From an uncultured Acidobacteriaceae bacterium (GTDB lineage: Bacteria > Acidobacteriota > Terriglobia > Terriglobales > Acidobacteriaceae): DNA of 64,000 bases. The DNA is taken from NCBI GenBank assembly GCA_963824315.1, contig CAWGOX010000010.1, positions 50,308 through 114,307 of the forward strand, given 5' to 3'. Shown here piece by piece: positions 1 through 64,000 of the stretch. Numbering within the stretch: position 1 is the first letter of the stretch; the number at the start of each line of letters is the position of its first letter. The translations under genes and the position numbers were made by a program. The notes beneath the pieces were generated by a model that was not told where the DNA came from, searched no databases, and was given only the letters and a program-made list of their open reading frames with translations.

Positions 1-119
1 AGGTCCGGTGAAGTCGCGGCCTTGGCCATTTTCGGCAACGCCTTTACGAGTTGGGTTTCCGCGCTGTAAAGATCTTTGAGTTCATCGATATAAAGTTCTT
101 TCAATCCTTGATTAGCCAT
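1..119 (-). CDS. ferritin-like DUF892 (YciE/YciF family) protein; N-terminal fragment, the rest lies beyond the window edge
   Basis: The reverse complement reads ATG MANQGLKELYIDELKDLYSAETQLVKALPKMAKAATSPD, which matches the N-terminal signature of YciE/YciF-type stress proteins. A GGGAGAAAG ribosome-binding site lies just upstream on the minus strand (about 123-131). It is absent from the ORF track because it is truncated. Confidence 0.6.
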   Translation of the reverse strand, partial: MANQGLKELYIDELKDLYSAETQLVKALPKMAKAATSPD

Positions 120-486
120 GACTTTCTCCCTTTGAGGTCTGAATTTTTCCAAAATTTCGTGAGACAGATTGGTTTCGACTTTCTGATTGACTTTACCGTT
201 CCGATGGGGCGACGGAAATACGTCGCTTTCCCTATTTGTCCGACGAAATCGCGGTAGAAGAGATCGGGGTTCGTGCCGCGTTTGTCACGCGGGTGGGAGA
301 GAGTTCATCCGCGGAAGAGGTGAAAAAACTAATTTCATATCGAGGCGTACCATTACGGCGATTCCTCTCCTTAAACTTCATCGCATCCAACGATTGTGCG
401 AAAGGCAACAGAGCACTCATTTTGCGCATCTGTAATCCAACTCTGTCGAGGCCGAGAGCAACGCAATCGGAGGGAGGGCTGTAAGT

Positions 487-705
487 ATGTCTAAATTGAC
501 CAAGCCGGTTCGGGATCGTATATCCGCAAGCAAATTTGCCTTCCCTAAACAGCGGAAGGAGCCTCTGGAGAGCGCTACGCACGTGCGTAGTGCGATCGCG
601 CGCTTCGATCAGGTTAAGGGCGTCACGGAAGCGGAGCGCAAACAAGCTTGGAGAAGGATTCGGGCCGCCGCAAAGCAACACGGTGTGACTATCAGCGAAT
701 CGTGA
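487..705 (+). CDS. small basic conserved hypothetical protein (72 aa), possibly DUF6582 family
   Basis: ATG start preceded by GGAGGGAGGG. The sequence FAFPKQRKEPLESATHVRSAIARFDQVKGVTEAERKQAWRRI matches my recollection of a widespread small bacterial family. The family name is from memory only. Confidence 0.55.
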   Translation: MSKLTKPVRDRISASKFAFPKQRKEPLESATHVRSAIARFDQVKGVTEAERKQAWRRIRAAAKQHGVTISES

Positions 706-951
706 GTGAGCAAAACACCGGGGTGGTTATTTCCAGTCCGAAGTGAATGCATAACCGTCGCTGGCGAATCACTAAAACCGCCTATCGTTTTTCGCATCGA
801 AAAGGTCAACAGGTCTATTTCATATTCGGTTCTGCGGAATGCGCCCGACAGTCGAGTCTGCTAGAACACCCATTCGAGTAGGATGGGTGAAATCTTGAAT
901 CGAGAAATCTAGGATAGCGGTTCCGTATCTCTTGGCGATGATCTCTCAGCG

Positions 952-2949
952 ATGACCACAACTCCGTCAGATTCGTACCGGCAGTCCTCGAACCATAGCG
1001 CCAAGAACGACAGCGCAAAGCTTAGCGGCGCGGGGATCTCTGGAACTGAAATCTCGAATTTTGTTGGGGCCAAGCCCACTCCACAAGGAACATATTTTCG
1101 CCTGTGGGCTCCGCGCGTGAATAGCGTCTCGGTGGTTGTCGAGGGGCGTGACGTTCGCTTTCCCTTAGAGAAGGGAAGCGGAGGTTATTTCTCAGGCATG
1201 GTGTCTGAGATTCACGCCGGGGACTTGTACAAGTTTAGTTTGGATGACGGTGAGCCATTTCCAGATCCCGCATCTCGGTTTCAGCCTCGAGGCCCTCACG
1301 GTCCTTCTTTGGTGGTAGATCCGAACGGTCGTCGTTGGTCTGCATCCGAAGCGACGTGGCCTGGAATTACTATCGATGGCCAGGTTCTGTATGAGCTTCA
1401 CGTGGGCACGTTTACGCCAGAAGGTACATTCTTAGGCGCTATCAGCCAATTTCCCCGATTGCGCGATCTCGGTATAACCGCGATCGAGTGCATGCCTCTG
1501 GCGGAGTTTGCGGGGGGCGCTGGCTGGGGTTATGACGGAGTTAGTTTGTTCTCGCCGTTCCATGGCTACGGAACTCCCGACGATCTGCGAGCCATGGTAG
1601 AGGCGGCGCACAATTGCGGTCTGGGAATAATCCTGGATGTCGTTTACAACCATCTCGGTCCCGAAGGGAATTACCTGGCGAAATATGCGGCTGATTATTT
1701 TTCCCGGAAGAACACTGAGTGGGGGGATGGCATCAATTTTGACGGCGAGAACAGTCGTCCGGTGCGAGAGTTTTTTATCTCGAACGCGGCTCACTGGATC
1801 CGTGAATATCATTTCGATGGATTGCGGCTGGACGCAACACAATCGATCCATGACGACGAGTCGCACGGCGCCCACATTTTGGCCGAAGTTGGCGCGGCGG
1901 TTCGCCACGCTGCAGGCCAGCGTGACACGATTGTGGTCGCCGAAAATGAGCCGCAGGATAGTCGACTAATCGCTTCGACTGAGCTAGGCGGATACGGACT
2001 TGATGCGGTGTGGAACGACGATTTTCATCATAGTGCGGTTGTCGCCCTTACCGGTCGGCGAGAGGCGTATTTCAGTGATCATCTGGGTCGGCCGCAGGAG
2101 TTTATCTCGGCTGCAAAGTATGGATACCTATTTCAGGGTCAATATTACGGCTGGCAAAATCAGCCGCGAGGCTCGGCTTCTCTGGGCTTATCGCCGAGAG
2201 CGTTTATTACATTCTTGGAAAATCATGATCAGGTCGCAAATTTCGGACGTTCTCTGCATTTGCGCCTGATTTCCAGTCCGGCACGTTATCGTGCCATGAC
2301 CGCGCTTTGGCTGTTGAGTCCAGGCACGCCGATGTTTTTTCAAGGTCAGGAATATGGTTCCGAGAAACCTTTCTTTTATTTCGCTGGCCATACTGGAGAA
2401 CTTGCCAAGGCGGTGAACGAAGGCCGCGGAAAATTCATGCTGCAGTTCGCAAACCAGGATACGCCGGAGATGAAAGCCTTCTTTCAGAATCCGGAGGATC
2501 CTGCGACTTTCACAGCTTCTGTTCTGGATCCGACGGAGCAAGCCCGACATCCCGAGATTGTTCTGCTTCATAAGGATCTTTTGAGTTTGCGGAGAAACGA
2601 ATCTGTGTTTAGTGCGCGATCGTCGGCATCTGTAGACGGAGCGCTCTTGGGGGAAGACTGCTTTGTGCTTCGATACCTGACTCCTAAGCACGAAGATCGA
2701 CTGTTAGCTGTCAATCTCGGGACTGGTATTGACCTTCCACATCTTCCTGAGCCTCTGGTGGCGCCGCCTGCAGGTTGCCAATGGGAAGTGAAATGGTCCA
2801 GTGAATCGCCAGAATATGGTGGCAGCGGAGCGTCCGCACCGGGACGTTTTGGCGCGTGGCACGTTCCCGGCGAATGTACCCAGTTTCTCGTTCCAGTGCG
2901 AGCTGAGCGACCCTTCGCCCCTGACCCACCGAAGAGCGGGATCAGTTGA
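952..2949 (+). CDS. treZ: malto-oligosyltrehalose trehalohydrolase (GH13)
   Basis: GTYFRLWAP N-domain, YELHVGTFTPEGTF, GH13 regions DVVYNH, GLRLDA, VAENE and WNDDFHH, and the typical TreZ C-terminus. Confidence 0.9.
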   Translation: MTTTPSDSYRQSSNHSAKNDSAKLSGAGISGTEISNFVGAKPTPQGTYFRLWAPRVNSVSVVVEGRDVRFPLEKGSGGYFSGMVSEIHAGDLYKFSLDDGEPFPDPASRFQPRGPHGPSLVVDPNGRRWSASEATWPGITIDGQVLYELHVGTFTPEGTFLGAISQFPRLRDLGITAIECMPLAEFAGGAGWGYDGVSLFSPFHGYGTPDDLRAMVEAAHNCGLGIILDVVYNHLGPEGNYLAKYAADYFSRKNTEWGDGINFDGENSRPVREFFISNAAHWIREYHFDGLRLDATQSIHDDESHGAHILAEVGAAVRHAAGQRDTIVVAENEPQDSRLIASTELGGYGLDAVWNDDFHHSAVVALTGRREAYFSDHLGRPQEFISAAKYGYLFQGQYYGWQNQPRGSASLGLSPRAFITFLENHDQVANFGRSLHLRLISSPARYRAMTALWLLSPGTPMFFQGQEYGSEKPFFYFAGHTGELAKAVNEGRGKFMLQFANQDTPEMKAFFQNPEDPATFTASVLDPTEQARHPEIVLLHKDLLSLRRNESVFSARSSASVDGALLGEDCFVLRYLTPKHEDRLLAVNLGTGIDLPHLPEPLVAPPAGCQWEVKWSSESPEYGGSGASAPGRFGAWHVPGECTQFLVPVRAERPFAPDPPKSGIS

Positions 2950-3039
2950 TCTGGTCGCAGCATTCCGCATGCTAGTCCCTACATTTTCGATTCGGTTGGG
3001 AGACTGCCGAGTCGGAATTCAAATTGCTCTAGGAGAGAC

Positions 3040-5094
3040 ATGAAGGGTTTTCGGGCTCCAGAACTGGTAAGAACTACCACGGTGGAACACAACTCCTCCG
3101 ACCTGAATCGCGAATGGATTGTCACGAACGGATTGGGGGGCTACGCGTCGGGAACAATTGCTGGGTTGAACACGCGCCGTTTTCACGGATGGCTGATTTC
3201 CGCGCTGCCCGCTCCTCATGGGCGCATGATGATGCTGAATCAGGTTGAGGAAACAATTTGTATTGGGGATCGCAAATATAGACTCACGGCGGATGATCTC
3301 AGCCGCGCCACTAATACGGATACCGTGAGCCAGTTTCTTAAAGATTTCCGACTGGAAAATGGATTGCCCGTCTTTACTTATGCTGGCGACGAGTTCGTTT
3401 TGGAAAAGCGCGTATGCATGGTGCACACGCAAAACACGACTTACATCACGTATCGCCTGATCCAAGGAAAAGATGCGGTGTTGGACCTCCGGCCAGCCGT
3501 CGATATACGACCTCATGAAGGTTTACTCGAGGGTCCTAAGCATGAGCAATATCGCTTTTCGGCAGTGGCTCATGGTTATGAATTGGTGGTATCGAGTGAT
3601 CTGCCGCCGCTTCGTCTCGCTTTCTTGGGAGAGGGGTCTTCGTTTCAGTCGGCACTGGAGCAAGTGAGCGATCTCCGTTATCGCATCGAACAGAGTCGCG
3701 GCTACGACTGGAAGGGCAATCTGTGGAGCCCTGGTTGTTTTTCCGTCAGACTCGAGGAAGGTCACGGGGCTTCGCTTGTTGCCAGCACCGAGCCCTGGGA
3801 TCATGTCGCCGCCCTTTCTCCTGAAGACGCGTTTGCGGGAGAGAGCGAGCGCCGTCGCCGGCTATTACGAACTGCTCCTGAGGAAGCGAGATCTGGAATC
3901 GCGGCCGAACTTGTTCTTGCCGCCGATCAGTTTCTGATTACTCCGGTCGGACGCACTCGAGACACCGTACAAGCCCACAGCATCGGCGACGAAGTGCGCA
4001 CAGTGATTGCCGGCTATCACTGGTTCGCGGAGTGGGGCCGTGACACCATGATCACGCTGGAAGGACTGACGCTATCGACCGGGCGATTTTTGGATGCGCA
4101 GTATATCCTCCGCAGTTTTGCCAAATACATTCGTAACGGGCTTATCCCGAATATGTTTCCGGAAGGCAAGATCTCTGGCCTCTATCACACAGCAGATGCG
4201 AGCCTTTGGTTCTTTCATGCCGCGGACCGTTACATCCAAGCGACGCAGGACATTGAGACGCGCGAAGTGCTGCTGCCTAAACTCCTCGACATTATCGAAC
4301 ATCATCAGAGGGGGACGGATTTCGGCATTGGTGTAGATCCGTCGGATGGTTTGCTGCGACAAGGGGCTGATGGATACCAACTCACATGGATGGACGCAAA
4401 GGTTGACGATTGGGTTGTTACTCCTCGACGTGGCAAGGCCGTCGAGATAAATGCGCTCTGGTACAACGCGCTCTGTGTTGCGTCCAGTTGGCTCGAAGCT
4501 GAAGGCGATTTGGAGCGGGCGCGGCAGTTGTCAAACACCGCTGGGAAAGTTTTCGACAGCTTTAATGCGAAGTTCTGGTCTCCGAAGCTTGGGTATTGCT
4601 TCGACGTCGTCGATGTGGACAACGAGGGAGGCCGAACCGATGCTTCGCTTGGTCCAAATCAGGTGTTTAGTATTTCCTTGCCGCACGCCGTTCTCGCCGA
4701 AGATAAGTGGCAGACGGTGCTCGACATCGTACGCAAAGAACTGGTCACTCCGATGGGACTGCGATCTCTTGCGCCGACCGATCCCAACTTCAAGGCCCGT
4801 TACGATGGTGACCTGCGATCTCGTGACGCCGCTTATCACCAAGGGACGGTTTGGGCGTGGCTAATCGGCCCATTTTTCGACGCCTGGCTTCGAGCCAATC
4901 CAGGTGATTGGAAGACAGCTAAAACATTTCTAGCTGGTTTTGACGCAGAGATGAGCGAAGCTGGGATCGGAACCATCAGCGAGATCTTCGATGCGGAACC
5001 GCCCTTTAGCCCTCGCGGCTGTATCGCTCAGGCTTGGAGCGTAGCCGAAGTTCTCCGCTGCGAGCTGAAGCTCCGGGTGGGCAGAAAAGGGTAG
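3040..5094 (+). CDS. glycogen debranching enzyme, GDE / amylo-alpha-1,6-glucosidase family (archaeal-type)
   Basis: N-terminal REWIVTNGLGGYASGTIAGLNTRRFHG. (alpha/alpha)6 region motifs GYHWFAEWGRDTMI, LTWMDAKV and AYHQGTVWAWLIGPF. AGGAGAGAC precedes the ATG. Confidence 0.85.
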   Translation: MKGFRAPELVRTTTVEHNSSDLNREWIVTNGLGGYASGTIAGLNTRRFHGWLISALPAPHGRMMMLNQVEETICIGDRKYRLTADDLSRATNTDTVSQFLKDFRLENGLPVFTYAGDEFVLEKRVCMVHTQNTTYITYRLIQGKDAVLDLRPAVDIRPHEGLLEGPKHEQYRFSAVAHGYELVVSSDLPPLRLAFLGEGSSFQSALEQVSDLRYRIEQSRGYDWKGNLWSPGCFSVRLEEGHGASLVASTEPWDHVAALSPEDAFAGESERRRRLLRTAPEEARSGIAAELVLAADQFLITPVGRTRDTVQAHSIGDEVRTVIAGYHWFAEWGRDTMITLEGLTLSTGRFLDAQYILRSFAKYIRNGLIPNMFPEGKISGLYHTADASLWFFHAADRYIQATQDIETREVLLPKLLDIIEHHQRGTDFGIGVDPSDGLLRQGADGYQLTWMDAKVDDWVVTPRRGKAVEINALWYNALCVASSWLEAEGDLERARQLSNTAGKVFDSFNAKFWSPKLGYCFDVVDVDNEGGRTDASLGPNQVFSISLPHAVLAEDKWQTVLDIVRKELVTPMGLRSLAPTDPNFKARYDGDLRSRDAAYHQGTVWAWLIGPFFDAWLRANPGDWKTAKTFLAGFDAEMSEAGIGTISEIFDAEPPFSPRGCIAQAWSVAEVLRCELKLRVGRKG

Positions 5095-5266
5095 TCGATA
5101 GCGTCGGCCGTCGGCGAGGAAGGGCAACGGTTGGAGCAGGCAACTGCTACCACTCTCCTTTCATCCAAAGCGTCGATTGTGTCGTTCTAAGAAACCAAGA
5201 CGATAGCTGTTCTAGATCACTGCTTTGGATCACTGTTTTTCAAGAGCATGCTATCAAGGAGGATTT

Positions 5267-5722
5267 GTGGCGAGATCAAGCGACGAAAAGAATTTGCGCA
5301 CTGGGGTTCCAGAATCGATTTATGGAAACTTGGATGAAGTGGACAGGACCACGGGTTCGAAGTCGGACTCAGGCGTGTCTAGAATTGATCGGGAAATCGT
5401 GCCCTCTCTGGAAAAAAAAGACCGGGCTGATGTGACGTTTACGAAATTGGAATCTAAGTCGTCTTTGGACTCTGGCTCTTCCATTGATGCGCCGTCTGTC
5501 GATGGGCTCGACGAAAGCCGAATTCGAGAACGGGCATACGATCTCTACGTTCAAAGCGGATACGTCGATGGTCATGCCGACGAACACTGGTACATCGCGC
5601 GGCGGGAGATTGAGCAACTGTATTCGGAAGCGAAACCCGGATCGAAGACGTCGACCGTTGAAGAACCCACTTTTCCTTCACTGGCGCAAGCCCAATCAAA
5701 GTCAGAAAGAAAGGTCGCTTAA
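5267..5722 (+). CDS. hypothetical protein with a DUF2934-like segment
   Basis: GTG start 4 nt after AAGGAGG (5256-5262). The internal segment RIRERAYDLYVQSGYVDGHADEHWYIARREI matches the DUF2934 signature. The track ORF begins at 5225, but no ribosome-binding site is present there. Confidence 0.55.
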   Translation: MARSSDEKNLRTGVPESIYGNLDEVDRTTGSKSDSGVSRIDREIVPSLEKKDRADVTFTKLESKSSLDSGSSIDAPSVDGLDESRIRERAYDLYVQSGYVDGHADEHWYIARREIEQLYSEAKPGSKTSTVEEPTFPSLAQAQSKSERKVA

Positions 5723-5784
5723 CGGTGGTTCAAAATTGAGAACGTGCATTCGCACCGGATAACTTTTCTGGCTGACTTCTCTAG

Positions 5785-8682
5785 TTAGCTCAGGGAACAT
5801 ACCGCGAACGGAAGTTGCGAAAAAGCTTGTGCTACCGGGAGCCGCGCATGATCGCGGCTCTCCCAAGTGTGTCCAGTCAGTTCGTTTGAGCAGCGATTGG
5901 AGGGTCCACAACCAGCCAGGACGACGCTCGTGTCGCCCCAAACCCCTTCTCCGAGGGGTGGGAGATCGCGTTCTTGCAGCAGCCCGGCCAGCAATCTGGG
6001 AACGACAAATACACAGGTGATATTGCCTAACTTCCTGGCAAACGCCACAACTCGATGCGCCTGTGAACCCTCCACCCGTAACGGAATGTACTGCCCCCGC
6101 TCGAAGAGCTCTATGTGGCGATGGCGAAACTGCAATACTTTCCAGATCAAGAACAACTTAACGCGGCCGTCTTCTGGATTGTCCATCAGCTCATCGAGAA
6201 ATTTAGCCTTCGATCCTGCTTCGCCTGCAATGACGTTGTCGAGCGATTTTTCAATCTGGCTATACTGAACTTGTCTTCGATTGTCGGGGTCGACCAAACT
6301 GAAATTCCAAGTTTCCGTCCCTTGATAAATGTCAGGCACTCCCGGCGATGTCAATTTCAGAAACGTTTGAGAGAGACCATTCCATAAGCCCACGCGAGCG
6401 ATTCGTCGCTGGAACGATATGAAGTCTTGCAAGAAGGCGTTGGTGTCGGAAGGTGTGAGGAGTGCCTCAACGAATGTTGAAACCGCGCCTTCATATTCCG
6501 CGTTGCGATTGATCCAACTGGTATTCTGCTTCGCTTCGCGGATCGCCTTCAGCATGTAGTTCTTGATCCGTTCGTGAAAAGCGATTTGATCCTGCTCGTC
6601 TTTGAGCCCGGCCGACGGGTATGCACCCATCAGGGTTTGATAAAGCAAGTACTCATCGTTCGAAGATGGACATCGAGTTCCATTTACCGAAGTCTTGGAG
6701 TCACGGTTGCCACGTTGCCAACCTCGAACGTGAAGTTTCCATAAAGCGGGAATTTCAGAGAGCACGTTGATGCGAGCCCGTACGTCCTCGGAGCGCTTCG
6801 AATCATGTGTGCTCGTGGAGAGCATCGTGTGAGGCCAACGTCGAAGACGCTCGATGTTCGCGGAATGAAATTCGTTGGTCGGTATTCCAAACCTGTTGAG
6901 ATCGGCACCCACGTCGTTTAACGAAATTAAACGGTTGTAGCGATAGAACGCCGTATCCTCAAGTCCCTTGGCCATAACCGGGCTCGTGAACTGCTGAAAT
7001 TTCATGGCGAAGGAAATGACAGCGCTTTTGTAGGCGTCATCTTGCCCATCCGCGATTCGAGTCAGTAGCACGTCGTTTACGAAATCGAAAACGCTGGTGT
7101 CAACGGCGGGACTTCTCCACTTCGCGGACGCGATCGCACTCCGAATGTAGCGTTCGTCGTCATCGGAGAGGCCGTTGCCCCCCACATATGTGCGGTATAC
7201 GGGAAAGCAGGCGACGACTTCGCTCAGCGCATCGCGAAGATTGTTCAGTGTGAAGTCGCAAGTGCGCCTCTTGGAGAGCGCAATCGAGGTCAGCCGATTT
7301 GCCAGGACGTTAAGTTCGCTTGCCAGCGCCACGCGCATCACGAGTTGACGGCAAAGATAGCCTTGGTCCGTATAGCTGGTATCGTCATCGATGAAAGTTC
7401 GATAAATGCGATTGAAGCGTCCGACCGATCTAGTTTCAACAAACAAGCCATTGACCTGATTTGCGAAATCGTAGCCAGTCGTGCCGGCTACGGGCCAACC
7501 GTCCGGTAATCGTTCGGCTCCGCTGAGTATTTTTTCGATCACCACATATTTTGCGTCTTTTTTCGTATGTTCCGCCGGTGCTTCTTCCTCTTTGGTTGCT
7601 TCGGCGATCCCGCGATCCAGGCGCTCAAAATATTCCGTCGGATCGTACAGACCGTCGGGATGATCCAGTCGCAGGCCGTCTACTTTTCCCTCAGACATAA
7701 GCTGAAAAATGAGGCGATGCGTTTCCTGAAAGACGGTTGGATTCTCCACCCTGATTCCAGCGAGATCGTTGGTGTCGAAGAAGCGACGGTAGTTGATATC
7801 GTCGGCCGCGACTTTCCAATTGGCCAGGCGAAACACCTGAGCTTTGATCAGTTCATGCAGATGTTCGAAGCTGGGTGGATCGCCGGGATGACCATTTATC
7901 TCCGTCACGGCGCTTGCGATGCGTCGCGCGATCTCGGGGGAGTGAGCGCAAAGGGTGGCGAGGCGGCGTTTGTGAATTTCCTTGTCACGGTTCCGCTCCG
8001 CGATTCGGGCTGGAGCGATTTCTTGCCTACCCGGTAAATTGCGAAATGCTGTAATAAGGCTTTGAAACTCTAGTGCGTCCGCATTGTCTGAGGTGCGGTC
8101 GGAGTCATGCGCGCTGCGCTCCAGAATTTCGGGATATATCTTCGGGTCGATTGGAAAGAGATGCTCCTTATAACCGATCGCGAACTCGCCGCTATTCGGA
8201 CGAAAACCCAGTTTCAAATCGCCGCTTTCCAGCACAGCACCGTAGTGATCATGGAGGATTGGAATTAGGATTTTGCCGCGCAGCTCATCTTTGAGAGGAT
8301 GCCAGTCAATGTCAAAGAATGAAGCGTGTATCGACGACTGGCCGTTCTCTAAAACGTCAAGCCACCAGATATTGTCGCTGCCCATCACTCCCATGTGGTT
8401 CGGGACAATATCCAGGAGCAACCCCATTTTGTGTTCGTGAAGAACGGCCACGAAGTGTTCGAATTCTTCGGGGCTTCCAATTTCAGGATTCAAGGAATTG
8501 TGATCGACGATGTCATAGCCGTGCATACTGCCAGGCCTTGCCTTCAAACAAGGCGAGATGTAGCAATGGCTGATTCCGAGCTTGGATAGATGGGGAATAA
8601 TCAGGGTCGCTTGGCGAAAGGTGAACTCGTGATTCAGTTGCAGGCGATATGTCGCCACCGGAATTCGCGAGCGAGGTTTCAT
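5785..8682 (-). CDS. treY: malto-oligosyltrehalose synthase (GH13)
   Basis: MKPRSRIPVATYRLQLNHEFTF is the classic TreY N-terminus. Also DIVPNHMG, GLRLDHPDGL and TSTHDSKRSEDVRARI. I prefer the start at internal Met 8682 over the track start at 8727. Confidence 0.9.
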   Translation of the reverse strand: MKPRSRIPVATYRLQLNHEFTFRQATLIIPHLSKLGISHCYISPCLKARPGSMHGYDIVDHNSLNPEIGSPEEFEHFVAVLHEHKMGLLLDIVPNHMGVMGSDNIWWLDVLENGQSSIHASFFDIDWHPLKDELRGKILIPILHDHYGAVLESGDLKLGFRPNSGEFAIGYKEHLFPIDPKIYPEILERSAHDSDRTSDNADALEFQSLITAFRNLPGRQEIAPARIAERNRDKEIHKRRLATLCAHSPEIARRIASAVTEINGHPGDPPSFEHLHELIKAQVFRLANWKVAADDINYRRFFDTNDLAGIRVENPTVFQETHRLIFQLMSEGKVDGLRLDHPDGLYDPTEYFERLDRGIAEATKEEEAPAEHTKKDAKYVVIEKILSGAERLPDGWPVAGTTGYDFANQVNGLFVETRSVGRFNRIYRTFIDDDTSYTDQGYLCRQLVMRVALASELNVLANRLTSIALSKRRTCDFTLNNLRDALSEVVACFPVYRTYVGGNGLSDDDERYIRSAIASAKWRSPAVDTSVFDFVNDVLLTRIADGQDDAYKSAVISFAMKFQQFTSPVMAKGLEDTAFYRYNRLISLNDVGADLNRFGIPTNEFHSANIERLRRWPHTMLSTSTHDSKRSEDVRARINVLSEIPALWKLHVRGWQRGNRDSKTSVNGTRCPSSNDEYLLYQTLMGAYPSAGLKDEQDQIAFHERIKNYMLKAIREAKQNTSWINRNAEYEGAVSTFVEALLTPSDTNAFLQDFISFQRRIARVGLWNGLSQTFLKLTSPGVPDIYQGTETWNFSLVDPDNRRQVQYSQIEKSLDNVIAGEAGSKAKFLDELMDNPEDGRVKLFLIWKVLQFRHRHIELFERGQYIPLRVEGSQAHRVVAFARKLGNITCVFVVPRLLAGLLQERDLPPLGEGVWGDTSVVLAGCGPSNRCSNELTGHTWESRDHARLPVAQAFSQLPFAVCSLS

Positions 8683-8790
8683 GTCAGTGGGAACGATACC
8701 ATTGCAGAGAAAGATGGGAGTCAACAACAGGATAGCGTTTAAACAGTGGGCAATCGCTAAAAGCGGGGAGCATCGCGATGTCTCACTTCA

Positions 8791-10959
8791 TTATGGCTTC
8801 TTGCTGTTGCCGTTCAACCGCCGCTCGATCTGCACAATTTCCATCAGCACAATCATCGATCGTGCTTGTAATGGATAAGCTGTTCCAGGGTCCAGGGTTT
8901 CTCCTGTCTTGAGGCCGTTGTCGCGAGAAGTGTCCATCCACGCCAGCCAACGCCCATGGTTGTCGGATGATGGCAACGTAAACTCAGCGTCGGCGTCGTT
9001 AGCGTTCAGAAGCAGGAGAAAAGTGTCGTCAGTCATTCGTTGCCCGCGTTCGTTCGTCTCATCGAGGCCATCGCCCGAAAGCAGCATGCCGAGACATCGA
9101 ACGGAACTGTCGCGCCACTGATCCTCGGTCATCTCCGTTCCACTTGGATTCAACCAAAGCACATCTTTCACGTCGGCACCCTTGATGGGACGGCCTTGAA
9201 AGAATCGGCGACGATGGAAAATAGGATGCGCTTTCCGCAAACCGATCATGCGGCGAACGAATTGCAGCAAGTCGCGGTCCTCGGGGCACATTTCCCAATT
9301 CAACCAACTTGTAGGATTATCCTGGCAGTAAGCGTTGTTGTTTCCGTTCTGAGTTTGACCGATGCTATCGCCGGCGGAAATCATCGGAACGCCCTGCGAC
9401 AACAATAGCGTCGCCAAGAAATTGCGCTTTTGTTTTGCCCGTAGCGCCAAAATGTTCGCGTCATCGGTGGGGCCTTCCACACCGCAATTCCAACTTAAGT
9501 TGTTGTTTGTGCCATCGCGATTATTTTCACCATTCGCTTCGTTGTGTTTCTCGTCGTAGCTAACGAGATCTTGAAGAGTGAAACCATCGTGGGCGGTAAC
9601 AAAATTCACGCTGGCATAGGGGCGGCGTCCGCTGTGCGCGTAGAGATCACTGGATCCCGTAATTCGGTAAGCTAAATCGCTGACCCTCCCTTGGTCGCCT
9701 TTCCAGTAAGCGCGCACCGTATCGCGGTAACGGTCGTTCCATTCCGCCCATCCGACAGGGAAATTGCCGACTTGATATCCGCCCTCGCCGAGGTCCCAAG
9801 GTTCGGCGATGAGCTTGACTTGAGAGAGCACGGGATCCTGGTGGATGATGTCCAGAAAGGCGCCGAGCCGGTCCACTTCATGCAGTTCGCGAGCTAATGT
9901 CGCGGCGAGATCAAACCGGAATCCATCGACGTGCATTTCCAGCACCCAATAGCGCAAGCTGTCCATAATCAATTGCAAGACCCGTGGATGCCGCATGTTC
10001 AGGGTGTTGCCCGTGCCTGTGTAGTCCATGTAATGGCGAGGACTGGTCGGAATGAGACGATAGAAAGTACAGTTGTCGATGCCTTTCAAGGAAAGAGTTG
10101 GACCGAGGTGATTGCCTTCCGCCGTGTGGTTGTACACAACGTCAAGGATCACTTCGATATCCGCGGAGTGCAGGGTCTTCACCATCGTCTTAAATTCGTG
10201 AATCGAGTTGCTGGCCAGGTATCGGTTTTCCAGGGCGAGGAATCCGATGGAGTTGTAACCCCAATAATTTCGCAGGCCGCGATCCGTGAGCTGGCGGTCG
10301 TCCACGAAACTATGCACAGGCATGAGTTCGATCGATGTCACTCCAAGCCGCGTGAGGTAATCCACTACGGGCGCGGTAGCGAGCCCAGCGTACGTTCCGC
10401 GAAGGCGCTCGGGCACACCCGGATGGTTCATCGTGAAACCCTTGACGTGTAATTCGTAAATCAGAGTTTCGTGCCATGGAATCGCGGGCGGTTTGTCAGC
10501 GCCCCAAGTGAACGCAGAATCGATTACCTGATTCTTAGGCATGCCTCCAGCGTTATCCCGGGTGTCGAAAGAAAGATCCTCTTCTTTTGAACCCACCACA
10601 TATCCAAAATGTGAATCGCTCCACTCGATCGCACCCTGGACCTGTTTGCCGTAGGGATCGAGCAGCAATTTGTGTGGATTAAATCGGTGGCCTTTTTCCG
10701 GTGCATAAGGCCCGTGAACGCGATAGCCGTACAGTTGTCCTGGGCGGACCTGCGGCAGATAGCCGTGCCAAACCATGTCAGTCTGTTCGGGGAGTTGAAC
10801 GCGAAGGGTTTCGCTTTTCCCAGAGTCGTCGAATAAACACAACTCGACTTTTTCGGCGTGTTCAGAATAAAGCGCGAAATTAACGCCCTCTCCGTCCCAC
10901 GTGGCACCCAAGGGATACGGGCGACCCGGCCATACGATCGGATGGTTCTGGTCTGACAT
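8791..10959 (-). CDS. glgX: glycogen debranching enzyme GlgX/TreX (isoamylase-type GH13)
   Basis: [48 protein letters not shown] and [11 protein letters not shown]. The start is placed at Met46 (10959). The track start at 11094 would add an atypical 45-aa extension. The start remains uncertain. Confidence 0.9.
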
Positions 10960-11145
10960 GGAGTCTTGAAAGTTTTGCAGCTCTCTAGCGGACGGCCTCG
11001 ATTGTTGAAACCCGGTTCCGATCTCGTCTATTTTGACACTCTCGCCTAACAAATATATAGCTCGGGACGAAGCGAATCGTGTCAGGCGCTTCATCCCGAG
11101 CTTGGGTGCAGTTAGTTCGTTAGCTCAAAGAGATCAATCAGGTGG

Positions 11146-11478
11146 TTACTGTGGCGGGGGAGTTGTCGTCGTGGTCGTCTGGCTCTGCCCTGACTGTCCA
11201 GGTGCGGTGGTCGTGGTTGTAGTCTTTTTCTCTTTTTGAGCCTTCTTGTGATTGTGCTTGTACTGCGTGGTGCTCTCGTCCGTTTGCGTCGTCTGAGTCA
11301 GGGGCGGCGTAGCGGGCGTGGTTGTCGTGGTCGTGCTCTGAGTTTGGGATGGGGGCGGCGTTTGTGTCGTTGTAGTGGTCGTTGACTGGGTGGTGTCTTG
11401 GGCAACTGCGGGTGACAGCATCGCTGCTCCCAGCGCTACTCCGACGAGCGGCACAAACAAAAACGTTTTCAAGTTCAT
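11146..11478 (-). CDS. secreted Thr/Pro/Gln-rich low-complexity (mucin-like) protein
   Basis: Clear Sec signal peptide MNLKTFLFVPLVGVALGAAMLSPAVA-QD, followed by runs of T6 and PPP. AAGGAGAATG precedes the ATG on the minus strand. Confidence 0.6.
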   Translation of the reverse strand: MNLKTFLFVPLVGVALGAAMLSPAVAQDTTQSTTTTTTQTPPPSQTQSTTTTTTPATPPLTQTTQTDESTTQYKHNHKKAQKEKKTTTTTTAPGQSGQSQTTTTTTPPPQ

Positions 11479-11734
11479 GACATTCTCCTTAATAATTGTG
11501 TGTGCGGTCGCAAACGAATCGCTTTCAGCGAAGATGAACCGCTATTTTTTTGCTATCTCTTTATTCGAATCAATCGTGGGACCAAGACTATTGGACGGTC
11601 GAAGGATGTCAAATCAGGCAAATACTGTATTTCGGGGAATCTTCTAGGATATGACGTACCCGCAAACGTCTGAGGACGACAATTTGGTGCTGGGAATTTC
11701 CGCAAGGAATGATGCCAGCGGATTGGAGTGTCTG

Positions 11735-12634
11735 CTAACTTCCTGAGTTGACCATCATCAGAGCAAACAGCGCGGGCAGATAGATCACAGTGGCTCGAAG
11801 TAGCCGGCGGGCCGACGGTTTCGACGCGGGTGCAGTGACCGCAAGTTGTGGATAGGCCATTCCCATTGATACACGGAATAAGGCGGCGCCCATCAGGACG
11901 GCTCCAATTAAATACAGTCGTCCAGCCATCCCCATCGCGACTGGCAAGAGGCTCACCGGAATCAATGCGGCGGAATATGCCAGGATTCGCCACACGGTGG
12001 ATTTTCCGTCGGACTCAACGACAGGCAACATTCGAATCTCGCCTTGCGCGTAGTCCTCGCGATACAGCCATGCGATCGACAAGAAATGGGGAAACTGCCA
12101 GACAAACATGATGGCAAAAAGAATCAGGGCTTCGGGATCGAGTTGCCCGCGCGCTGCCGTCCAGCCGAGGACCACCGGCATGGCGCCTGGGAAAGCTCCC
12201 ACAAATGTGCACACGGGAGAAATTTTCTTAAGGGGTGTATACGCGGCGAGGTATGTAAGCGATGTCAGGAAAACTAATATGCCAGTGAGTAGGTTCGCAT
12301 ACACGACGAGGTAGATTGACCCACCCAATGTCAGGACGAGTCCAACGATGACCGCACGGATTTTCGTCATGCGTCCTGCAGGAAGAGGTCGCATTGCGGT
12401 GCGACGCATTCGTGCATCCACTTTTGATTCGATCACTTCGTTCAACGCTGCGGTGCCGCTGGACACCATCGCTACGCCAAGCAGCGCGTGAACGAGGCCG
12501 AGCGACCACGAGGAGACGCCCATGCGGTGGGCGCCGAAAAAGTATCCCGCCCACGCGGTTAGCACGATGAGAGTCGTGACTCGCGCCTTAGTCAATTCTG
12601 CGTAGTCGCGGAGCAACGAAATTAAATTATGCAA
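11735..12634 (-). CDS. ctaB: protoheme IX farnesyltransferase (heme O synthase)
   Basis: UbiA-family polytopic membrane protein with a NEVIESKVDARMRRT motif (NxxxDxxxD-like). It has the typical CyoE/CtaB length and lies adjacent to a cytochrome oxidase cluster. Confidence 0.9.
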   Translation of the reverse strand: MHNLISLLRDYAELTKARVTTLIVLTAWAGYFFGAHRMGVSSWSLGLVHALLGVAMVSSGTAALNEVIESKVDARMRRTAMRPLPAGRMTKIRAVIVGLVLTLGGSIYLVVYANLLTGILVFLTSLTYLAAYTPLKKISPVCTFVGAFPGAMPVVLGWTAARGQLDPEALILFAIMFVWQFPHFLSIAWLYREDYAQGEIRMLPVVESDGKSTVWRILAYSAALIPVSLLPVAMGMAGRLYLIGAVLMGAALFRVSMGMAYPQLAVTAPASKPSARRLLRATVIYLPALFALMMVNSGS

Positions 12635-12707
12635 TCAGGACCCCTGACCTACGGCTCGATAGACGAAACCACTTGCTGAAAAGCGATTGTGATGACGGCA
12701 AAATAAC

Positions 12708-14066
12708 CTAGTCCGTGCCTCCTGCCGCAGGCACGCTGAAGGTTTCGGGTGGATCAAAATAGCATTGGTGCCACAAGGCAGCATCCGACAATGAGCCCGC
12801 CTTCCATTGCTGGACGGTCGAGAGCGTGGCGGCAATCATGCCGCCGTCAATGGAATCGAAAATCAATACGATCCCGGAAAGTTCTTGCGCTCTAGCGGCC
12901 AAGTCCCCGTAATTCTTGTCGATCAGAGACTTGGCATATTCCAATTTCGCTGGCGCCCCACTATCTTTTTCGTTCTCCTGGATCTTCTGCACTGAAATTA
13001 TTTTTACGTTCTTGCCTCGGAGCGGACCCCAGTCTCCTGGGAAGGGCGCAGTCTCTTCTCTCGTTACTTGAAACAGGTCGGCCGCGACCAGCTTGGACTT
13101 CGCGACACTCTGCGGGATGTCGGAGATACCCTCCGGCATTTCCAGGCTGGTGCGCCAGATCCAGCCGCGGGACAAGCCTGAAATTCGTACGTGGACCCAA
13201 TCAGCATTAAAGTCCAACATCTCAAACTCATCATGAGCGCTGGCTAAAAATAAATTCTTGCCGTTCAGACTAGGCGAAGCGACCACTGGAGTTCCTGATT
13301 TCTTAACTGCGACCAAGTTTTTTGGGTGCGCCTGATTCTTCAGAACATCTTCTAAGCTCGTCGCCTCGGTTTGTAGAGCCGTTTGTGCGGGGTCCGCCGG
13401 CTTCAGCGAATTTTTTGATTCGGCTAACTGTTGGGCTGACAATCCCTGTCGTATTTCTAAAGGAGGGTTTGAAAATGGGCGGTTGCTATCTGGAGTGGTA
13501 GCGGCAGAAGTAGTGGGAGCAGAAATCTCAGATTGCGGAGTCGCGATTTCCGCGTTCTGATTGAACTTGCTTTTCCCTATCGGAGTCGTCGCGCTCGCGC
13601 TGCTGGTTAAGGCCTCACTCAATTGATCCAAGAGATCGGATTCGAGTCGGCCATTCGACGTCACCAGTTGGTATCCCGCGCGCGATGCGACGGGGTCGGC
13701 ATACCAGGCCGTCACTTTCGTATTCACACGAACGAGAGATCCACCGGAGGCCGTCGCTGTCACCTGCACTGCGGATTGATAGAACGCGCGCTGGTAGCGG
13801 CTCAACGGATGCTCGCCCGGAAGCGCGAAACCCTCTAGAGCCGGCAATCGTCCGCTCATTGAAGATTGCAGGTCTTTGAGTGCGCGTTCCACCACGACCT
13901 TCGGCTGACGGTAAGTACGCTCGTGAGTGTCGGTAGCGTCACTCCGGCTGGCATCGTTGGAATGAGTTTGCGCATCGCTCTTTTTTCCACAAACGATCGC
14001 GGTCACCGTCCACAGCAGCAACGGGATCATGACCATAGCGAACCTTGCTGGGCGGGGCTGCTTCAT
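12708..14066 (-). CDS. hypothetical lipoprotein-like secreted protein with a C-terminal bacterial SH3-like domain
   Basis: The start ATG at 14066 overlaps the upstream stop (ATGA). The signal peptide has a TAIVC lipobox-like site. There is a Ser/Thr/Pro linker and an SH3b-like segment DFNADWVHVRISGLSRGWIWRTSLEM. Confidence 0.6.
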   Translation of the reverse strand: MKQPRPARFAMVMIPLLLWTVTAIVCGKKSDAQTHSNDASRSDATDTHERTYRQPKVVVERALKDLQSSMSGRLPALEGFALPGEHPLSRYQRAFYQSAVQVTATASGGSLVRVNTKVTAWYADPVASRAGYQLVTSNGRLESDLLDQLSEALTSSASATTPIGKSKFNQNAEIATPQSEISAPTTSAATTPDSNRPFSNPPLEIRQGLSAQQLAESKNSLKPADPAQTALQTEATSLEDVLKNQAHPKNLVAVKKSGTPVVASPSLNGKNLFLASAHDEFEMLDFNADWVHVRISGLSRGWIWRTSLEMPEGISDIPQSVAKSKLVAADLFQVTREETAPFPGDWGPLRGKNVKIISVQKIQENEKDSGAPAKLEYAKSLIDKNYGDLAARAQELSGIVLIFDSIDGGMIAATLSTVQQWKAGSLSDAALWHQCYFDPPETFSVPAAGGTD

Positions 14067-15205
14067 GGCAACTGCTCCAACTGCTCGCGAAGGATCCATC
14101 CGTGCTGGCCATCGTGAGTTTCGACGCCATACCAATAGGTGGTGGAGATGACGATGAGGACTTCAGCACCGGGTTCCAACGATTTCAGGGTATTTGCTGT
14201 GTGGAATGGAGCGGCCTTTAAAGGCGCCCCCGGATTTTTCACCAACCGTTCGACTTGGTGACGCAACTCCACAACATGCTGTTCGAGCGATACCGGGGAG
14301 TCGTAGGAGTAGTTCAGCAGAGGAGCAACCGGTGCGGAGGGCATAGTGTCCGCGGGTGCGCCTGGATTGCTGCTACTGTACATCGCAGTGGCGGGAGGCG
14401 TACTCAATAACACCGTGTCGTTATTGCTTGCCGAAGTTTCTGCCGGTCTGTTTTGTTCTCCCGACTCGTTGGGCGACCCGCCAGTCCCGACCAAGCCAAA
14501 TTGTTTCTTTGCCGCGTACTCTTGTTTCTGGCGCAATGCCTCCGCGGTTTCTTTCTTCATCAGCTCTGCTGCTTCCAGTTTCGACTCGATGTCCTGATAC
14601 TCGTTGCTCTCAACCGAGCCATTGGATTGATGCGTGGCGTGGCGATAGTCCTCAACAAAAATTGCGTCGATGCGGAGAACAGTATTCTGATTGCCTTGCG
14701 GTTGTACGACGTAGCGCACCGCGAGAGTTCCTACATCGCCGCTGTCTTTAAAGTTTCGCGGATCGAGAGCCTGCAGTCGTACCTTGTAGAAGACCTTGCC
14801 ACCCTCTGTCCAAGTTGGAAACACGGAGGTACTCGGGACTGACGTGGCTCCCGAAACGAACTCATCCTTGTTGTACTCCTTGGTGCCTCGGATGATGGTG
14901 TTCTGTGCGACCTCCTCTACCACCTTGACGACTTCCGGCTCGGGATGAGGGATATTGACGATCAGTCCCGCTCCGTACTCCAGCACATCTTTTTCTCGGC
15001 CGTAGGCTGGGATCGTCGCGAGACACAAGAGAAAGAATAGGGCGGTGAGTTGGGGCAAAGCACGAAAAATTACGTTAAATCGGGAGGAATTCACGCAGCC
15101 GTCCAGATCCTTACCGCGAAAAATCTCGTCCCAATTCACGACTGGCTCCGCTGATGGTGCGTATTCCTGTTGCAGAGTCTCATACACAGGGTCGATTGCT
15201 GTCAA
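14063..15205 (-). CDS. hypothetical membrane-anchored protein with a C-terminal bacterial SH3-like domain
   Basis: Internal hydrophobic anchor LTALFFLLCLATIPAYG, a coiled-coil/low-complexity linker, and a C-terminal LIVISTTYWYGVETHDGQHGWILREQLEQL (SH3b-like). The architecture parallels the downstream gene. Confidence 0.6.
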   Translation of the reverse strand: MTAIDPVYETLQQEYAPSAEPVVNWDEIFRGKDLDGCVNSSRFNVIFRALPQLTALFFLLCLATIPAYGREKDVLEYGAGLIVNIPHPEPEVVKVVEEVAQNTIIRGTKEYNKDEFVSGATSVPSTSVFPTWTEGGKVFYKVRLQALDPRNFKDSGDVGTLAVRYVVQPQGNQNTVLRIDAIFVEDYRHATHQSNGSVESNEYQDIESKLEAAELMKKETAEALRQKQEYAAKKQFGLVGTGGSPNESGEQNRPAETSASNNDTVLLSTPPATAMYSSSNPGAPADTMPSAPVAPLLNYSYDSPVSLEQHVVELRHQVERLVKNPGAPLKAAPFHTANTLKSLEPGAEVLIVISTTYWYGVETHDGQHGWILREQLEQLP

Positions 15206-15292
15206 CTACGTTCGATGGGAACCATTTTCCGGTTGTCAAGCTCGTTTGGGGTGAGGATGTAAACAAATTGTAAAAAATAATTTACCAACCTA

Positions 15293-15321
15293 TTGCAAGT
15301 GACTACACACGGTAGTAATAT
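15293..15321 (+). promoter_or_regulatory. candidate sigma-70-type promoter for the cyc2-like operon
   Basis: TTGCAA (15293-15298), a 17-nt spacer, then TAATAT (15316-15321). It sits in an AT-rich divergent intergenic region about 150 nt upstream of the 15475 start. This is a sequence match only. Confidence 0.25.
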
Positions 15322-15474
15322 CCGTCGCCGTAGGGTTTCAAAGCAATTTTTGTTGTACAGGTTCCGTGAAGCGTTGATCACCGCGTTCGTGATTACGCGA
15401 CGTTAGGAATTCGGTGATTGCCCGAATGTGCTTTAGCTTTTCAAAATACCAAGTCGTAGTCTGAGGAGTGCAGC

Positions 15475-16881
15475 ATGCGTATGTGGGCGCAGTCTTACCT
15501 CTGCCAGAAATCGCAGCGCGTTTCTTCCATCCTCGCCGCTGCTTTCGCGTTCATCTTTCTGATTCTGGGTTCGAGCCAGCAGGCCAACGCGATCCCGGCC
15601 TTCGCCAGAAAATATGGTTTGCGCTGCTCAGCCTGCCATGAAAGTTGGCCGATGCTGAACTTCTTTGGACAAAAGTTCAAAGACAACGGCTATCAGTTGA
15701 TGAATGATCGTGATTCGCCGATTTGGCAGAATCCAGGCTACTGGCCGATTACGTTCCGCATCCTTCCTGTCTGGCATCGGATCAGCACCAACAAGGTTGC
15801 GACCGACCAGAGCCCGACCGGGGAGCAGAAGATCACTTCTTCTGGATTTGACCTTAGCGGTCTGGACTTCCACACTGGCGGCACCCTCGAGAAAAATTTC
15901 TCCTTCTACGTTCTCCCCTCCTCTGACGCAACCGCATCCTTCCACTTTGAAACCGTTATGGCGAGGCTCGACAACGTTGCGGGTAGTTCGTGGTTGAACG
16001 TAAAGTTCGGCAAGTTCGAGCTGGACAATCTGCTTTCCGAGAAACGCATTCTGACGCTGACCGGAAATGGCGGTATCTATCAGCTCTATCACTTCATTCC
16101 TGCTGGCGATGGAAACGTCTTCGGTCAAATGGGAGACAACCAGCTTGGCGTCGAGGTGATGGGTCACTCCTACAACGACAGAACCCGTTATTCGGTAGCT
16201 CTGTTGAGTTCGAACGATGGACAGGTTGGCTTGCCGTACGGCGCCGAATCCTATTCCACGTTCATTACCGCAAGTCAGGCATTCGATGCTGGCAGACTTG
16301 GCGTGGATCGTGTCGGCTTCTACTTGATGGCCGGTCAAGCACCGACCGGTTGGCTCACCACTGGCGGCGCCCCAATACCCGGATCGGGCTACAACAATAA
16401 GGGCTACAGTCGTGAAGGCTTCGTTGGACAGTTCTACTTCGGGCAGCATGTTGACGTGACAGTCGTTACTCAGCACGGCGAAGACAGCGCATGGTTTGGC
16501 CAAGGTTACGGAGATTTGGTCGACGGGGTCGCAACCCAGAACAACATTCCGGGCGTTTCTGTGCTCCCGATGGGTTCGCGAAATCCGACCTGGAATGGCG
16601 TTCTCGTCGAGCCACACTACGTAGTAAGTCCGCAGATGATTTTGTTGGCACGATACGAAACGATTCGCATGTCGCAGCAATCCACACCGGGATCGCCATC
16701 GGATCTCGGAAATGTCACGACCTACACAGCTGGCTTCCGTTACAACCCATTTATGACGAGCCGGGCGGGCTTCGCGTATCACGGCGAGTACAACTTGTTT
16801 CATCAGGTCGGTACCGCGCCTGATGGATCTACCAACTTGAACAGCAGTGAACTCTTATTTGGATTCGACTTCGACTTCTAA
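15475..16881 (+). CDS. Cyc2-like fused monoheme cytochrome c / outer-membrane beta-barrel porin (putative)
   Basis: GAGGAG lies 5 nt before the ATG. The signal peptide ends in QQANA. The mature N-terminus is IPAFARKYGLRCSACH, with a single CxxCH at 15625-15639. The remaining 410 aa or so are rich in alternating Gly/aromatic beta-strand-like segments and end in FGFDFDF, with a terminal Phe as in an OMP beta-signal. Confidence 0.6.
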   Translation: MRMWAQSYLCQKSQRVSSILAAAFAFIFLILGSSQQANAIPAFARKYGLRCSACHESWPMLNFFGQKFKDNGYQLMNDRDSPIWQNPGYWPITFRILPVWHRISTNKVATDQSPTGEQKITSSGFDLSGLDFHTGGTLEKNFSFYVLPSSDATASFHFETVMARLDNVAGSSWLNVKFGKFELDNLLSEKRILTLTGNGGIYQLYHFIPAGDGNVFGQMGDNQLGVEVMGHSYNDRTRYSVALLSSNDGQVGLPYGAESYSTFITASQAFDAGRLGVDRVGFYLMAGQAPTGWLTTGGAPIPGSGYNNKGYSREGFVGQFYFGQHVDVTVVTQHGEDSAWFGQGYGDLVDGVATQNNIPGVSVLPMGSRNPTWNGVLVEPHYVVSPQMILLARYETIRMSQQSTPGSPSDLGNVTTYTAGFRYNPFMTSRAGFAYHGEYNLFHQVGTAPDGSTNLNSSELLFGFDFDF

Positions 16882-16895
16882 CCCCCAGGATGGCC

Positions 16896-16918
16896 GCCGG
16901 AGAACTCAGTTCTCCGGC
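16896..16918 (+). terminator. intercistronic hairpin after the cyc2-like gene
   Basis: Perfect 10-bp stem GCCGGAGAAC / GTTCTCCGGC with a 3-nt loop, 15 nt after the stop codon. There is no U-tract, so it is more likely an attenuator or mRNA-stability element than a full terminator. Confidence 0.4.
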
Positions 16919-16945
16919 GTAGATTTCGGTTGAAGGGTGCTGACC

Positions 16946-17899
16946 ATGTCTAGCTCGACTATGAACTGCTTGAAGCCAATGCGATTTATCTGCGCGATTG
17001 TTTTCACCGCAATCGTGAGCGTGGCACTTGCCTCTGCACAGGATGCGCCCGACGTGGGCCCCAAGCCACCGCTTGCGGTCAAACCGATGGAGAGCCACAT
17101 CGGCAACCTCACCGGACACTCCGAGAGCGCGAAGTCTGACTATCGTCGCTACTGCGCGGGCTGTCATGGGGATTACGGCGATGGCAACGGCGAGAATGCG
17201 GTTTGGCTCGATCCGAAGCCGCGCGACTTCACGATCGCGACTTTTAAGTGCCGGTCCACGTTGACCGGAACGCTGCCTACGGACCAGGATCTTTACAACA
17301 CCATCCAGCGCGGCCTGACTAATTCGAACATGCCGATCTGGAATACGTTTTCCAAGCAACAAAGAGCTGATCTCGTCGCTTACTTGAAGATTTTCTCGCC
17401 ACGCTGGTCGACGGAGAAAGCGGGAGAGCCAATTAAGATTCCCGCCGAGCCGCCGGTCACGATGGATAGCATCGCCCACGGCAAGCTCCTGTTTACAAAG
17501 TTGGAATGCTGGAAGTGTCACGGTCCACATGGTGAAGGTGATGGGCCATCCGCCGCGACTCTTACTGACAGCAAGGACAATCCGATTCGTCCTTACAACT
17601 TCGCACTGGGCAAAGATGACTCGCGCTTCAAGTGTGGAAACACGAATGAGGACATCTACAAAATCTTCATGACGGGTGTGGATGGAACGCCGATGCCATC
17701 ATTCGCGGACGTAATTCAGCCCAACGACGCATGGGATCTCGTCCATTTCCTGCGCACGTTACAGGTTCATCGTCACAGCAAGGAGAATGAAATCTTATCT
17801 GCTGCGCACGGAGTGATTCCGCCGTACGTCGATAAGAATCCGCCACCAGCAGCCGCTCCTGCCCCCGCCGACAACAAGGCGCCCGGCGGAACACGGTAA
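16946..17899 (+). CDS. diheme c-type cytochrome, secreted
   Basis: Two CxxCH motifs (CAGCHGDYGDGNG and CWKCHGPHGEGDG), each followed by a Met-containing distal segment (NMPIW, TPMPSF). The signal/anchor is MRFICAIVFTAIVSVALASA. The start is chosen at the ATG 8 nt after GAAGGG; the track start is 16937. Confidence 0.85.
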   Translation: MSSSTMNCLKPMRFICAIVFTAIVSVALASAQDAPDVGPKPPLAVKPMESHIGNLTGHSESAKSDYRRYCAGCHGDYGDGNGENAVWLDPKPRDFTIATFKCRSTLTGTLPTDQDLYNTIQRGLTNSNMPIWNTFSKQQRADLVAYLKIFSPRWSTEKAGEPIKIPAEPPVTMDSIAHGKLLFTKLECWKCHGPHGEGDGPSAATLTDSKDNPIRPYNFALGKDDSRFKCGNTNEDIYKIFMTGVDGTPMPSFADVIQPNDAWDLVHFLRTLQVHRHSKENEILSAAHGVIPPYVDKNPPPAAAPAPADNKAPGGTR

Positions 17900-17963
17900 G
17901 CTAGTTGCGGAATGGATTGTTACAGATTCATTGCAAATTAAAGACCCCCGAAGGAGTTCTCGA

Positions 17964-18665
17964 ATGCGCTCGAAGCCAGTACTACTCGCTCTTTTGACTT
18001 TCTTGGCTTGTTCCTCTCTGATGTTCGGCGGAACGGTCAAGGGCAAGGTGACCTACACGGGGACGCCTGCCAGGCAGAAACCAATTGACATGTCCAAAGA
18101 GCCGAGCTGCGCCAAGCAGCATGCGACTCCCATTACCACGGAGTCGGTGGTAACCGGTGCCAACAATTCGTTAGAAAACGTCGTAGTGTACGTTTCGGCG
18201 GGTGCGCCGGACGAGAGCGCGGCACCGTCGCAGTCAATCACGTTCGAACAGAAAGGTTGTCAGTATATTCCGCACGTGCTGGTGATGCGCACCAATCAGG
18301 AATTTAAGATCCTCAACGACGACCAGACTTCGCACAACATCCACCCGCTGGCAAAGGTAAACACGGAATGGAATAAATCGCAGCCGCCCGGATCGGCGCC
18401 GATCGTTGCGAAATATGACAAGGAAGAATTTATTCCCGTGAAGTGCAATATCCATCCCTGGATGCACGGCAATTTCGTCGTTCTGAAGACCTCGCACTAC
18501 GACGTCAGTAAGTCGGGCGGCGAATTCACCCTCCCAAATCTTCCTCCGGGTAAGTACACCCTCACCGCGTGGCAAGAAGATTACGGTACGCAGACGGCCG
18601 ACGTCACGATCACCGGCAACGAGACCAAGGACGTCAGCTTCGTGTTTAAAGCGAAAGCCTATTAA
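17964..18665 (+). CDS. type-1 copper (amicyanin-like cupredoxin) protein flanked by carboxypeptidase-regulatory-like beta-sandwich segments
   Basis: GAAGGAG lies 7 nt before ATG 17964. The signal peptide has an FLAC site. The candidate copper ligand set is SHNIHP ... KCNIHPWM; the C-x2-H-x2-M spacing matches the amicyanin CTPHPFM motif. The C-terminal segment is GGEFTLPNLPPGKYTLTAW. Confidence 0.7.
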   Translation: MRSKPVLLALLTFLACSSLMFGGTVKGKVTYTGTPARQKPIDMSKEPSCAKQHATPITTESVVTGANNSLENVVVYVSAGAPDESAAPSQSITFEQKGCQYIPHVLVMRTNQEFKILNDDQTSHNIHPLAKVNTEWNKSQPPGSAPIVAKYDKEEFIPVKCNIHPWMHGNFVVLKTSHYDVSKSGGEFTLPNLPPGKYTLTAWQEDYGTQTADVTITGNETKDVSFVFKAKAY

Positions 18666-18684
18666 GCGAGCGTTATTGGTCGAT

Positions 18685-18717
18685 CTAGGCGGAGATGGCT
18701 CGTGCATCTCCGCCTAG
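18685..18717 (+). terminator. strong hairpin between the cupredoxin gene and coxB
   Basis: Perfect 12-bp stem CTAGGCGGAGAT / ATCTCCGCCTAG with a 9-nt loop, 20 nt after the stop codon, followed by CTTCCCTAAAAA. It has no classic U-tract. Confidence 0.45.
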
Positions 18718-18768
18718 CTTCCCTAAAAACCCAGACATTCAAAGCTGATTCCACGAGGGCATAGCATC

Positions 18769-19572
18769 ATGGGCAAACTGTTTGCAGTGACTCTTGTCAT
18801 CATCGCGATTCTTTCCGCGATTCCTATCTTGCGACACACTTGGCCGATTCCAGAGGACATTTCGACCCACGGGCACCTGATCGATGAACAGATGTCGGAG
18901 ACGATGGCGGAAGCGGGCATCGCCTTTCTCGCGGCGCAATTTTTGCTGGCTCTGTTTGTGTGGCAATCGTCGAATCGTGCGCCTGACGCCAAGTTGAAGA
19001 GATTTCCTGGCGGTGCTACTGGGTTGGTACTGGCCGCGTTACTAGTGGTCGGAATCGAAGTGCTCGCGCTCGGAGTATTTGGAGTGAAAGCTTGGGCCAA
19101 CCAATATCTCACTCCGCCGTCCGCTGACGCTATGAAGATTCAAGTGCAGGCCGGACAGTTTGCCTACTACTTCCGCTATCCCGGGCCGGATGGAACATTC
19201 GGTGCGCTTCATCCCGAAATGATCAACGAAGGATCACAGAATTTCTTCGGCCTCGATCCCGAACACGATGCGGATTCCAGGGATGACGTCGTTGCTGCAG
19301 AGATGGCTATCCCTGTAAATAAGGAAATCCATCTGCTGATGCATGCCAAAGATGTGGGACATTCATTTTTCGTGCGTGAGTTGCGGGTACAGCAGGACTT
19401 TGTTCCGGGATTAGATGTTTCGCTCCATTTCACGGCGACCAAAGTCGGCAAGTACGAAATCGTCTGCACGCAACTTTGCGGACTGGGTCACTACAACATG
19501 AAAGCGTATCTCGAAGTGATGTCGCAGGCGGACTTCGATGATTGGATGAAGAAAGAACAGGCTCTGCAGTAG
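18769..19572 (+). CDS. coxB: cytochrome c oxidase subunit II (no fused cytochrome c domain)
   Basis: Two N-terminal transmembrane segments and a cupredoxin domain with DVGHSFFV and the CuA motif CTQLCGLGHYNM. At 267 aa it is too short to carry a caa3-type heme c domain. Confidence 0.9.
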   Translation: MGKLFAVTLVIIAILSAIPILRHTWPIPEDISTHGHLIDEQMSETMAEAGIAFLAAQFLLALFVWQSSNRAPDAKLKRFPGGATGLVLAALLVVGIEVLALGVFGVKAWANQYLTPPSADAMKIQVQAGQFAYYFRYPGPDGTFGALHPEMINEGSQNFFGLDPEHDADSRDDVVAAEMAIPVNKEIHLLMHAKDVGHSFFVRELRVQQDFVPGLDVSLHFTATKVGKYEIVCTQLCGLGHYNMKAYLEVMSQADFDDWMKKEQALQ

Positions 19573-19630
19573 CGCTTGCAAACGCCGCGCTTAGGCGCGG
19601 CTAACTGGTAAGTCTCTGAGGTGAGGGTCA

Positions 19631-21415
19631 ATGCACGACATGGCGGCGCATGCGGCGCAACATCATACGGCTCCGACAAGTTTCATCCGGAAGCACGTGT
19701 TCAGCCTGGATCACAAAGTAATCGGCAAGCAGTATTACGCCTTGGCGCTGGTCGCTGCTCTGGTGGGAATGGCGCTTTCGTGGCTGATGCGAATCCATTT
19801 GGCTTGGAACAGCGCTGCCATTCCTGGACTGCAATTGCTCTCGAAGACCGGCGCCCCCGGCGGAGTGATGACTCCGGAATACTACCTCCAACTGATGACC
19901 ATGCACGGCACGATCATGGTCTTCTTTGTGCTTACGACGGCGCCGTTCGCGGCGTTCGGCAATTATTTTCTGCCCATCCAGGTCGGCGCAGAGGACATGC
20001 CCTTCCCCCGTTTCAACATGATGTCCTTCTGGGTCACGTTTACGGCGTTCCTGGTGTTGGTGTCGTCATTCTTTATCGGAGACGGTCCGACACTGGGAGG
20101 ATGGACGCAATACGCTCCGCTGAATTCAGTGGGCTCGGTTGCAGGTCCGGGACAGGGAGCCGGCGTAATTCTGTGGATGATATCCATCGCGCTATTTTGC
20201 GTTGGACAGTTGCTGGGCTCGTTGAACTTTATTACGACGACGCTGGATCTTCGAGTCAAAGGCATGAGCCTGATGCGACTGCCGCTGACTGCTTGGGCAT
20301 GGTTCATTACTTCTTGCATGGGGCTAACGGCGTTTGCAGTACTCATGCCAGCGTGCATTCTCGTCATTCTCGATCACGTCGCGGGAACCAGTTTCTTCGT
20401 CGCATCGAATCTCGTGATCAACGATCAGCTGCAGCCGCACTCTGGTGGATCCACACTGCTCTGGCAGCATCTTTTCTGGTTCTTTGGACATCCCGAGGTT
20501 TACATTGCGATCGTGCCGGGCATCGGAATCGTTTCCCACATTCTGATCACCAGCATGCGCAAGCCGATGCTGAGCCAGCGCGTACTTATTTATTGCATGG
20601 GCGCTCTCGCGGTGCTCAGCTACATGGTGTACGGGCATCACATGTTTGTCAGCGGCATGAATCCTTATTCGGCGCTGGCATTTTCGTTTCCGACCTTGGT
20701 GATCACGATCCCGGCCACGATTACGGTGTTGATCTGGGTCTTTAGTTTGTACGGATCCAAGTTACGCATCAATTCAGCTTCGTTATTTTCGCTGGGATTT
20801 ATTTCGATGTTCGTCAGTGGCGGCGTCAGCGGATTCTTTCTGGCGCAGCCTTCGATCGACATTCAGTTGCATGGTACATACTTCGTCGTCGGCCACTTCC
20901 ACATGGTTATGGGCGTGGCTGCGATGTTCGGCATCTTCGCTGGAACTTATTTTTGGTTCCCGAAAATGGCTGGGCGCATGATGAGCGAGACTCTCGGCAA
21001 ACTTCATTTCTGGCTGAGCTTCGTAGGGACTTACTGTATCTTCATGCCATTCCATTATTTGGGGATGGTTGGAAACGTCCGTCGCTACGCATCGTTCGTG
21101 GACGACTATTTGCAACCGTTGATTCCGGTACATCGCTACATCACGATCGCAGCGCTTTTGACCGGCGCGGCACAGCTGATTTTTGTCTACAACCTTATTC
21201 ACAGCCGCTTCTGGGGCAAGCCCGCTCCGGATAATCCGTGGGAAGCGACTTCGCTGGAGTGGAGCACGGCTACGCCGCCTCCGTTTGATAATTTCGGCGG
21301 CAAACATCCCGTGGTGTATCACGATCCGTATCAGTACGGGGTCAAGAGTTCAGTGGGTGATTACGTGATGCAGACTTCGCCGGAGCAAGTTGCGACCGAC
21401 CACGATGAGAAGTGA
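19631..21415 (+). CDS. coxA: cytochrome c oxidase subunit I (A-family heme-copper oxidase)
   Basis: WFFGHPEVYI, GHHMFVSGM, HFHMVMG and 12 or more transmembrane segments. Confidence 0.95.
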   Translation: MHDMAAHAAQHHTAPTSFIRKHVFSLDHKVIGKQYYALALVAALVGMALSWLMRIHLAWNSAAIPGLQLLSKTGAPGGVMTPEYYLQLMTMHGTIMVFFVLTTAPFAAFGNYFLPIQVGAEDMPFPRFNMMSFWVTFTAFLVLVSSFFIGDGPTLGGWTQYAPLNSVGSVAGPGQGAGVILWMISIALFCVGQLLGSLNFITTTLDLRVKGMSLMRLPLTAWAWFITSCMGLTAFAVLMPACILVILDHVAGTSFFVASNLVINDQLQPHSGGSTLLWQHLFWFFGHPEVYIAIVPGIGIVSHILITSMRKPMLSQRVLIYCMGALAVLSYMVYGHHMFVSGMNPYSALAFSFPTLVITIPATITVLIWVFSLYGSKLRINSASLFSLGFISMFVSGGVSGFFLAQPSIDIQLHGTYFVVGHFHMVMGVAAMFGIFAGTYFWFPKMAGRMMSETLGKLHFWLSFVGTYCIFMPFHYLGMVGNVRRYASFVDDYLQPLIPVHRYITIAALLTGAAQLIFVYNLIHSRFWGKPAPDNPWEATSLEWSTATPPPFDNFGGKHPVVYHDPYQYGVKSSVGDYVMQTSPEQVATDHDEK

Positions 21416-21451
21416 TTTAACTAACTAGTTAGTTAAATGAATTAATTTCCT

Positions 21452-22141
21452 ATGGCAACTACAGTACATGAACCGCCCAAGATCGACTCCAGCCGTTTGC
21501 CTGATGCTCAGCGTTCGGATCGAATTACGGATAATGGCGGTTGGCGAAATCTGGTTCCGGCGGGAGGAGACGTCCGGACCGCGTTCAAATATTCTCCGCC
21601 GCCATCCGCTACCGGCATCTGGGTCGTGATTTTTGCGATCACGATGATGTTCGCGGCGTTCACGAGCGCGTTGTTTGTGCGCAAGGGATCGTCTCTAGAC
21701 TGGCAGGGCTTTACGTTGCCGCCGATCCTCTATTTCAACACCCTGCTGCTTGTTGCCAGCGGAGTCACGTTGGAAATCGCGCGTCGTCGCGTGGCTACAT
21801 TCATGGGCGGTGTGAGGAGTCAGTTGGAAAGTCCTGCGCGATGGTTGTACATCACTTTGGCGCTAGGCCTACTCTTCGTGGCCGGACAGTATGTCGCCTG
21901 GTCTCAGTTGAGAGCCCGCGGACTCTATCTGGCAACGAATCCCAGCAGTTCATTTTTCTATGTACTGACTGTTACTCACGTCCTGCACGTTTTAGGTGGA
22001 CTCGGCGGACTGCTGTATGTGATCCGCAAGCTGAGTAAGTCGAACCTGCGAAGAAGCCAACTCGACGCGACGGCTCGCTACTGGCATTTTATGGGTGGGC
22101 TTTGGATTTACCTGCTCTTGCTGTTATGGGTGAAGCTTTAG
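21452..22141 (+). CDS. coxC: heme-copper oxidase subunit III family protein (copy 1)
   Basis: Multi-transmembrane protein with FFYVLTVTHVLHVLGG and ARYWHFMGGLWIYL, which are subunit III signatures. Confidence 0.85.
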   Translation: MATTVHEPPKIDSSRLPDAQRSDRITDNGGWRNLVPAGGDVRTAFKYSPPPSATGIWVVIFAITMMFAAFTSALFVRKGSSLDWQGFTLPPILYFNTLLLVASGVTLEIARRRVATFMGGVRSQLESPARWLYITLALGLLFVAGQYVAWSQLRARGLYLATNPSSSFFYVLTVTHVLHVLGGLGGLLYVIRKLSKSNLRRSQLDATARYWHFMGGLWIYLLLLLWVKL

Positions 22142-22191
22142 CAGATTGAATATTTCGTGATGGATCGTTTGACTGAGTAACGGGAGGCGAT

Positions 22192-22812
22192 GTGAGCCAA
22201 GCGGATTTGACCATGGAAACGCACGGGACCGGACTGATGGTAGGTCCCGCGTTTTCTATTCCTACGAAAAAGCTGGCGATGTGGCTGTTCATCATCGCCG
22301 ACACGATGACATTCGCGGCGTGTCTCGTGGCTTACGGATTCGTGCGCAATGGCTCTCCGAATTGGCCACGGCCATTCCACAGCATCCTCAACGTGTCGCT
22401 GATGACTTTTATTCTGCTGACGAGCAGCTTAACGATGCTACTGGGAGTGCGGGCGGCGAGGTTGGGTGACAAAGCGGCCGCGTTCCGCTGGACGATGATT
22501 ACGGCGGCGGCGGGAATTCTATTCGCGTTGCTACATATCAGAGAATGGATGGGGCTGATCGACGAAGGCATGACGATGTTCAAGAATCCCTGGGGCACTG
22601 GACTCTTCGGCGCATCGTTCTTCACGGTTACTGGCTTGCACCTTACACACGTTACCGGCGGCATTATCGCGCTGATCGTTGTAGGGCTTCGCTACAGGGG
22701 TGGACGCTATAACGCGGACGATATCGAAATCCTCGGTCTGTACTGGCACTTCGTAGATCTGGTGTGGATGTTCGTTGTGCCGTTGGTCTACCTGTTGAAT
22801 CTTGCACACTAG
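22192..22812 (+). CDS. coxC: heme-copper oxidase subunit III family protein (copy 2)
   Basis: GTG start 4 nt after GGGAGG. Contains FFTVTGLHLTHVTGG and GLYWHFVDLVWMFV. Confidence 0.85.
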   Translation: MSQADLTMETHGTGLMVGPAFSIPTKKLAMWLFIIADTMTFAACLVAYGFVRNGSPNWPRPFHSILNVSLMTFILLTSSLTMLLGVRAARLGDKAAAFRWTMITAAAGILFALLHIREWMGLIDEGMTMFKNPWGTGLFGASFFTVTGLHLTHVTGGIIALIVVGLRYRGGRYNADDIEILGLYWHFVDLVWMFVVPLVYLLNLAH

Positions 22813-22847
22813 ATTGGAAGAGTTTGGAAAAGTCAGGAGCGAAGGCC

Positions 22848-23171
22848 ATGGCAACGACACAAGCGCAAAACGGGACCGCTGAGGGAATTGGAAAAATTCT
22901 CTTTATCTATATTTGTCTGTTGGTGTTGGCTGGTTTGCAATTTGTAATCGCCTACCAAAATATTGATACGTCGCAAATGTTGATGCGGATGATGACGGTT
23001 GCGATCATCGAAGCTGGATTGGCGGGCATGTTCTTCATGCACTTGTGGTCCGAAAAGCGCGGTTTTATGCTCTTTGTAGTGGTATTTACGGTTTTTGTTC
23101 TTCTAGCGATGCAATACGGATGGACCGATAGTTCGAGGATGGTGGTGGGAGCGCCGTTTTCAAAGTTATGA
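22848..23171 (+). CDS. coxD: prokaryotic cytochrome oxidase subunit IV-like small membrane protein
   Basis: ATG at 22848 lies 8 nt after AGGAG. Three transmembrane segments and a GMFFMHLW motif typical of the COX4_pro family. The track ORF start at 22764 overlaps coxC and lacks a ribosome-binding site. Confidence 0.65.
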   Translation: MATTQAQNGTAEGIGKILFIYICLLVLAGLQFVIAYQNIDTSQMLMRMMTVAIIEAGLAGMFFMHLWSEKRGFMLFVVVFTVFVLLAMQYGWTDSSRMVVGAPFSKL

Positions 23172-23452
23172 CGCCGCGAATCTACAAGCAGACGTTGTCG
23201 CAAATGCTGTTCCGAACTCGGTTAATGAAGGTTGTGCTCGCCGGGCTGACCCTCCTCGCTTCCTCGCTTCCAGCTTTCTCACAAGGTTGCGCGCTGTGCT
23301 ACACGTCAGCGGCTTCCTCGGGCAATCGAATGATTCAGGCACTGCAAAGTGGAATTCTGATTTTGATCGTCCCACCAACACTCATGTCTGTCTTGATGAT
23401 TTTTATCGTGTATCGGAAACGCAATCAGTTTCGTAACGACGATGCTTCGTAG
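23168..23452 (+). CDS. small secreted/membrane-anchored CxxC protein, function unknown
   Basis: ATGA overlap with the coxD stop codon. Signal-like MKVVLAGLTLLASSLPAFS-QG, then CALC, then one C-terminal transmembrane segment (ILILIVPPTLMSVLMIFIVY) followed by RKRNQ. Confidence 0.5.
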   Translation: MTPRIYKQTLSQMLFRTRLMKVVLAGLTLLASSLPAFSQGCALCYTSAASSGNRMIQALQSGILILIVPPTLMSVLMIFIVYRKRNQFRNDDAS

Positions 23453-23472
23453 ATGCTAGCGATGGGTAAAAT

Positions 23473-24861
23473 CTAAAAGAGTAACTTTCCACTATTTGAA
23501 TTCTGCTCGATGTATTTCTTGCTGTTGAATTTCTTTCCAGTGCTGGCGCCTGACATGTAGCGAATCAGCCCAAAGATAGGGCGATCAAACCAGGGCCGGT
23601 CGAATTTTCCTACGATTGACCACGCAATTCCCGCGTAGCCGTTGGGATCGCGGCCATCGAGTTCGTATTTATCATTGAGTTGTACAGCAATCTGATACGC
23701 CTGCGCTGCTGACGGGCTCCATTCCAGAATTTTTTTCGCCCAGTACATCCGCAGGTAGTTGTGCATCCAGCCAGTGTTCGTCATCTGACTTTGAGCCGCA
23801 TTCCAAAGTTCATCGTGAGTTTCGGCGTGCTCCAATTGCTGCTCGCTATAGAGAACGGGACGATCATCGTTCGCGTGCGCTGCCAAAGTACGATGGGCCC
23901 ACGGTTCTCCGCATTCAAAATTGTCGTAGTTAGGATTGAAGCGAACCAGGTTCACCGCCAGTTCCCGCCACGTAATGATTTGGTTTAGGAACGCCTCTTT
24001 GTCTTCTTTCGGAGCGTCGGCCTTTTCGACGGCCAGCGCAACCGTGATCGGACTGATATGTCCGAAGTGCAGATACGGCGAGAGGCGGCTGGTTCCGCTC
24101 AGCTCTGGTTTGTTGCGGAGGGTCGCGTAGGATTGCAATCCGTTCTTAAGAAAGTTATCCAATAATCGCAGAGCCTCTTTTGTGCCGCCGCGAAAGCCCG
24201 AGACTGGACCCACTGAAGTATCGAGCGGCCAATTCTGGGTGATATCAAATCCGGTATCAAGCGATTGAATTTCTGCGGGCTGATGCCATGCAACTTTCGC
24301 TTTCACGGTTGGGGATGCCACCAAAAAGCGCCCGAGCAACGCCTGCAATCGTGGTCGGATGATATGCGCTGCGTATTGTTCTTTCTGGAGTAGGTAGGAG
24401 GGCACGATAACGTCCGCGTCCACTGTCCACAAGGGCAGCACTAGCTTTGTTGCAGCCTTGCGCCGCCACGAGTCGAGCTCACGCATCGGATTCTCATCAC
24501 CGATCACGAGGGCAGCATTTACTTCTGTGCAGAATTTGATCAGGCTGTGTTCGGGGAACCGCCGCAGAATGAATCCGATGTTTCGCCGCTCTAGAGCTTC
24601 GGCGATGTCCGGAATGCCTTCGTTCAGGAAGCGATAGTGGCGCAGGTTGGCGTGGGGATAATAGGGGACGGGCGCGAAGAAAACGACCACTGGCTTTCCC
24701 AGTGCATTAGCGGCTTCGACCGCAACATCGAGCGCAGGATTATCCAAACCGCGCTGTGCCCGCTGCATCCAGTACACGACACAAGTGCCGTTGGGGGACG
24801 GAGGTCCTGAGCGCCGCACGGTCACGCGCGGATCGCTAGCCAGTCGACTTAGATCGTCCAA
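23473..24861 (-). CDS. phr: deoxyribodipyrimidine photolyase, class II CPD type
   Basis: VVYWMQRAQRGLDNPAL at the N-terminus. FAD-domain motifs SRLSPYLHFGHISP and WMHNYLRMYWAKKILEW, plus the C-terminal GLIRYMS. This pattern fits class II rather than class I photolyases. Confidence 0.9.
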   Translation of the reverse strand: MDDLSRLASDPRVTVRRSGPPSPNGTCVVYWMQRAQRGLDNPALDVAVEAANALGKPVVVFFAPVPYYPHANLRHYRFLNEGIPDIAEALERRNIGFILRRFPEHSLIKFCTEVNAALVIGDENPMRELDSWRRKAATKLVLPLWTVDADVIVPSYLLQKEQYAAHIIRPRLQALLGRFLVASPTVKAKVAWHQPAEIQSLDTGFDITQNWPLDTSVGPVSGFRGGTKEALRLLDNFLKNGLQSYATLRNKPELSGTSRLSPYLHFGHISPITVALAVEKADAPKEDKEAFLNQIITWRELAVNLVRFNPNYDNFECGEPWAHRTLAAHANDDRPVLYSEQQLEHAETHDELWNAAQSQMTNTGWMHNYLRMYWAKKILEWSPSAAQAYQIAVQLNDKYELDGRDPNGYAGIAWSIVGKFDRPWFDRPIFGLIRYMSGASTGKKFNSKKYIEQNSNSGKLLF

Positions 24862-24899
24862 TGAAAGCCATCCATTTGAAGTTCTTCAGGATATTCAGA

Positions 24900-25142
24900 T
24901 CACATCAACCAGGATGGCGCGACTTTCGATGCAGAGCCAATGACAATCTCGTCAAATTCGGCTCGGTTCATCTGAGTCAGGACTGCCTCAGCGTCGGTCG
25001 CTTCGCGTCTCACTCGTGCTGTTCGGAGCAGGTCGTTTAACAATCCCAAGCGACGGGTGAGATCAAGGATCAGCTCGATCCGTTGCTGGGTGGTCATTTC
25101 GCCCGCCAACTCAATTTGTGGAACTACCGGCTTTGCAAACAT
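24900..25142 (-). CDS. hypothetical protein (80 aa)
   Basis: An ORF that exactly fills the gap between the cfa-like gene and phr on the same strand. I recognise no motif. Confidence 0.35.
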   Translation of the reverse strand: MFAKPVVPQIELAGEMTTQQRIELILDLTRRLGLLNDLLRTARVRREATDAEAVLTQMNRAEFDEIVIGSASKVAPSWLM

Positions 25143-25312
25143 GAGTCACCCTTTCGCGAACACTTTTCAACTCATCCGATTTAACAGTAGATCAACCGCT
25201 CTTCACTAAGAATCAAATACTCAAAGGCTGTCGCTCTGGTTTGAATCACGCGACAATAAGTGGGGTGCCAATTGCTTTTGGAGAAAACACCTCCAGCGGC
25301 ATTCACCGCTCT

Positions 25313-26422
25313 TCAGTTGCGAAACACGTAGTGCGATACGAGCCATTCCTGGCCTCCGCGGTAACCCCATAGTTCCGCGCAAGCCATGAAAAAGACGCGC
25401 CAGTGGACGAACCAACGAAGAGTTTCTGCTTTCGCTTGTTTCAACGGAAGCCTTTTAGCATAGGTCTCAGCGAAAAGATCAAGTATCTCCGGGCGATTCG
25501 CGTCCATGTTGTTAAGCCAGGCTTCGGCAGTCTTTTGGTAGTGAGTACCGTTCACTTGCCAATGGTTTTGTAATCGCAAATCGCGCTGGAAATACAAGAG
25601 CAAATCGTCGCTCGGCATGATCCCGCCTGTAAAGAAATGGCGAGCCATCCAATCGCTTTCATCTTTAATGTCGAAGGGATAAGCAAACCGCGCATTCGTA
25701 AAAATGTGGACGAAGAGTTTGGCACCCGGTCGCATCCATGAAGAAATACGCTGTAGCAACATTTCGTAATTCCGCATGTGTTCAAACATTTCGACTGAGA
25801 CCACGCGATCAAATTTCGCGGCCGCTTCGAAGTCGTTCATGTCTGCGGTGAGGACGGTCAGGTTATCGAGACATCGCGCCTTGGCTTGGGCATCGATGAA
25901 CCGCTTTTGGGAAGAAGAATTGGAAACGCTGACAATGGTGGATTGAGGAAAGCGTTCCGCCATCGACAGAGAGAGCGATCCCCATCCGCAGCCGAGTTCA
26001 AGCACTCGCTGACCGTTGGCCAATTCCGCGCGTTCCATGGTGAGAGAGAGCATCGCTGCTTCCGCTTGATCCAGGGTAGTGGTACCGTCCTGCCATAGTG
26101 CGGAGCTGTACTTCAGGTGCTTGCCAAGTGCTAATTCGAAAAAGCGTGCAGGGACTTCGTAGTGCTGAGCGTTCGCAGCCGCAGTTTCAATCGCGATTGG
26201 CCCGTTCTTTAACTCCTGAATGAATTGCATCAAATGGGACTGCTGCATTTCCGGTGAGGCTTTGGTCTCGTCCCGCAAACGTTGACGCAGCAGACGTCGT
26301 ATGCCGGCGCGGATCAGCAAATCGGGAACCAAGTCGCGCTCGAGTAAAGCGAGGTCCCATGAACTTTCTCCCGCTCGAGAATGCGCCGATGTGGTCCGTG
26401 TCATCGTTTGTGTGTCGTTCAT
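25313..26422 (-). CDS. cyclopropane-fatty-acyl-phospholipid synthase family SAM-dependent methyltransferase
   Basis: [24 protein letters not shown], the SAM motif [11 protein letters not shown], and the FEHM and [12 protein letters not shown]-terminal signatures of the CFA synthase / mycolic acid methyltransferase family. Confidence 0.85.
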
Positions 26423-26461
26423 ATCGCAATGCCTTTCATGGCGATCATTGAAGAAGAGGGA

Positions 26462-27085
26462 TTACTTGTGGTCTTGGGTGAGCGCTGCGCTTAGACTCGC
26501 GGCCTTGGCTTCATCGAAGATGCCTTGCGATCTCCACAAGACGTCGCCATTCCGATTGACCAGAAATTCGTAGATCGTCTTTTGATCATCGATAAGAAGC
26601 GCTTCGCAAAACGGCTTCTTATCCAGATATAAAGTGATGGTGCGTTCGCGTGCATTGCGATCTGGTATGCCTCGCCGCATGCCGCTATCAATGAACCAGC
26701 GTGTGAGGGCCATCGGCCTCTCGATCGTGGGCAACTCGTAATATTGAAAGTTCAGACGACCCGAGCCTTGGTTCAGATTTTCGAATCGTTTCATTTCTCG
26801 GAGCCAGGTATCGACATCTTTTTGCTGCTCTCGCTCGAAGGCCACCAAGAGAAGATTGTTGTCGCCTTCGAAATCGGTGGGCAAATTGAAAGAACGTTTT
26901 TCGAGGTTGGATGCCGTTAGGGTGGGGAAGTGCCCCATCCGACGGCTCTCCGTCGATGCCACGGCCATGGTTCCTCCAAAATACAGCGTTAGCGTGAAAA
27001 TAATAGTCGTTATAACGACTATTATTGTGGTAGCCGCGACTTGTCTATCCTGCTTCCTTATGGTCGATAGCAGATGTTTGCTCAC
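26462..27085 (-). CDS. membrane-anchored hypothetical protein
   Basis: N-terminal transmembrane segment (ATTIIVVITTIIFTLTLYFGG). ATGA-type 4-nt overlap with the upstream DUF1295 gene. No recognised catalytic motif. Confidence 0.5.
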   Translation of the reverse strand: MSKHLLSTIRKQDRQVAATTIIVVITTIIFTLTLYFGGTMAVASTESRRMGHFPTLTASNLEKRSFNLPTDFEGDNNLLLVAFEREQQKDVDTWLREMKRFENLNQGSGRLNFQYYELPTIERPMALTRWFIDSGMRRGIPDRNARERTITLYLDKKPFCEALLIDDQKTIYEFLVNRNGDVLWRSQGIFDEAKAASLSAALTQDHK

Positions 27086-27873
27086 GCTGCTGACTTCCTA
27101 AACCATGGGACAAAGGCGCTCGTGGTCTGCTGATAGCGACGGTAGGCATCGCCCTTGCTGCGTAGCGCCTGCGCTTCGGTCGCGGGAATTCCAGTCACAC
27201 GAAAGAGGAAATAGAACATCAGCAACGGGCAGATGATGGCGAGCCATCCATAAGGAGAGGCAATGGCAAAAACTGCCCATGCCAGCCACACCAGCCACTC
27301 GAAGAAATAGTTTGGGTGCCGCGAATACTTCCAGAGTCCGCGTTGACAGACTTGTCCATTGGACGACGGATCGCGCTTGAAAGCTGCGAGTTGTGCATCG
27401 GCGATCGCTTCGCCAGCGATTGCTACCAACCAAATCGCGACGCCCACGTATTCAAGTGGCGACATCGTCGGCGCGGGATTCAGCGCAGCCATCAGGAAGG
27501 GAAGCGAGAGTACCACGTCGAGCAGTCCCTGGAATTCGAAGAACAGTAAGAACTTGAGTGGGAGGTTCGTCTTCCACTGTCGGCGCAGTTCCTGATAGCG
27601 GCCTTCTTCGGGTTCACCGACAATGCGCACCAGCAAATGAATACCGAGGCGGATTCCCCAAACCGCAGCCATCCCTGCCATCAACCATTTGCGCGCTACG
27701 AAGCCGGAACCGAGCACTGCATAGGTGACGGCTAATAGCGGTACGCCGAATGCCCATCCGGGATCAACGACGCTGGCGTTGTTAGTCCGCAGATGAACGA
27801 GCCATAGCACGAACATCATCGCCAGTACGAGCGCAGCGCCTGGCAGAACGAGATGGAGAACGGAATGGAGCAT
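27082..27873 (-). CDS. DUF1295 family membrane protein (steroid 5-alpha-reductase / ICMT-like fold)
   Basis: Polytopic membrane protein with the C-terminal RGLWKYSRHPNYFFEWLVWLAWA motif characteristic of DUF1295. Confidence 0.8.
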   Translation of the reverse strand: MLHSVLHLVLPGAALVLAMMFVLWLVHLRTNNASVVDPGWAFGVPLLAVTYAVLGSGFVARKWLMAGMAAVWGIRLGIHLLVRIVGEPEEGRYQELRRQWKTNLPLKFLLFFEFQGLLDVVLSLPFLMAALNPAPTMSPLEYVGVAIWLVAIAGEAIADAQLAAFKRDPSSNGQVCQRGLWKYSRHPNYFFEWLVWLAWAVFAIASPYGWLAIICPLLMFYFLFRVTGIPATEAQALRSKGDAYRRYQQTTSAFVPWFRKSAA

Positions 27874-27920
27874 CTAAAACCCAAGAATGCACTAGCGTAG
27901 CGGTATCAATGTCACAAACT

Positions 27921-28262
27921 CTAACGCCCGACTTTCAGAACTAGATCAGAAAGTGGCTCTTCCGATCTCAACTTAAAAAGTTGGAGGAGCACGTAACCTG
28001 ACATCGCGATATTTCCCAACGACATGATCAGGACAAACCAAACTACTTTTGCGAGCAGTCCGCGTTCTTTAAAACAGACCCAGACAAAAAATGTAAGAAA
28101 TCCAAAGTAGGCATCAAACAATGTCGCGACTGCCCAAGGGCTATCGCTCCAGCTAAATTCCGATCCGGCCAGCCGCAGGGGCTTGTGCAGGCTGACGTAG
28201 GAAGTCATGACAATCATCCAAATGAAAATGGCACCGAAGATGATTTTCAAAAATAGCCGCAT
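27921..28262 (-). CDS. small integral membrane protein, DUF1475-like
   Basis: Four predicted transmembrane segments. PWAVATLFDAYFGFLTFFVWV resembles DUF1475. The family name is from memory. Confidence 0.55.
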   Translation of the reverse strand: MRLFLKIIFGAIFIWMIVMTSYVSLHKPLRLAGSEFSWSDSPWAVATLFDAYFGFLTFFVWVCFKERGLLAKVVWFVLIMSLGNIAMSGYVLLQLFKLRSEEPLSDLVLKVGR

Positions 28263-28350
28263 AAGTTCTCAGTCCCTATTCCGAATCAAGTACGGGGATA
28301 CCCACTAATAAGTACGTCCGTGAGCGAGCTGCGGATTGTTCCCGGAAACG

Positions 28351-29271
28351 CTAAAACCTGGCGCCCAGCGCCGACAACTGTTGTTCTAGAGCGACAAAAT
28401 CGTTCAGCACCAGCCAGCGAGATCCCGCAGTAGCGCGCTCCAGTCCAAGCGCAGGCGGGCCACCCAGCCACAGCGCGGTGGATCGTTGGGCCTTGCGGGC
28501 AATAAAGTTCAACTCCTGCAAAAGGTCGGGACCGGGAACACTACTGAGGCTCAGCAGCACCACATCCGCGTCACTTTTTCGTGACGCCCACACGATGTCC
28601 GCGGCGGGCAAGTCGGATCCCAAATAAATCACGCCAAGGCCGCCGACCGCGGTCAGCATGGCAGCGGCAAGATTGGCGAATCCGTGGCGCTCATTTCGGG
28701 GCGTCGCTAACAACACACGAGCCGGTGGATTGGTTGGCGAATACGTTCGGACCATCGAAGCGAGCAGCGCGCTGAGCAGGTTGGTCAACATGTGCTCCTG
28801 AGCAATACTGCATTTCCCGGCGTGCCAGCGTTCGCCGATGATCCGCATCAGAGGCAGTGCTGCTTCATGCACAAAGTCTCTAGGACTGGCCATCGCAGTG
28901 GCCAGACGGTTGATTTCGCGATCCGTGGCGGCGTAATCGAAGCGTTCAATCTCACGCAGGATGGGCAGTAGCAAATCCTGCGACGCCGCCTCTTTCCGGA
29001 TCGTTTTCTTGTTCTTGGCGGCGAGAGAATCACCCGCATCGAGAAGCTCGCGCAATTGTCCATCTTTAATCGCAGCGACCTGTCCGATTGCGTGCCCTTG
29101 TTCGACCACCTGCCGCAGAAGAATCAGTCGCTTAATTTGCTCCGCGGAATACACACGTCCGCGCGCAGAACGTGAGGGTACAACCGCGCTGTAACGACGC
29201 TCCCAAGCCCGAAGCGTGTCGAGGGGAATGCCCGTCAGTTTGGCAGCAGCGCTGATGGGATACGAGGACAT
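28351..29271 (-). CDS. carH: MerR-family, B12-binding light-responsive transcriptional regulator (CarH/LitR type)
   Basis: N-terminal MerR helix-turn-helix (YPISAAAKLTGIPLDTLRAWERRY). A four-helix-bundle Wx9EH motif, RWHAGKCSIAQEH, at 28792-28827. A Rossmann B12 domain, VLLATPRNERHGFANLAAAML ... YLGSDLP ... LGG, that parallels Thermus CarH. The start is chosen at ATG 29271; the track uses TTG 29298. Confidence 0.85.
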   Translation of the reverse strand: MSSYPISAAAKLTGIPLDTLRAWERRYSAVVPSRSARGRVYSAEQIKRLILLRQVVEQGHAIGQVAAIKDGQLRELLDAGDSLAAKNKKTIRKEAASQDLLLPILREIERFDYAATDREINRLATAMASPRDFVHEAALPLMRIIGERWHAGKCSIAQEHMLTNLLSALLASMVRTYSPTNPPARVLLATPRNERHGFANLAAAMLTAVGGLGVIYLGSDLPAADIVWASRKSDADVVLLSLSSVPGPDLLQELNFIARKAQRSTALWLGGPPALGLERATAGSRWLVLNDFVALEQQLSALGARF

Positions 29272-29292
29272 TCGATGGGTGGATCGTAACAC

Positions 29293-29340
29293 TGACAAGT
29301 ATAGCTGTCAATGAATTGTCATGGACAAATGATTGACAAT
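29293..29340. promoter_or_regulatory. candidate CarH/LitR operator and divergent promoter region
   Basis: Clustered TGACA/TGTCA half-sites: TGACA 29293, TGTCA 29306, TGTCA 29317, GACAA 29324, and TTGACA 29333-29338. Spacing is about 10-13 bp, and two short palindromes are present (TGACA-N8-TGTCA and TTGTCATGGACAA). The site lies between carH and the desaturase operon. Confidence 0.3.
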
Positions 29341-29418
29341 ACCTAGGGCGAGATGTACAAGAAGATGAAGGCAATCCGCAGCTAGCCCTGGAAACGTACC
29401 TGATACGAAGGGCTCAAA

Positions 29419-30264
29419 GTGCCCCACCTCAAGGAACTTTCTGTGATCGAGCGCTTGAACCACTACAGTTTCGGGACGGTCATACCGTTCGTGCTACTGC
29501 ACGCGGGATGCGTAGCGTTATTTTTCATACCCTTTCGTTGGTCGTACGTTTGGCTGATGCTGGCTTTATATGCGGTCCGGATGTTTGGCATCACGGCTGG
29601 ATACCACCGCTATTTCAGTCATCGCACCTACAAAATGGCCCGAGCATGGCAATTCCTGATGGCGTTCCTGGCTGAGACGTCGGGACAAAAGGGTGTTCTG
29701 TGGTGGGCGGCTCATCATCGCGTTCATCATCAGCACGCGGACAAGGAACGCGACATTCATTCACCAGGGCTACGCGGATTCTGGTGGGCTCATGTTGGGT
29801 GGGTGCTGTCCAACGACTATGACGGATACGATCCGGCGCTGATCAAAGACTTCAGCAAATTTCCTGAACTGCGCTGGCTTGACAAGCATTACCTAGTGCC
29901 CCCCGCAGTGCTTGGCGGATTGCTGCTGGTGGTTGGTGGGACGGGGGCTTTTGTTTGGGGATTTGTTGCATCGACTGTTCTGTTGTTCCACGGGACGTTT
30001 GCGATCAATTCGCTGGCGCATCTTTGGGGGTCGCGACGGTTTGATACTCCGGACGATAGCCGCAACAATTTCGTGCTTGCCATCGTGACGCTGGGTGAGG
30101 GGTGGCACAACAATCACCATAAGTTCATGTATGCATGTCAGCAGGGGATTCGTTGGTGGGAAGTGGATTTCACCTTTTACGCGCTGAAGGTCTTGAGTTG
30201 GTTGGGAGTTACGCGAGACCTGCGTGGCATCCGCCTGCCGATTTCAGAGGGTAATGCGCGATGA
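29419..30264 (+). CDS. acyl-CoA/acyl-lipid delta-9-type fatty acid desaturase
   Basis: Three histidine boxes (HRYFSH, HHRVHH, HNNHH) and the transmembrane topology typical of membrane desaturases. GTG start. Confidence 0.9.
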   Translation: MPHLKELSVIERLNHYSFGTVIPFVLLHAGCVALFFIPFRWSYVWLMLALYAVRMFGITAGYHRYFSHRTYKMARAWQFLMAFLAETSGQKGVLWWAAHHRVHHQHADKERDIHSPGLRGFWWAHVGWVLSNDYDGYDPALIKDFSKFPELRWLDKHYLVPPAVLGGLLLVVGGTGAFVWGFVASTVLLFHGTFAINSLAHLWGSRRFDTPDDSRNNFVLAIVTLGEGWHNNHHKFMYACQQGIRWWEVDFTFYALKVLSWLGVTRDLRGIRLPISEGNAR

Positions 30265-31529
30265 GTCGGATCGCGGTGATTGGTGCGGGCATTTCGGGTA
30301 TGGCTGCTGCTTACCTTCTTAGTGAGAAGCACGAGGTAAGTTTGTTCGAGAAGGAAGATCGCCTGGGTGGCCACACTCACACGCACACGATCGAAACCAG
30401 TTGCGGACCGCTGCCAATCGATACGGGATTTATTGTCCACAACGATCGAACATATCCGAATCTGGTGCGGCTATTCAGTCGCATGGGATTGAAGCGACAA
30501 AAGAGCGATATGTCATTTGGAGTCTCCTGCCGTCGCACGGGATTTGAATACAGCAGTCGCGGATTGCGAGGACTTTTTGCCGGCGGAAACTGGCATCGTC
30601 CTGGGCATTACAAATTTCTCTCGGAGATTGTGCGATTCAACCGGGAGGCGCGTCGCTTACTAGCGGATCCCGCTAGAGCAGATATCACCTTGCGCGACTA
30701 TTTGCGTTCTCATCAATTTGGCGGAGAGTTTTCCCGCTACTATCTGCATCCCATGGCGGCGGCGGTTTGGTCTATGTCGCTCGAAGAAATTGAAGAGTTT
30801 CCCGCCTTGACGTTAATTCGCTTTTTCGACAATCACGGTTTCCTTGGATTAACGACGCAGGCGCAGTGGTACGTGTTGCAAGGTGGTAGCAGCACGTACA
30901 TTCCGCCGATGACGGCTCCTTATAGGGAGAGGATTCGGCTCGGTGCAAAGATTGGTTCGGTGACTCGGACTGCATCAGCAGTGCAAATTGAATTCACTGA
31001 TCGAGCGCCTGAGAAGTTCGATCAAGTGGTCTTCGCGTGTCACGCTCCTCAAACGATGCAGTTGCTGCGAGATGCAACGCCGGCTGAGACCCAAGTTTTG
31101 GGAAGCTTTCGAACAAGTCGTAACGAAACGGTGCTTCATACGGACTCCCGGTTGTTGCCCACACAACCAGAAGCTCGCGCGTCGTGGAATTACCACCTCG
31201 GGATTGAGCGTCGGGCGGCCACTCTGACGTATCACATGAACCGTCTGCAGGGATTGCCGACGAAGGAGGACTATTGCGTCACCCTGAATGACACCGCGTC
31301 AATCGATTCGCGGTGCGTTCTGCGCGAGATGACCTACTTTCATCCTCTATATACATTGGACGCGATTCGCGCTCAGGCGCGCTGGTCGGAGATTAGCGGC
31401 CGCCATCGGGCGCACTTCTGCGGCGCTTACTGGGCTTACGGATTCCACGAAGATGGGCTGAATTCGGCGATCCGCGTTGCAGAGACTCTCGGCGTTCGTT
31501 GGGCTGTTGGCTCGGAGGCGGCGGCGTGA
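30261..31529 (+). CDS. NAD(P)/FAD-dependent oxidoreductase, amine-oxidase / phytoene-desaturase-like
   Basis: The N-terminal dinucleotide fold IAVIGAGISGMAAAYLL ... VSLFEKEDRLGGHT and the C-terminal FCGAYWAYGFHEDG motif of this family. 4-nt overlap with the desaturase gene. Confidence 0.85.
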   Translation: MSRIAVIGAGISGMAAAYLLSEKHEVSLFEKEDRLGGHTHTHTIETSCGPLPIDTGFIVHNDRTYPNLVRLFSRMGLKRQKSDMSFGVSCRRTGFEYSSRGLRGLFAGGNWHRPGHYKFLSEIVRFNREARRLLADPARADITLRDYLRSHQFGGEFSRYYLHPMAAAVWSMSLEEIEEFPALTLIRFFDNHGFLGLTTQAQWYVLQGGSSTYIPPMTAPYRERIRLGAKIGSVTRTASAVQIEFTDRAPEKFDQVVFACHAPQTMQLLRDATPAETQVLGSFRTSRNETVLHTDSRLLPTQPEARASWNYHLGIERRAATLTYHMNRLQGLPTKEDYCVTLNDTASIDSRCVLREMTYFHPLYTLDAIRAQARWSEISGRHRAHFCGAYWAYGFHEDGLNSAIRVAETLGVRWAVGSEAAA

Positions 31530-32326
31530 TGGAGTCGGGAATCTATTCCGGAACATTGCGCCATCGGCGCTTCAGCCCGGCAGTGCACGAGTTTACCTAT
31601 CCCTTGTTCATGGTGTTTCTCGATATTGAACGGATGCCTGAGTTGATGGATGTGTCTCCGATTGCCGGGTATAACCGGCGCAACCTTGTTTCGTATCAGG
31701 AGCGCGATCACTTCGGAGATCCCGCGAAGAAGCTGCGGGACAGGATGTCGATCGAGGCGCAACGAAAAGGAATTGCAATCCCAGAGGGACGAATTTTCCT
31801 GCTCACGCATCTTCGCTACCTCGGATACAACTTCAATCCCGTTTCTTTTTTCTACTGCTACGACCGGAAAGACCGGCTGCAAACAATTATGGCTGAAGTG
31901 AACAATACGTTTGGAGAGACGCAAAACTACTGGCTCACACCGGCTGTTGAACTTCCAGCGGGGCTGAACAAGAAATATCGATTTCCAAAGACATTCCATG
32001 TGTCGCCGTTTATGAAGCTGGGACACGAATATGAATGGACGTTCACGCCTCCGGGCGAGGGACTGGTGACGGAATGTATCAGTCATGAAGATGGGAAAGT
32101 CATTTTCGATTCGACGTTGAAGATGGAACGGAGTGAGTGGTCGCGAGCCTCGCTGCATCGGGCGATTGTGCGGTTTCCGTGGATGACGGCGAAGGTGATT
32201 GCCGCCATTCATTGGCAGGCTCTGCGACTGTTGATAAAGCGCGTTCCTGTGGCACCACATCCGGGTGCGGGACATTTTGAACCGGCAACAGCGCGACATT
32301 TGGGGGCGTCATGGCGAGCGGAGTAA
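31529..32326 (+). CDS. DUF1365 family protein
   Basis: ATG overlaps the upstream TGA (TGATG). The N-terminus SGIYSGTLRHRRFSPAVHEFTYPLFMVFLDI is the characteristic DUF1365 start. This family is usually found next to cfa-like genes. Confidence 0.8.
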   Translation: MESGIYSGTLRHRRFSPAVHEFTYPLFMVFLDIERMPELMDVSPIAGYNRRNLVSYQERDHFGDPAKKLRDRMSIEAQRKGIAIPEGRIFLLTHLRYLGYNFNPVSFFYCYDRKDRLQTIMAEVNNTFGETQNYWLTPAVELPAGLNKKYRFPKTFHVSPFMKLGHEYEWTFTPPGEGLVTECISHEDGKVIFDSTLKMERSEWSRASLHRAIVRFPWMTAKVIAAIHWQALRLLIKRVPVAPHPGAGHFEPATARHLGASWRAE

Positions 32327-33660
32327 GTACGAATACCTCTGACAGTATGGTTCACTCACAGAATATTGTTCATAAGATCGCGAGGGCGATATTTCTGAAG
32401 ACGTTGTCTGGTCTTAGGGACGGGAGTCTGGAGTTAGTTTGTCGCGAGGGCACGTATCACTTCGGAGATCGTCATCAGGGCGATCGTCGTCAGAACGGCG
32501 AAAACGAAGAACTTCACGCCGTGGTCGCGGTGAACAACGAACGCTTTTTCCTGCGGGCGCTGCTAGCCGGAGATGTTGGTGTAGGCGAGGCCTACATGGA
32601 TGGCGATTGGTCCACACCGGATCTGGTGGCCGTAGTACGTTTGGCGGTGCGAAATCTTGAACAGCTTGACGGCAGCAATCGACTCTTTACGGCGTTTCGA
32701 AGGGCTGCGGATTTAATCTCTCACCGCAGCAATCGCAACACGCAGTCTGGAAGCCGCCGCAACATTTCTTATCATTACGATCTAGGCAACGATTTTTATC
32801 GTCTCTTCCTTGATCGCAATCTGGCGTATTCATGCGCTTATTACGAAAGATCAGATGATTCGCTAGAGCAGGCGCAAATCAACAAGTTCGATCGTATCTG
32901 CCGGAAGCTTGAGTTGAACTCTCAAGATCACGTTCTGGAAATTGGGACTGGCTGGGGTGGATTCGCAGCATATGCCGCGGAGACTTACGGATGCCGTATC
33001 ACCACCACCACCATCAGTCGAGAGCAGCACGAGTACGCACGAGAAATGTTTGCGCGGATTCCGGCGGGCGGAAGAATCGAATTGCTGCTCGAAGATTATC
33101 GAAATCTAAAGGGGCAATACGACAAGATTGTCAGTATCGAAATGTTCGAGGCGGTCGGCTATGAACATTACGATGATTATTTCGGAGCCTGCAATCGTCT
33201 GCTTAAGCCGCAGGGCGCTATGTTGCTGCAGACCATTACGATTCTGGAGTCGAAGTTCCAGCAGTATCGCAAGCAAAGCGATTGGATCAAGAAATACATC
33301 TTTCCTGGCGCTGAGCTGGCGTCAGTGACGGAGATTGAACGATCGCTAGTTCGCGCGACGGGGATGAAGTTATTTAATCTGGAAGATATCGGGATGCACT
33401 ACTCCTTGACGCTGCGCGAGTGGCGTCGCCGGTTTTTGGATCGGTTGCCGGAGGTGCGTGAGCAGGGTTTTGACGATCGCTTCGTCCGTATGTGGGACTA
33501 CTATCTCGCCTATTGCGAAGGCGCGTTTCGCGAGGGATACATCGGCGACGTGCAACTGGTACTCACAAAAGTAGCAAACCCGAAGCCGCTGTTTGGCGAT
33601 AGAAATATCGACGGCGGGACGGCGCACGCTGAACGGGGCGGAGCGTTGGCGAGAGTGTAG
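32311..33660 (+). CDS. cfa: cyclopropane-fatty-acyl-phospholipid synthase family SAM-dependent methyltransferase
   Basis: ISYHYDLGNDFYRLFLDRNLAYSCAYY, VLEIGTGWGGFA, IEMFEAVG and MWDYYLAYCEGAFREGYIGDVQ are canonical CFA synthase motifs. Confidence 0.9.
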   Translation: MASGVSTNTSDSMVHSQNIVHKIARAIFLKTLSGLRDGSLELVCREGTYHFGDRHQGDRRQNGENEELHAVVAVNNERFFLRALLAGDVGVGEAYMDGDWSTPDLVAVVRLAVRNLEQLDGSNRLFTAFRRAADLISHRSNRNTQSGSRRNISYHYDLGNDFYRLFLDRNLAYSCAYYERSDDSLEQAQINKFDRICRKLELNSQDHVLEIGTGWGGFAAYAAETYGCRITTTTISREQHEYAREMFARIPAGGRIELLLEDYRNLKGQYDKIVSIEMFEAVGYEHYDDYFGACNRLLKPQGAMLLQTITILESKFQQYRKQSDWIKKYIFPGAELASVTEIERSLVRATGMKLFNLEDIGMHYSLTLREWRRRFLDRLPEVREQGFDDRFVRMWDYYLAYCEGAFREGYIGDVQLVLTKVANPKPLFGDRNIDGGTAHAERGGALARV

Positions 33661-33814
33661 CGAACGTGCGAACATAGTTGAGAACAAGTTGAAAGACAGT
33701 GCGGACTGCCTGGGAAGACATCGACCGGGTAGTTTCAGAAATTGGGTTTCGCATCTCCGGCCCCGTAGGCGCGAGCCAACACAATTCTCACGAACCGTAT
33801 TTACTTTGGAGATC

Positions 33815-34351
33815 ATGAACATGAAGACTCTTGCACGATTCGCATTTTGCGTAGCTTTGTTGTCGCTCACTCCTCTCATGCTGTTCGCCGGTTCTGCGCC
33901 CGCGATCGGCAGCATGGCGCCGGAATTCACGCTCAATTCACAGGAAGGCTCTCCCATTAGCTTGAAAGACTATCGCGGCAAATGGGTGGTGCTCTATTTT
34001 TATCCAAAAGACTTCACCAGCGGCTGCACCATTGAAGCGCATAACTTTCAGCGCGATCTGGAGCAGTACAAACAGAAGAATGCCGTGATTCTTGGCGTTA
34101 GCGTTGATAGCGCGGATTCGCACAAGCAGTTTTGCACCAAGGAAGGCCTGAACTTCAAATTGCTGGCCGACACCGACCACAAGGTTTCGAGTGACTATGA
34201 CTCGCTCACCAACATGGGGCTGGTGAAGTTTGCGGCGCGTCACACGTTCATCATTAACCCCGACGGAAAAGTCGTGAAGGAATACATGGATGTGAATCCG
34301 AGCCAGCACAGTGCTGAAGTGTTGGCGGCGCTCGCAGACTTGCAGAAGTAA
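33815..34351 (+). CDS. bcp: secreted peroxiredoxin, Bcp/PrxQ type
   Basis: ATG at 33815 after GGAG. Signal peptide MNMKTLARFAFCVALLSLTPLMLFA. Active-site motif YFYPKDFTSGCTIEA. The track ORF start at 33593 would add 74 non-homologous residues. Confidence 0.85.
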   Translation: MNMKTLARFAFCVALLSLTPLMLFAGSAPAIGSMAPEFTLNSQEGSPISLKDYRGKWVVLYFYPKDFTSGCTIEAHNFQRDLEQYKQKNAVILGVSVDSADSHKQFCTKEGLNFKLLADTDHKVSSDYDSLTNMGLVKFAARHTFIINPDGKVVKEYMDVNPSQHSAEVLAALADLQK

Positions 34352-34375
34352 ATAGTGACAATGCAGGGGACGCCG

Positions 34376-34401
34376 TAGAGACGGGGCAAGCCCCGTCTCT
34401 A
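34376..34401 (+). terminator. Rho-independent-like terminator after bcp
   Basis: Perfect 11-bp stem TAGAGACGGGG / CCCCGTCTCTA with a 4-nt loop, followed by TTCGGCGATTT. Confidence 0.6.
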
Positions 34402-34444
34402 TTCGGCGATTTGTATAACAACTCCATCCCATGAACTCCATCCG

Positions 34445-35467
34445 ATGAAATACGACGCCATCCTTATTACATCGTTCGGTGGTCCTGAGCGTCCTGAGGA
34501 TGTCACGCCATTTTTGGAGAATGTGCTGCGCGGGAAGAATGTACCTCGCGAGCGCATGCTTGAAGTGGCGGAGCACTACTATCACTTCGGGGGCAAGAGC
34601 CCGATCAACGAACAGAATCGTCAACTGATTTTCGCGTTGAAAGACGAATTGGAGCAGCACGGGCCGCATCTTCCGATCTATTGGGGTAATCGCAACTGGC
34701 ATCCGATGCTCGCGGACACATTGCGGCAGATGAAGGATGACGGAATCCAGCGAGCCCTCGCTTTTGTAACCTCCGCCTACAGTTCCTATTCAAGTTGTCG
34801 GCAGTATCGCGAGGATATTGCGCGCGCACAGGCAGCGGTGGGAGTGGGCGCGCCGGTGGTCGATAAGATTCGCGCTTTTTATAATCATCCGGGATTTGTG
34901 GAGGCAGTCGTCGAGCAAGTGGGAGAAGCGCTGGTGCAGTTTCCGGAAGAGCGTCGCGAAAACGTACATCTCGTCTATACAGCCCACAGCATTCCGATGG
35001 GGATGGCGGAAAACTCCGATTACGAGAAGCAACTGCGAGAGACCGCGAAGCTCGTCGCGGAGAGCTTGGGCAAGAAAAATTGGCAGCTCGTCTATCAGAG
35101 CCGCAGTGGACCGCCATCGCAGCCTTGGCTGGAGCCGGACATTCTCGACCATTTGCGAGAAATCAAGAGTGGTGGAGCGACCGATGTAGTGATCGCCCCG
35201 ATTGGTTTTGTCTCCGATCATATGGAAATTCTGTTTGATCTGGACACACAGGCCCGCGATTTGTGCGCGGAATTGGGATTGAATATGGTCCGCGCGAAGA
35301 CGGTCGGGACTCATCCTCGATTCGTTACGATGATTCGCGAACTGATCTGCGAACGGATCGAAGAGAATCGAGCGCGGTTGGCTTTGGGAGTTCTCGGTCC
35401 TCGTCCTGACCTGTGCCCGGAGGATTGCTGTCCTGTGCCGAAGAGGCCGTCCAAGCCCACGATCTAG
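34445..35467 (+). CDS. hemH: ferrochelatase
   Basis: AILITSFGGPERPEDVTPFLENV, YTAHSIP and FVSDHMEILFDLD motifs. Confidence 0.9.
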   Translation: MKYDAILITSFGGPERPEDVTPFLENVLRGKNVPRERMLEVAEHYYHFGGKSPINEQNRQLIFALKDELEQHGPHLPIYWGNRNWHPMLADTLRQMKDDGIQRALAFVTSAYSSYSSCRQYREDIARAQAAVGVGAPVVDKIRAFYNHPGFVEAVVEQVGEALVQFPEERRENVHLVYTAHSIPMGMAENSDYEKQLRETAKLVAESLGKKNWQLVYQSRSGPPSQPWLEPDILDHLREIKSGGATDVVIAPIGFVSDHMEILFDLDTQARDLCAELGLNMVRAKTVGTHPRFVTMIRELICERIEENRARLALGVLGPRPDLCPEDCCPVPKRPSKPTI

Positions 35468-35655
35468 CGATGATTCCGGCCTCACCTCCCGATTAGAAAC
35501 CAAATGTCCTCGTTCAACCGGTATTCAATCGGTTGACGGACATTCACTTTAGTAACTGCCATCGCTTCGAAATCCGATAACTTGTCTCCAACTCATGGGT
35601 TATAAGAAGTAGGCCGGGCTCTGACACTTTGCCGGCCACAAGGTGAATACGATCC

Positions 35656-36108
35656 ATGAAGCTCAATCGAATTGCCGCATTGCTCGTTTTAATTCCGGCG
35701 TTGGCCTTGCTCTCGCGGGCAGATGATCCGGGCCACCATCCGGCGTACCTTCACGCCCTCACCGACTTGCGCCACGCGCGCGCTCATTTGGAGCGATTGT
35801 CTCCATCGGATCGCGTCGACAACGAAGAAGAACATGCGATTCGCGAAATTGACGCCGCAATCAATGAGATCAAACAAGCGGCGATTGATGACGGCAAGAA
35901 CTTGAACGACCACCCCAGCGTTGATGCTCACCTGGGACACAAAGGCCGCTACCACCGGGCGTTGGAGTTACTCGACAAAGCGCACCACGACATTTCAGAA
36001 CGAGAGGATGATGGGTTTGCGCACGGTCTGAAGCATCGTGCCCTGGAGCACATTGACGAAGCGCACCGCATTGTCGATCACCTGATCGTCCAGGCGGCGA
36101 ACGACTAA
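35656..36108 (+). CDS. secreted His/Asp-rich helical hypothetical protein
   Basis: Signal peptide MKLNRIAALLVLIPALALLSRA-DD, followed by repeated HxxALxxLxxA-type helical segments. I recognise no family. Confidence 0.5.
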   Translation: MKLNRIAALLVLIPALALLSRADDPGHHPAYLHALTDLRHARAHLERLSPSDRVDNEEEHAIREIDAAINEIKQAAIDDGKNLNDHPSVDAHLGHKGRYHRALELLDKAHHDISEREDDGFAHGLKHRALEHIDEAHRIVDHLIVQAAND

Positions 36109-36195
36109 GGAAGAGTTGTCGAGCGGTTCAATGAAATGAAAATGAATCAAAAACGCCCCGTTCCGGGTTCAACCTGGACGGGGATTCTTGCGTTG

Positions 36196-36960
36196 TCAGG
36201 GACCGTTATTTTTCGCGCGTTTTTTCGCTTCGGCTAACTGTTGCGGCGTCATTCTCTTTACCAACTCTTTCATCTTTTGACCGCTGTGCTCGACGTGGTT
36301 CTTCTTGGCGCGCGCGTACCAAACATAGGCCGTCGGCAAATCGCTTCCATGAGACGAGAGATAGTCTCCCATTGCGAACTCAGCTTTGGGGAAGCCTTGT
36401 CTCGCGGATTTCTCCAGATAGTCCGGTCCCCGATACTCATATTTCATGTCTGGGCTGTCGGACAGGAACAATAGCGCAAGTTCGTATTGGGATTTTGCAT
36501 CCCCCGCATCCGCCAGCGGGATCAAGTTGGCGTACTTCGGAGGGCTAGTGTTGCCGAGAAAAGAAAAGAGCACCTCGACGCTCACGATGACTGCTACAGG
36601 CGCGCCGTCCTTCGTTGCTGGACTAAATCTCCACCGCCGAACGGCCGCGATTGCTCTTTCGTCGAGCTCCACACCCAGTGACTTCTTTACTGCGATGTCA
36701 CGAGGCAGGCCGTTAGGATCGACGACTACCGACAACACGCAAGTGCCGGTAAAGTGCGCCTTTTGAGGTTCGTCAGTGTATTCGGGTTCGGGACCGTAAA
36801 TGACCCGTGGCGCGCTGACGTCGCCTCCGACCTTAAGAATGGCGTTTGGGTTGGTAGCTTTCTCAGAGTCAGATGGTGGCTGCGTTTGTGCGCGCAGCGG
36901 GGACGGGATCGCCAGCAACAAGATTGCGGTCCAAACAATTGAAGAAGTCGTGCGACACAT
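36196..36960 (-). CDS. secreted protein with a TonB C-terminal-like domain and Sel1/TPR-like repeats
   Basis: Signal peptide. The TonB_C-like segment is GTCVLSVVVDPNGLPRDIAVKKSLGVELDERAIAAVRRWRFSPATKDGAPV. It is followed by Sel1-like GDAKSQYELALLF and GFPKAEFAMGDYL. Confidence 0.65.
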   Translation of the reverse strand: MCRTTSSIVWTAILLLAIPSPLRAQTQPPSDSEKATNPNAILKVGGDVSAPRVIYGPEPEYTDEPQKAHFTGTCVLSVVVDPNGLPRDIAVKKSLGVELDERAIAAVRRWRFSPATKDGAPVAVIVSVEVLFSFLGNTSPPKYANLIPLADAGDAKSQYELALLFLSDSPDMKYEYRGPDYLEKSARQGFPKAEFAMGDYLSSHGSDLPTAYVWYARAKKNHVEHSGQKMKELVKRMTPQQLAEAKKRAKNNGP

Positions 36961-37090
36961 GATCGAACCGAAGTCTAACAGAACAACCAGCAGGCAAGGG
37001 GGCCGGATATTGGCTGGCTAATTCCTGCAACTAATTAATTAATTGCAGGAATCAGCGTGGCGGAGCGATGCTTCCTTTTCGCGGGCCGAT

Positions 37091-39085
37091 CTATTTGTCT
37101 GCTGGCGTTAGCGGCGAGATGGTATGCGACGGAGAAATTCTCTCCGCATGCGCTACGCCCCTTGTATCAACTCTGATCCGCAGGTAAACAGCTCGCCCCG
37201 GGCTCAATACCACATGCCGATGCTTTGCGAAGGCGATCGTGGTATCGACAGAAATGCTGTGTCCATTGCGCAGTGCGATCTGAAGTTGATTGCCTTCCAC
37301 GCTGCAGACGGCTCCGGTGAACTGATGCGCAGATCCTGCGGCACCTACTGCAATCGCCGACGGACACGAAAAGGTGTCGGGCGCAGAGGGTTGCAGCGAC
37401 TCTGGCAAGGCGCGTTGCGTCTGCTTTGACGCATTGGTCGGAAGCAATCCAAAAATCTGCAACTGCTTGTTACTCGCTACATACACCTTGCCGTTGGCGA
37501 CGGTCGGAACGATGTCAGCGTTGCTGTTGTCGGCGTGCGTCCATGTTCCCGCCTGAATGGAGACTAGTTGGTGTGACAAGTTGGACGCGTCGAACGCTTG
37601 CAGGGTGACCGGAGTACCAGGATCCGTATCCGACGAAGATGAAGGGCGCTGCACAAACCAGGCGATGGCAGACCCGGCTGTTGTTCCGTTCGACGACACG
37701 ACGGGGATGGATCCTCCATAGTCAGGAAGGCCATCAGCCACGCCTGAACCTGTGGAGCTTTTCTTGATTAACTGAACCGCCGGCAGAGAGAGCTGCCAAC
37801 TCGTGATTCCATTTCCGCCGCCGGTGAGAACGTAAGGATTTCCATCCGAGCCCACAAAATATGCGGGGCCGCACCAGCATCCACCTTGATTCACCGACTG
37901 CAGAATATTGTCGGGGCCGTTCTGCGTGTAGCCGCCGAGGTTGTCGCGGTTCATTAGAAACTCGCGTCCATCTTTGCCACCGGCCACGACGAGATGCGGA
38001 GTCGACCCCGGTTGGTCGGGAAGTAGCATTGCGCCGCCCGATCCGAGATCGGTGTCGCCTTGATCGAGCTGGAAATAATCACTCGGCGTGAAGCTGTCGA
38101 TCAGCGAGGTTAGGTCTCCGGACAAATGCACCACGCTATCAGGACGATTGAACGACGCAGAATAGCTGGGCGTGTTCGGGTCGCTGTTGCCGGTAGAGAA
38201 ATAAATATCGCCGTTCGAGTCCGCAGCTACTCCATAACCGGATTGCCAGATGGAAGACAGATAGTACGAAGTGTTAGTCCGAAGAGTGTTGGTGACGTCA
38301 CTCCCAAGAAAAGCCAGCGACGTTGCGTCGTAGCGCGCGATGCTGCCGCGGGATTGGTCGGGCTGCGTGTCTCCGTTGCTGCCGAAGGCGACATAGATAC
38401 TGCCGTTGGCTTCGAGCAATCCGGGACGCTGCAGGTGAAACTTTGGATTGAATTTCCAGATGGTGCCGTCCGCTAAACGTGCGCTGATCTTGATCTGTGC
38501 AGCGGGGACGACATCTCTTCCGGTCGTGATGGAGATGGCGTGGAGACGGAAGGTATCGACCTTTCCGTTGTAGGTGTCCGCGACAAAATACATCACGCCT
38601 GCATTGCGATCGATCACGGGTGTCCCAAGTATGCCCATCACGGGATAGACATTGTCGTCGTAATTCTTATATTGGTAGGGAACTGCTGGCCCGATCTTGC
38701 GGTGATTCAGGATCGCGCCGGAGTCGGCATCGATCCAATAGACAGAGTCATTTTCGGTGACGACGAAGAGAACGTTATGCGTGCCTTTTTTCCCAGGCAA
38801 AGTTAAGTGCGAAACGTAGAGCGGTTCTGCGTCTACTCGTCCATCAAGGACAACGGCCTTCAGCAAACCGAACGACTGCGAGTTCACGTTGCTTGCAGTC
38901 AAGATCGTCTCCGAGGAGAACCAACCCGTGCGCAGGGTGTCGCCGTGATAGGTCAGCACGTCCTGGGCGGAAGCGAACGGCGTCGCCGTCAAACAAACCA
39001 TCGCCAGAAAAGCAACTAGGAAATAAGTGGCTGAGACACGACGGTTCCGGGAGTTAGATTTCGTGACGCACGTTTGCATCGGCAA
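37091..39085 (-). CDS. secreted beta-propeller (PQQ-like repeat) protein, function unknown
   Basis: Signal peptide ending in FASAQD. Repeated Gly/Asp-rich blades (GDIYFSTGNS, DGNPYVLTGGGNG, ANGKVYVASN). The family assignment is tentative. Confidence 0.55.
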   Translation of the reverse strand: MPMQTCVTKSNSRNRRVSATYFLVAFLAMVCLTATPFASAQDVLTYHGDTLRTGWFSSETILTASNVNSQSFGLLKAVVLDGRVDAEPLYVSHLTLPGKKGTHNVLFVVTENDSVYWIDADSGAILNHRKIGPAVPYQYKNYDDNVYPVMGILGTPVIDRNAGVMYFVADTYNGKVDTFRLHAISITTGRDVVPAAQIKISARLADGTIWKFNPKFHLQRPGLLEANGSIYVAFGSNGDTQPDQSRGSIARYDATSLAFLGSDVTNTLRTNTSYYLSSIWQSGYGVAADSNGDIYFSTGNSDPNTPSYSASFNRPDSVVHLSGDLTSLIDSFTPSDYFQLDQGDTDLGSGGAMLLPDQPGSTPHLVVAGGKDGREFLMNRDNLGGYTQNGPDNILQSVNQGGCWCGPAYFVGSDGNPYVLTGGGNGITSWQLSLPAVQLIKKSSTGSGVADGLPDYGGSIPVVSSNGTTAGSAIAWFVQRPSSSSDTDPGTPVTLQAFDASNLSHQLVSIQAGTWTHADNSNADIVPTVANGKVYVASNKQLQIFGLLPTNASKQTQRALPESLQPSAPDTFSCPSAIAVGAAGSAHQFTGAVCSVEGNQLQIALRNGHSISVDTTIAFAKHRHVVLSPGRAVYLRIRVDTRGVAHAERISPSHTISPLTPADK

Positions 39086-39331
39086 GCCTCGTAAAGCTGG
39101 CGGTTGCCAGCGATGATTTTCAAGATTGCATGGAGAAGAAATCCGTCTTGGGGGGGAGACGGAATGAAAATGATCGCAAGAAGCAGCGTCAAATGCTAAC
39201 TTCGACGGCCATTTTCGACCCCCCGATTCTGCAAGGGGATGGGCAAAAGATCAAGATGAAAGAGTTTGCATCAGGTTGTAACCTTTGCACCGAATGCGCA
39301 TCCTAAACCATGGGGGAATCTGGGAGGAAGC

Positions 39332-39925
39332 ATGCAGAATCGTCGTCAGTTTTTTGCGAGTACCGTTGTTGCCATTGCCGGAGCGGGGCTAGCCGCCTGC
39401 GCGAAAAGCGCAGGAGTGGTGAGCGCCAGTTCATCCGGCGATCCAGACAAAACTGGGGGCAACGGTCGCAGGGATTTCGTGAAAATCGTGCAGTTCGACG
39501 ACTCGGGTAAGAAAATCGGCCTCGCCACGGTGGAGAAAGTTCGCAAGACCGACGCCGATTGGAAGAAACAGCTGTCTCCGTTGCAGTTTGAGGTGACGCG
39601 CCAGCAAGGCACGGAGCGGGCGTTCACTGGGGCGACCTATAACTTGCATGATCCTGGCTTGTATCGCTGCATCTGCTGCGATAACGCGCTTTTCAGTTCG
39701 GACACGAAGTTTGAATCCGGCACGGGGTGGCCGAGTTTCTGGGCTCCGATCGCAAAGGAGAATGTTCGAACCTCAACCGACACCAGCCTTGGGATGACGC
39801 GTGACGAAGTTTCCTGCACGGAATGCGAAGCGCATCTTGGACATGTGTTCGACGATGGACCGCAACCCACAGGCTTGCGCTACTGCATGAACTCCGCGTC
39901 ATTGAAGTTTATAAAGCGAAGCTGA
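39332..39925 (+). CDS. msrB: peptide-methionine (R)-S-oxide reductase MsrB with a Tat signal
   Basis: GGGAGG precedes ATG 39332. Twin-arginine NRRQFFAS. SelR-domain motifs [33 protein letters not shown] and RYCMNS. Confidence 0.85.
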
Positions 39926-40095
39926 TCGATAGGGCATAACTGGTGTGTAGCCGATGAGGCCCCAAAACAAGCCCTCAATTAAGGGCTGAATCGCGGCATT
40001 TTCGGGCTATTTCCGCCCCCAGCGGCCCTGCACTCCCGTGACCTCGGAAGGATAGCTGGCAATTGCTAAGCTCCGGATGAGTTCCAGGAGGCTTC

Positions 40096-40467
40096 TTGTC
40101 CGCAACCGCTCAGAAATCTAACATCAAGATTCTTTACGGCGAGTCCGACGACCACGCATTGTCCGCGCAGGCCGCTGAAATGACCAAGGCTGGTCATCAC
40201 GTGACTACCGCCCTCAACCGTCAAGGCGTTCAGGACGCGCTGCGCTGTGATGCCTTCGACCTCGTTATTCTTGGAGCTACTTTGTCCAAGGAAGACCGCC
40301 ATCACTTGCCCTACATGGTGAAGAAGGCGCACGAGGGGACGAAAGTTCTGGTGATGCACGCTGGCTCGCATCATCATGCGGTCGACGCGGCGGTGGATCC
40401 CACGATGTCGATGCATCGGATATTGGAAAAAATCGCCGGATTGTTACAGCCCGTATCCGCAAGGTAA
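40096..40467 (+). CDS. receiver-like (pseudo-receiver) single-domain protein
   Basis: TTG start 4 nt after AGGAGG. A CheY-like alternation (KILYGESDD ... FDLVILG ... KVLVMHAG). The expected phospho-acceptor Asp position reads Gly (LVILGATL). Confidence 0.45.
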   Translation: MSATAQKSNIKILYGESDDHALSAQAAEMTKAGHHVTTALNRQGVQDALRCDAFDLVILGATLSKEDRHHLPYMVKKAHEGTKVLVMHAGSHHHAVDAAVDPTMSMHRILEKIAGLLQPVSAR

Positions 40468-40513
40468 GAGTTCCGCAGTTCGCGGATCGTCAACCAGAAC
40501 CTACAGAAAAAGG

Positions 40514-40550
40514 GGTCTGGCCGGATGGAGAGAGTCGCACCGGCCAGACC
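40514..40550 (+). terminator. hairpin terminator candidate
   Basis: Perfect 11-bp stem GGTCTGGCCGG / CCGGCCAGACC with a 15-nt loop, 47 nt after the stop codon of the 40096-40467 gene. Confidence 0.45.
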
Positions 40551-40911
40551 TGTTCAAACCCTTCCAGGCTGATAAGCCAATATTTTCACAGCCCTTAAAT
40601 CACACGTTGTCACGGACTCGTCACGTTGTCGTCATTTTTGGCGCGTCGGGATTGACGGGGCAATCCTCGCCTGCACGTCAAATTTGTGGCGGCGGTTGCG
40701 TGTTGAGAGCCGTTTGCTGACTCAGGAAATTTGCTGGGAAACTTAAAATGGGCCGCCAGCCAAGAAGCGGTGACTCTTCCTTGGCTATCGGCCCATTCGA
40801 TCCGGACGGGATCGGAGGTGAAACAACATCGTATCCCCTCTAGAGGCGAAGTCAAGATGGATCTTCCATAATTGCCTGCAAGAAATTCGTATCCAAAACC
40901 GCTTACAATCA

Positions 40912-40940
40912 TTGACACTCGCGGTCTGCGGTGTTATTTT
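40912..40940 (+). promoter_or_regulatory. candidate promoter for the atp operon
   Basis: TTGACA (40912-40917), a 17-nt spacer, then TATTTT (40935-40940), about 90 nt upstream of the atpF' start. This is a sequence match only. Confidence 0.2.
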
Positions 40941-41030
40941 TGTTGGTTCCAGTAAGAGAACTTCTTCCAGCGTATCGGCCAGTGGTATCGGCCAAATCAG
41001 CCAGCGGCACCAGAAAACGATTATCAGAAA

Positions 41031-41504
41031 ATGGATCAGACACTCCGACAACTAGGCGAATTACTGCTCGGATCAGTGCCTACAGTGATCCTTTTAACCA
41101 TCCTTTATATTCTCTACACTTTTCTGGTCCATCGGCCGTTGAGCGCAGTGCTAGCGGAACGCAGAAGCCGCACTCTAGGAGCGATGGAGAAAGCGCGCGC
41201 CGATATTGCCGCTGCCGAAGCTCGCACTGCGGAATACGAACAGCGCATGCGTGAAGCTCGCCAAAAACTTTTCAAGAATCAGGAAGCGCGCCGTCAGCAA
41301 GCGACTCAAGCCCGCAGCCTGGCGGTGAACGAAGCTCGCACCCGCGCCCAAGACCAGGTCAAGCAAGCCCGCGTCGGCATAGAACAGGATGTGGAGCAAG
41401 CAAAGTCGAAACTGGAATCGGATGCCGCTCGACTCGCAACCGATATCGTGCGAACAGTGTTGCGTCCGGTGGCTGCCCCCAGTCCGGTGGGTGGCCAATC
41501 ATAA
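41031..41504 (+). CDS. atpF: F-type ATP synthase subunit b' (b-family, copy 1)
   Basis: A single N-terminal transmembrane segment (VPTVILLTILYILYTF), then a long Ala/Arg/Glu/Gln-rich helix. It lies immediately upstream of a second b gene. Confidence 0.8.
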   Translation: MDQTLRQLGELLLGSVPTVILLTILYILYTFLVHRPLSAVLAERRSRTLGAMEKARADIAAAEARTAEYEQRMREARQKLFKNQEARRQQATQARSLAVNEARTRAQDQVKQARVGIEQDVEQAKSKLESDAARLATDIVRTVLRPVAAPSPVGGQS

Positions 41505-41506
41505 TC

Positions 41507-42301
41507 ATGACGACGAAGCTTTCATTACGCAGGTCGCAAGTCGGATTAGTATTGGCGTTGGCAGCGAGCTTTTTTGTCTTCTCGATCCGCCTGGTCCGCG
41601 CGCAAGAGCAGGCTGCCCCTTCTGCTCCGTCGTCTCAGCAGCAAACTTCCGCCGCAACTGAAAATCATGCACCCGAAAATCACGGCACCGCAGGAACGCT
41701 GGTGGAGGAGACTCGCGAAGCGGCCGGAGATGACGAAGAAGAGAATGCGAATCTGAAACATTCCTCGCCGGTTCGTTGGATTGCCAAGAAAACTGGCCTG
41801 ACTGTTCACCAAGCTCATCTCTTGTCCACAACGCTGAACTTCGCAATTGTCGTTGTCGTATTGGTTTGGGCGTTTCGCAAGTTTGTCCCGACGATGTTGC
41901 GCAGTCGGAATGCCTCAATCCAGCAAGCGTTGCAGGAGGCTCGCGCGGCGAGCGAAGATGCCAATCGCCGACTGGGTGACATCGAAAACCGTCTCGGTCA
42001 GTTAGACAAGGAAATCGGACGGATGACCGCGACTGCGGAAAGCGAGGCTGCGGCGGAAGAGAGTCGCATCCAGAAGGCGGCGGAAGAAGAGATCCGTAAA
42101 GTTGTGGCGTCCGCTGAGCAAGAGATCGCGACCGCGGCCAAGTTAGCTCGTCGAGATCTCGCGAACCACACTGCGGGATTAGCGATTGCACTGGCGCGAA
42201 AACAGATCAACGTGGATGCCAATACAGATCAGGTGCTCGTCCGAAACTTCGCTTCGAAGTTGTCCACAAATAGTGGCGACGGCGGAAAGGGCGGGCAGTA
42301 G
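41507..42301 (+). CDS. atpF: F-type ATP synthase subunit b with a ~95-aa N-terminal extension
   Basis: The canonical b core is LNFAIVVVVLVWAFRKFVPTMLRSRNASIQQAL followed by a charged helix. It is preceded by an extra hydrophobic segment (VGLVLALAASFFVFSIRLV) and an acidic linker. Total length is 264 aa, against roughly 160-170 aa for typical b subunits. Confidence 0.8.
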   Translation: MTTKLSLRRSQVGLVLALAASFFVFSIRLVRAQEQAAPSAPSSQQQTSAATENHAPENHGTAGTLVEETREAAGDDEEENANLKHSSPVRWIAKKTGLTVHQAHLLSTTLNFAIVVVVLVWAFRKFVPTMLRSRNASIQQALQEARAASEDANRRLGDIENRLGQLDKEIGRMTATAESEAAAEESRIQKAAEEEIRKVVASAEQEIATAAKLARRDLANHTAGLAIALARKQINVDANTDQVLVRNFASKLSTNSGDGGKGGQ

Positions 42302-42389
42302 CCATGGCTTCAGTGATCGGAACTTATGCTCGCGCTTTTGCGGATGTCGTGATGAAGCCAGGGAATCATCTTGATCCCGCGCGAGATGC

Positions 42390-42851
42390 TTGCAGGAATT
42401 GCAAGGCTTCGACGCGCTACTTAAAGAGAGCGATCAACTGCGACGAGTGATGGAAAATCCATCCATCCCCGGAGATCGCAAGCGTGCTGTGCTTGACGCG
42501 GTTGCGGGGCGACTGGGGACGACTCAGCAGGTCCGAAATTTTATTGCTGTGGTCACTGATCACAGAAGGCTTCCGCTGTTCGGCGAAATTCTGAAAAGTC
42601 TGGAGCAGGAACTAAACGAGCGTCAGGGATTCGCCGAAGCTCAAGTGAGCAGCGCTCGTCAGTTGAGCGATCAGGAAAAGCAGTTGCTGGAATCTGAGAT
42701 CACTAAGATGACTGGCAAGAAAGTTCGCGCACGGTATGAACAAGACTCTTCATTGCTAGGCGGAGCAGTCGTGCAAGTCGGCAGCACGATTTATGACGGA
42801 TCCGTCAAAGGCCAGTTGGAAAGAATTCGCGAGCAGTTGGTGGAGGGCTAA
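42390..42851 (+). CDS. atpH: F-type ATP synthase subunit delta (OSCP); the reading frame appears disrupted near the 5' end
   Basis: The delta core includes ENPSIPGDRKRAVLDAV and GGAVVQVGSTIYDGSVKGQLERI. A typical delta N-terminus, MASVIGTYARAFADVVM, is encoded from ATG 42304 in a different frame, 2 nt after the atpF stop. See the finding on atpH. Confidence 0.8.
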   Translation: MQELQGFDALLKESDQLRRVMENPSIPGDRKRAVLDAVAGRLGTTQQVRNFIAVVTDHRRLPLFGEILKSLEQELNERQGFAEAQVSSARQLSDQEKQLLESEITKMTGKKVRARYEQDSSLLGGAVVQVGSTIYDGSVKGQLERIREQLVEG

Positions 42852-43024
42852 AACGGCTTTTGGCTGTTAGCCATTGGCTTTTAGCTTGGACTGAGGTTCC
42901 GCAAGCTACTACGGCAAGCGTAGCGCTGAAGATTTGAGATTCGTATCAGGGCATCGCTTTAGCGATGCCGGAAGACGAGAAATTAAGAGCCCCTTGAGGG
43001 GCGCGCAAAAAAGCTAACAGCTAA

Positions 43025-44575
<1,551 letters not shown>

Positions 44576-44576
44576 A

Positions 44577-44658
44577 GGTGTCGGGTCTCGGGTCTCAGGA
44601 AAATCTCAGATCGTGAGATGAACTTGACCGTAAGACCTGCGACCCGAGACCTAGGACC
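44577..44658 (+). repeat. long imperfect inverted repeat filling the atpA-atpG spacer
   Basis: The arms GGTGTCGGGTCTCGGGTCTCAGG (44577-44599) and CCTGCGACCCGAGACCTAGGACC (44636-44658) pair at 18 of 23 positions, with an 11-bp perfect core. A nested ATCTCA-GATCG-TGAGAT hairpin lies between them. Confidence 0.5.
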
Positions 44659-44671
44659 TGACAACTGATTT

Positions 44672-45763
44672 ATGGCAAACATTCTCGATATCCGGCGCCG
44701 TATTCGCAGCGTGGTAAACACGCGGCAGATCACCAAGGCCATGAAGACGGTCTCGGCGGCGAAATTGCGTCGCGCGCAAGAGAGCGCTTTGGCTGCGCGT
44801 CCGTATTCGCAGATGTTGACGAATGTGTTGAAGTCGCTCGTTTCGCGCGCCGAGATTTACGATTCAGTTACCGGACTGCCAATCCATGCTCTGCTGGCGG
44901 AGCGTACTGAGAAGAATGTTTTGTTGATCGTTGTAACCGGAGACAAAGGTCTAGCCGGGGCGTTCAATACCAATATTTTGAAGATGGTGGCGAAGTTCAT
45001 TGCCTCGAAGCCAGAGCAAAACATCGACGTAGAGTGCGTCGGACGCAAAGGCCGCGATTTCATGCGTCGCCGCTATCCGTTGGCGCCGGAGAAACTTGTT
45101 GCTAATGAATCCGGCGCAGTTTCGCCAGTGGAAGTGAATGATGCGGGGAACCTGCCGAGAGCGGGCCGGGTCCAGATTACAGGCGAATATGTCGGAGTGC
45201 TGGGAAAAGTAGATTACAAATTTGCGTCCACCCTCAGCGAGAAAGTGATTGCAAGTTACTCGCGAGGAGAGATCGATAGCGTCTACGTTCTCTTCAACGA
45301 ATTCAAATCCGTGATTGCGCAGCGGCTTGTTGCTGAACGACTGCTCCCGATCCGCGAGATTGGCTCGGTCGATATCAGCTTCTCCGAAGAAGCTACGGAA
45401 GAAGAGCGCAAGCAGAGATTGGAAGCGGCGAAGACGGCGGGCGTTAGCGTTCGTCCGCTGGATACGACCGCTGTGGATGCGGCAGCGGCGAGTTTTGGAT
45501 CATCCACGGTTGATTACATTTACGAGCAACCGCCGAACGAACTCTTCCAGGGCATTCTGCCAAAATATATTGGCATTCAGATTTTTCGCGCCCTGCTCGA
45601 ATCTGTGGCTGCTGAACATGCGGCTCGTATGACTGCGATGGACGCAGCGACCAGCAACGCCAGTGACATGATTGACTCCTTGACGCTGATTATGAATCGA
45701 GCGCGCCAGGCGAAGATCACCAAAGAAATTATCGAAATTGTAAGCGGAGCAGCAGCGCAATAA
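44672..45763 (+). CDS. atpG: F-type ATP synthase subunit gamma, unusually long (363 aa)
   Basis: The N-terminus is RRRIRSVVNTRQITKAMKTVSAAKLRRAQ and the C-terminus is MTAMDAATSNASDMIDSLTLIMNRARQAKITKEIIEIVSGAAA. Two internal insertions are present relative to gamma subunits of about 290 aa. Confidence 0.9.
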   Translation: MANILDIRRRIRSVVNTRQITKAMKTVSAAKLRRAQESALAARPYSQMLTNVLKSLVSRAEIYDSVTGLPIHALLAERTEKNVLLIVVTGDKGLAGAFNTNILKMVAKFIASKPEQNIDVECVGRKGRDFMRRRYPLAPEKLVANESGAVSPVEVNDAGNLPRAGRVQITGEYVGVLGKVDYKFASTLSEKVIASYSRGEIDSVYVLFNEFKSVIAQRLVAERLLPIREIGSVDISFSEEATEEERKQRLEAAKTAGVSVRPLDTTAVDAAAASFGSSTVDYIYEQPPNELFQGILPKYIGIQIFRALLESVAAEHAARMTAMDAATSNASDMIDSLTLIMNRARQAKITKEIIEIVSGAAAQ

Positions 45764-45814
45764 TTGCTGCGACCGAGTTTGGGGTTTAGCGAATAGCGAA
45801 CGACCAACGACTAG

Positions 45815-47275
<1,461 letters not shown>

Positions 47276-47352
47276 GAGATTGGTCGTTTGGCTCTGCGGC
47301 AACGGCGGACGAACTGCGGTTTTAGCGCGAACGACGAACGACGATTCAAAAA

Positions 47353-47763
47353 ATGGCAGATTCTTTCCAACTCGAAATCGTGACTCCGGCGAAGCTCGTA
47401 GTCAAAGACACGGCTGAAGAAGCTCAGATCCCGGGACTTAGCGGGTATCTGGGTATTCTTCCTGGCCATGCTCCCTTGATCACTGAACTGGCAGTCGGTG
47501 TTATCAGTTATAAGGCCAGCGGGACGACGCATTCGCTTTCGGTGGCATGGGGATTTGCCGAGGTGTTGCCAGACAAGGTCACGATTCTCGCGGAAGCTGC
47601 TGAGCTTCCGCAGGACATCGATGTCGCTCGGGCTCAGGAAGCCAAGGGACGAGCTGAACAGTTGCTGAAGAGCAACGATCCCAAACTTGAAGTGGATTAT
47701 GCGCGTGCGGAAGACGCTCTGCATCGTGCGGAAAATCGCCTCACGGTTGCTAAAGACCGGTAG
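47353..47763 (+). CDS. atpC: F-type ATP synthase subunit epsilon
   Basis: FQLEIVTPAKLVVKDTAEEAQIPGLSGYLGILPGHAPLIT is the canonical epsilon beta-sandwich start. The C-terminus is a helical hairpin. Confidence 0.9.
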   Translation: MADSFQLEIVTPAKLVVKDTAEEAQIPGLSGYLGILPGHAPLITELAVGVISYKASGTTHSLSVAWGFAEVLPDKVTILAEAAELPQDIDVARAQEAKGRAEQLLKSNDPKLEVDYARAEDALHRAENRLTVAKDR

Positions 47764-47920
47764 GGTAGTAACTGCTGCAGTCTCCTCGTAACTCAGGTGT
47801 ATTCCTTAGTTTCAGTCGGGTCGTTATCTCCCTAGGAGCCGACCATCTATGTTAGTCGCTTACTAATCGTACATTCCTAGGGATTTTCACAGGCGTGCAT
47901 TTCTTTTCACGACGTGTTCA

Positions 47921-47944
47921 TCCGTGAGTCATATTCCGGTAACG
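47921..47944 (+). promoter_or_regulatory. conserved upstream element shared by the two phosphoesterase paralogs (copy 1)
   Basis: TCCGTGAGTCATATTCCGGTAACG ends exactly 57 nt before ATG 48001. The related element at 50658-50679 ends exactly 57 nt before ATG 50736. Confidence 0.35.
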
Positions 47945-48000
47945 ACTTGAACTCACTCTAGGTGCGTGCAGTTGATGCACGATCCAGAGGAGAAAAATTC

Positions 48001-49950
48001 ATGTCATCCGTTGGTTTCCTGACAAAAGTCAGGCAAAACTTCGTGGTTGGTACAAGCTTAGTTGCTTTGCTTGCCAACATGGGAGCGCCGGTAACCGCCG
48101 CCGCTCAGGAACATCACACCTCAGCCGCAACCGCAGTGACTCCGATTCAGCATGTGATCGTCATCATCGGTGAAAACCGAAGTTTCGATCACGTTTACGG
48201 AACCTATCAACCGGTCGCCGGACAGACTGTCTCCAATTTGCTTTCCAAAGGAATCGTGAACAAATTTGGAGCTCGCGGACCGAATTACGCCTTGGCCGCG
48301 CAGAACAGTGCGCTGGATCTCACCACGTTCTCGATCAGTCCTACACCGAAGCAGGCCTACTCCTCGATCCCTGCGGCACTCGCGGGCGGCAACACTGCTC
48401 CGAGCGACGCCCATCCGGCTCCGTTTGCGACTTTGGCAGTTGCGGAACTCGCCGAGCCAGATCTCTTCGGCAAGTACAACAAATATCTGACCACGGGAGC
48501 CACAGGCCTGGCGCACGGTGCAGTCGACACGCGCATCAAGAACGCTGCCGCTCCTGGAAAGGGTGTGTTCCGTCTCACGCCGCTTAAGTACGACTCGTAC
48601 GCCGCCAGCCCAGTTCATCGCTTCTATCAGATGTGGCAGCAGTTAGATTGCGCCGCGGGGACAGCCACCGCCGATAATCCGAGTGGATGCTTGGCGGACC
48701 TCTTCCCGTGGGTCGAAGTCAGCATTGGCGCTGGCAGCAATGGAAATCCACAACCAAATCCTTTCACTAACGCCACCACCGGTGAAGGTTCCACCGCGAT
48801 GGGAATCTATGATGTGCAGGCCGGCGATGCTCCATACTTCAAATATCTGGCCGATCACTACACGCTCAGCGACAACATGCACCAATCCGTGATGGGCGGC
48901 ACAGGTGCCAACCACGTGATGTTTGGTTACGCGGATGGCATGTACTACAGCGACGGAAAAGGCAACATCGCTGTGCCCCCGAGCAATCAGATCGAAAATC
49001 CGAATCCTCAGCCTGGTACTAACAACTATTACGATCAGGACGGTTACTCGGGTGGTACTTACAGCAACTGTTCCGACCCGACCCAACCTGGTGTTGCCGC
49101 CGTAGAAAACTATCTCGAATCTCTCAGCACTCCGATTAGTCCGCGTTGTGCCGCCGGCGCTTACTACCTTCTGAACAACTACAACCCTGGCTATAACGGG
49201 GACGGTACGTTGACCAGCCAGTATTCGCCGTTCACGATTCCGCCATCCGCGCAGCCGCACATCGGCGATGTGCTCGGAGCAGCCGGCCTTTCTTACACCT
49301 ACTTCGGCGAAGGTTGGAATCTCTACCAGACCGATCCCGCCGGGCAAAATCCGTACAACGCCTATTGCAATATCTGCAATCCGTTCCAGTACGCGACGGA
49401 CATCATGACCAACGTTTTCGCGCGCGAAGCCCACATTCAGGACACCACCACCCTGTATGAGGACATCGATAACGGCAACCTGCCGGCAGTTTCCATCGTG
49501 AAGCCGAGCGGCTTCCTGGATGGACATCCGGCTTCGTCGAAGCTCGACTTGTTTGAAGGATTCGTAAACCGGATCGTCAACCAGGTGCAGGCGTCTTCGG
49601 AGTGGTCGAGCACCGCCATCTTCATCACGTTCGATGAGGGCGGCGGGTACTATGACTCCGGCTACGTTCAGCCGTTGGATTTCTTCGGCGATGGCACCCG
49701 CATACCGTTGCTCATCGTTTCTCCTTATTCCACCGGTGGAGTGGTCAACCACAGCTATGCGGATCACGTCTCTATCATCAAGTTCATCGAACGTAACTGG
49801 GGACTGGGAACGATCGGTCCACACACGCGCGATAACTTCCCCAACCCGATTGTGGGAGCGAATGCCTACGTGCCGACCAACAGTCCAGCATTGGATGACT
49901 TGTTCGACGCGTTCAACTTCGGCAACGATGCGAAGGTCGCCGTCAAGTAG
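48001..49950 (+). CDS. secreted phosphoesterase-family protein (PLC / AcpA acid phosphatase family)
   Basis: GAGGAGAAAA precedes ATG 48001. Signal peptide ending in APVTAAAQ. Family motifs HVIVIIGENRSFDHVYGTY, ITFDEGGGYYD and FGDGTRIPLLIVSPY. Confidence 0.85.
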   Translation: MSSVGFLTKVRQNFVVGTSLVALLANMGAPVTAAAQEHHTSAATAVTPIQHVIVIIGENRSFDHVYGTYQPVAGQTVSNLLSKGIVNKFGARGPNYALAAQNSALDLTTFSISPTPKQAYSSIPAALAGGNTAPSDAHPAPFATLAVAELAEPDLFGKYNKYLTTGATGLAHGAVDTRIKNAAAPGKGVFRLTPLKYDSYAASPVHRFYQMWQQLDCAAGTATADNPSGCLADLFPWVEVSIGAGSNGNPQPNPFTNATTGEGSTAMGIYDVQAGDAPYFKYLADHYTLSDNMHQSVMGGTGANHVMFGYADGMYYSDGKGNIAVPPSNQIENPNPQPGTNNYYDQDGYSGGTYSNCSDPTQPGVAAVENYLESLSTPISPRCAAGAYYLLNNYNPGYNGDGTLTSQYSPFTIPPSAQPHIGDVLGAAGLSYTYFGEGWNLYQTDPAGQNPYNAYCNICNPFQYATDIMTNVFAREAHIQDTTTLYEDIDNGNLPAVSIVKPSGFLDGHPASSKLDLFEGFVNRIVNQVQASSEWSSTAIFITFDEGGGYYDSGYVQPLDFFGDGTRIPLLIVSPYSTGGVVNHSYADHVSIIKFIERNWGLGTIGPHTRDNFPNPIVGANAYVPTNSPALDDLFDAFNFGNDAKVAVK

Positions 49951-50053
49951 ATCCACTCTGTAATGTCCCGGTTTGGACTGGGGCGTGATGCTTCAGTCCA
50001 ACCGGGAATTGTTCGTCGCCAATCAATGCCACATTTCCAAATAGGAGTTTTAC

Positions 50054-50596
50054 GTGATTCAAATCCATCGGTTCAGCTTCGCGCTTGTTGTTGGAACTCT
50101 GATCATGGCAACGGTTTCGTCCGTTTTTGGTGAGAAGTTAGCAGAGGGAAAAGCCGGTACGCCTCAGCAAAAACGAGATTTCGCGGCCGCGTCGCTCAGT
50201 GGCGAGTGGCAAGTCTCATGGCAGGGCCGACTAGGGTCAGAACAATGCGTACTTCGCCTGCAGCAGGATGGCAAGACCCTGACCGGAACTCTGAAGACGC
50301 TGCGTGGCGTTTCCTCAGTGACCGGGACGGTAGATCAGCCAGCGGACGGCAAAGCGGGAGAGAGAGTCTCTTTCGACGTCGAGTTTCAAGGTGCTCGTCC
50401 TTACACGATTCGTTTTACGGGAGACGTGGTTGACGAGACCAAGTGGGTGGGAGTTTCGCGTGCGTCTAGTGTCAACTCGGGCGGCGCATATTTGGGGCAC
50501 GCTGGAGAAATCGTGCAACCCGAGCATCCATGGACGGCGACGCGTGCGGGCAACCAGATCAGTGGCTCTGCGGAACGCCAATCCACTTCACGGTAG
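50054..50596 (+). CDS. secreted hypothetical protein
   Basis: GTG start after AGGAG. Signal peptide FALVVGTLIMATVSSVFG. Beta-rich sequence with no recognised motif. Confidence 0.45.
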   Translation: MIQIHRFSFALVVGTLIMATVSSVFGEKLAEGKAGTPQQKRDFAAASLSGEWQVSWQGRLGSEQCVLRLQQDGKTLTGTLKTLRGVSSVTGTVDQPADGKAGERVSFDVEFQGARPYTIRFTGDVVDETKWVGVSRASSVNSGGAYLGHAGEIVQPEHPWTATRAGNQISGSAERQSTSR

Positions 50597-50657
50597 CGGA
50601 TGGAGATTCGCTTCCTCCATTTTCGGCGTGTGGATTTTTTTTCATCTCCCGTTAACC

Positions 50658-50679
50658 TCCGTGTAACGCTCCGGTAACG
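50658..50679 (+). promoter_or_regulatory. conserved upstream element shared by the two phosphoesterase paralogs (copy 2)
   Basis: TCCGTGTAACGCTCCGGTAACG contains GTAACG direct repeats spaced 11 bp apart and ends 57 nt before ATG 50736. Confidence 0.35.
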
Positions 50680-50735
50680 GCAAAGGATTTACCTAATGAA
50701 GTGCGGTCACTCGCACGTATTTCAGGAGGAAAATC

Positions 50736-52661
50736 ATGCCGTCGATTCATCCCTTGACGAAAGTCAGGCAACACCTTGTGGTGGGCTCAAGCGTATTGGC
50801 TTTGCTTGCCAACATGGTAGCTCCCGCCGCCGCCGCTCAACCCGCCAAGCAAACACCTACCGCATCACCCATCAAGCATGTGATCGTGATCATCGGAGAA
50901 AATCGTAGCTTCGATCACGTCTTCGCGACCTACCAACCCCAGAATGGCGAGACAGTTTCGAACCTGCTCTCGAAGGGAATCATCAAAGCGGACGGCGCTC
51001 CTGGTCCGAACTATTCTCTGTCCGCGCAGTACAGCGCGGTGGACAGCACGACGTATGAAATCAATCCCGGTGGCAAGACGATTTATTCCAACGTTCCACC
51101 GGTAGTTGCTGGTGGTCCGACGACCCCGTATGTGCCCACGATTGCCCTGGCAAAAGAGATCGAGCCAGGCATGTTGGCCAAAGCCTACTACCGTGATCTG
51201 ACGATCGGTGGCACCGGACTGGCTCCATACGTTGTTCCGGACACGCGTCTTCCGAATGTGCTGGACCTGCCGGAAGGTGCATTTCAACTGACTCCTTCGA
51301 TTACGTACAACGACTACGCGAACAGCCCGGTCCATCGCTTTTACCAGATGTGGCAGCAGACTGATTGCAGTGTGGCGACCGCGACAGCATCGAATCCCAG
51401 CGGTTGCTTGAGCGATTTGTTTCCGTGGGTGGAAGTCACCATCGGAGCAGGCAGCGACGGATCCAGCGGATCGACCACTCCTCCGACGGACTACCTCGGC
51501 ACTGGTGAAGGGTCCACTTCGATGGAGTTCTACAACGTCCACCGCGGCGACGCAAAATACTTGAAGAGCTTGGCAGATCAGTACACGCTTAGCGATAACT
51601 TCCACCAATCCGTGATGGGTGGGACCATGGCAAACCACATCGAACTCGGATACGCGGATTCGATCTGGTACAGCGATGGAAAGGGCAATGCTCTTACCCC
51701 GCCGGCCGCACAGATTGAGAACCCGAATCCTCAGCCTGGCACCAACAACTGGTATGACGATGACGGATACAACAGCGGAAGTTACGTTGGATGCGCCGAT
51801 CTCGGGCAGCCAGGGGTTCCTGCTGTGGTCAACTATTTAGAATCGCTGCCGCGCCCGGTTGCTCCGAATTGCGACGCCGGACATTTCTACATTCTGAATA
51901 ACTACAACCCCGGATTTAACGGCGACGGATCGTCGGCGCTGCCGCTCTCTCCGCTCACCATCCCCGGAACTTCAGTGCGCCACATCGGTGATGCATTGAT
52001 GGAGAAGAATATTTCCTGGAAATATTACGGAGACGGTTGGAACGTTTATCTTTCGGATCCTACCTTCCAGAATCCGCTCGACACCTACTGCAACATCTGC
52101 AATCCGTTCCAGTACGCAACGGATATCATGACCAACGCCACTCTTCGCACAGAACATATTCAGGATGCGCAGAACATTTACGAAGACATCAAGGCGGGCG
52201 AATTGCCTTCCGTGTCGATCGTCAAACCGGGCTGGCCATCGGATGGTCACCCAGCGTCCTCGAAGATTGAGCTTTTCGAGGGCTTCTCAAAGAACATCGT
52301 GGATGCTTTGCAGGCAAATCCTGAATTGTGGTCCAGCACCGCGGTATTCATCACCTTCGATGAGGGCGGTGGCTACTACGACTCCGGCTACATTCAGCCT
52401 GTGGATTTCTTTGGCGACGGAACCCGCATTCCTCTATTGATCGTTTCTCCGTACACGACGGGCGGACATGTGAATCACGCTTACTCCGATCACGTCTCCA
52501 TCACGAAATTCATCGAACGGAATTTCAAGCTGGCGCCGCTGACTGGACGTAGCCGCGACAACTTGCCAAATCCAAAGACGGCGGCGAACAATCCGTATGT
52601 ACCGCTGAATAGCCCGGCGATTGACGACCTCTTCGGCGCGTTCAATTTTCCGGGGAAATAA
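50736..52661 (+). CDS. secreted phosphoesterase-family protein (PLC / AcpA family), paralog of 48001-49950
   Basis: AGGAGGAAAA precedes the ATG. HVIVIIGENRSFDHVFATY, ITFDEGGGYYD and FGDGTRIPLLIVSPY. The protein is collinear with the upstream paralog, including the signal-peptide region LTKVRQ..VVG.S.LALLANM. Confidence 0.85.
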   Translation: MPSIHPLTKVRQHLVVGSSVLALLANMVAPAAAAQPAKQTPTASPIKHVIVIIGENRSFDHVFATYQPQNGETVSNLLSKGIIKADGAPGPNYSLSAQYSAVDSTTYEINPGGKTIYSNVPPVVAGGPTTPYVPTIALAKEIEPGMLAKAYYRDLTIGGTGLAPYVVPDTRLPNVLDLPEGAFQLTPSITYNDYANSPVHRFYQMWQQTDCSVATATASNPSGCLSDLFPWVEVTIGAGSDGSSGSTTPPTDYLGTGEGSTSMEFYNVHRGDAKYLKSLADQYTLSDNFHQSVMGGTMANHIELGYADSIWYSDGKGNALTPPAAQIENPNPQPGTNNWYDDDGYNSGSYVGCADLGQPGVPAVVNYLESLPRPVAPNCDAGHFYILNNYNPGFNGDGSSALPLSPLTIPGTSVRHIGDALMEKNISWKYYGDGWNVYLSDPTFQNPLDTYCNICNPFQYATDIMTNATLRTEHIQDAQNIYEDIKAGELPSVSIVKPGWPSDGHPASSKIELFEGFSKNIVDALQANPELWSSTAVFITFDEGGGYYDSGYIQPVDFFGDGTRIPLLIVSPYTTGGHVNHAYSDHVSITKFIERNFKLAPLTGRSRDNLPNPKTAANNPYVPLNSPAIDDLFGAFNFPGK

Positions 52662-52867
52662 GTCATTTAACTAACCGGTGAGTTAAATGGAACCGGCCGG
52701 GATTACTCTCCCGGCCGGCTTCACTTTTGGTGCGCTTTTTAAACGCGCTCCGTCTGACGCGATGGCGAGCCGGTGAAATCCAGAACGAACTTTTCATCAG
52801 ATTTTCATACATCCGCCGCCTCGCCGTGGGGCTTCGGTGCGAAACTTTAAGAAGAGGCGCAAGTCTT

Positions 52868-54625
52868 GTGTTGAATCGTCGAGATCTGCTGCGCATGGGA
52901 TTGTGCGCGAGTGCGGGATTAGTCGCCGTACCTAAGAACGTGCTGGCACAAGCAGTATCCCCATCGTCGGCGATGAACATGCCGGGGATGGGCGCACCCG
53001 CTTCTTCAAGCATGGCCTCGCCGGGGGCCGCGATTCCTCAAATCCCTCCTGTCGCGCTCGCCAGTTACGTCACGCCGTTGGCTGTCCCGCCCGTCATTCG
53101 TCCGCAAAGCGGCAAGTTGGTTCAGATTGCGATGCGTCCTTTTCGACATCAGTCACACCGCGATCTGCCCGCCACTCCTATGTGGGGATACAACGGAATG
53201 TGGCCAGGGCCGACGTTCGAGGTCCGCAAGGGCGAACCGGTTTCCGTGAAGTGGACGAATCAACTTCCCACGAAACACTTTCTCCCGATCGACTACACGG
53301 TCCACGGTTCAGGGCACGAGTTGCCCCAGGTTCGAACTGTGACGCACATTCATGGGGCGCGAGTGATGCCGGAGAGCGATGGCTATCCCGACGCTTGGGT
53401 CACTTCGGACGGGCGAACCGGACTTGTGCGTGCCGCTGACCCATGCCATTACCCAAACGATCAGCGGGCGGCAACGCTTTGGTATCACGATCACGCGATG
53501 GGCATCACGCGTCTCAACGTTTATGCCGGGCTGGCAGGATGTTATCTCATCCGCGACCCGGAAGAAGACGCGCTAAACCTTCCACGTGGAGCTTACGAAA
53601 TTCCACTGCTCATTCAGGATCGCAGTTTCAGCGCCGACGGTGCGTTGCTGTATCCACCGGCTCCGAACGGAACGCATCCGGTGTGGATGCAAGAGTTCTT
53701 CGGCAATGCGATTTGTGTAAATGGGAAAGCGACTCCATTTCTCGAAGTCGAGCCGCGCAAGTATCGCTTCCGAATCATCAATGGATCGAATTCTCGCTTC
53801 TACCACTTCACGATGGCGCCTGCGGATCCTTCGGGCAAGCCTAATGGGAGGCCTGTCGATGCTCCGCCATTCATTCAGATCGGCAGCGACGGCGGCCTGC
53901 TTCCTGCGCCGCTACGCATGCATTATCTGATTGTTTCCCCGGGAGAGCGTTTCGATATCGTCATCGATTTCTCGGAGCACAAGGGCGCGAATCTGGCGAT
54001 CACCAATGATGCTCCCGCTCCGTACGCGCGCGGTGGTGAGGTTGTGCCGACCGACGTGATGCTGTTCAAAGTCACGAAGCCGCTATCGGGGTCGGATACC
54101 AGCGAAGTGCCACAGACACTATCGCCGTTCGTTCCACTCGACGCAGCGCAGGCGGTGCGGGAAAGAGTGCTTGCACTCACTGAGATGGATCGTGCATCCG
54201 ACGGCTACACGATGATCGGATTACTCGACAAGAAGCACTGGGACGATCCAATATCGGAGGATCCGAAAGCTGGTTCCACGGAAATCTGGTCGTTTGCGAA
54301 TACCACAGGCGACGTTCATCCTATGCACCTGCATCTGGTGCAGTTCCAGGTGCTGAATCGCCAGCCGTTTGATACGCAAACATATCTGCAAAGTGGGAAG
54401 CTAAACTTTACCGGCATTCCGATGCCACCGGAATCAAACGAGCGGCCTGCGTGGAAGGACACGATCAAAACGTATTCCGGATACGTAACCCGGGTGATCG
54501 CACGCTTCGATTTGCCTTCAGGAGTTGTTCCGAAGCCCGGCGAAGAGTTCCGCTATGTCTGGCACTGCCATGTGCTGGAGCATGAGGACAATGAGATGAT
54601 GCGTCCGTATAAGATCGTTGGCTAG
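52868..54625 (+). CDS. Tat-exported multicopper oxidase (CotA / bilirubin oxidase-like, three-domain)
   Basis: Twin-arginine NRRDLLRMG. Four copper motifs: HIHGA, WYHDHA, HPMHLHL and WHCHVLEHEDNEMM. The start is placed at GTG 52868 just before the Tat motif; the track start is 52727. Confidence 0.85.
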   Translation: MLNRRDLLRMGLCASAGLVAVPKNVLAQAVSPSSAMNMPGMGAPASSSMASPGAAIPQIPPVALASYVTPLAVPPVIRPQSGKLVQIAMRPFRHQSHRDLPATPMWGYNGMWPGPTFEVRKGEPVSVKWTNQLPTKHFLPIDYTVHGSGHELPQVRTVTHIHGARVMPESDGYPDAWVTSDGRTGLVRAADPCHYPNDQRAATLWYHDHAMGITRLNVYAGLAGCYLIRDPEEDALNLPRGAYEIPLLIQDRSFSADGALLYPPAPNGTHPVWMQEFFGNAICVNGKATPFLEVEPRKYRFRIINGSNSRFYHFTMAPADPSGKPNGRPVDAPPFIQIGSDGGLLPAPLRMHYLIVSPGERFDIVIDFSEHKGANLAITNDAPAPYARGGEVVPTDVMLFKVTKPLSGSDTSEVPQTLSPFVPLDAAQAVRERVLALTEMDRASDGYTMIGLLDKKHWDDPISEDPKAGSTEIWSFANTTGDVHPMHLHLVQFQVLNRQPFDTQTYLQSGKLNFTGIPMPPESNERPAWKDTIKTYSGYVTRVIARFDLPSGVVPKPGEEFRYVWHCHVLEHEDNEMMRPYKIVG

Positions 54626-54648
54626 TGCTGCGGAGTTTAAGTTCAAGA

Positions 54649-54675
54649 AAATTCGTTAGCAATGCTAACGAATTT
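54649..54675. terminator. bidirectional hairpin terminator between the convergent MCO and pilT genes
   Basis: Perfect 12-bp stem AAATTCGTTAGC / GCTAACGAATTT with a 3-nt loop. The A/T-rich flanks give U-runs on both strands. Confidence 0.55.
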
Positions 54676-54693
54676 CTACTGCTGGCTCAGACG

Positions 54694-55965
54694 CTAGCTC
54701 TTCTCCAATAGCGGATCTTCGGCGTCGGCTTCCGCGTCGAGCCTTAAGTCGGACATATCGAGTTGCAGGTTGCCGGGATTGGTCGCATAAGCGAGTCCAG
54801 TCTCCATGTCGATGATGCCTTCGCGGATGAGGCGTTCAATATCGCCATCGAAATGTTGCATGCCTTCCTGTTCGCCGACGCGCATAGCATCCAGCAAGGT
54901 CTTACCTTCGACTTCGCCCTTTTCTACGTATTCGCGGGTACGCAGAGTGCCTTTTAGGATTTCAATCGCTGCCACTCGTCCGCTGCCGTCTTTCCGTGGA
55001 ATCAGACGCTGCGAAATGATGTAGCGGAAACTTTTCGCCAGCCGATTGCGCAAGGTGTGCTGTTCGTTCATCGGAAAAGCTCCGACAATTCTTTCGACTG
55101 TTTTCGAAGCGTCGATCGTATGCAACGTCGATAGGACGAGGTGACCCGTTTCGGCTGCTTCCATCGCGATTTCGATGGTTTCCTTGTCGCGCATTTCGCC
55201 GACCAGAATTACTTTGGGCGCCTGCCGCAATGCCGCTCTCAACGCCAACGCAAAACTCGGGGTATCGCTGTGTAGTTCCCGCTGATGAACGATGCAGCTC
55301 TTATGGCGATGCAGAAACTCAATCGGATCTTCGATGGTCAACACGTGATAAGACTGTTCTTGATTGATCTTGTCGATGATCGCCGCTAGCGTGGATGACT
55401 TTCCCGATCCGGTGGGACCGGTGACGAGTACGATTCCATTGCGCAGCCCGACGATCTTCGCCAATTCAGCCGGCAGATGGAGCGTCTCGAACGCAGGGAC
55501 ATCGCCTGGAATTACGCGCATCACGATGGCAGTCGTACCGCGCTGCATAAAGACATTCACGCGAAATCGATGCGCTCCCGGCAAACTGTAAGACACGTCG
55601 CACGATCCACGTTCTTTGAGGTTTTCGAGGGCGTGCTTGTTGTCGCCAATAAGATCAGCACCAATTCGCTGTGTGTCGTCACTAGTAAGGGCGCGAGCCG
55701 TCCCTGCAGGTGCAAGCTTCCCACTGATTTCAACGAGCGGAGGTTTGCCCGGAGAGAAGAAGAGATCGCTGATTTTCGGCGAGATCTTCAGCATGGCTGT
55801 CAGCAATGCAGGCGTAGAAAATCCAGTAGGAGCCGGAGCCGCAGCCGCAGCGGCACCCGTCGGCATTGCTGGACGGGCGGTAGCGGGAGCGGCAGGAGCT
55901 AATTTTGGGGGCGCAACATTTGCAGGATTCGTGGGAGATGCCATAAGGACAGAGATTTCCTTCAA
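54694..55965 (-). CDS. pilT: type IV pilus retraction ATPase PilT family, with an Ala/Pro-rich N-terminal extension
   Basis: Walker A GPTGSGKSST, the Asp box, ILVGEMRD and GHLVLSTLHT. The first 60 aa or so are low-complexity Ala/Pro. Confidence 0.85.
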   Translation of the reverse strand: MKEISVLMASPTNPANVAPPKLAPAAPATARPAMPTGAAAAAAPAPTGFSTPALLTAMLKISPKISDLFFSPGKPPLVEISGKLAPAGTARALTSDDTQRIGADLIGDNKHALENLKERGSCDVSYSLPGAHRFRVNVFMQRGTTAIVMRVIPGDVPAFETLHLPAELAKIVGLRNGIVLVTGPTGSGKSSTLAAIIDKINQEQSYHVLTIEDPIEFLHRHKSCIVHQRELHSDTPSFALALRAALRQAPKVILVGEMRDKETIEIAMEAAETGHLVLSTLHTIDASKTVERIVGAFPMNEQHTLRNRLAKSFRYIISQRLIPRKDGSGRVAAIEILKGTLRTREYVEKGEVEGKTLLDAMRVGEQEGMQHFDGDIERLIREGIIDMETGLAYATNPGNLQLDMSDLRLDAEADAEDPLLEKS

Positions 55966-56216
55966 AAAATTAACTAAAAAATATAGGAACGATTTGACGA
56001 AAAGGCTTCCCGTGACACTAGGTCTTGCAGGGACTTAACTAGAAGACTACACAGGGATTTGCAGGTGAGAAAGGTTACCGAAGACACCATCGTTTCAATG
56101 CACGACGGTTTCAAGCATGGGCTGTTTCGAGCGGAACGCTTGAAATGTGCAAGCCATCCATCATGCCGCGAACTACCGTGCGGCGAACTGCTGTGCGACG
56201 ATCTCCCGTGGGAAGA

Positions 56217-56822
56217 TCACTGAACGGTCTGCCGCGCTGGGGAGCCGAGTTCCCAAAAATTCTCGTCTTCAACAAGATCCAGGCCCATCAGAAATTCCGC
56301 GATGCCGTTCCTTTTAACCCAGGCGACTTTCGCGAGCGCGCGCAATGGGCTCATCGGCTTTTGGATCCAAATTCTTTCGCCGATGGAAGCAGCGCCGACG
56401 GTCGTGACGCAGGCTCCATGTTTACTAACATTTACTGTACTCGCGAGTTCCTGGTTTCCTGCGACTCCGGTCTCACGATAAAGAATGATCGGCATATTCA
56501 TCGGCACACGAGGACTTCGTTGTGCGCACTTGTACAGCTCCATCGCGGAGAATGACAGTTCGCGCAAGCGATCGCGCTCCTGGGCATCGAGCACCTTCGA
56601 TCGCACCACTAAAGTCGTGGTGGCGCTGATCACTTCCGACAGAAACTTGAGCATGGCGATGCCACGGGGACCTGAGGGGACAATATTCCGCAGGCTCTCG
56701 CGATGTTCTCCGAGTCGTCGCGCGGCAAGCTCATAGAAATGGATGCGGCATAACCCCTTGCCTTCGAGTCCCGCTTCGGCGCGGTTGCTGCAATGAGCCG
56801 TGGTGCACCCAGTCTCCGTCAT
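56217..56822 (-). CDS. PilZ-domain protein with an N-terminal Cys/His cluster
   Basis: ATG 56822 follows GAGGAAG and avoids overlap with the response regulator gene. The N-terminus carries CTTAHC ... CRIH. The C-terminal PilZ-like segment is QRSPRVPMNMPI ... NVSKHGACV; the N-x-S-x-x-G half matches, while the Arg motif is RxxR rather than RxxxR. Confidence 0.55.
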   Translation of the reverse strand: MTETGCTTAHCSNRAEAGLEGKGLCRIHFYELAARRLGEHRESLRNIVPSGPRGIAMLKFLSEVISATTTLVVRSKVLDAQERDRLRELSFSAMELYKCAQRSPRVPMNMPIILYRETGVAGNQELASTVNVSKHGACVTTVGAASIGERIWIQKPMSPLRALAKVAWVKRNGIAEFLMGLDLVEDENFWELGSPARQTVQ

Positions 56823-56875
56823 CTTCCTCGTTCCCAATCGTGCGGTCGTCAATTTGTCGATAGTGTGCAGAGTCT

Positions 56876-57301
56876 TCACTCCGGAAAAATAGCCATCAGC
56901 AATGCTTTCAGCTCTTCCAATCGAAATGGCTTCTGAATGAAGTGACTTCCGGGCGGCTTGTCTTCGTGATCGTCCCACTCCATCAAGTTGATACCTCCCG
57001 ACATGAACACGATGCGCATCGTCGGACGGAAGCTCGCTATTTCAGTGGCTGCGTCCCAACCAGAATGTCCTCGCATTTCGAGATCAGTGAGTAGCAAATC
57101 GATTTTCCCAGGATGCGCTCGTGAGATTCGGATGGCTTCAGCGGCGTCCGATGCTTCGATGACACGAAAGCTCATCGATTGGAGAAAACCACGCAGCATC
57201 TCGCGCAGCATGACCGCATCATCGGCTAACAGCACAGTCTTCGGGGGGCCTAAAGTTCTCGACATCGCGTGGAGGTTAGAACTCAATGTCTCGCTTTCCA
57301 A
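56876..57301 (-). CDS. single-domain response regulator (CheY-like receiver)
   Basis: VLLADDAVMLREML ... IDLLLTDLEMRG ... IVFMSG ... FIQKPF gives a complete acidic pocket, a phospho-acceptor Asp and a conserved Lys. Confidence 0.8.
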   Translation of the reverse strand: MESETLSSNLHAMSRTLGPPKTVLLADDAVMLREMLRGFLQSMSFRVIEASDAAEAIRISRAHPGKIDLLLTDLEMRGHSGWDAATEIASFRPTMRIVFMSGGINLMEWDDHEDKPPGSHFIQKPFRLEELKALLMAIFPE

Positions 57302-57824
57302 TCACGCATACGTTGAGGGTTAGCAACCATTCGGAGACTGACAAGTCCGGTGATTTAACCAATACAAAGTTCGATAAGGAAGGTGCGTTGGGGAAGGGCT
57401 GACTCATGCTCCCATCCAAGTGATGACGAGCTGATTTCGAGACAAAACTAGACACTTTCGCTCCCATTGGTATGACCGCTATGCCACGTCTGGTCAACGA
57501 TTTCGAGTGTTGATGCGTTAGTTGGCCACGTTGAGCAAAGTTCGTCTATCCACTTTGCGAAGACCTGATTCCTTCATTCCCGTTTTCAAATATCTGTAGT
57601 AACTTTTGAGTGCTGATAAAACACGATTCATACGAAAGGCCTTTTCATGTTTTCCGCTTTCCTCGATGTCTTCATACATACTTTTTTTGCAAAACGCCTA
57701 TTTCAGTTCGGGCAACAGCATCTTTCCCATAATCACGACGAGGTCGTTTCTCACTTACAGCAGAAAGTTTGTACTAACTCTTTGAAGACCCCAATGACAC
57801 TTTTCATACAGAGAGGAATTCCCC

Positions 57825-58874
57825 ATGTATTGCGCAGGGCAGGACACTTTGGCAAATGGATTTTTTACTCAATTTGGCGTGCAGGACACGCAAGTCATTT
57901 CGTACGACCTAGACGAAATATCTTCACTCTTAAAAAGGCGAGTTGGTCCGCAGAAATACGAATTGCGCGACCGCACCAAAGATTTTTGCGCGAGACTGCA
58001 ATTCCGGAAATTGCAGGACTTGATGCTGAGCCACGGCTGGTTCTCTCCGGCCATGACCATTACCTCATCGCCAGACGTGCCTTATTACTCATTATTTTTT
58101 CGCCGCTACGGCTCCTCGGAATACACCGTGCGAGGCCGCACGTTTATTACTTCGCCGTCTTGCGGCGCGTTTCTGCCGGGCATGGAACCGGTGCGCGTTC
58201 GCACCAAAGAGAACTGGCATGTTTTCGGCACGAAGTTTTCGCCTAGCTCGCTCCATCGCGAACTCTCGCACTTGCTTGGGCGTGAGGCGCTGCAGTCGAT
58301 CGAGTTTGATCCGATCGTGAGATTCGATCGAGGAGCGGGACTGCTCGTCAAACGAATGTTGGCCCGGTTGTACGAAGCCGCGGCTTTGAGTGAGTTCGAG
58401 TTGCCGACCTCGGGAATACAAATTCGCCAGACTGAGTTGTCGCTGATCACGCTGGTCTTAGAGGGCCTGAATCACAACTATTCCAAGTTTGTGAACGGGC
58501 CGGAAAGAAAGATCGCGCCTTGGCAGGTGCGCTCGGTCGAGGAATTTATCAGCCAGAACGCCGATCGTCCGCTCTCATTGGGCGACCTCTCCGTCGTCAG
58601 CGGCGCGAGTGCACGCAGTTTGCAATACACATTCATGCGTCACCGCGGGTGTTCTCCCATGGAGTTTCTGAGACGCACACGTTTCGAACGAGCGCACGGA
58701 GAACTCTTGTCCGGGAGTGACGGTGCCACTGTCACATCCACCGCACTCCGTTGGGGATTTTCACACTTGAGCCGCTTTTCCGCGGAGTATCGCAGACGAT
58801 TTAACGAAAGCCCGTCCGACACTCTACGTCGTGCGCGAGGGGTCTCAAGGCAAGCGGCGAATGCTGGATTCTAG
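57825..58874 (+). CDS. AraC-family transcriptional regulator
   Basis: C-terminal dual helix-turn-helix: LSLGDLSVVSGASARSLQYTFMRHRGCSPMEFLRRTRFERAH ... ALRWGFSHLSRFSAEYRRRFNESPS. GAGAGGAATTCCCC precedes the ATG. Confidence 0.8.
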   Translation: MYCAGQDTLANGFFTQFGVQDTQVISYDLDEISSLLKRRVGPQKYELRDRTKDFCARLQFRKLQDLMLSHGWFSPAMTITSSPDVPYYSLFFRRYGSSEYTVRGRTFITSPSCGAFLPGMEPVRVRTKENWHVFGTKFSPSSLHRELSHLLGREALQSIEFDPIVRFDRGAGLLVKRMLARLYEAAALSEFELPTSGIQIRQTELSLITLVLEGLNHNYSKFVNGPERKIAPWQVRSVEEFISQNADRPLSLGDLSVVSGASARSLQYTFMRHRGCSPMEFLRRTRFERAHGELLSGSDGATVTSTALRWGFSHLSRFSAEYRRRFNESPSDTLRRARGVSRQAANAGF

Positions 58875-58916
58875 TGCTCTGGGAGTGGGCGGACGGATCG
58901 GCGTTACCCGTTCGCC

Positions 58917-59720
58917 CTACCTCGTTGGTACTAAGTCGGCCGATGACAGGACGTACGTTGTCGAATTGTCCAGCTTGATCTTGGATTGCTTAGACGTAAG
59001 GACCACACTGCCGTCCGAGTTGTGGATCAGTTCCACATCCTTCATCAGTTCGCGATGTGGCGGAGCGGTCGATTTTGGCGCGGGTGGAACGGGATCGGGA
59101 TCGCTGTCTGTCGTCGGAGTAGGGAACGGCGGTGTCGGACGTGGCGTTGTGGTGGGATAGGTTCCGGTCCCGGTGCCACGTTGCTGCGGGTTGCGAAGAA
59201 TCGCTGGTGGAGTGTCTGCGGAATTTCGGTCCAGTGGATCTTCCAGCGGGTAATACCACGCAGTCAAAAAGACTTTCGTCCTGAAAGAAATCGTCACAGG
59301 CTTCGAACCAATTTTCCAAGACGCCGAATCCATCCGGATGGCGAGACGATAAGAAGTGGAATCAGCCACAGTCGCGACAGAGGACTCCGTAATTTCGCCG
59401 TACAGCTTGGCACCCTCTGGAACTACAACTCCTTCGACCAGCGTTGCGGCTGTGAGTTTAGCTTGGATAGCGGTTCCAACCGGCGTCCTCCCCGATTCAA
59501 CCCTGCGGTGGAAGATCACGGGTAACTCCAACCCAGAGGACGAACCAGACTCTCCACGAGTTGCTGTGCCATGAGCGGCCTGCGCGGCGAGTACCGGTAA
59601 GACGAGCGCATTCTCCATGCTTGCGACGCAGGCAATCACAATCGGCGCAAGAATAGAAATTCCGAAGGCAACATGACGGAGGCGAGTAAACCGAATGGAT
59701 TCCTTGGACATCGTCTGCAC
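58917..59720 (-). CDS. secreted hypothetical protein with a Pro/Thr-rich linker
   Basis: Hydrophobic signal/anchor FGISILAPIVIACVASM and a PTTTPRPTPPFPTPTTDSDPDPVPP linker. I recognise no family. Confidence 0.45.
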   Translation of the reverse strand: MQTMSKESIRFTRLRHVAFGISILAPIVIACVASMENALVLPVLAAQAAHGTATRGESGSSSGLELPVIFHRRVESGRTPVGTAIQAKLTAATLVEGVVVPEGAKLYGEITESSVATVADSTSYRLAIRMDSASWKIGSKPVTISFRTKVFLTAWYYPLEDPLDRNSADTPPAILRNPQQRGTGTGTYPTTTPRPTPPFPTPTTDSDPDPVPPAPKSTAPPHRELMKDVELIHNSDGSVVLTSKQSKIKLDNSTTYVLSSADLVPTR

Positions 59721-59872
59721 CGGGGTCTAGGAGATTGTACTTCGCCGGTACGGGCGCGCGCCTCGACTCTCGGAGATAGTCCAACAAAAAGCCCCGCCCA
59801 GGCCTGAGCCTGGACGGGGCGGGATGTGCGAGCAGGCCTTCCAGAACCTGCTCTGGGCAACACCTCAGAGCA

Positions 59873-62800
59873 TTACGGCTTCACAACCTGTTTCACCACG
59901 TTCGAGGTGCTGGTCGCGAAGTTAGCATTCCCTGCGTAAACCGCAGTGATGGAATGCGTCCCCACGGCGAGTGCCGACGTCTTGAAGGTCGCCTGATGGG
60001 TCCCTGAGTTGATGGATCCGGTGCCCAGTTTGGTGGTGCCGTCGTTGAAGGTGACCTTGCCAGTCGGGGTTCCGGAAGTGGCCGTAACCGTCGCTGTGAA
60101 GGTAACCGAGTTTCCGTTGTGCGAAGGATTCAAGGACGACGTGAGTTTCGTTGTCGTCTTTGTAAGCGTCGCGGCTTGGATCTTAAACGTGACCGACTCC
60201 GTGGCTTCGACGTTGCCAGCAACGTCCGTACTCTCAAACGTTACCTTGTGTGTGCCATTCGTCGAAACGGTAAAGGGCGCGGTGTACGTCTTCGAGGATC
60301 CGCCATCGATACTGTACTTCGTGCTGGCGACTCCACTCAGATTGTCGGTTGCAGTGAGAGTAACTTTCACTGGTGTCGTGTACACGCCGCTCTTCAAAGT
60401 GCCGGTGAGTTTGGCTTTGGTGACAGGTTTCGTCTCGTCGATATAAGCGGGACCCTGTTCTGTCGGCTCGAAGTTGCCTGCGACATCTTCGCTGAACATG
60501 TAAACGACGTGCATGCCTTCCGTCGTGATGTGGAAAGCGGAGCCCGTGTATTGAATGCAAGCGCCAAGGTTGCCCGAGGAGCAGGAGGGTTGATCCACGG
60601 AGTACCAGGATTTGAGAACACCTGATCCACCGGTATCGAACGCATTGAGTTTCACCGAGTCCGAGGTCTTGTTCCAGTGCGCGGCGTTCGGCGTCGGAGT
60701 GATGGTCTTGGAGGTATTCGGCGGAACCGTGTCATAGCACACCGGACCATAAGTCGCGTTGCTGGAGAAGCCAGAGTTGTCCCATGCCCGCAAGTTTGCG
60801 GTGTGGCAACCTTGACCCGCCCACGACAGCGCGAGGTAACCGCTGGTCGCATTGGGGAACTGAGGACCGGAGTAGAACGAGTTCCCCGCACCAGGAGTAG
60901 CCGCGCTGAATGGATCGCCCGGATCTGAGTCCCATGCCTGGCTGAATCCACTGATGCCAGTTGCCGGCAAACCGCTGGTGCCGGTATCCGCCACCGTCCA
61001 TGAGACGTTTTGGTCCGTGTTGTACCACTTATTCTTGGTAGGCCCTGAGAAAGTGGTGCTCGGCAATCCAAAATCTCCGGCTTGATAAGTATTAATCGCG
61101 CGCGCCAATTGCAGCGCGTTGAACGATCCCCATCCCGTCACCGGATCGTAGCCGATTGCCGTGCACCAATAACCTAACCCGAACTTCGCAGTTACGTCGT
61201 TGTTATTGCACCCCGACGTAATGTCGTAATAAGGATAGTGGGGAGCGTAGCCTGGGTTAGTGCCAAACCAGTACAGGTAATAATTAGCATTTCCGAGCGG
61301 CGTGCAACTATGACTGTTGCAGGAGCCTCCGGTTTGCAGGCTGATGTAGTCGAGATAGGCGTTTTCCTGCGCAAAGAATCCTGCTACTTCCGGCGCCACG
61401 ATGCTAGTGCCGCCATTTCCTTGCAAGAAGCCCCCGAAATACATGTTCTGCGGAGTGTTGACCCAGTCGGCGTTAAGTGCGATATCCGGTACGGCCCTGG
61501 AACCGTAGCCCAGCGAAGATTGGTAACTGGGAACTCCGTAGTAAGCGCTTTCACCACCCGTGCTTCCACCATCATTCGCTGAACAGCCGTACGGTCCACC
61601 GGACCACGCCACTTCGTAGTTATAGATCGGGCCGGAGAACAGTGACAAAGTGGTACCACCGGCTCCTACGATATTGGGGTCTGACGCCGGATATTGCACG
61701 GCAATCGCATCGCCGCATCCTGCAGTCGCCCCCTGATCACCGGAAGCGGCGACCATCGTCCAACCTTGTCCCGCCATGGAGTTGAAAATTGCGTGGTCAG
61801 TATCCATTACAGACTGAGGAGTACAACCGAACTCCTCACAGCCCCAGCTGGTGCTGAATACGCGAGCTGCACCGTCGGTCAAAATCTTGTTATAGACGTC
61901 AGTGAAGGTTGAAAACTGGTTGTTGACCCCGTCGTACATGTAGATCATGGCCGTGTTCTGGAAACTACCAAAACTATTTGCCATGGCGGTCGTCCAGTCG
62001 AAATCCATCGTGCCTTCTCCATCGCAGCAGGTTGGAGTTCCATCAACATAGATCTGCTGATAGTGGTAGGCGAGATATGGATAGGAATTGTGAAAGCCCG
62101 CGAAGTCGTTAGGATCCTGGGTACCCGCAGTTGCAATCGCGATGGAAGACTCAGGAGGCGTTACTCCCGAATTTCCCAGCGGGTTGCAGCAGTGACCCTG
62201 CGCGTTGAGCGCATTAAGGTCGTAGGCTTGGGAGTTATACATATCGGTTGGATCGTATGCTCCGCCCGTGATGTTCGGCTTGACCTTGCCGGACTTGTCT
62301 TTCAACTGACGAGGAAGTTTGCTGCGGTTACCGTTCGCGCCCTTTTCTTCACCCCTAGCGAAGACATCTCCCGGAGTGTAGTCGGTGAACGTCGGTTCCT
62401 TAACCGTCTTGCTTGCGGGCCGAAGTACCTGAATGTTGTTCAATCCACCCACGGAGTGGATGACGTAATTCAGGTTGGTTGGAATCTGTGGGTCTCGGTC
62501 GTTGGAAAATGTCGTACGAGCGCCCACCTGATAGGTGTTGATCTTCACGCCGAATGCTTTCTGGATTGTATCCACCGTACCTTCGAGATCGACCAGTAAA
62601 CGATTTGAATAACGCTGGGTTACAGTCAGGCCCTGGCTCTTCGCCCAATCCACGACAGCTTGCTCATCCTGTTCAGACGGCGCAAACCGAGCGTTCCATT
62701 CGTCGGGAGTAAGAAAATGATGGAAGTCTTTGGATCCTTTCGTCTGCAGGTCCTCTAAGAACTGGTTTTCTTCATCCATGTGCGGTGGTTGCAGGCCCAA

Positions 62801-62983
62801 AACCACCCGCAGCATTTTTGTGGATTCGTACGGTCCCACTAGTTTGGCCGAATTGTCCAAGACTGCTGACGGTGTTGGACCGCCACCTTTAATTTTTGTT
62901 GGAGTTGGTCGCTGGGCGGCCAAAGGCAGCACACAGCACGCAAGGAAAAGAAACGCGCACGCACGAGCATTGATTCGTAACAT
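59873..62983 (-). CDS. secreted S53 (sedolisin/kumamolisin-like) serine-carboxyl peptidase with C-terminal Ig-like / OmpL47-like repeats
   Basis: Signal peptide. A pro-kumamolisin activation domain (FLTPDEWNARFAPSEQDEQAVVDWAKSQGLTV). Catalytic-region motifs ASGDQGA and GNGGTSIVAPEVAG. About 400 aa of beta-sandwich repeats follow, ending in a Big_3_5-like segment VTFTATVTA ... GTHSITAVYAGNANFATS. Confidence 0.85.
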   Translation of the reverse strand: MLRINARACAFLFLACCVLPLAAQRPTPTKIKGGGPTPSAVLDNSAKLVGPYESTKMLRVVLGLQPPHMDEENQFLEDLQTKGSKDFHHFLTPDEWNARFAPSEQDEQAVVDWAKSQGLTVTQRYSNRLLVDLEGTVDTIQKAFGVKINTYQVGARTTFSNDRDPQIPTNLNYVIHSVGGLNNIQVLRPASKTVKEPTFTDYTPGDVFARGEEKGANGNRSKLPRQLKDKSGKVKPNITGGAYDPTDMYNSQAYDLNALNAQGHCCNPLGNSGVTPPESSIAIATAGTQDPNDFAGFHNSYPYLAYHYQQIYVDGTPTCCDGEGTMDFDWTTAMANSFGSFQNTAMIYMYDGVNNQFSTFTDVYNKILTDGAARVFSTSWGCEEFGCTPQSVMDTDHAIFNSMAGQGWTMVAASGDQGATAGCGDAIAVQYPASDPNIVGAGGTTLSLFSGPIYNYEVAWSGGPYGCSANDGGSTGGESAYYGVPSYQSSLGYGSRAVPDIALNADWVNTPQNMYFGGFLQGNGGTSIVAPEVAGFFAQENAYLDYISLQTGGSCNSHSCTPLGNANYYLYWFGTNPGYAPHYPYYDITSGCNNNDVTAKFGLGYWCTAIGYDPVTGWGSFNALQLARAINTYQAGDFGLPSTTFSGPTKNKWYNTDQNVSWTVADTGTSGLPATGISGFSQAWDSDPGDPFSAATPGAGNSFYSGPQFPNATSGYLALSWAGQGCHTANLRAWDNSGFSSNATYGPVCYDTVPPNTSKTITPTPNAAHWNKTSDSVKLNAFDTGGSGVLKSWYSVDQPSCSSGNLGACIQYTGSAFHITTEGMHVVYMFSEDVAGNFEPTEQGPAYIDETKPVTKAKLTGTLKSGVYTTPVKVTLTATDNLSGVASTKYSIDGGSSKTYTAPFTVSTNGTHKVTFESTDVAGNVEATESVTFKIQAATLTKTTTKLTSSLNPSHNGNSVTFTATVTATSGTPTGKVTFNDGTTKLGTGSINSGTHQATFKTSALAVGTHSITAVYAGNANFATSTSNVVKQVVKP

Positions 62984-63005
62984 AATCCCCCTTTGTTGCT
63001 TCTTG

Positions 63006-63035
63006 AAGATGATTGTTGAAAAGATGATTGTTGAA
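63006..63035. repeat. perfect 15-bp tandem duplication directly upstream of the S53 peptidase gene
   Basis: AAGATGATTGTTGAA occurs twice: 63006-63020 and 63021-63035. On the gene strand this reads TTCAACAATCATCTT x2, 22 nt upstream of the ATG at 62983. Confidence 0.85.
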
Positions 63036-63789
63036 CCCCGCCTTCAACGATGCGGAGCAGCTCCGTAAAATGATTTGTCGTCGTGGTGAAACATGTCGTT
63101 CAACCAGACGCTGACATCGCAACGGGTCAGCATTCGATCAACGATCATGTTCGAGTTCGGCTTGTATGAAGGGTCCGATACGGTATCGAGTCCGAAAAAC
63201 CACACTGTCTTTCGGGCACATCGGAACAAAAAATCCTCAACAACAGTGATTTAAGAATTCGCTTGGTAGACCGCTTTCCTGTGTATAGTGCCGATTTCCC
63301 TGATTTCGTTTCACGCAACGAAACTGTCGCGCTACTATCGTCGCTCGTTTTCTCTCTCTGATTTTCGAGAGCGAATCGCTCGGCGAAAGTGTCGCAATCT
63401 TGCCTCACACTCGAGAAAACGTCCATGGTGCGGAGATGAAGCCGTCTCAATTCATCTGAAGATTGTTTGCATTTCAGGAAACGGGATCGTCGTTTCCTCG
63501 CCTCGGGCGAGGATGCGGTGATTCCAGCGCGGGCACGCACGTTAAAGGCAAACTGCAAACAGAGGAAAGGCGCGATGAGGAGCATAAAACGGGAATCGCG
63601 ACGACAACTCATGCTTTCATTTGGCGCAACGCAATTAAATATTCTCGGTGGACAGACTAGAAGCTCCAATCGCATTCTGCGTTCATTACGACCTCGCGAT
63701 ACAGTTGTTAGCAATGAGTTTCAGATCCATTCTGTACTGCTATAATCGCTGGAAATTCCGACTAGTATTTTTGGTAGACGGAGGGCGCG

Positions 63790-64000
63790 ATGCACACGAT
63801 GCGAAGGAAGCCTTTTTTCACTACGATCGTTTTATTAATCACACTGGTGGCGCTGCAGGACTTCGGTCCGTTCCTCTCCGCTCAGACCTCCATTCCCACG
63901 GCCGATGAACTCGATCAGTTGCTCGCTCCGGTGGCTCTCTATCCTGACTCTCTGCTCTCGCAGATCACGACCGCCTCGACAAATCCTCAGGAGATTTTGG
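63790..64000 (+). CDS. DUF3300 family protein; N-terminal fragment that continues beyond the window
   Basis: ATG 63790. The signal peptide is FFTTIVLLITLVALQDFGPFLSAQ, followed by ELDQLLAPVALYPDSLLSQITTASTNPQEI, the hallmark DUF3300 motif. The frame is open to the window edge. Confidence 0.6.
   Translation, partial: MHTMRRKPFFTTIVLLITLVALQDFGPFLSAQTSIPTADELDQLLAPVALYPDSLLSQITTASTNPQEIL

Follow-up and report, generated by a model that had tools for sequence, protein, structure and literature searches.

A Cyc2-like cytochrome-porin gene at the head of an aa3-type oxidase operon in Terriglobales

Cyc2 currently serves as the chief genetic marker of Fe(II) oxidation by microbes, and most of its validated carriers are specialist lithoautotrophs. 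Could an acidobacterial heterotroph possess a conduit of this kind, and which reductant would supply its electrons? The question is raised by a gene in the window, by which we mean the whole 64-kb stretch of DNA analysed here, from an uncultured Acidobacteriaceae bacterium. Working from the sequence of this stretch, an original prediction had proposed that the gene encodes a fused cytochrome-porin resembling Cyc2, and had named it a candidate outer-membrane Fe(II) oxidase. We investigated the protein, its predicted fold, its neighbours and the distribution of the locus among related genomes.

A 468-residue protein with a Cyc2 signature and a predicted porin fold

The gene and the parts of its product are as follows.

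15475..16881, + strand: cyc2-like gene encoding a fused monoheme cytochrome-porin of 468 aa, ATG start (open reading frame, family alignments and match to the profile of the Acidithiobacillus ferrooxidans Cyc2 family)
15475..15591, + strand: residues 1-39, a predicted Sec signal peptide with ...QQANA at its end (read from the sequence)
15589..15657, + strand: Cyc2 signature A39-IPAFARKY-GLR-C51SAC54H55-ESW-P59ML61, including the heme-binding site (motif of PMC8406198, and conservation)
15748..16878, + strand: predicted 16-stranded beta-barrel porin domain, residues 92-468, with a C-terminal Phe (AlphaFold2 and Foldseek)

We verified the 468-aa open reading frame at 15475..16881 on the forward strand, as originally called, and found that it begins at an ATG. 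The Sec signal peptide proposed to precede ANA-IP is likewise apparent in residues 1-39, where a basic n-region and a hydrophobic h-region precede a c-region ending in A-N-A; the cleavage site was assigned by eye, from the sequence and from an AlphaFold2 helix at residues 14-33, within the putative signal peptide. The mature N-terminus is IPAFARKYGLRCSACH, with Cys51 as mature residue 12. As had been noted, C51-S-A-C54-H55 is the sole CxxCH of the protein and lies close to this end, and the other terminus reads FGFDFDF with a final Phe. Only three CxxCH motifs were found in open reading frames of at least 100 aa across the six frames of the window, one here and two in the next gene, indicating that the motif of the cyc2-like protein has not arisen by chance.

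Pfam and NCBIfam scans and a PDB sequence search of the 468-aa protein gave zero matches, because the Cyc2-like family has no model in these libraries. Homologues were abundant elsewhere: more than 5,400 metagenome clusters at 90% identity, 2,276 at E <= 1e-3 among the representatives of clusters at 50% identity, and at least 595 relatives in GTDB species genomes. The thousands of homologous clusters and the GTDB relatives indicate that the reading frame is a real, conserved gene. A genome scan with a narrower alignment covered the best 80 of the at least 595 relatives, all of them from Terriglobales-type genomes and at least 60% identical.

Keffer et al. (2021) describe the Cyc2 motif as AxPxFAR[Q/K][T/Y] upstream of CxxCH, with PxL four residues downstream, and report the upstream part to be unique to Cyc2 (PMC8406198). 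The PxFARxxxxxCxxCH pattern that the original prediction had given corresponds to this published motif, and the window protein carries all of it: upstream, A39-I-P-A-F-A-R-K-Y47 is followed by G-L-R and then C51, and downstream H55-E-S-W-P59-M-L61 contributes the PxL. Among members down to ~27% identity P41, F43, C51, C54, H55 and P59 are invariant and L61 nearly so, and a diverse set of 25 full-length relatives keeps the AxPxFAR[Q/K][T/Y] motif in 21 cases. The length of 468 aa is within the Cyc2 range of at least 365 aa.

Structure prediction bore out the expected beta-barrel of about 16 strands. The AlphaFold2 model (mean pLDDT 74.1, pTM 0.74) has its 16 strands within residues 92-467, and a Foldseek search of the PDB returned OprP (2o4v) at rank 1 (E 1e-12) and OprO at ranks 4 (4rjx) and 6 (4rjw). 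The fold so predicted, a porin of 16 strands, comes nearest to OprP and OprO, which are the templates reported for the 16-strand barrel of Cyc2 (PMC8406198). Confidence falls below pLDDT 50 in the cytochrome domain, so that the model does not place the heme within the barrel.

For comparison with a validated protein, the authentic rus operon of A. ferrooxidans was found via rusticyanin (our locus L088). A. ferrooxidans Cyc2 (AfCyc2, of Cluster 2) has the same layout as the window protein, with a signal peptide, a single-heme AxPxFAR[Q/K][T/Y]...CxxCH...PxL domain and a porin of ~400 aa. BLASTP aligned the two at 38% identity over 66 aa (E 2e-9), the window protein scored 54.4 bits against an HMM of the AfCyc2 family, and hhalign matched a 60-sequence profile of the window family to a 48-sequence profile of the AfCyc2 family with 98.7% probability (E 3.8e-16). 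The hhalign match spans 175 columns, comprising the cytochrome domain and first strands, and the barrel cannot be aligned with that of AfCyc2 past about this point. Since the porin part beyond approximately residue 200 has no significant sequence match to AfCyc2, the homology rests mainly on about 60-175 residues. An unmatched distal porin part is typical of the Cyc2 family.

The signature, the 16-strand fold, the AfCyc2 profile match and the rus-like gene context described below all agree with the proposed Cyc2-like identity, and we consider it very probable that the protein belongs to the Cyc2-family cytochrome-porins.

A conserved operon linking the gene to a cytochrome c oxidase

The neighbouring genes relevant to the locus are listed here.

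16937..17899, + strand: diheme c-type cytochrome, heme motifs CAGCH and CWKCH, probably the partner in the periplasm (Pfam Cytochrom_C and Cytochrome_CBB3, each in two stretches)
17931..18665, + strand, probable ATG start at 17964: lipoprotein combining a cupredoxin-like segment with a CarboxypepD_reg beta-sandwich (Pfam; lipobox FLAC)
18769..19572, + strand: CoxB, cytochrome c oxidase subunit II, with CuA ligands H...CTQLCGLGHYNM (Pfam COX2; best NCBIfam match CoxB; motif read from the sequence)
19631..21415, + strand: CoxA, cytochrome c oxidase subunit I, an A-family heme-copper oxidase (Pfam COX1, 6.7e-124; best NCBIfam match CtaD_CoxA)
21452-22141 and 22192-22812, + strand: two tandem subunit III-like genes (Pfam COX3; NCBIfam aa3_CtaE, CyoC and QoxC)
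22764..23171, + strand: oxidase subunit IV (Pfam COX4_pro; NCBIfam caa3_sub_IV)
11735..12634, - strand: heme o synthase CtaB/CyoE, needed for the heme a of the oxidase (NCBIfam TIGR01473, 246.7 bits, above the cutoff of 210.3)
12708-14135 and 14063-15205, - strand: two conserved, divergently transcribed genes with weak SH3-like C-termini (weak SH3 matches only)

The cyc2-like gene is the first of a series on one strand, followed in order by the diheme cytochrome c, the cupredoxin-like protein, coxB, coxA, coxC, coxC' and coxD, with intergenic gaps of 31-103 bp or overlaps. This order is kept in essentially all of the 84 Terriglobales and Ca. Sulfotelmatobacter loci that we compared, the absences coinciding with contig ends. 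Carriers of the locus include closed MAG chromosomes, among them OY970205.1 and OY970281.1. The heme o synthase gene is syntenic in most of these 84 loci, and the two SH3-like genes lie upstream of the cyc2-like gene in 80 and 81 of them, respectively, although it is uncertain whether they form part of the system. A promoter and terminator scan of the operon gave no signal above shuffled expectation. The searchable literature on cyc2 with Terriglobales, Sulfotelmatobacter or peat Acidobacteria yielded no description of the conserved operon. Elsewhere, the window also holds glycogen, ATP synthase and heme genes.

The gene of the diheme cytochrome adjoins the cyc2-like gene in each of the 84 loci and likewise in three distant relatives. 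In relatives with 37-51% identity the Cyc2-diheme pair is retained on its own (P0279), with a CarboxypepD_reg protein (P0325), or beside a cbb3-type oxidase (L100). The nearest solved relative of the window diheme cytochrome is a diheme cytochrome c of Kuenenia stuttgartiensis (PDB 6h5l chain B), with which it aligns over residues 62-275 (E 1.6e-54), both heme motifs included; the Kuenenia protein is from another organism and has another partner, an HAO-like octaheme protein with which it acts in electron transfer. From the likeness to 6h5l_B one can conclude just that the neighbouring gene encodes a soluble diheme cytochrome acting in electron transfer.

In Pfam, the lipoprotein matches CarboxypepD_reg (1.1e-9) and, faintly, Cupredoxin_1. 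It contains a blue-copper ligand set of the form H...C-x2-H-x2-M, in which H124, C161, H164 and M167 are invariant across 32 homologues, including the 27%-identical protein of L100, and the C..H..M pattern was found in 79 of 83 loci. A profile search gave weak matches to the blue copper proteins 5fc9 and 1sfd, and the single-sequence AlphaFold2 model, with a pLDDT of 36.5, is too poor to use. The cupredoxin assignment draws on the invariant ligand pattern together with the weak profile matches.

CoxB retains its CuA ligands, indicating that the oxidase draws its electrons from a periplasmic carrier and not from quinol. We rejected a quinol oxidase on the same ground, and because the best NCBIfam matches are to cytochrome c oxidase subunits.

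Comparison with known Cyc2 systems

The window shares with the A. ferrooxidans rus operon (cyc2-cyc1-cup-coxBACD-rus) the order cyc2, diheme cytochrome c, copper protein and coxB-coxA-coxC-coxD, and in both a heme o synthase gene is nearby. The components themselves differ. The window diheme cytochrome belongs to the 6h5l_B family and is not an orthologue of the c4-type Cyc1 (27% identity over 103 aa, pairwise E 1e-5), the copper protein, a lipoprotein that includes a fused CarboxypepD_reg sandwich, has no sequence similarity to AcoP/Cup, and none of the 11 locus proteins matches rusticyanin at E <= 0.01. CoxA and CoxB are 31% and 28% identical to their A. ferrooxidans counterparts. Because orthologues of Cyc1, AcoP/Cup and rusticyanin are missing, the two operons are not orthologous, and their likeness, as judged by sequence comparison, is one of analogous organisation from non-orthologous parts. 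A recent transfer of the rus operon was rejected, given these CoxA and CoxB identities and the non-orthologous carriers. The hosts differ too, the one an acidobacterial heterotroph and the other an obligate acidophilic lithoautotroph.

Two further systems can be likened to the window locus via their published descriptions. A similarity network places Acidobacteria homologues beside Cyt572 of Leptospirillum (PMC10654088); Keffer et al. put Cyt572 in Cluster 3 and regard the function of that cluster as the least certain (PMC8406198). The Cyt572/Cyt579 system, as described, runs from an outer-membrane Cyc2-type cytochrome-porin through a periplasmic cytochrome to a terminal oxidase, as we propose for the window. 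Cytochrome 579 and the window diheme cytochrome are only distantly related and not equivalogs, the latter scoring 51.9 bits against the NCBIfam cytochrome 579 model (NF033864), below its equivalog cutoff of 280. Cluster 1 proteins (of Mariprofundus PV-1, Gallionellaceae and Chlorobium ferrooxidans) have the same fused architecture, the same motif and a predicted OprO/OprP-like 16-strand barrel (PMC8406198). Their carriers are neutrophilic iron oxidisers; the window gene, by contrast, goes with a low-affinity aa3-type oxidase, and the bacterium that carries it is not known to oxidise iron.

Electron flow, candidate donors and consequences

We propose that the protein would be exported by the Sec pathway and then acquire heme at C51/C54/H55, its C-terminal 16-strand barrel inserting into the outer membrane and its short N-terminal monoheme domain lying at or within the barrel lumen. 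There it would most likely take single electrons from a dissolved extracellular reductant and hand them on to the periplasmic diheme cytochrome c encoded beside it. The CuA of the co-encoded aa3-type oxidase would receive electrons from this diheme, either directly or via the co-encoded blue-copper lipoprotein, and the oxidase would reduce O2 and build a proton-motive force. Such a route has the logic of the path from Cyc2 through Rus/Cyc1 to aa3 in A. ferrooxidans. Heme attachment, outer-membrane location, the direction of electron flow, the identity of the donor and energy conservation are steps that we infer.

We give a probability of about 0.55 to the overall explanation, a Cyc2-type entry of extracellular electrons, probably from Fe(II), leading to O2. 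That the cytochrome-porin feeds electrons to the adjacent oxidase is itself probable. Fe(II) would be the most probable physiological donor, at roughly even odds, because of the precedent of the Cyc2 family, in which all three biochemically tested members oxidise Fe(II) (PMC8406198). Cyc2 homologues also occur in organisms without known iron oxidation (PMC8406198, PMC9040806). Because the operon has the look of a heterotroph's core respiratory oxidase, its diheme cytochrome and cupredoxin could simply join complex III to complex IV.

The same architecture and oxidase wiring might instead serve a partner other than Fe(II), or a conduit running outward, which we regard as unlikely. Another soluble one-electron reductant plentiful in acidic peat and soil could in that case be the donor, for instance Mn(II), metals in organic complexes, or humic or quinone moieties in their reduced form, and the closest genomes, among the matches listed, are all MAGs from bog, palsa, peat or soil rich in humic matter. 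Cyc2 homologues have been proposed to act in Mn(II) oxidation in Ca. Manganitrophaceae and also occur in nitrifying Nitrospirales; another, from the electrode-oxidising Tenderia electrophaga, is part of published Cyc2 phylogenies, and Keffer et al. allow for additional Cyc2 functions. Against such donors stand the Fe(II)-oxidising activity of every tested family member and the argument that the pore, a narrow one of 16 strands with a single heme inside, admits small dissolved species only. In the outward variant, the cell would at low O2 discharge respiratory electrons onto Fe(III) or humics outside it; the linkage to O2-reducing aa3 and cbb3 oxidases speaks against this, and thus favours inward over outward flow.

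Surface oxidation of Fe(II) could also be protective, keeping Fe(II) from the periplasm, limiting Fenton chemistry in acidic habitats rich in iron and dumping the electrons on a housekeeping oxidase, a purpose that we find distinctly improbable. The host seems an ordinary heterotroph, with no carbon-fixation genes seen within the 64-kb window, and the gene is hard-wired to an apparent core oxidase operon, not placed in a separately regulated lithotrophy island. The heterotroph view is nevertheless drawn from 64 kb of the genome, and autotrophy is possible. Moreover, entry at a cytochrome c or cupredoxin and exit via a proton-pumping A-family oxidase would conserve energy whatever the selected purpose, so that the distinction between protection and energy is a physiological, not a mechanistic, one.

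An ordinary diffusion porin, or a factor for oxidase assembly or heme or copper delivery, with an incidental heme motif and no extracellular electron transfer, would account for the barrel's similarity to general and phosphate-selective porins and for nearby cofactor genes such as heme o synthase, but it is very improbable, as the CxxCH is invariant, together with the signature on its flanks that is reported to be unique to Cyc2 (PMC8406198), over thousands of homologues down to ~27% identity, and the redox partner is conserved even where there is no adjacent oxidase or cofactor gene.

The preferred reading thus remains Cyc2-type electron entry, probably from Fe(II). The original prediction had held that a conduit of this kind would be notable in a heterotrophic acidobacterium. 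Its assignment of the protein to the family stands, and the occurrence is less novel than assumed, since FeGenie-type surveys already record cyc2 in Acidobacteriota MAGs (PMC10367259, PMC13594681). What the locus adds is that the gene heads an aa3-type oxidase operon and is not an isolated homologue, an arrangement conserved in at least 80 species-level Terriglobales genomes of bog, palsa, peat and soil origin.

Should the protein function as its Acidithiobacillus counterpart does, Fe(II) could supply respiratory electrons to widespread soil bacteria that degrade carbon, and common soil heterotrophs may be able to respire on iron too. Iron turnover in peatlands would in that case be coupled to carbon turnover, and the reading of cyc2 counts from soil metagenomes would change. 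More tentatively, and with the odds against it, many of the most abundant heterotrophs of acidic soil and peat (Terriglobales, including Ca. Sulfotelmatobacter) might be facultative iron-oxidising lithoheterotrophs, with an outer-membrane electron intake built into their aa3 oxidase operon and assembled independently of rus from non-orthologous cytochrome and copper carriers. On that view, organisms that have never been regarded as iron oxidisers would be the main agents of Fe(II) oxidation in the oxic-anoxic transition zones of peatlands. Close relatives are abundant at well-studied sites, among them Stordalen Mire, SPRUCE and Danish soils, making this locus a test case for the role of Cyc2 homologues outside Cluster 1.

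The cyc2-like gene and its protein

We identified the 468-residue ORF of the original prediction at 15475-16881 on the plus strand, with an ATG start. The features read from it earlier were all found in its translation: a stretch of Sec signal-peptide form at residues 1-39, closing with A-N-A; IPAFARKYGLRCSACHESWPML as the mature N-terminus; CSACH as the sole CxxCH; and FGFDFDF as the C-terminus. When all six reading frames of the window are considered, just three CxxCH motifs occur within ORFs of 100 residues or more, one in the cyc2-like gene and two in the next gene, indicating that the motif is not a chance occurrence. We could not find a match to the protein in Pfam, NCBIfam or PDB sequences. 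Metagenome collections contained more than 5,400 matching clusters at 90% identity, the top 120 being 79-97% identical to the window protein, and the named matches were all "hypothetical protein" from Terriglobales MAGs; an exhaustive search returned 2,276 matching cluster representatives at E <= 1e-3 and 169 at E <= 1e-30. The cyc2-like gene is real and widespread.

The Cyc2 family has been defined by five features (Keffer et al., mBio 2021, PMC8406198): a signal peptide; one CxxCH; AxPxFAR[Q/K][T/Y] directly upstream of CxxCH, reported as unique to Cyc2; PxL four residues downstream of it; and a 16-strand porin of low conservation for which OprO and OprP served as modelling templates, with 365 residues as the length filter. 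The window protein contains A39-I-P-A-F-A-R-K-Y47, C51-S-A-C54-H55 and P59-M-L61, and the Cyc2-type PxFAR...CxxCH motif that had been claimed for it fits this published signature. Among 25 diverse full-length relatives (26-63% identical), PxFAR...CxxCH is kept in 21, a single CxxCH in all and an aromatic last residue in most; P41, F43, C51, C54, H55 and P59 are invariant in the relatives' alignment. An AlphaFold2 model (60-sequence alignment, 33-85% identity; mean pLDDT 74.1, pTM 0.74) contained 16 beta strands between residues 92 and 467, bearing out the anticipated barrel of about 16 strands, with pLDDT below 50 in the cytochrome segment (residues 34-89), as expected without heme. Foldseek against the PDB placed OprP (2o4v, E 1e-12) first, followed by OprO (4rjx, 4rjw) and further 16-strand porins, PorB and BpsOmp38 among them; the best matches are thus the same templates as reported for Cyc2.

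We additionally noted that His231, which ends barrel strand 222-231 in the segment GVEVMGH, is nearly invariant (at least 90% conserved). Within the cytochrome domain, the stretch after CxxCH has no conserved Met or His, so this barrel residue might, as pure speculation, be a candidate distal heme ligand.

For comparison with the validated Cyc2 of Acidithiobacillus ferrooxidans (AfCyc2), Acidithiobacillus contigs were fetched from metagenomes with rusticyanin as the query, itself checked against the PDB (100% match to 1CUR); the close matches of AfCyc2 are named cytochrome C and come from Acidithiobacillus and Acidiferrobacter, which confirmed its identity. BLASTP aligned the window protein to AfCyc2 over 66 residues of signal peptide and cytochrome domain (E 2e-9, 38% identity). 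With hhalign, a window-family profile matched AfCyc2 alone at 96.6% probability and a 48-sequence AfCyc2-family profile at 98.7% (E 3.8e-16), over 175 columns comprising the cytochrome domain and first strands. The AfCyc2-family HMM scored 54.4 bits against the window protein, and the window-family HMM up to 79.6 bits against AfCyc2-family members. We could not find a significant alignment of the window family to AfCyc2 over the remainder of the barrel, which is usual within the Cyc2 family according to the literature. All of the Cyc2 features testable here are present in the window protein.

Genes surrounding cyc2

The genes 3' of the cyc2-like gene lie on the same strand, with gaps of 31-103 bp or overlaps.

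Genes of the locus
upstream of the cyc2-like gene, opposite strand: heme o synthase
12708-14135, minus: conserved gene between the heme o synthase and cyc2-like genes, weak SH3-like C-terminal matches alone
14063-15205, minus: second conserved gene, same location and type of match
15475-16881, plus: cyc2-like gene
16937-17899, plus: diheme c-type cytochrome, two Pfam cytochrome c domains
17931-18665 (probable start 17964), plus: third protein, 244 residues, with lipobox, CarboxypepD_reg sandwich and faint cupredoxin match
3' of the third-protein gene, plus: coxB (18769-19572), coxA, two coxC-like genes (21452-22141, 22192-22812) and coxD, by Pfam/NCBIfam

The closest solved relative of the diheme cytochrome is that of Kuenenia stuttgartiensis (PDB 6h5l chain B, E 1.6e-54), and it weakly matches the NCBIfam model of Leptospirillum cytochrome 579 (51.9 bits, cutoff 280), suggesting that anammox, Leptospirillum and acidobacterial periplasmic carriers belong to one family. 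All 32 aligned homologues of the third protein, including one 27% identical, keep H124, C161, H164 and M167; the spacing C161-x2-H164-x2-M167, with H124, fits the pattern of type-1 copper ligands, and a PDB profile search gave weak matches to blue copper proteins over the ligand segment. Its N-terminal strands, GTVKGKVTYTG, resemble the start of the sandwich domain, and the copper domain may therefore be an insertion in the CarboxypepD_reg sandwich.

CoxB retains the CuA ligands (H...CTQLCGLGHYNM), indicating that the enzyme is a cytochrome c oxidase and leading us to reject a quinol oxidase. Its CuA motif reads C-T-Q-L-C where the usual form is C-x-E-x-C, with Gln in place of a Glu whose usual contacts include the Mg/Mn site. 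The tandem subunit III-like genes (229 and 206 aa) are both kept across related loci.

The remaining window encodes glycogen enzymes, ferrochelatase, F1 ATP synthase and proteases, and resembles the core chromosome of a heterotroph, so that the diheme cytochrome and copper protein may also serve ordinary respiration. A 632-aa multicopper oxidase (52727-54625; most similar in NCBIfam to PhsA and CueO, with sub-cutoff scores) is possibly another metal or phenol oxidase. Within 23473-33660, genes for a photolyase and for a MerR regulator of CarH-like architecture, with its B12-binding domain, lie beside fatty-acid desaturase-family, flavin amine-oxidase-family, two cyclopropane-fatty-acid-synthase-family and DUF1295 genes, possibly a light-responsive lipid or carotenoid cluster.

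Distribution of the operon

We scanned one genome per GTDB species, counting relatives by A[IVL]PAFARKY, and identified at least 595. The best 80 of these, all from MAGs of bog, palsa, SPRUCE peat and Danish soil, are 60-81% identical, and 78 are labelled Acidobacteriaceae, Terriglobales, Terriglobia, Acidobacteriota or Ca. Sulfotelmatobacter. The other two of the 80, in MAGs labelled Verrucomicrobiia (L071, DATHOK010000002.1) and Ca. Eisenbacteria (L076, DATJWZ010000660.1), carry the same operon at 62-64% identity, pointing either to acidobacterial contigs binned wrongly or to the operon having been transferred laterally as a whole.

Using tblastn with the eleven window proteins against the best 80 loci and four others, we found the diheme cytochrome in all 84, the copper protein in 83, CoxB in 81 and CoxA in 79, with the same gene order and orientation and absences coinciding with contig ends. 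The genes at 12708-14135 and 14063-15205, divergent from the cyc2-like gene, keep their position in 80 and 81 of the 84 loci, respectively, and may be accessory to the oxidase or conduit.

Three distant relatives differ in their neighbours: P0279 (38% identity) has the diheme cytochrome only; P0325 (about 50%) has the diheme cytochrome, an unknown protein and a CarboxypepD_reg protein; and P0272 (37%; locus L100) has a CarboxypepD_reg protein on one side and the diheme cytochrome with a cbb3-type oxidase cluster on the other. The third protein thus accompanies Cyc2-like genes in P0325 and L100 also. In L100 (GCA_041481715.1, JBGPCK010000046.1; 8059-14986), the cbb3-type cluster (FixP_N, CcoN, FixO-cytochrome c, FixS) directly follows the diheme cytochrome, and CcmE and CcmF are encoded on the other strand of this 19-kb locus, about 5-7 kb upstream; here, therefore, the intake module is linked to a high-affinity oxidase. 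As the distant members keep the pair, the conserved functional unit is the cytochrome-porin plus diheme cytochrome, repeatedly joined to an O2 reductase.

Relation to known systems and proposed electron route

The operon layout mirrors the Acidithiobacillus rus operon (cyc2-cyc1-cup-coxBACD-rus), but the carriers are not orthologous. The diheme cytochrome is 27% identical to Cyc1 over 103 residues, the third protein is not similar to Cup, rusticyanin is matched by none of the eleven locus proteins tested, and the CoxA sequences are 31% identical. A transferred rus operon was rejected on the non-orthologous carriers and the CoxA identity, and the window operon is instead an analogous assembly.

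Gene surveys have already reported cyc2 in Acidobacteriota MAGs (PMC10367259, PMC13594681), and the window protein is thus a new member of a known family; a similarity network places Acidobacteria homologues beside Leptospirillum Cyt572 (PMC10654088). In our literature search, no paper described this conserved Terriglobales operon (cyc2-diheme-cupredoxin-cox) or tested it experimentally, and this genomic context is informative and apparently undescribed.

The most economical mechanism, following Cyc2-family precedent, would have the outer-membrane monoheme porin take electrons from dissolved Fe(II) and pass them to the periplasmic diheme cytochrome, whence they would reach CuA of the aa3 oxidase either straight away or by way of the copper lipoprotein. 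For the window system, we infer that heme is attached, where the protein resides, which way the electrons run, what donates them and whether energy is conserved. Keffer et al. (PMC8406198) emphasise that a homologue distant from the three tested Cyc2 proteins may function otherwise and has to be verified, and Cyc2 homologues are reported in nitrifying Nitrospirales and Mn-oxidising Ca. Manganitrophaceae. The finding is of moderate interest; proof that these abundant soil bacteria respire with Fe(II) would make that interest high.

Follow-up and report, generated by a model that had tools for sequence, protein, structure and literature searches.

Nine tightly packed genes on the forward (+) strand, at positions 15475-23452 of the window – the whole 64,000-nucleotide stretch of DNA analysed here – constitute a single respiratory operon, whose host is an uncultured Terriglobales (Acidobacteriota) bacterium. 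Our favoured reading, to which we assign a probability of about one half, is that the operon lets electrons pass from a reductant outside the cell, most likely Fe(II), to O2. Electrons from a dissolved reductant – Fe(II), free or organically complexed, being the likeliest – would be taken up by an outer-membrane Cyc2-like protein and handed to a periplasmic diheme cytochrome c, whose gene always comes immediately after that of the Cyc2-like protein; this cytochrome, the adjacent copper protein, or both, would reduce the CuA centre of an A1-type aa3 oxidase without heme c, and reduction of O2 by that enzyme would yield a proton-motive force. The direction of flow, the substrate and the docking of each carrier are what we infer, from genes whose anatomy, family assignments, conservation and co-localisation are directly observed. 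If the reading is correct, abundant Acidobacteria of peat and soil may respire with dissolved iron.

Arrangement and conservation of the operon

Every gene listed in the preliminary description, from the Cyc2-like gene to coxD, lies where it had been placed, on the + strand; a ninth, encoding a 94-aa membrane protein, falls inside the same range and was unnamed there. Intergenic gaps run from -4 to about 100 bp, and the cluster is probably co-transcribed. We compared it with 80 loci from GTDB species representatives. Genes 1-5 are collinear in all 73 loci that contain them and the complete nine-gene order is present in 64 of the 80, the remainder nearly all stopping at a contig end: an arrangement far beyond chance. 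The trio of Cyc2-like protein, diheme cytochrome and cupredoxin thus stands beside the oxidase genes in each of the 73 five-gene loci. One relative (L070) keeps the trio and ctaB and has no adjacent cox genes, a point against the favoured reading.

A conserved element (15258-15321, +) precedes the first gene. It comprises direct repeats, TGTAAA and TGTAAAAA (15258-15276), followed on the 3' side by a promoter-like motif, TTGCAA-17 nt-TAATAT (15293-15321). Across 45 aligned orthologues of this intergenic region, conservation reaches at least 80% in the columns TGTAAA, TGTAAAAA, CTTGCA and GTAGTA..AT; since the promoter-like site falls below the threshold of a generic sigma-70 scan, its role as a promoter is putative. 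The ribosome-binding site GAGGAGT (15463-15469, +), 5 nt 5' of the first ATG, is likewise at least 80% conserved among orthologous upstream regions. On the opposite strand lie two conserved hypothetical genes divergent from the operon (12708-15205, -), whose products of 475 and 380 aa gave no significant family match, only a weak SH3-like segment each (SH3_3, E = 0.004 and 0.04); they are syntenic in 66 and 74 of the 80 loci, plus L088. Beyond them is a gene for a CtaB/CyoE-like heme O synthase (protoheme IX farnesyltransferase; 11735-12634, -; Pfam UbiA, E = 3e-46), which in 72 loci flanks the operon on either its upstream or its downstream side. Heme O synthase is required for heme a.

All the loci compared belong to Terriglobales MAGs, many of them from bog, palsa, peat or soil, habitats in which iron undergoes redox cycling, which favours the iron reading. 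At least hundreds of Terriglobales species carry the operon, at levels of identity typical of housekeeping genes, with medians among orthologues of 70% for the Cyc2-like protein and 74% for CoxB; the former value is unusually high for a porin. No mobile elements were found within the 64-kb window, and the operon sits in the core chromosome with housekeeping genes on its flanks. It is apparently a core trait of the Terriglobales lineage, passed on by vertical inheritance.

Such breadth bears on what the operon is for. It might encode a general-purpose aerobic oxidase: aa3 would be a main terminal oxidase of the lineage; in organotrophic respiration bc1 or alternative complex III would supply the diheme cytochrome and cupredoxin, soluble carriers dedicated to this oxidase; and the Cyc2-like protein would be an accessory – an optional side entry, a means of detoxifying Fe(II) at the surface, or a redox sensor – rather than the main source of electrons. 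We regard this as possible, though rather unlikely. A constitutive oxidase shared by the whole lineage is also what the preliminary description named as its own refutation, and conservation of this breadth keeps that a real possibility. Its favourable points are the lineage-wide presence of the highly conserved operon on the core chromosome of heterotrophic Terriglobales and the absence of autotrophy genes nearby, no carbon-fixation genes having been found within the 64-kb window. Against it stands the Cyc2-like gene itself, which opens the operon and equals CoxB in conservation; this is hard to reconcile with a dispensable accessory role.

A Cyc2-family protein at the head of the operon

The first gene (15475-16881) encodes a 468-aa fused monoheme cytochrome-porin with a signal peptide, one CXXCH (C51-H55) and a C-terminal FDFDF. 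Although it has no family match in Pfam or NCBIfam, its motif AIPAFARKY-GLR-CSACH-ESW-PML (residues 39-61; 15589-15657) fits the AXPXFAR[K][Y]-CXXCH-PXL definition of Cyc2 given by Keffer et al., and the motif is present in 80/80 orthologues. An AlphaFold2 model (pLDDT 78, pTM 0.78) has 16 strands, and its top Foldseek matches are OprP (2o4v, E = 2e-12), PorB and OprO, the same set as that published for Cyc2 and Cyt572 (Keffer et al.; PMC10654088). Motif, length and 16-strand barrel all agree with the initial assignment: the protein carries every sequence feature by which Cyc2 has been defined in print and is a genuine member of the family.

Its relatives are numerous (2276 clusters at 50% identity). 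Membership of the Cyc2 family is no guarantee of Fe(II)-oxidising growth, and Burkholderia, Ralstonia and Xanthomonas are not known as iron oxidisers. Many homologues from these over-sampled genera were dropped from the tree of Keffer et al. Acidobacterial homologues in general group near Cyt572, that is, in Cluster 3 (PMC10654088), the function of which Keffer et al. call "most uncertain".

This last point lends something to the view that the same architecture serves another substrate: Mn(II), reduced humic or quinone moieties, or another soluble reductant common in peat. In its favour too, a role in Mn(II) oxidation has reportedly been suggested for a Cyc2 homologue of 'Candidatus Manganitrophus', and redox-active organic matter is plentiful in peat. 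We nonetheless consider a substrate other than iron improbable: all three Cyc2-family members characterised biochemically – AfCyc2, Cyt572 and the Cyc2 of strain PV-1 – oxidise Fe(II) (Keffer et al.), and a monoheme within a porin lumen, as the same authors argue, suits a small dissolved ion.

Periplasmic carriers and the likeness to rus

The second gene (16937-17899) encodes a periplasmic diheme class I cytochrome c of about 300-320 aa, with a signal peptide, CAGCH at residue 73, CWKCH at residue 191 and a Pro/Ala-rich tail. Pfam recognises Cytochrom_C and Cytochrome_CBB3 in two stretches each; the NCBIfam match to "cytochrome579" is weak (52 bits against a cutoff of 280). In the PDB the protein matches 6h5l_B (E = 1.6e-54, residues 62-275), from the Kuenenia stuttgartiensis HAO structure; we take this chain to be Kustc0457, a redox partner of Kuenenia HAO, a kinship that favours a role as electron carrier. 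A c4/Cyc1 identity is not supported, no chain named cytochrome c4 having been matched in the PDB at E <= 1.

The third gene (17964-18665, with an ORF opening at 17931) encodes a 233-aa protein, counted from the ATG at 17964, which begins with a hydrophobic helix. A domain of some 140 aa bearing candidate type 1 copper ligands (H124/H127, C161, H164 and M167) is inserted in a CarboxypepD_reg beta-sandwich (Pfam, E = 1e-9). Among 35 homologues these ligands do not vary; the loop, CNIHPWM (18444-18464), has amicyanin spacing, in line with the original description of the protein as amicyanin-like, and it occurs in 72 of 78 orthologues. Fold matches point the same way: the Foldseek matches, although weak (E = 2e-3 to 5e-2), are almost all amicyanin, plastocyanin, pseudoazurin or Cupredoxin_1. 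Given that the AlphaFold2 model is of low confidence (pLDDT 67 overall, 50-70 in the copper domain), and that Cupredoxin_1 (E = 0.009, below the Pfam cutoff) and the profile matches to PDB chains (5fc9, E = 0.1; amicyanin, E = 0.4) are sub-threshold, we treat the protein as a candidate cupredoxin.

The preliminary description held the module to be syntenic with the rus operon of Acidithiobacillus. The order it gave for rus agrees with the published one, cyc2-cyc1-cup-coxBACD-rus (PMC10654088), in which cup is the name for the "ORF", a copper protein; because that ORF is itself a cupredoxin, the likeness in gene order is closer than had been claimed. Differences in content are an extra coxC and the lack of a rus gene here. 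Synteny stands as gene order, but descent from a shared ancestral operon is not supported for the periplasmic carriers. In rus the diheme cytochrome is of the c4/Cyc1 kind, here it resembles Kuenenia 6h5l_B, and the cupredoxin-like protein has no detectable sequence similarity to AcoP or rusticyanin (no chain so named at E <= 10, by single sequence or profile). The location in core chromosome without mobile elements likewise speaks against common origin. The two operons are alike in function, not by orthology, and we propose that the Terriglobales one does what the downhill branch of the rus system does, with different periplasmic parts.

The oxidase and the direction of electron flow

CoxB (subunit II, 267 aa; 18769-19572) is recognised by Pfam COX2 and NCBIfam CoxB, its closest solved structure being subunit II of Rhodobacter sphaeroides aa3 (E = 3e-15). 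The CuA loop reads CTQLCGLGHYNM, the site comprising H198 and C233-T-Q-L-C237-G-L-G-H241-Y-N-M244; its glutamine, earlier suspected to be a lineage feature, is present in 71/71 complete orthologues. As first described, CoxB has no fused heme c domain – CXXCH occurs neither here nor in any of 76 CoxB proteins – and therefore needs soluble electron donors. CoxA (594 aa; 19631-21415; Pfam COX1, E = 7e-124) is the catalytic subunit I of an A1-type heme-copper oxidase: it scores 532 bits against TIGR02891 CtaD_CoxA, its closest PDB entries are mycobacterial and Paracoccus aa3 subunits I (E = 1e-105 to 1e-99), and GHPEVY, at residue 286, recurs in 68/68 orthologues. Two COX3-family subunits follow, CoxC1 (229 aa; 21452-22141; Pfam COX3, E = 1e-8) and CoxC2 (206 aa; 22192-22812; COX3, E = 9e-12; NCBIfam CtaE/QoxC/CyoC-like, E = 1e-26), each conserved in 66 loci. 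CoxD, a prokaryotic subunit IV (Pfam COX4_pro, E = 3e-7), spans 107 aa from the ATG at 22848 (22848-23171; ORF opening at 22764), against gene calls of 103-104 aa in neighbouring genomes. The last gene (23168-23452), whose start overlaps the coxD stop, encodes the 94-aa membrane protein. Besides a signal peptide it carries GCALCY, a CxxC motif at residue 40, and a transmembrane helix at the C-terminus. It has no family match, is found in 61 loci and keeps its CxxC in 66/66 ORFs read; possibly it is an oxidase assembly or copper-handling factor.

A CoxB without heme c requires soluble carriers whatever the electron source, which suits a general-purpose oxidase too, as do descriptions of cultured Acidobacteria and of Sulfotelmatobacter MAGs, which portray organotrophs with A-type oxidases of low affinity. 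Yet the A-type oxidases described from cultured Acidobacteria are of the caa3 type and share superoperons with bc1 or ACIII, whereas here there are no complex III genes and no heme c domain, and an outer-membrane cytochrome heads the operon. The two readings are partly compatible, as the oxidase could take electrons from both routes.

Distant relatives bear on direction. Several retain only the Cyc2-like/diheme pair, with no oxidase nearby, which counts against the favoured reading. It might be expected if the module passed electrons out of the cell, to Fe(III) or humics, under O2 scarcity, the oxidase being co-located only through shared carriers. Fe(III) reduction by some subdivision 1 Acidobacteria, to which Hausmann et al. 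refer, would also fit. We consider such a reversal highly improbable: if the module is indeed transcribed together with genes for an O2 reductase and heme a biosynthesis, that is the opposite of what anaerobic export needs. Known outward conduits rely on multiheme cytochromes rather than on a monoheme porin fusion.

Other features of the relatives speak for an electron path from Fe(II) to O2. The same operon occurs in an Acidoferrales-like genome in which the Cyc2-like protein is only 49% identical, and in a relative at 30% identity the Cyc2-like gene, two diheme cytochromes c, cox, SCO1 and a CarboxypepD_reg protein are linked in a different order; the same parts reordered argue for a functional, and not merely historical, link. 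An orthologue of the diheme cytochrome follows the Cyc2-like gene even in the distant relatives L081 (46% identity) and L090 (41% identity), and the pair is still present at 29-35% Cyc2-like identity. In one such case the diheme cytochrome carries a fused OmpA peptidoglycan-binding domain, an anchor that would put it under the outer membrane.

The operon and its genomic setting

The operon is best read as an electron path from an extracellular reductant to O2. The reductant would give electrons to the heme of the Cyc2-like protein, from which they would pass to the diheme cytochrome c, to the cupredoxin-like protein or to both, and onward to CuA of the aa3 oxidase and O2; we infer which substrate is used, which way electrons flow and which partners dock. 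The analysis shows the anatomy of the operon, the family memberships of its products and their conserved linkage.

Nine ORFs, with short gaps between them or overlapping, occupy window positions 15475-23452 (+), and their assignment against Pfam and NCBIfam bore out the coordinates and gene list of the preliminary description. The first encodes a Cyc2-like protein (15475-16881, +; 468 aa) without a Pfam or NCBIfam family; it is followed by a diheme cytochrome c (16937-17899, +; 320 aa) with two class I cytochrome c domains (CAGCH, CWKCH), and by a cupredoxin-like protein (17964-18665, +, in an ORF that opens at 17931; 233 aa) in which CarboxypepD_reg is matched at E = 1e-9 and Cupredoxin_1 only at E = 0.009. 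Next to this trio stand the oxidase genes: CoxB (18769-19572, +; 267 aa; COX2), CoxA (19631-21415, +; 594 aa; COX1, PF00115, E = 7e-124), the COX3 proteins CoxC1 (21452-22141, +; 229 aa) and CoxC2 (22192-22812, +; 206 aa), and CoxD (22848-23171, +; 107 aa; COX4_pro). The last ORF (23168-23452, +; 94 aa) matches no Pfam or NCBIfam family. It has a signal peptide, a C-terminal transmembrane helix and a CxxC that is kept in all 66 orthologous ORFs read (66/66), and its product is possibly an assembly factor that handles copper or thiols.

Upstream, the opposite strand encodes two conserved hypothetical proteins and a heme O synthase of the UbiA family (ctaB). The hypothetical proteins, of 475 and 380 aa (12708-15205, -), are encoded divergently from the operon and contain weak SH3-like segments; their genes adjoin it in 66/80 and 74/80 of the related loci, as they do in the Acidoferrales-like genome L088, and the two proteins may belong to the same system. 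GC content is uniform across the 64-kb window (0.51-0.57), housekeeping genes (glycogen enzymes, ferrochelatase, F1Fo ATP synthase) are found on the flanks, and a search of the whole window for mobile-element genes returned neither integrases nor transposases; on these grounds horizontal acquisition of the operon was rejected for this window. An Rfam scan of the window gave no matches.

Phylogenetic footprinting of the 269-bp region upstream of the operon told more than a generic promoter and terminator scan, in which nothing exceeded chance. Three conserved elements emerged: two direct TGTAAA repeats (15258-15276), kept in at least 80% of 45 orthologous loci; just 3′ of them a promoter-like element, TTGCAA-17 nt-TAATAT (15293-15321); and a GAGGAGT ribosome-binding site upstream of the Cyc2-like gene. 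The repeats are a candidate regulator-binding site, and the three elements together fit a predicted single transcription unit that begins at the Cyc2-like gene.

The cytochrome-porin, its neighbouring carriers and the oxidase

The Cyc2 family is defined as proteins of 365 aa or more in which a signal peptide and a single CXXCH are combined with a 16-strand porin resembling OprO/OprP; a motif unique to the family, AXPXFAR[Q/K][T/Y], lies a few residues before the CXXCH, with PXL four residues after it (Keffer et al., mBio 2021, PMC8406198). At 468 aa the protein encoded here is above this minimum, and its sole CXXCH (CSACH, residues 51-55) is set within AIPAFARKY-GLR-CSACH-ESW-PML (residues 39-61), the Cyc2 motif, which is present in 80/80 orthologues. 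The signal peptide, as read from the sequence, is a hydrophobic stretch ending SSQQANA immediately before IPAFARKY, and this N-terminal layout recurs in 23 diverse relatives. An exhaustive HMMER search brought up 2276 clusters of relatives at 50% identity; 23 of 23 diverse full-length relatives inspected carry a single N-terminal CXXCH followed by WP/FP-x-L, with the strict form P-x-F-A-R-[QK]-[TYF] in 15 of the 23 and close variants (FARKH, FAKKY, FSRR) in the other 8.

From 24 diverse relatives AlphaFold2 gave a model (pLDDT 78, pTM 0.78) with 16 beta-strands. Compared with the PDB by Foldseek, it is matched best by OprP (2o4v, E = 2e-12), then by PorB and OprO (4rjw, E = 2e-11), and the same structural matches have been published for Cyc2 (PMC8406198) and for Leptospirillum Cyt572 (PMC10654088). 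On motif and model, then, the protein is a predicted fused cytochrome-porin of the Cyc2 family. Homologues of Cyc2 have been noticed in Acidobacteriota before, in FeGenie surveys and in an SSN analysis (PMC10654088), and Cyt572 shares a similarity cluster with homologues from Acidobacteria and Nitrospira (PMC10654088).

The diheme cytochrome c has a clear homologue in chain B of PDB entry 6h5l (phmmer, E = 1.6e-54), the match covering both heme domains. This entry is the Kuenenia stuttgartiensis HAO structure; we take its chain B to be Kustc0457, a soluble redox protein and diheme partner of the HAO. The partnership itself differs, since the Kuenenia protein belongs to an anammox bacterium and is paired there with an HAO-like octaheme enzyme, not with a Cyc2-like porin or an oxidase. 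Other PDB matches at E <= 1 were c552 and subunits of ACIII and bc complexes. Because no chain named cytochrome c4 appeared among the phmmer matches at that threshold – the A. ferrooxidans cytochrome c4 structure, 1H1O, being presumably present in the PDB – we do not regard the protein as a Cyc1 orthologue.

In the AlphaFold2 model of the third member of the trio, the first strand and the last ~60 residues form a confident CarboxypepD_reg sandwich, within which sits an insert of ~140 residues modelled at a pLDDT of only 50-70. This insert holds the candidate copper ligands H124/H127, C161, H164 and M167, which are invariant in 35 homologues and make up a His ... Cys-x2-His-x2-Met set; the loop reads C-[NQ]-[IV]-H-P-W-M in 72/78 orthologues, and its C-x2-H-x2-M spacing is that of amicyanin. 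Pfam Cupredoxin_1 scores 16.4 bits, below its cutoff of 27. Foldseek matches to the low-confidence domain are weak (E from 2e-3 to 5e-2; TM-score normalised to the target, 0.47-0.66), and almost all are amicyanin, plastocyanin, pseudoazurin or Cupredoxin_1 proteins; a 35-sequence profile found the blue copper protein 5fc9 at E = 0.1 and amicyanin at E = 0.4. Neither that profile nor the single sequence matched a PDB chain named AcoP or rusticyanin at E <= 10, AcoP being perhaps absent from the PDB copy searched. As the fold and profile matches are weak and the model is of low confidence, yet the ligands are invariant, we call the protein no more than cupredoxin-like, with a plausible, putative type 1 copper site. 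Further invariant residues, C49, H53, C99 and H104 (in EPSCAKQH and KGCQYIPH), might be there for a disulfide or for binding another metal.

The oxidase is more readily placed. GHPEVY, with the D-channel Glu motif HPEVY, lies at residue 286 of CoxA and is present in 68/68 orthologues, and the nearest structures are the mycobacterial and Paracoccus aa3 enzymes, features that mark CoxA as a canonical A1-type subunit I. CoxB retains the CuA ligands in H198 and CTQLCGLGHYNM (residues 233-244, window 19465-19500; H, C-x3-C-x3-H-x2-M). It had been described as lacking a fused heme c domain, and a CXXCH is indeed absent from it and found in 0/76 orthologues. A suggestion that the loop sequence CTQLCG may be a feature of the lineage also held: the Gln between the two Cys of CTQLCGLGHYNM, which replaces the canonical Glu and is aligned with that of R. 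sphaeroides CSELCG, occurs in 71/71 complete CoxB orthologues. The loop resembles what we take to be that of the B-family Thermus ba3 oxidase, CNQYCGLGHQNM, although CoxA is A1-type. By these motifs we classify the enzyme as an A-family (A1) aa3-type cytochrome c oxidase.

Conservation and comparison with known systems

A pattern scan based on an 11-sequence alignment, with one genome per GTDB species, yielded at least 580 stretches encoding relatives, and the locus counts rest on the best 80 of these (59-81% identity). All 80 are from MAGs, many of them from bog, palsa or peat samples; 79 bear the labels Acidobacteriaceae, Terriglobales, Terriglobia, Acidobacteriota/Acidobacteria or Candidatus Sulfotelmatobacter, the label of the remaining one (L063) being Verrucomicrobiia. 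Further protein searches and cluster look-ups for relatives gave only entries named 'hypothetical protein' from MAGs and metagenomes. All nine genes stand in order in 64/80 loci; of the remainder, nearly all run into the end of a contig. Median identity to the window is 70% for the Cyc2-like protein, 62% for the diheme cytochrome c, 50% for the cupredoxin-like protein, 74% for CoxB and 83% for CoxA; the porin-cytochrome is thus about as constrained as the oxidase subunits.

Such a core-genome character, together with the heterotrophic lifestyle of the group, favours another reading, in which the operon would encode no more than the aerobic oxidase of the lineage and the soluble carriers that serve it, the Cyc2-like protein being an accessory. 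This is the main rival to the reading as an electron path from an extracellular reductant. The absence of complex III genes, none of which were found near the operon, speaks against it, as do the leading position and strong conservation of the Cyc2-like gene. The two readings are compatible and not mutually exclusive.

The preliminary description had raised the question whether the trio always accompanies this oxidase in relatives. The first five genes are collinear in 73/73 loci that contain them, among the best 80 of at least 580; yet at one locus of this set, L070 (10022-14243; 67-69% by tblastn), ctaB comes after the trio and the following 7 kb are free of cox genes, which indicates that the trio is separable from the oxidase. 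Further afield the arrangement loosens. The Acidoferrales-like L088 (Cyc2-like identity 49%) has the operon as in the window but with one coxC, while in the relative P0203 (30%) the gene adjoins cox genes whose order differs, and two diheme cytochromes c, SCO1 and a CarboxypepD_reg protein are encoded alongside. No oxidase lies nearby in L081/L082 (35%), where an orthologous diheme cytochrome c (46%, E = 9e-74) is fused to OmpA, in L090 (29%), which also has an orthologous diheme cytochrome c (41% identity), or in P0506, where a Cyc2-like protein for which BLASTP reported no alignment accompanies a two-domain cytochrome c (Pfam); in P0154 (34%) the gene is solitary. From these contexts the Cyc2-like/diheme pair appears to be the ancient core, and the link to the aa3 oxidase and the cupredoxin a probable Terriglobia-level elaboration.

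Some of these loci show features of their own. The L081 cytochrome, encoded 3′ of the Cyc2-like gene (11318-12520), ends in an OmpA peptidoglycan-binding domain that would tether it beneath the outer membrane. The third gene of this distant locus was considered as a cupredoxin and set aside: the likeness was by eye only, and Pfam found nothing. In L003 (13337-14200) and in L083-L087 (~13363-14229) the cupredoxin-like gene and coxB are separated by an inserted gene for a STAS-domain (anti-sigma-antagonist-like) protein of ~287 aa, which hints at regulation by partner switching.

The operon had been described as syntenic with the rus iron-respiration operon of Acidithiobacillus ferrooxidans, and in position the likeness goes further than was then stated. 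The rus order is cyc2-cyc1-cup/acoP-coxB-coxA-coxC-coxD-rus, and what had been listed as an unnamed ORF is the copper protein Cup/AcoP (PMC10654088). The first seven positions therefore correspond: Cyc2-family cytochrome-porin, diheme cytochrome c, copper protein, CoxB, CoxA, CoxC and CoxD. In both, subunit II is without a heme c domain and ctaB is adjacent. Orthology is another matter. The diheme cytochrome of the window is Kustc0457-like, with no match to a chain named cytochrome c4, and its copper protein is set in a CarboxypepD_reg sandwich, with no detectable similarity to chains named AcoP or rusticyanin. The window has a second coxC and the CxxC membrane ORF but no rus gene, Pfam revealing no further cupredoxin gene within 15475-23452. 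The operon lies in the core chromosome, whereas rus operons are reportedly flanked by transposases and integrases (PMC10654088), and its host, presumably a heterotrophic acidobacterium of peat or soil, is no extreme acidophilic autotroph. Homology with rus is confined to the Cyc2-family protein and to the oxidase subunits, which are of the generic A type; the carriers are, on sequence, non-orthologous, and rus is absent. The operon would work like rus yet stands outside that operon family.

The neutrophiles with a Cyc2 of Cluster 1 (Mariprofundus PV-1, Gallionellaceae, Chlorobium) are lithoautotrophs, typically with cbb3 oxidases, and their cyc2 usually lies outside the oxidase operon. Their pathway has in common with that of the window the motif by which Cyc2 is defined and the fusion of cytochrome and porin, as well as a proposed logic in which the outer membrane is where dissolved Fe(II) gives up its electrons, which pass through periplasmic cytochromes to a terminal oxidase (PMC8406198). 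The Cyt572-Cyt579 system of Leptospirillum is alike in N-terminal layout, the CXXCH residue numbers (C51-C54-H55) being identical in Cyt572 and the protein of the window, and the diheme cytochrome c weakly matches NCBIfam cytochrome579, far below the family cutoff (52 bits against 280; E = 7e-14). The Leptospirillum genes, however, are unclustered and feed a cbb3 oxidase via bc1 (PMC10654088). The oxidases described from cultured Acidobacteria belong to bc1-A1 caa3 and ACIII-A2 caa3 superoperons (Trojan et al. 2021). These too are A-family heme-copper oxidases, with an A1-type CoxA bearing HPEVY, but they are caa3 enzymes beside complex III genes; that of the window is aa3, with no such genes close by, and the genes ahead of it are those for an outer-membrane cytochrome, a diheme cytochrome c and a cupredoxin-like protein. 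The oxic induction of caa3 genes in MAG CO124 (Dyksma & Pester 2023) was rejected as expression evidence, since CO124 is Sulfopaludibacter-like (subdivision 3) and of another lineage.

Substrate and significance

Terriglobales are among the most abundant bacteria of acidic soils and peat, and the source habitats of the MAGs cycle iron. Because all three characterised members of the Cyc2 family oxidise Fe(II) (PMC8406198), Fe(II) is the likeliest substrate; Mn(II) or humics are less likely substrates, as is outward electron transfer in place of the inward flow that we favour. We put at roughly one in three the probability of the fuller proposal: that a dominant, uncultured group of Acidobacteria in peat and soil (Terriglobales, among them genomes labelled Candidatus Sulfotelmatobacter) has in its core genome, by vertical inheritance, an Fe(II):O2 oxidoreductase chain dedicated to this purpose, analogous to rus and built independently from a Cyc2-like protein, a Kustc0457-type cytochrome and a new cupredoxin.

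No published description of the operon was found in the literature searched, and the founding description of Sulfotelmatobacter stated that dissimilatory iron genes were absent. A Cyc2-family gene heading the genes of an O2-reducing oxidase across related loci (the best 80 of at least 580) is stronger contextual evidence of function than the bare Cyc2 hits common in metagenomic work. If the proposal is true, abundant 'heterotrophs' would be facultative oxidisers of iron (or of Mn or humics) and would have a major part, so far overlooked, in the iron cycle at the oxic-anoxic interfaces of acidic wetlands; the operon would also be an example of a rus-like chain put together from carriers that are not orthologous. 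Whether Terriglobales harvest energy from Fe(II) at redox interfaces becomes a testable question, the answer to which bears on models of iron-bound carbon stability and of wetland greenhouse-gas fluxes. The operon also supplies three small redox proteins ready for expression, among them an uncharacterised cupredoxin architecture.

Beyond the operon, the window encodes a 632-aa multicopper oxidase with Cu-oxidase_2 and Cu-oxidase_3 domains (52727-54625, +), 29 kb downstream; multicopper oxidases of this type can be laccases or Fe(II)/Mn(II) oxidases. Directly adjoining the operon is a cluster (23473-33660) comprising a photolyase, a MerR + B12-binding (CarH-like) regulator, a fatty-acid desaturase, an amine-oxidase-like flavoprotein, DUF1365 and two cyclopropane-fatty-acid synthase-like methyltransferases, which looks like a light-responsive membrane-lipid module.

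Follow-up and report, generated by a model that had tools for sequence, protein, structure and literature searches.

The locus lies in a 64-kb stretch of DNA from a soil acidobacterium of the Terriglobales, the whole of which is referred to here as the window, and consists of a carH gene with two divergent sets of genes (Table 1). Pfam, NCBIfam and PDB searches confirmed every gene listed in an earlier note on this DNA, although three start codons had to be corrected. Homologues of about 305 aa led us to set the carH start at ATG 29271 instead of TTG 29298; the putative DUF1365 start is ATG 31529, which is residue 11 of the ORF opening at TTG 31499; and reading bcp from ATG 33815 gives a signal peptide that is evident by inspection (MNMKTLARFAFCVALLSLTPLMLFAGSAPA). 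The overlapping stop and start codons described in the note are real, measuring 4 nt (desaturase/FAD oxidase), 1 nt (FAD oxidase/DUF1365) and 16 nt (DUF1365/cfa), and on the minus strand the DUF1295 gene and the gene for the 207-aa protein also overlap by 4 nt.

Table 1. Genes and predicted regulatory elements of the carH locus (window coordinates).
Feature	Position	Strand	Evidence
Class II CPD photolyase (phr), 462 aa	23473..24861	-	Pfam DNA_photolyase; TIGR00591 phr2, 449 bits
80-aa ORF (orf80) paired with photolyase gene	24900..25142	-	homologues directly upstream of phr in L002, L024, L037
Short CMAS-family SAM methyltransferase ('module B' methylase), 369 aa	25313..26422	-	Pfam CMAS, E 1e-41
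Predicted membrane-anchored thioredoxin-fold protein without CxxC motif, 207 aa	26462..27085	-	AlphaFold and Foldseek
DUF1295 membrane protein (steroid-reductase/ICMT-like superfamily)	27082..27873	-	Pfam DUF1295, E 2e-71
Short DUF1475 membrane protein, 113 aa	27921..28262	-	Pfam DUF1475, E 6e-12
ECF-type promoter-like motif CAATCC-N16-CGTACT	28311..28338	-	25.5 bits, second best in window
carH, class I (B12-binding) CarH/LitR-type repressor, 306 aa	28351..29271	-	Pfam MerR_1, B12-binding_2 and B12-binding
PcarH, predicted carH promoter TTGACA-N17-TACGAT	29283..29311	-	promoter scan; equivalent element in 42/43 loci
Predicted 33-bp palindromic operator TGTCAA-N5-TGTC-N5-GACA-N5-TTGACA	29306..29338		42/43 intergenic regions
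P1, putative sigma-70-type lipid-operon promoter TTGACA-N17-TACAAG	29333..29361	+	read from sequence
P2, ECF-type promoter-like motif CAATCC-N17-CGTACC	29372..29400	+	27.2 bits, best in window
Stearoyl-CoA-desaturase-like (delta-9 type) membrane desaturase, 281 aa	29419..30264	+	Pfam FA_desaturase
FAD amine-oxidase-like protein, UfaD-like	30261..31529	+	Pfam Amino_oxidase
DUF1365 protein, UfaO-like	31529..32326	+	Pfam DUF1365, E 6e-75
Long CMAS-family SAM methyltransferase, 449 aa, UfaM-like by position	32311..33660	+	Pfam CMAS, E 4e-90
Bcp/PrxQ-type peroxiredoxin with signal peptide	33815..34351	+	Pfam AhpC-TSA, E 3e-41
Stable hairpin between bcp and hemH, 11-bp stem, weak U tract	34376..34401	+	centroid structure -29.6 kcal/mol
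Ferrochelatase (hemH)	34445..35467	+	Pfam Ferrochelatase, E 1.5e-91

The CarH protein is made up of a MerR helix-turn-helix, a four-helix bundle with the W-x9-EH motif and a His-bearing B12 domain. It aligns with Thermus thermophilus CarH (5c8d; E 6e-24), and the W-x9-EH and E-x-H residues are conserved in this alignment and invariant in 18 homologues. The score of the Pfam B12-binding domain, 25.2 bits, is below the gathering threshold of 32.1 bits, and another residue takes the place of the Gly in ExHxxG. Judged by its sequence, carH bears every hallmark of an adenosylcobalamin (AdoCbl) photoreceptor.

On the plus strand, the desaturase matches SCD1 (4ymk) over its full length (E 5e-30) with the His boxes HRYFSH, HHRVHH and HNNHH aligned. 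The FAD oxidase is 41-43% identical to the FAD oxidases of Rhizobium and Salinivibrio clusters, the DUF1365 protein 35-37% identical to proteobacterial cluster members, and the long CMAS 46% identical to the Salinivibrio CMAS that comes after DUF1365. Functions have been described for UfaD, UfaO (a DUF1365 protein) and UfaM, and the order ufaD-ufaO-ufaM of Rhodopseudomonas palustris is the one found here (PMC7380195). The enzyme roles used below are those of that study, and the identities (35-47%) are to Rhizobium and Salinivibrio proteins, not to the characterised ones of Rhodobacter sphaeroides and R. palustris.

On the minus strand, the DUF1475 match is confined to positions 134-230 of the Pfam model, its C-terminal half, and the gene follows carH in 14 loci. 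The DUF1295 protein shares 41% identity with its Rhizobium counterpart, which is encoded next to ChrR. The AlphaFold model of the 207-aa protein (pLDDT 77.5; N-terminal helix at residues 2-36) finds TlpA/ResA/Sco/AhpE-like structures in Foldseek (E about 1e-6), and the protein has a weak ATP10 Pfam match and about 1500 homologues. For the short CMAS, identity is 47.5% with the CMAS encoded after DUF1295 in the ChrR locus of Rhizobium, as against only about 25% with long CMAS proteins. That locus, on a Rhizobium plasmid, encodes an ECF sigma factor, ChrR, DUF1295, a short CMAS (47% identical to that of the window) and DUF1365, with the FAD oxidase gene divergent. The earlier note had equated the gene set with the core of the sigma-E/ChrR regulon; the families are indeed those of proteobacterial sigma-E/ChrR-linked clusters, but DUF1295 falls outside the six-gene core (PMC5507510).

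The divergent carH/desaturase-FAD oxidase-DUF1365-CMAS unit recurs in 43 further loci. The two are divergent in every one of the 44 acidobacterial loci that have both, across three orders and at 40-76% CarH identity, a recurrence far beyond chance. The unit is present in all 41 loci of Terriglobales type, and also in one each from Bryobacterales (L058) and Vicinamibacterales (L059) and in a metagenome contig with a 93%-identical CarH. The contig keeps an identical minus-strand order from carH to phr, followed by cox genes, and on the side of the desaturase it breaks off after no more than about 1.4 kb.

The divergent promoters share a predicted operator. Its four half-sites are spaced 11 bp apart within an arm, and the two outermost ones coincide with the -35 boxes (TTGACA) of PcarH and P1. 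With an information content of 44 bits, it occurs once in the window and exactly once per cluster-bearing locus (0.9 Mb scanned). Its half-sites fit the published CarH repeat, TnnACA with 11-bp spacing overlapping a -35 box (PMC9304148); however, they form two repeat pairs in inverted orientation, whereas footprinted CarH operators consist of three to four tandem repeats. Weaker relatives of the operator lie upstream of most Blastocatellia-type carH genes, four such loci giving no match, and there the divergent gene is a different one; the site therefore travels with carH and not with the lipid operon. The carH mRNA is predicted to be near-leaderless because the -10 element ends 11 nt ahead of the ATG. 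P1 follows the pattern TTGACA-N17/18-TAnA(A/T)n in 38 of 43 loci and is near consensus in L058 (TTGACA-N17-TAAAAT). The link between carH and the lipid genes put forward in the earlier note is real and conserved, and is backed by a conserved operator over both divergent -35 boxes.

Both lipid modules carry a further element. CAATCC-N16/17-CGTAC matches six times in the window (1.2 expected), and the two top position-weight-matrix scores fall exactly upstream of these modules. P2 lies between the CarH-controlled promoter and the desaturase gene, 19 nt upstream of the start codon, and its strict form is present in 35 of 44 loci; the second motif stands between carH and DUF1475, 15 nt past the stop codon of the former and 49 nt ahead of the latter, with strict matches in 19 of 43 loci and relaxed ones in another five. 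The length of the spacer is fixed and its sequence variable. Compared with the RpoE/ChrR promoter consensus TGATCC-N16-CGTA (PMC5507510), core and spacing are near-identical, two positions differing from TGATCC, and an ATCCG-N15-CGTA core common to the motif here precedes both the sigma and the ufaD-like gene in the ChrR locus of Rhizobium. Given this likeness, an unlinked ECF sigma factor very probably still drives the lipid genes. The earlier note saw no sigma-E/ChrR pair, and neither an ECF sigma nor a ChrR gene was found in the window (Pfam scans of ORFs of about 100-350 aa; tblastn with a Rhizobium sigma/ChrR pair) or within 10 kb of carH in 58 of 59 genome-scan loci.

We consider it moderately probable, from these sequence features, that this is a light- and stress-inducible membrane-lipid remodelling locus built around an AdoCbl-type CarH repressor, with ECF-type promoters as a second layer. 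Dual control, by light/B12 and by an unlinked ECF sigma factor, is the form that we favour; a cascade from CarH to an ECF sigma factor is possible. According to this model, AdoCbl-CarH oligomers would occupy the four half-sites in the dark and block both PcarH and P1; photolysis of AdoCbl would then release CarH, allowing transcription into the plus-strand operon, into carH and, by read-through, into the genes downstream of carH. The desaturase would convert a saturated acyl chain to a monoene, which the long CMAS would methylate, the FAD oxidase would turn into a conjugated diene, and DUF1365 with O2 would convert to a furan fatty acid. Furan fatty acids are scavengers of singlet oxygen and radicals. 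DUF1475, DUF1295, the thioredoxin-fold protein and the short CMAS would constitute a second lipid-modifying set, in which the short CMAS may, by analogy with PMC7380195, be FufM-like and perform a second methylation. Since each module has its own CAATCC-N16/17-CGTAC motif of RpoE/ChrR or LitS type, a distant ECF sigma factor could activate the genes under singlet-oxygen or membrane stress, either independently of CarH or downstream of it, depending on where the sigma gene is controlled.

The same regulation could serve a product other than a furan fatty acid. In that case cyclopropane lipids, or lipids with a mid-chain methyl or methylene group, would come from the CMAS enzymes, and another lipid would be the substrate of DUF1365 and the FAD oxidase. 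Terriglobia lipids are dominated by iso-branched chains, and both CMAS proteins are nearest to cyclopropane-fatty-acyl-phospholipid synthase in NCBIfam, below the cut-off, which agree with such a product. Moreover, the R. sphaeroides CMAS encoded after ufaO (RSP1089) is not required for furan fatty acids (PMC7380195), so the long CMAS here may not be UfaM. The dedicated upstream desaturase, which would provide a monoene substrate, argues the other way, and we regard a non-furan product as unlikely, though a serious contender.

Alternatively, light might be the only input, amplified through a cascade of LitR-LitS type in which CarH controls a distant ECF sigma gene and this sigma factor, not a singlet-oxygen-sensing ChrR system, reads CAATCC-N16/17-CGTAC. 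In Streptomyces, litS is under the control of the B12-dependent LitR, and sigma-LitS recognises promoters of the form GCATCCR-N15-CVGAAD (PMC11519972); the -35 element here (GCAATCCG) resembles that -35, and the sigma family is therefore uncertain. Pairs of CarH-family regulators and ECF sigma factors have also been described in Myxococcus (PMC9304148). However, the single operator of each locus in 0.9 Mb never lies beside a sigma gene, the -10 CGTAC fits CGTA of the RpoE/ChrR type better than CVGAAD of the LitS type, and a pure cascade would have no need of a direct operator on P1, all of which makes this explanation improbable.

The regulator swap that the earlier note had proposed is not a clean one: both lipid modules also carry CAATCC-N16/17-CGTAC. 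A pure swap would make CarH the sole dedicated regulator of the 12-kb set and the CAATCC...CGTAC motifs 5'-UTR elements or sites for another factor. The missing sigma/ChrR pair, in the window and in the flanks of nearly all loci, agrees with this, and Bryobacterales and Vicinamibacterales loci keep the CarH operator without the strict motif (L058 has no form of it at all), so CarH-only control can exist in the phylum. For the locus described here we consider it quite improbable: the motif is built like a promoter, of two blocks at a constant distance with a variable sequence between them, occurs in two independent places 19-60 nt ahead of start codons, and has the ATCC(G)-N15/16-CGTA core and spacing of experimentally defined RpoE/ChrR promoters (PMC5507510), and phr, bcp and hemH each lack a separate CarH operator. 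Finally, CarH might regulate only itself, perhaps with distant carotenoid genes, the lipid operons being driven solely by ECF-type promoters and the divergent layout being historical; the weak -10 of P1 (TACAAC/G, without the usual final T), which the promoter scan of the window did not call, the position of P2 as the element nearest to the desaturase start codon, and the similar type of carH that faces unrelated Fasciclin genes in Blastocatellia fit this, but it is very improbable given that TTGACA is conserved equally well on the desaturase side and on the carH side, that a conserved TAnAA block follows the desaturase-side box after 17-18 nt in 38 of 43 loci (TAAAAT in L058, without the ECF motif), and that carH and the lipid operon stay divergently paired in three orders.

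That LitR/CarH-family regulators, of B12-less classes, control photolyase and furan-fatty-acid genes is already published for Pseudomonas. In Pseudomonas, a MerR/LitR/CarH-family regulator is encoded beside phrB and furan-fatty-acid genes with proven light induction, and in Vibrio, a MerR-like regulator encoded beside phr mediates a blue-light response (PMC9758184, PMC5241685); the Salinivibrio locus is a further example. These regulators have no B12 domain, whereas CarH here is of the B12-binding class. New here are this class, the lipid genes as its predicted target, the geometry of the operator and the arrangement of promoters in tandem, making the locus a new wiring of a known photo-oxidative defence and not a new kind of system.

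The photolyase, together with the 80-aa ORF, and the periplasmic Bcp and hemH are functionally compatible neighbours that have been recruited in only some genomes. The 'supercluster' of the earlier note is looser than described: photolyase, Bcp and hemH are present in 18-56% of loci, and in the motif scan of the window orf80-phr, bcp and hemH were preceded by neither of the two motifs, the CarH operator and the ECF-type one. Of 33 loci, 6 have a photolyase gene no more than 6 kb from carH; of 32, bcp directly follows cfa in 18, and hemH is found at most 1.3 kb from cfa in 14. The best PDB matches of the photolyase are 8oet (E 6.6e-105) and 2xry (E 7e-104), with the E. coli class I enzyme 1dnp at E 8e-12. 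The 80-aa ORF has no Pfam or NCBIfam match; an 80-aa gene is called at the equivalent position in L064. The 93-nt spacer between bcp and hemH has a folding z-score of -4.2, and its hairpin was missed by the terminator scan because it is not followed by a T run.

All genes that the earlier note had named between 23473 and 35467 were confirmed by ORF listing and Pfam scans (Table), with three start codons revised, those of carH, DUF1365 and bcp. For carH, the length of its homologues, about 305 aa, places the start at ATG 29271. The DUF1365 start is placed at ATG 31529, residue 11 of the ORF beginning at TTG 31499, which would leave a 1-nt overlap with the FAD-oxidase stop codon, and bcp was read as starting at ATG 33815, a choice that would expose a signal peptide.

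Table. Genes and candidate regulatory elements of the carH cluster in window coordinates, genes being numbered in order of transcription on each strand
Feature	Coordinates	Strand	Position	Remarks
carH		-	1st	Pfam MerR_1, B12-binding_2, B12-binding
DUF1475 protein, 113 aa		-	2nd, after carH	
DUF1295 protein		-	3rd, after DUF1475	
207-aa protein	26462-27085	-	4th	no significant family
Short CMAS (CMAS-family methyltransferase, 369 aa)	25313-26422	-	5th	
80-aa ORF	24900-25142	-	6th	no known family; 170-bp gap separates it from short CMAS
Photolyase		-	last, after 80-aa ORF	
Candidate CarH operator	29306-29338		carH-desaturase spacer	four half-sites
P1, sigma-70-type promoter (putative)	29333-29361	+	upstream of desaturase	
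P2, ECF-type motif	29372-29400	+	upstream of desaturase	27.2 bits, PWM rank 1 in window
ECF-type motif	28311-28338		15 nt past carH stop, 49 nt before DUF1475	25.5 bits, PWM rank 2
FA_desaturase protein		+	1st	
FAD oxidase (Amino_oxidase)		+	2nd	Pfam E 3e-23
DUF1365 protein		+	3rd	Pfam E 6e-75; gene overlaps adjacent FAD-oxidase gene
Long CMAS, 449 aa	32311-33660	+	4th	
bcp (AhpC-TSA peroxiredoxin)		+	155 bp past long CMAS	
hemH (ferrochelatase)		+	93 bp past bcp	

The class II label given to the photolyase holds, its best PDB match being 8oet (E 6.6e-105) as against 8e-12 for the class I enzyme 1dnp; further class II matches were 2xry from M. mazei (E 7e-104) and 3umv (E 3e-80), and the TIGR00591 score was 449 bits. 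The desaturase, putatively of the delta-9 type named earlier, is stearoyl-CoA-desaturase-like over its full length (4ymk, SCD1, E 5e-30); its His boxes HRYFSH, HHRVHH and HNNHH align to those of SCD1. No equivalog-level NCBIfam name was obtained for any cluster enzyme, every score lying below cut-off. In the structural model of the 207-aa protein (pLDDT 77.5), a transmembrane helix at the N-terminus leads into a thioredoxin fold that lacks CxxC, and Foldseek matched the model to TlpA/ResA/Sco/AhpE-like structures at E ~1e-6. This protein is widespread (~1500 homologues), carries a weak ATP10 signature and is conserved in the carH-side module.

The window CarH aligns to Thermus thermophilus CarH (5c8d; E 6e-24). 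Its N-terminus is a MerR-type helix-turn-helix (Pfam MerR_1, E 5e-13), residues 5-69 aligning to the DNA-binding domain of the T. thermophilus protein. The four-helix bundle is present (Pfam B12-binding_2, E 6e-12) together with the W-x9-E-H motif that in class I CarH caps the adenosyl group: over this motif ERWHAGKCSIAQEH aligns to T. thermophilus EAWHRGEIGVAEEH, and W149, E159 and H160 are invariant among 18 CarH homologues. In the Rossmann-type B12 domain, 'NERHGFA' aligns to T. thermophilus 'GERHEIG' at the lower-axial His, and E194 and H196 are likewise invariant among 18 homologues; the Pfam B12-binding score of 25.2 bits is below the gathering score of 32.1, and the Gly of the E/DxHxxG motif is replaced. 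Domain architecture and key residues are as in the class I CarH/LitR proteins of T. thermophilus, Bacillus megaterium and Myxococcales (5c8d/5c8e; PMC9304148), and conservation of W-x9-EH and E-x-H sets the window protein apart from the LitR classes that lack B12. These residues point to a regulator of class I type that has kept all hallmarks of AdoCbl binding, predicted to oligomerise with AdoCbl and bind DNA in the dark and to release it in the light. Rfam models run over the entire window with gathering thresholds matched nothing, hence no cobalamin riboswitch.

The 147-bp spacer between carH and the desaturase gene contains TGTCAATGAATTGTCATGGACAAATGATTGACA, a candidate operator of four half-sites, with a spacing of 11 bp inside each arm and 8 bp over the centre. 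It is conserved in 42 of 43 intergenic regions, with 44 bits of information. Pattern and PWM searches (threshold 8 bits in the window, 12 bits across 0.9 Mb of carH loci) gave a sole match in the 64-kb window, at 29304-29340, and one operator per cluster-bearing locus over the 0.9 Mb. Weaker relatives of the site occur upstream of most Blastocatellia-type carH genes, four such loci being without a match at 12 bits, which argues that the site goes with carH rather than with the lipid operon. Both outer half-sites read TTGACA. The one towards carH is followed after 17-18 nt by TAnnnT in 42 of 43 loci, a -10 element that stops ~11 nt short of the ATG; the one towards the desaturase gene is followed by TAnA(A/T)n in 38 of 43, with TAAAAT in the Bryobacterales locus L058. 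In almost every locus 9-14 nt separate the end of the carH -10 hexamer from the start codon (29272-29282 in the window), so that a leaderless or near-leaderless carH mRNA is probable. In published class I CarH/LitR systems the regulator gene is autoregulated, the operator often serves divergent promoters, and TnnACA-type repeats at 11-bp spacing bury a TTGACA -35 element (PMC9304148). The candidate half-sites match this pattern and bury two TTGACA boxes, but whereas footprinted CarH operators are tandem arrays of 3-4 repeats (PMC9304148), they form a 2+2 inverted, palindromic array.

By tblastn of the window proteins against the 59 carH loci of a genome scan, the pairing of carH with lipid genes recurs in three acidobacterial orders. 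The window itself was assigned to the order Terriglobales of the Acidobacteriota from its CarH homologues and the genome scan. Divergent carH and desaturase-FAD oxidase-DUF1365-CMAS genes were found in every Terriglobales-type locus, in L058 and in the Vicinamibacterales locus L059, 44 loci with the window counted in, and this synteny rules out chance adjacency of the core genes. The nearest relative, a JGI metagenome contig with a CarH 93% identical, matches the window's minus-strand order from carH to the photolyase gene phr, continues into cytochrome oxidase genes and is truncated by the contig end on the desaturase side. Membership outside the core varies: DUF1475-DUF1295-(207 aa)-short CMAS follows carH in 12 of 33 loci, a photolyase gene lies within 6 kb of carH in six of 33, and bcp and hemH come after cfa in 18 and 14 of 32 loci, respectively. 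The 80-aa ORF co-travels with the photolyase gene across loci, which suggests a small partner protein of the photolyase; homologous ORFs lie directly 5' of a class II photolyase gene in L002 (11510-11701), L024 (14001-14144) and L037 (13942-14115). In loci of the L004-L026 type (~10950-14400), which are without DUF1475-DUF1295-short CMAS, the genes downstream of carH encode DUF2177 and a DUF1295 paralogue (34-38% identity), with an SDR-like gene ahead of these two in L004, L006 and L011; a Rhizobium ChrR cluster likewise houses DUF2177 and DUF1295.

Blastocatellia-type loci encode a CarH 42-46% identical to that of the window, and there carH faces Fasciclin genes instead. In one Blastocatellia MAG (L046, ~9100-9750) photolyase, phytoene synthase and CrtI-like genes come next, so that the same CarH clade is found in the classical CarH context; in another (L051, ~9100-9750) the Fasciclin genes are followed by genes for a DUF2867 protein and a photolyase-related DPRP protein, with no carotenoid gene among the ORFs scanned. 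A Terriglobales locus (L017) carries a Fasciclin and DUF4397 pair with AGATCC-N17-CGTAT upstream, and Fasciclin proteins may belong to one light/stress regulon with the cluster. In a plasmid database, 37 homologues of the CarH B12 domain were found, mostly from Thermus; those of Comamonas and Allorhizobium plasmids had no ufa genes next to them.

Alignment of the spacers revealed two further conserved blocks downstream of P1, gcAATCCg and CGTACt, with a spacer of 16-17 nt that is constant in length but variable in sequence. For this motif, CAATCC-N16/17-CGTAC upstream of both lipid modules, a pattern search gave 6 matches in the window against 1.2 expected, and after the two best PWM matches (Table) the third scores 17.9 bits and is intragenic. 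In 35 of 44 loci the strict motif precedes the operon that the desaturase gene heads; just after carH it is found in 19 of 43, with relaxed matches in 5 more, and an ECF-type motif is kept there in about half of the DUF2177-bearing loci. The strict motif is absent from L058, L059 and L038/39. Compared with the RpoE/ChrR-type promoter consensus TGATCC-N16-CGTA (PMC5507510), eight of ten specified bases agree and the spacing is right, ATCC-N16/17-CGTA being common to both; sigma-LitS promoters are also resembled. A Rhizobium plasmid encodes an ECF sigma factor, ChrR, DUF1295, a short CMAS, DUF1365 and a divergent FAD oxidase, with TGATCCG-N15-CGTA upstream of the sigma, FAD-oxidase and DUF2177 genes. 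Most simply, the acidobacterial motif would be an ECF promoter of RpoE/ChrR type.

As the earlier note had stated, no sigma-E/ChrR pair lies in the window: no Sigma70_r2/r4 or ChrR cupin domain was found among the window ORFs scanned, and tblastn was negative. Nor was a cognate sigma gene found in the 59 loci, where tblastn with the Rhizobium sigma factor and ChrR recovered only an unrelated ECF sigma factor. It is possible that CarH controls an ECF sigma gene whose product in turn reads the lipid promoters. Such a cascade is made conceivable by the promoter of Streptomyces sigma-LitS, GCATCCR-N15-CVGAAD, with a -35 block similar to that of the window, GCAATCCG (PMC11519972). B12-dependent LitR and ECF-type promoters on the targets liken LitR-LitS to the window; unlike that system, the window has no sigma gene beside carH, a -10 block of CGTAC rather than CVGAAD, and lipid genes rather than crt genes as targets. 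The ECF sigma factor recovered by tblastn is encoded in one MAG with a ZAS membrane anti-sigma factor (HxxxCxxC zinc motif; L019, 1923-2973, minus strand), 1.1 kb past hemH; it was rejected as the cognate factor, the TAATCC-N13-CGTAT upstream of it having a spacer three bases too short and the pair not being conserved there. RNA structure was dismissed as an explanation of the AATCCG...CGTAC blocks, which are not complementary and whose spacer keeps its length and not its pairing. Further AATCC-N16/17-CGTA matches fall within genes on the opposite strand, at 32688-32713 and 33034-33060 (minus strand) in the long CMAS gene and, in 10 loci, in the desaturase gene ~570 bp upstream of carH (e.g. 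L007, ~9434); these could be antisense ECF promoters or mere coding constraint.

The earlier note had read the cluster as the conserved core of the sigma-E/ChrR regulon transferred to a light sensor, a regulator swap. The published core comprises phrB, cfaS, RSP1091, RSP1090, the SDR RSP1087 and RSP1088 (PMC5507510). Photolyase, CMAS, FAD oxidase and DUF1365 represent four of the six families here; unlike the sigma-E-ChrR regulon, the window lacks the SDR and, as far as the Pfam scans show, an RSP1088-type lipoprotein gene, and its photolyase is of class II rather than class I. As to the swap, a B12-type CarH and its candidate operator do stand at the centre with no linked rpoE-chrR, unlike in sigma-E-ChrR systems, but an RpoE/ChrR-like motif lies before both lipid modules.

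The same families, FAD amine-oxidase-like, DUF1365, CMAS and photolyase, are shared with the sigma-E-ChrR and UfaM-UfaD-UfaO(-FufM) systems of R. sphaeroides and R. palustris (PMC7380195, PMC5507510). There, the CMAS-like UfaM methylates vaccenate, the FAD amine-oxidase-like UfaD forms a conjugated diene, the DUF1365 protein UfaO inserts O2 to give the furan ring, and FufM, 26% identical to UfaM, adds a second methyl group (Lemke et al., PMC7380195). In R. palustris ufaD-ufaO-ufaM are contiguous (PMC7380195), and the window has the same order, FAD oxidase-DUF1365-CMAS; unlike in Rhodobacter and Rhodopseudomonas, the operon is acidobacterial and headed by an SCD-like desaturase, which could supply the monoene substrate. 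The long CMAS, tentatively UfaM-like, comes after DUF1365 and so has the position of RPA2569 in R. palustris (PMC7380195); in R. sphaeroides the corresponding CMAS, RSP1089, is not required. Identities to proteobacterial cluster members are 41-43% (FAD oxidase), 35-37% (DUF1365) and 46% (long CMAS) for module A, and 41% (DUF1295) and 47.5% (short CMAS) for module B. Identity between the short and the long CMAS is only ~25%, much like that between FufM and UfaM (PMC7380195). We infer a monomethyl furan fatty acid or related lipid as the probable product of module A; more tentatively, module B may carry out a further modification step.

Taken at rather less than even probability, our proposal is that AdoCbl-CarH directly gates fatty-acid remodelling, and not carotenoid synthesis, through the shared palindromic operator, stacked with an RpoE/ChrR-like ECF promoter to make a two-input operon. 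According to this model, whose regulatory and chemical steps are read from sequence, the single four-half-site operator common to the two divergent promoters would be the light gate, and the remodelling gated in Terriglobales and related Acidobacteriota would run from desaturation through methylation to the furan ring. The lipid operon would thereby combine light, sensed by B12 photolysis, with ongoing photo-oxidative damage, sensed by the sigma factor.

MerR/LitR-family control beside phrB and furan-fatty-acid genes is already known as a general idea, since Pseudomonas cases with light induction have been published. In Pseudomonas putida and P. mendocina (class II LitR), as also on a Salinivibrio plasmid compared here, a MerR/LitR/CarH-family gene adjoins phrB, FAD oxidoreductase, DUF1365 and CMAS (ufaM) genes, and in V. 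cholerae the MerR-like VCA0056 (class IV LitR), which mediates the response to blue light, phr and a hypothetical gene form one operon, light induction being experimental in Pseudomonas and V. cholerae (PMC9758184, PMC5241685). Unlike the window CarH, the Pseudomonas and Vibrio regulators have no B12-binding Rossmann domain and depend on LOV partners or unknown signals; alignment of the Salinivibrio MerR protein with the window CarH is confined to the helix-turn-helix. A literature search found no precedent that links CarH to Acidobacteria, to DUF1365 or to fatty acids of the furan or cyclopropane kind, nor for the combination seen here of a B12-binding class I CarH at lipid genes, a palindromic operator, a tandem ECF-type promoter and conservation across three orders.

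The CarH photoreceptors characterised in the literature reviewed all control carotenoid genes, whereas the window CarH adjoins fatty-acid-modifying genes. If the proposal is true, lipid chemistry would for the first time be seen under B12-dependent light control, and soil bacteria that are abundant but not phototrophic would have a natural promoter with two inputs for defence against singlet oxygen. A conserved acidobacterial CarH clade at furan-fatty-acid-type genes would broaden the physiological reach of B12-based light sensing and offer a light response open to testing in the Terriglobia, a group difficult to work with. The lipid operon nominates the SCD-like desaturase as monoene source for furan fatty acids, and a CarH-controlled sigma-70 promoter in tandem with an ECF-type promoter suggests that two ancient photo-oxidative circuits were merged rather than exchanged. 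A symmetric 33-bp site that would serve two promoters is also relevant to the positioning of the DNA-binding domains in CarH tetramers, and so compact an operator could serve optogenetic tools.

Neither a second operator (pattern search and PWM) nor an ECF-type motif (PWM scan of the window) was found upstream of the 80-aa ORF-phr pair, bcp or hemH. Many genomes have short spacers between cfa and bcp and between bcp and hemH, the latter ~48 bp in most, so read-through into bcp and hemH is possible; in the window, however, the bcp-hemH spacer holds a hairpin with a z-score of -4.2 and an energy of about -30 kcal/mol. Ferrochelatase does lie at the cluster end, as had been pointed out, but the idea that it is placed there for protoporphyrin removal gains little from these data. 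A second oxidative-repair gene, for methionine sulfoxide reductase B (SelR domain, ~100-aa N-terminal extension), lies 4 kb past hemH (39266-39925, plus strand), with neither regulatory motif upstream. The flanks are respiratory housekeeping genes: a heme-copper oxidase operon (COX2, COX1, two COX3, COX4_pro) at 11735-23452 with a UbiA-type prenyltransferase gene further upstream, and, on the other side of the cluster, ATP synthase genes at 41031-47763.
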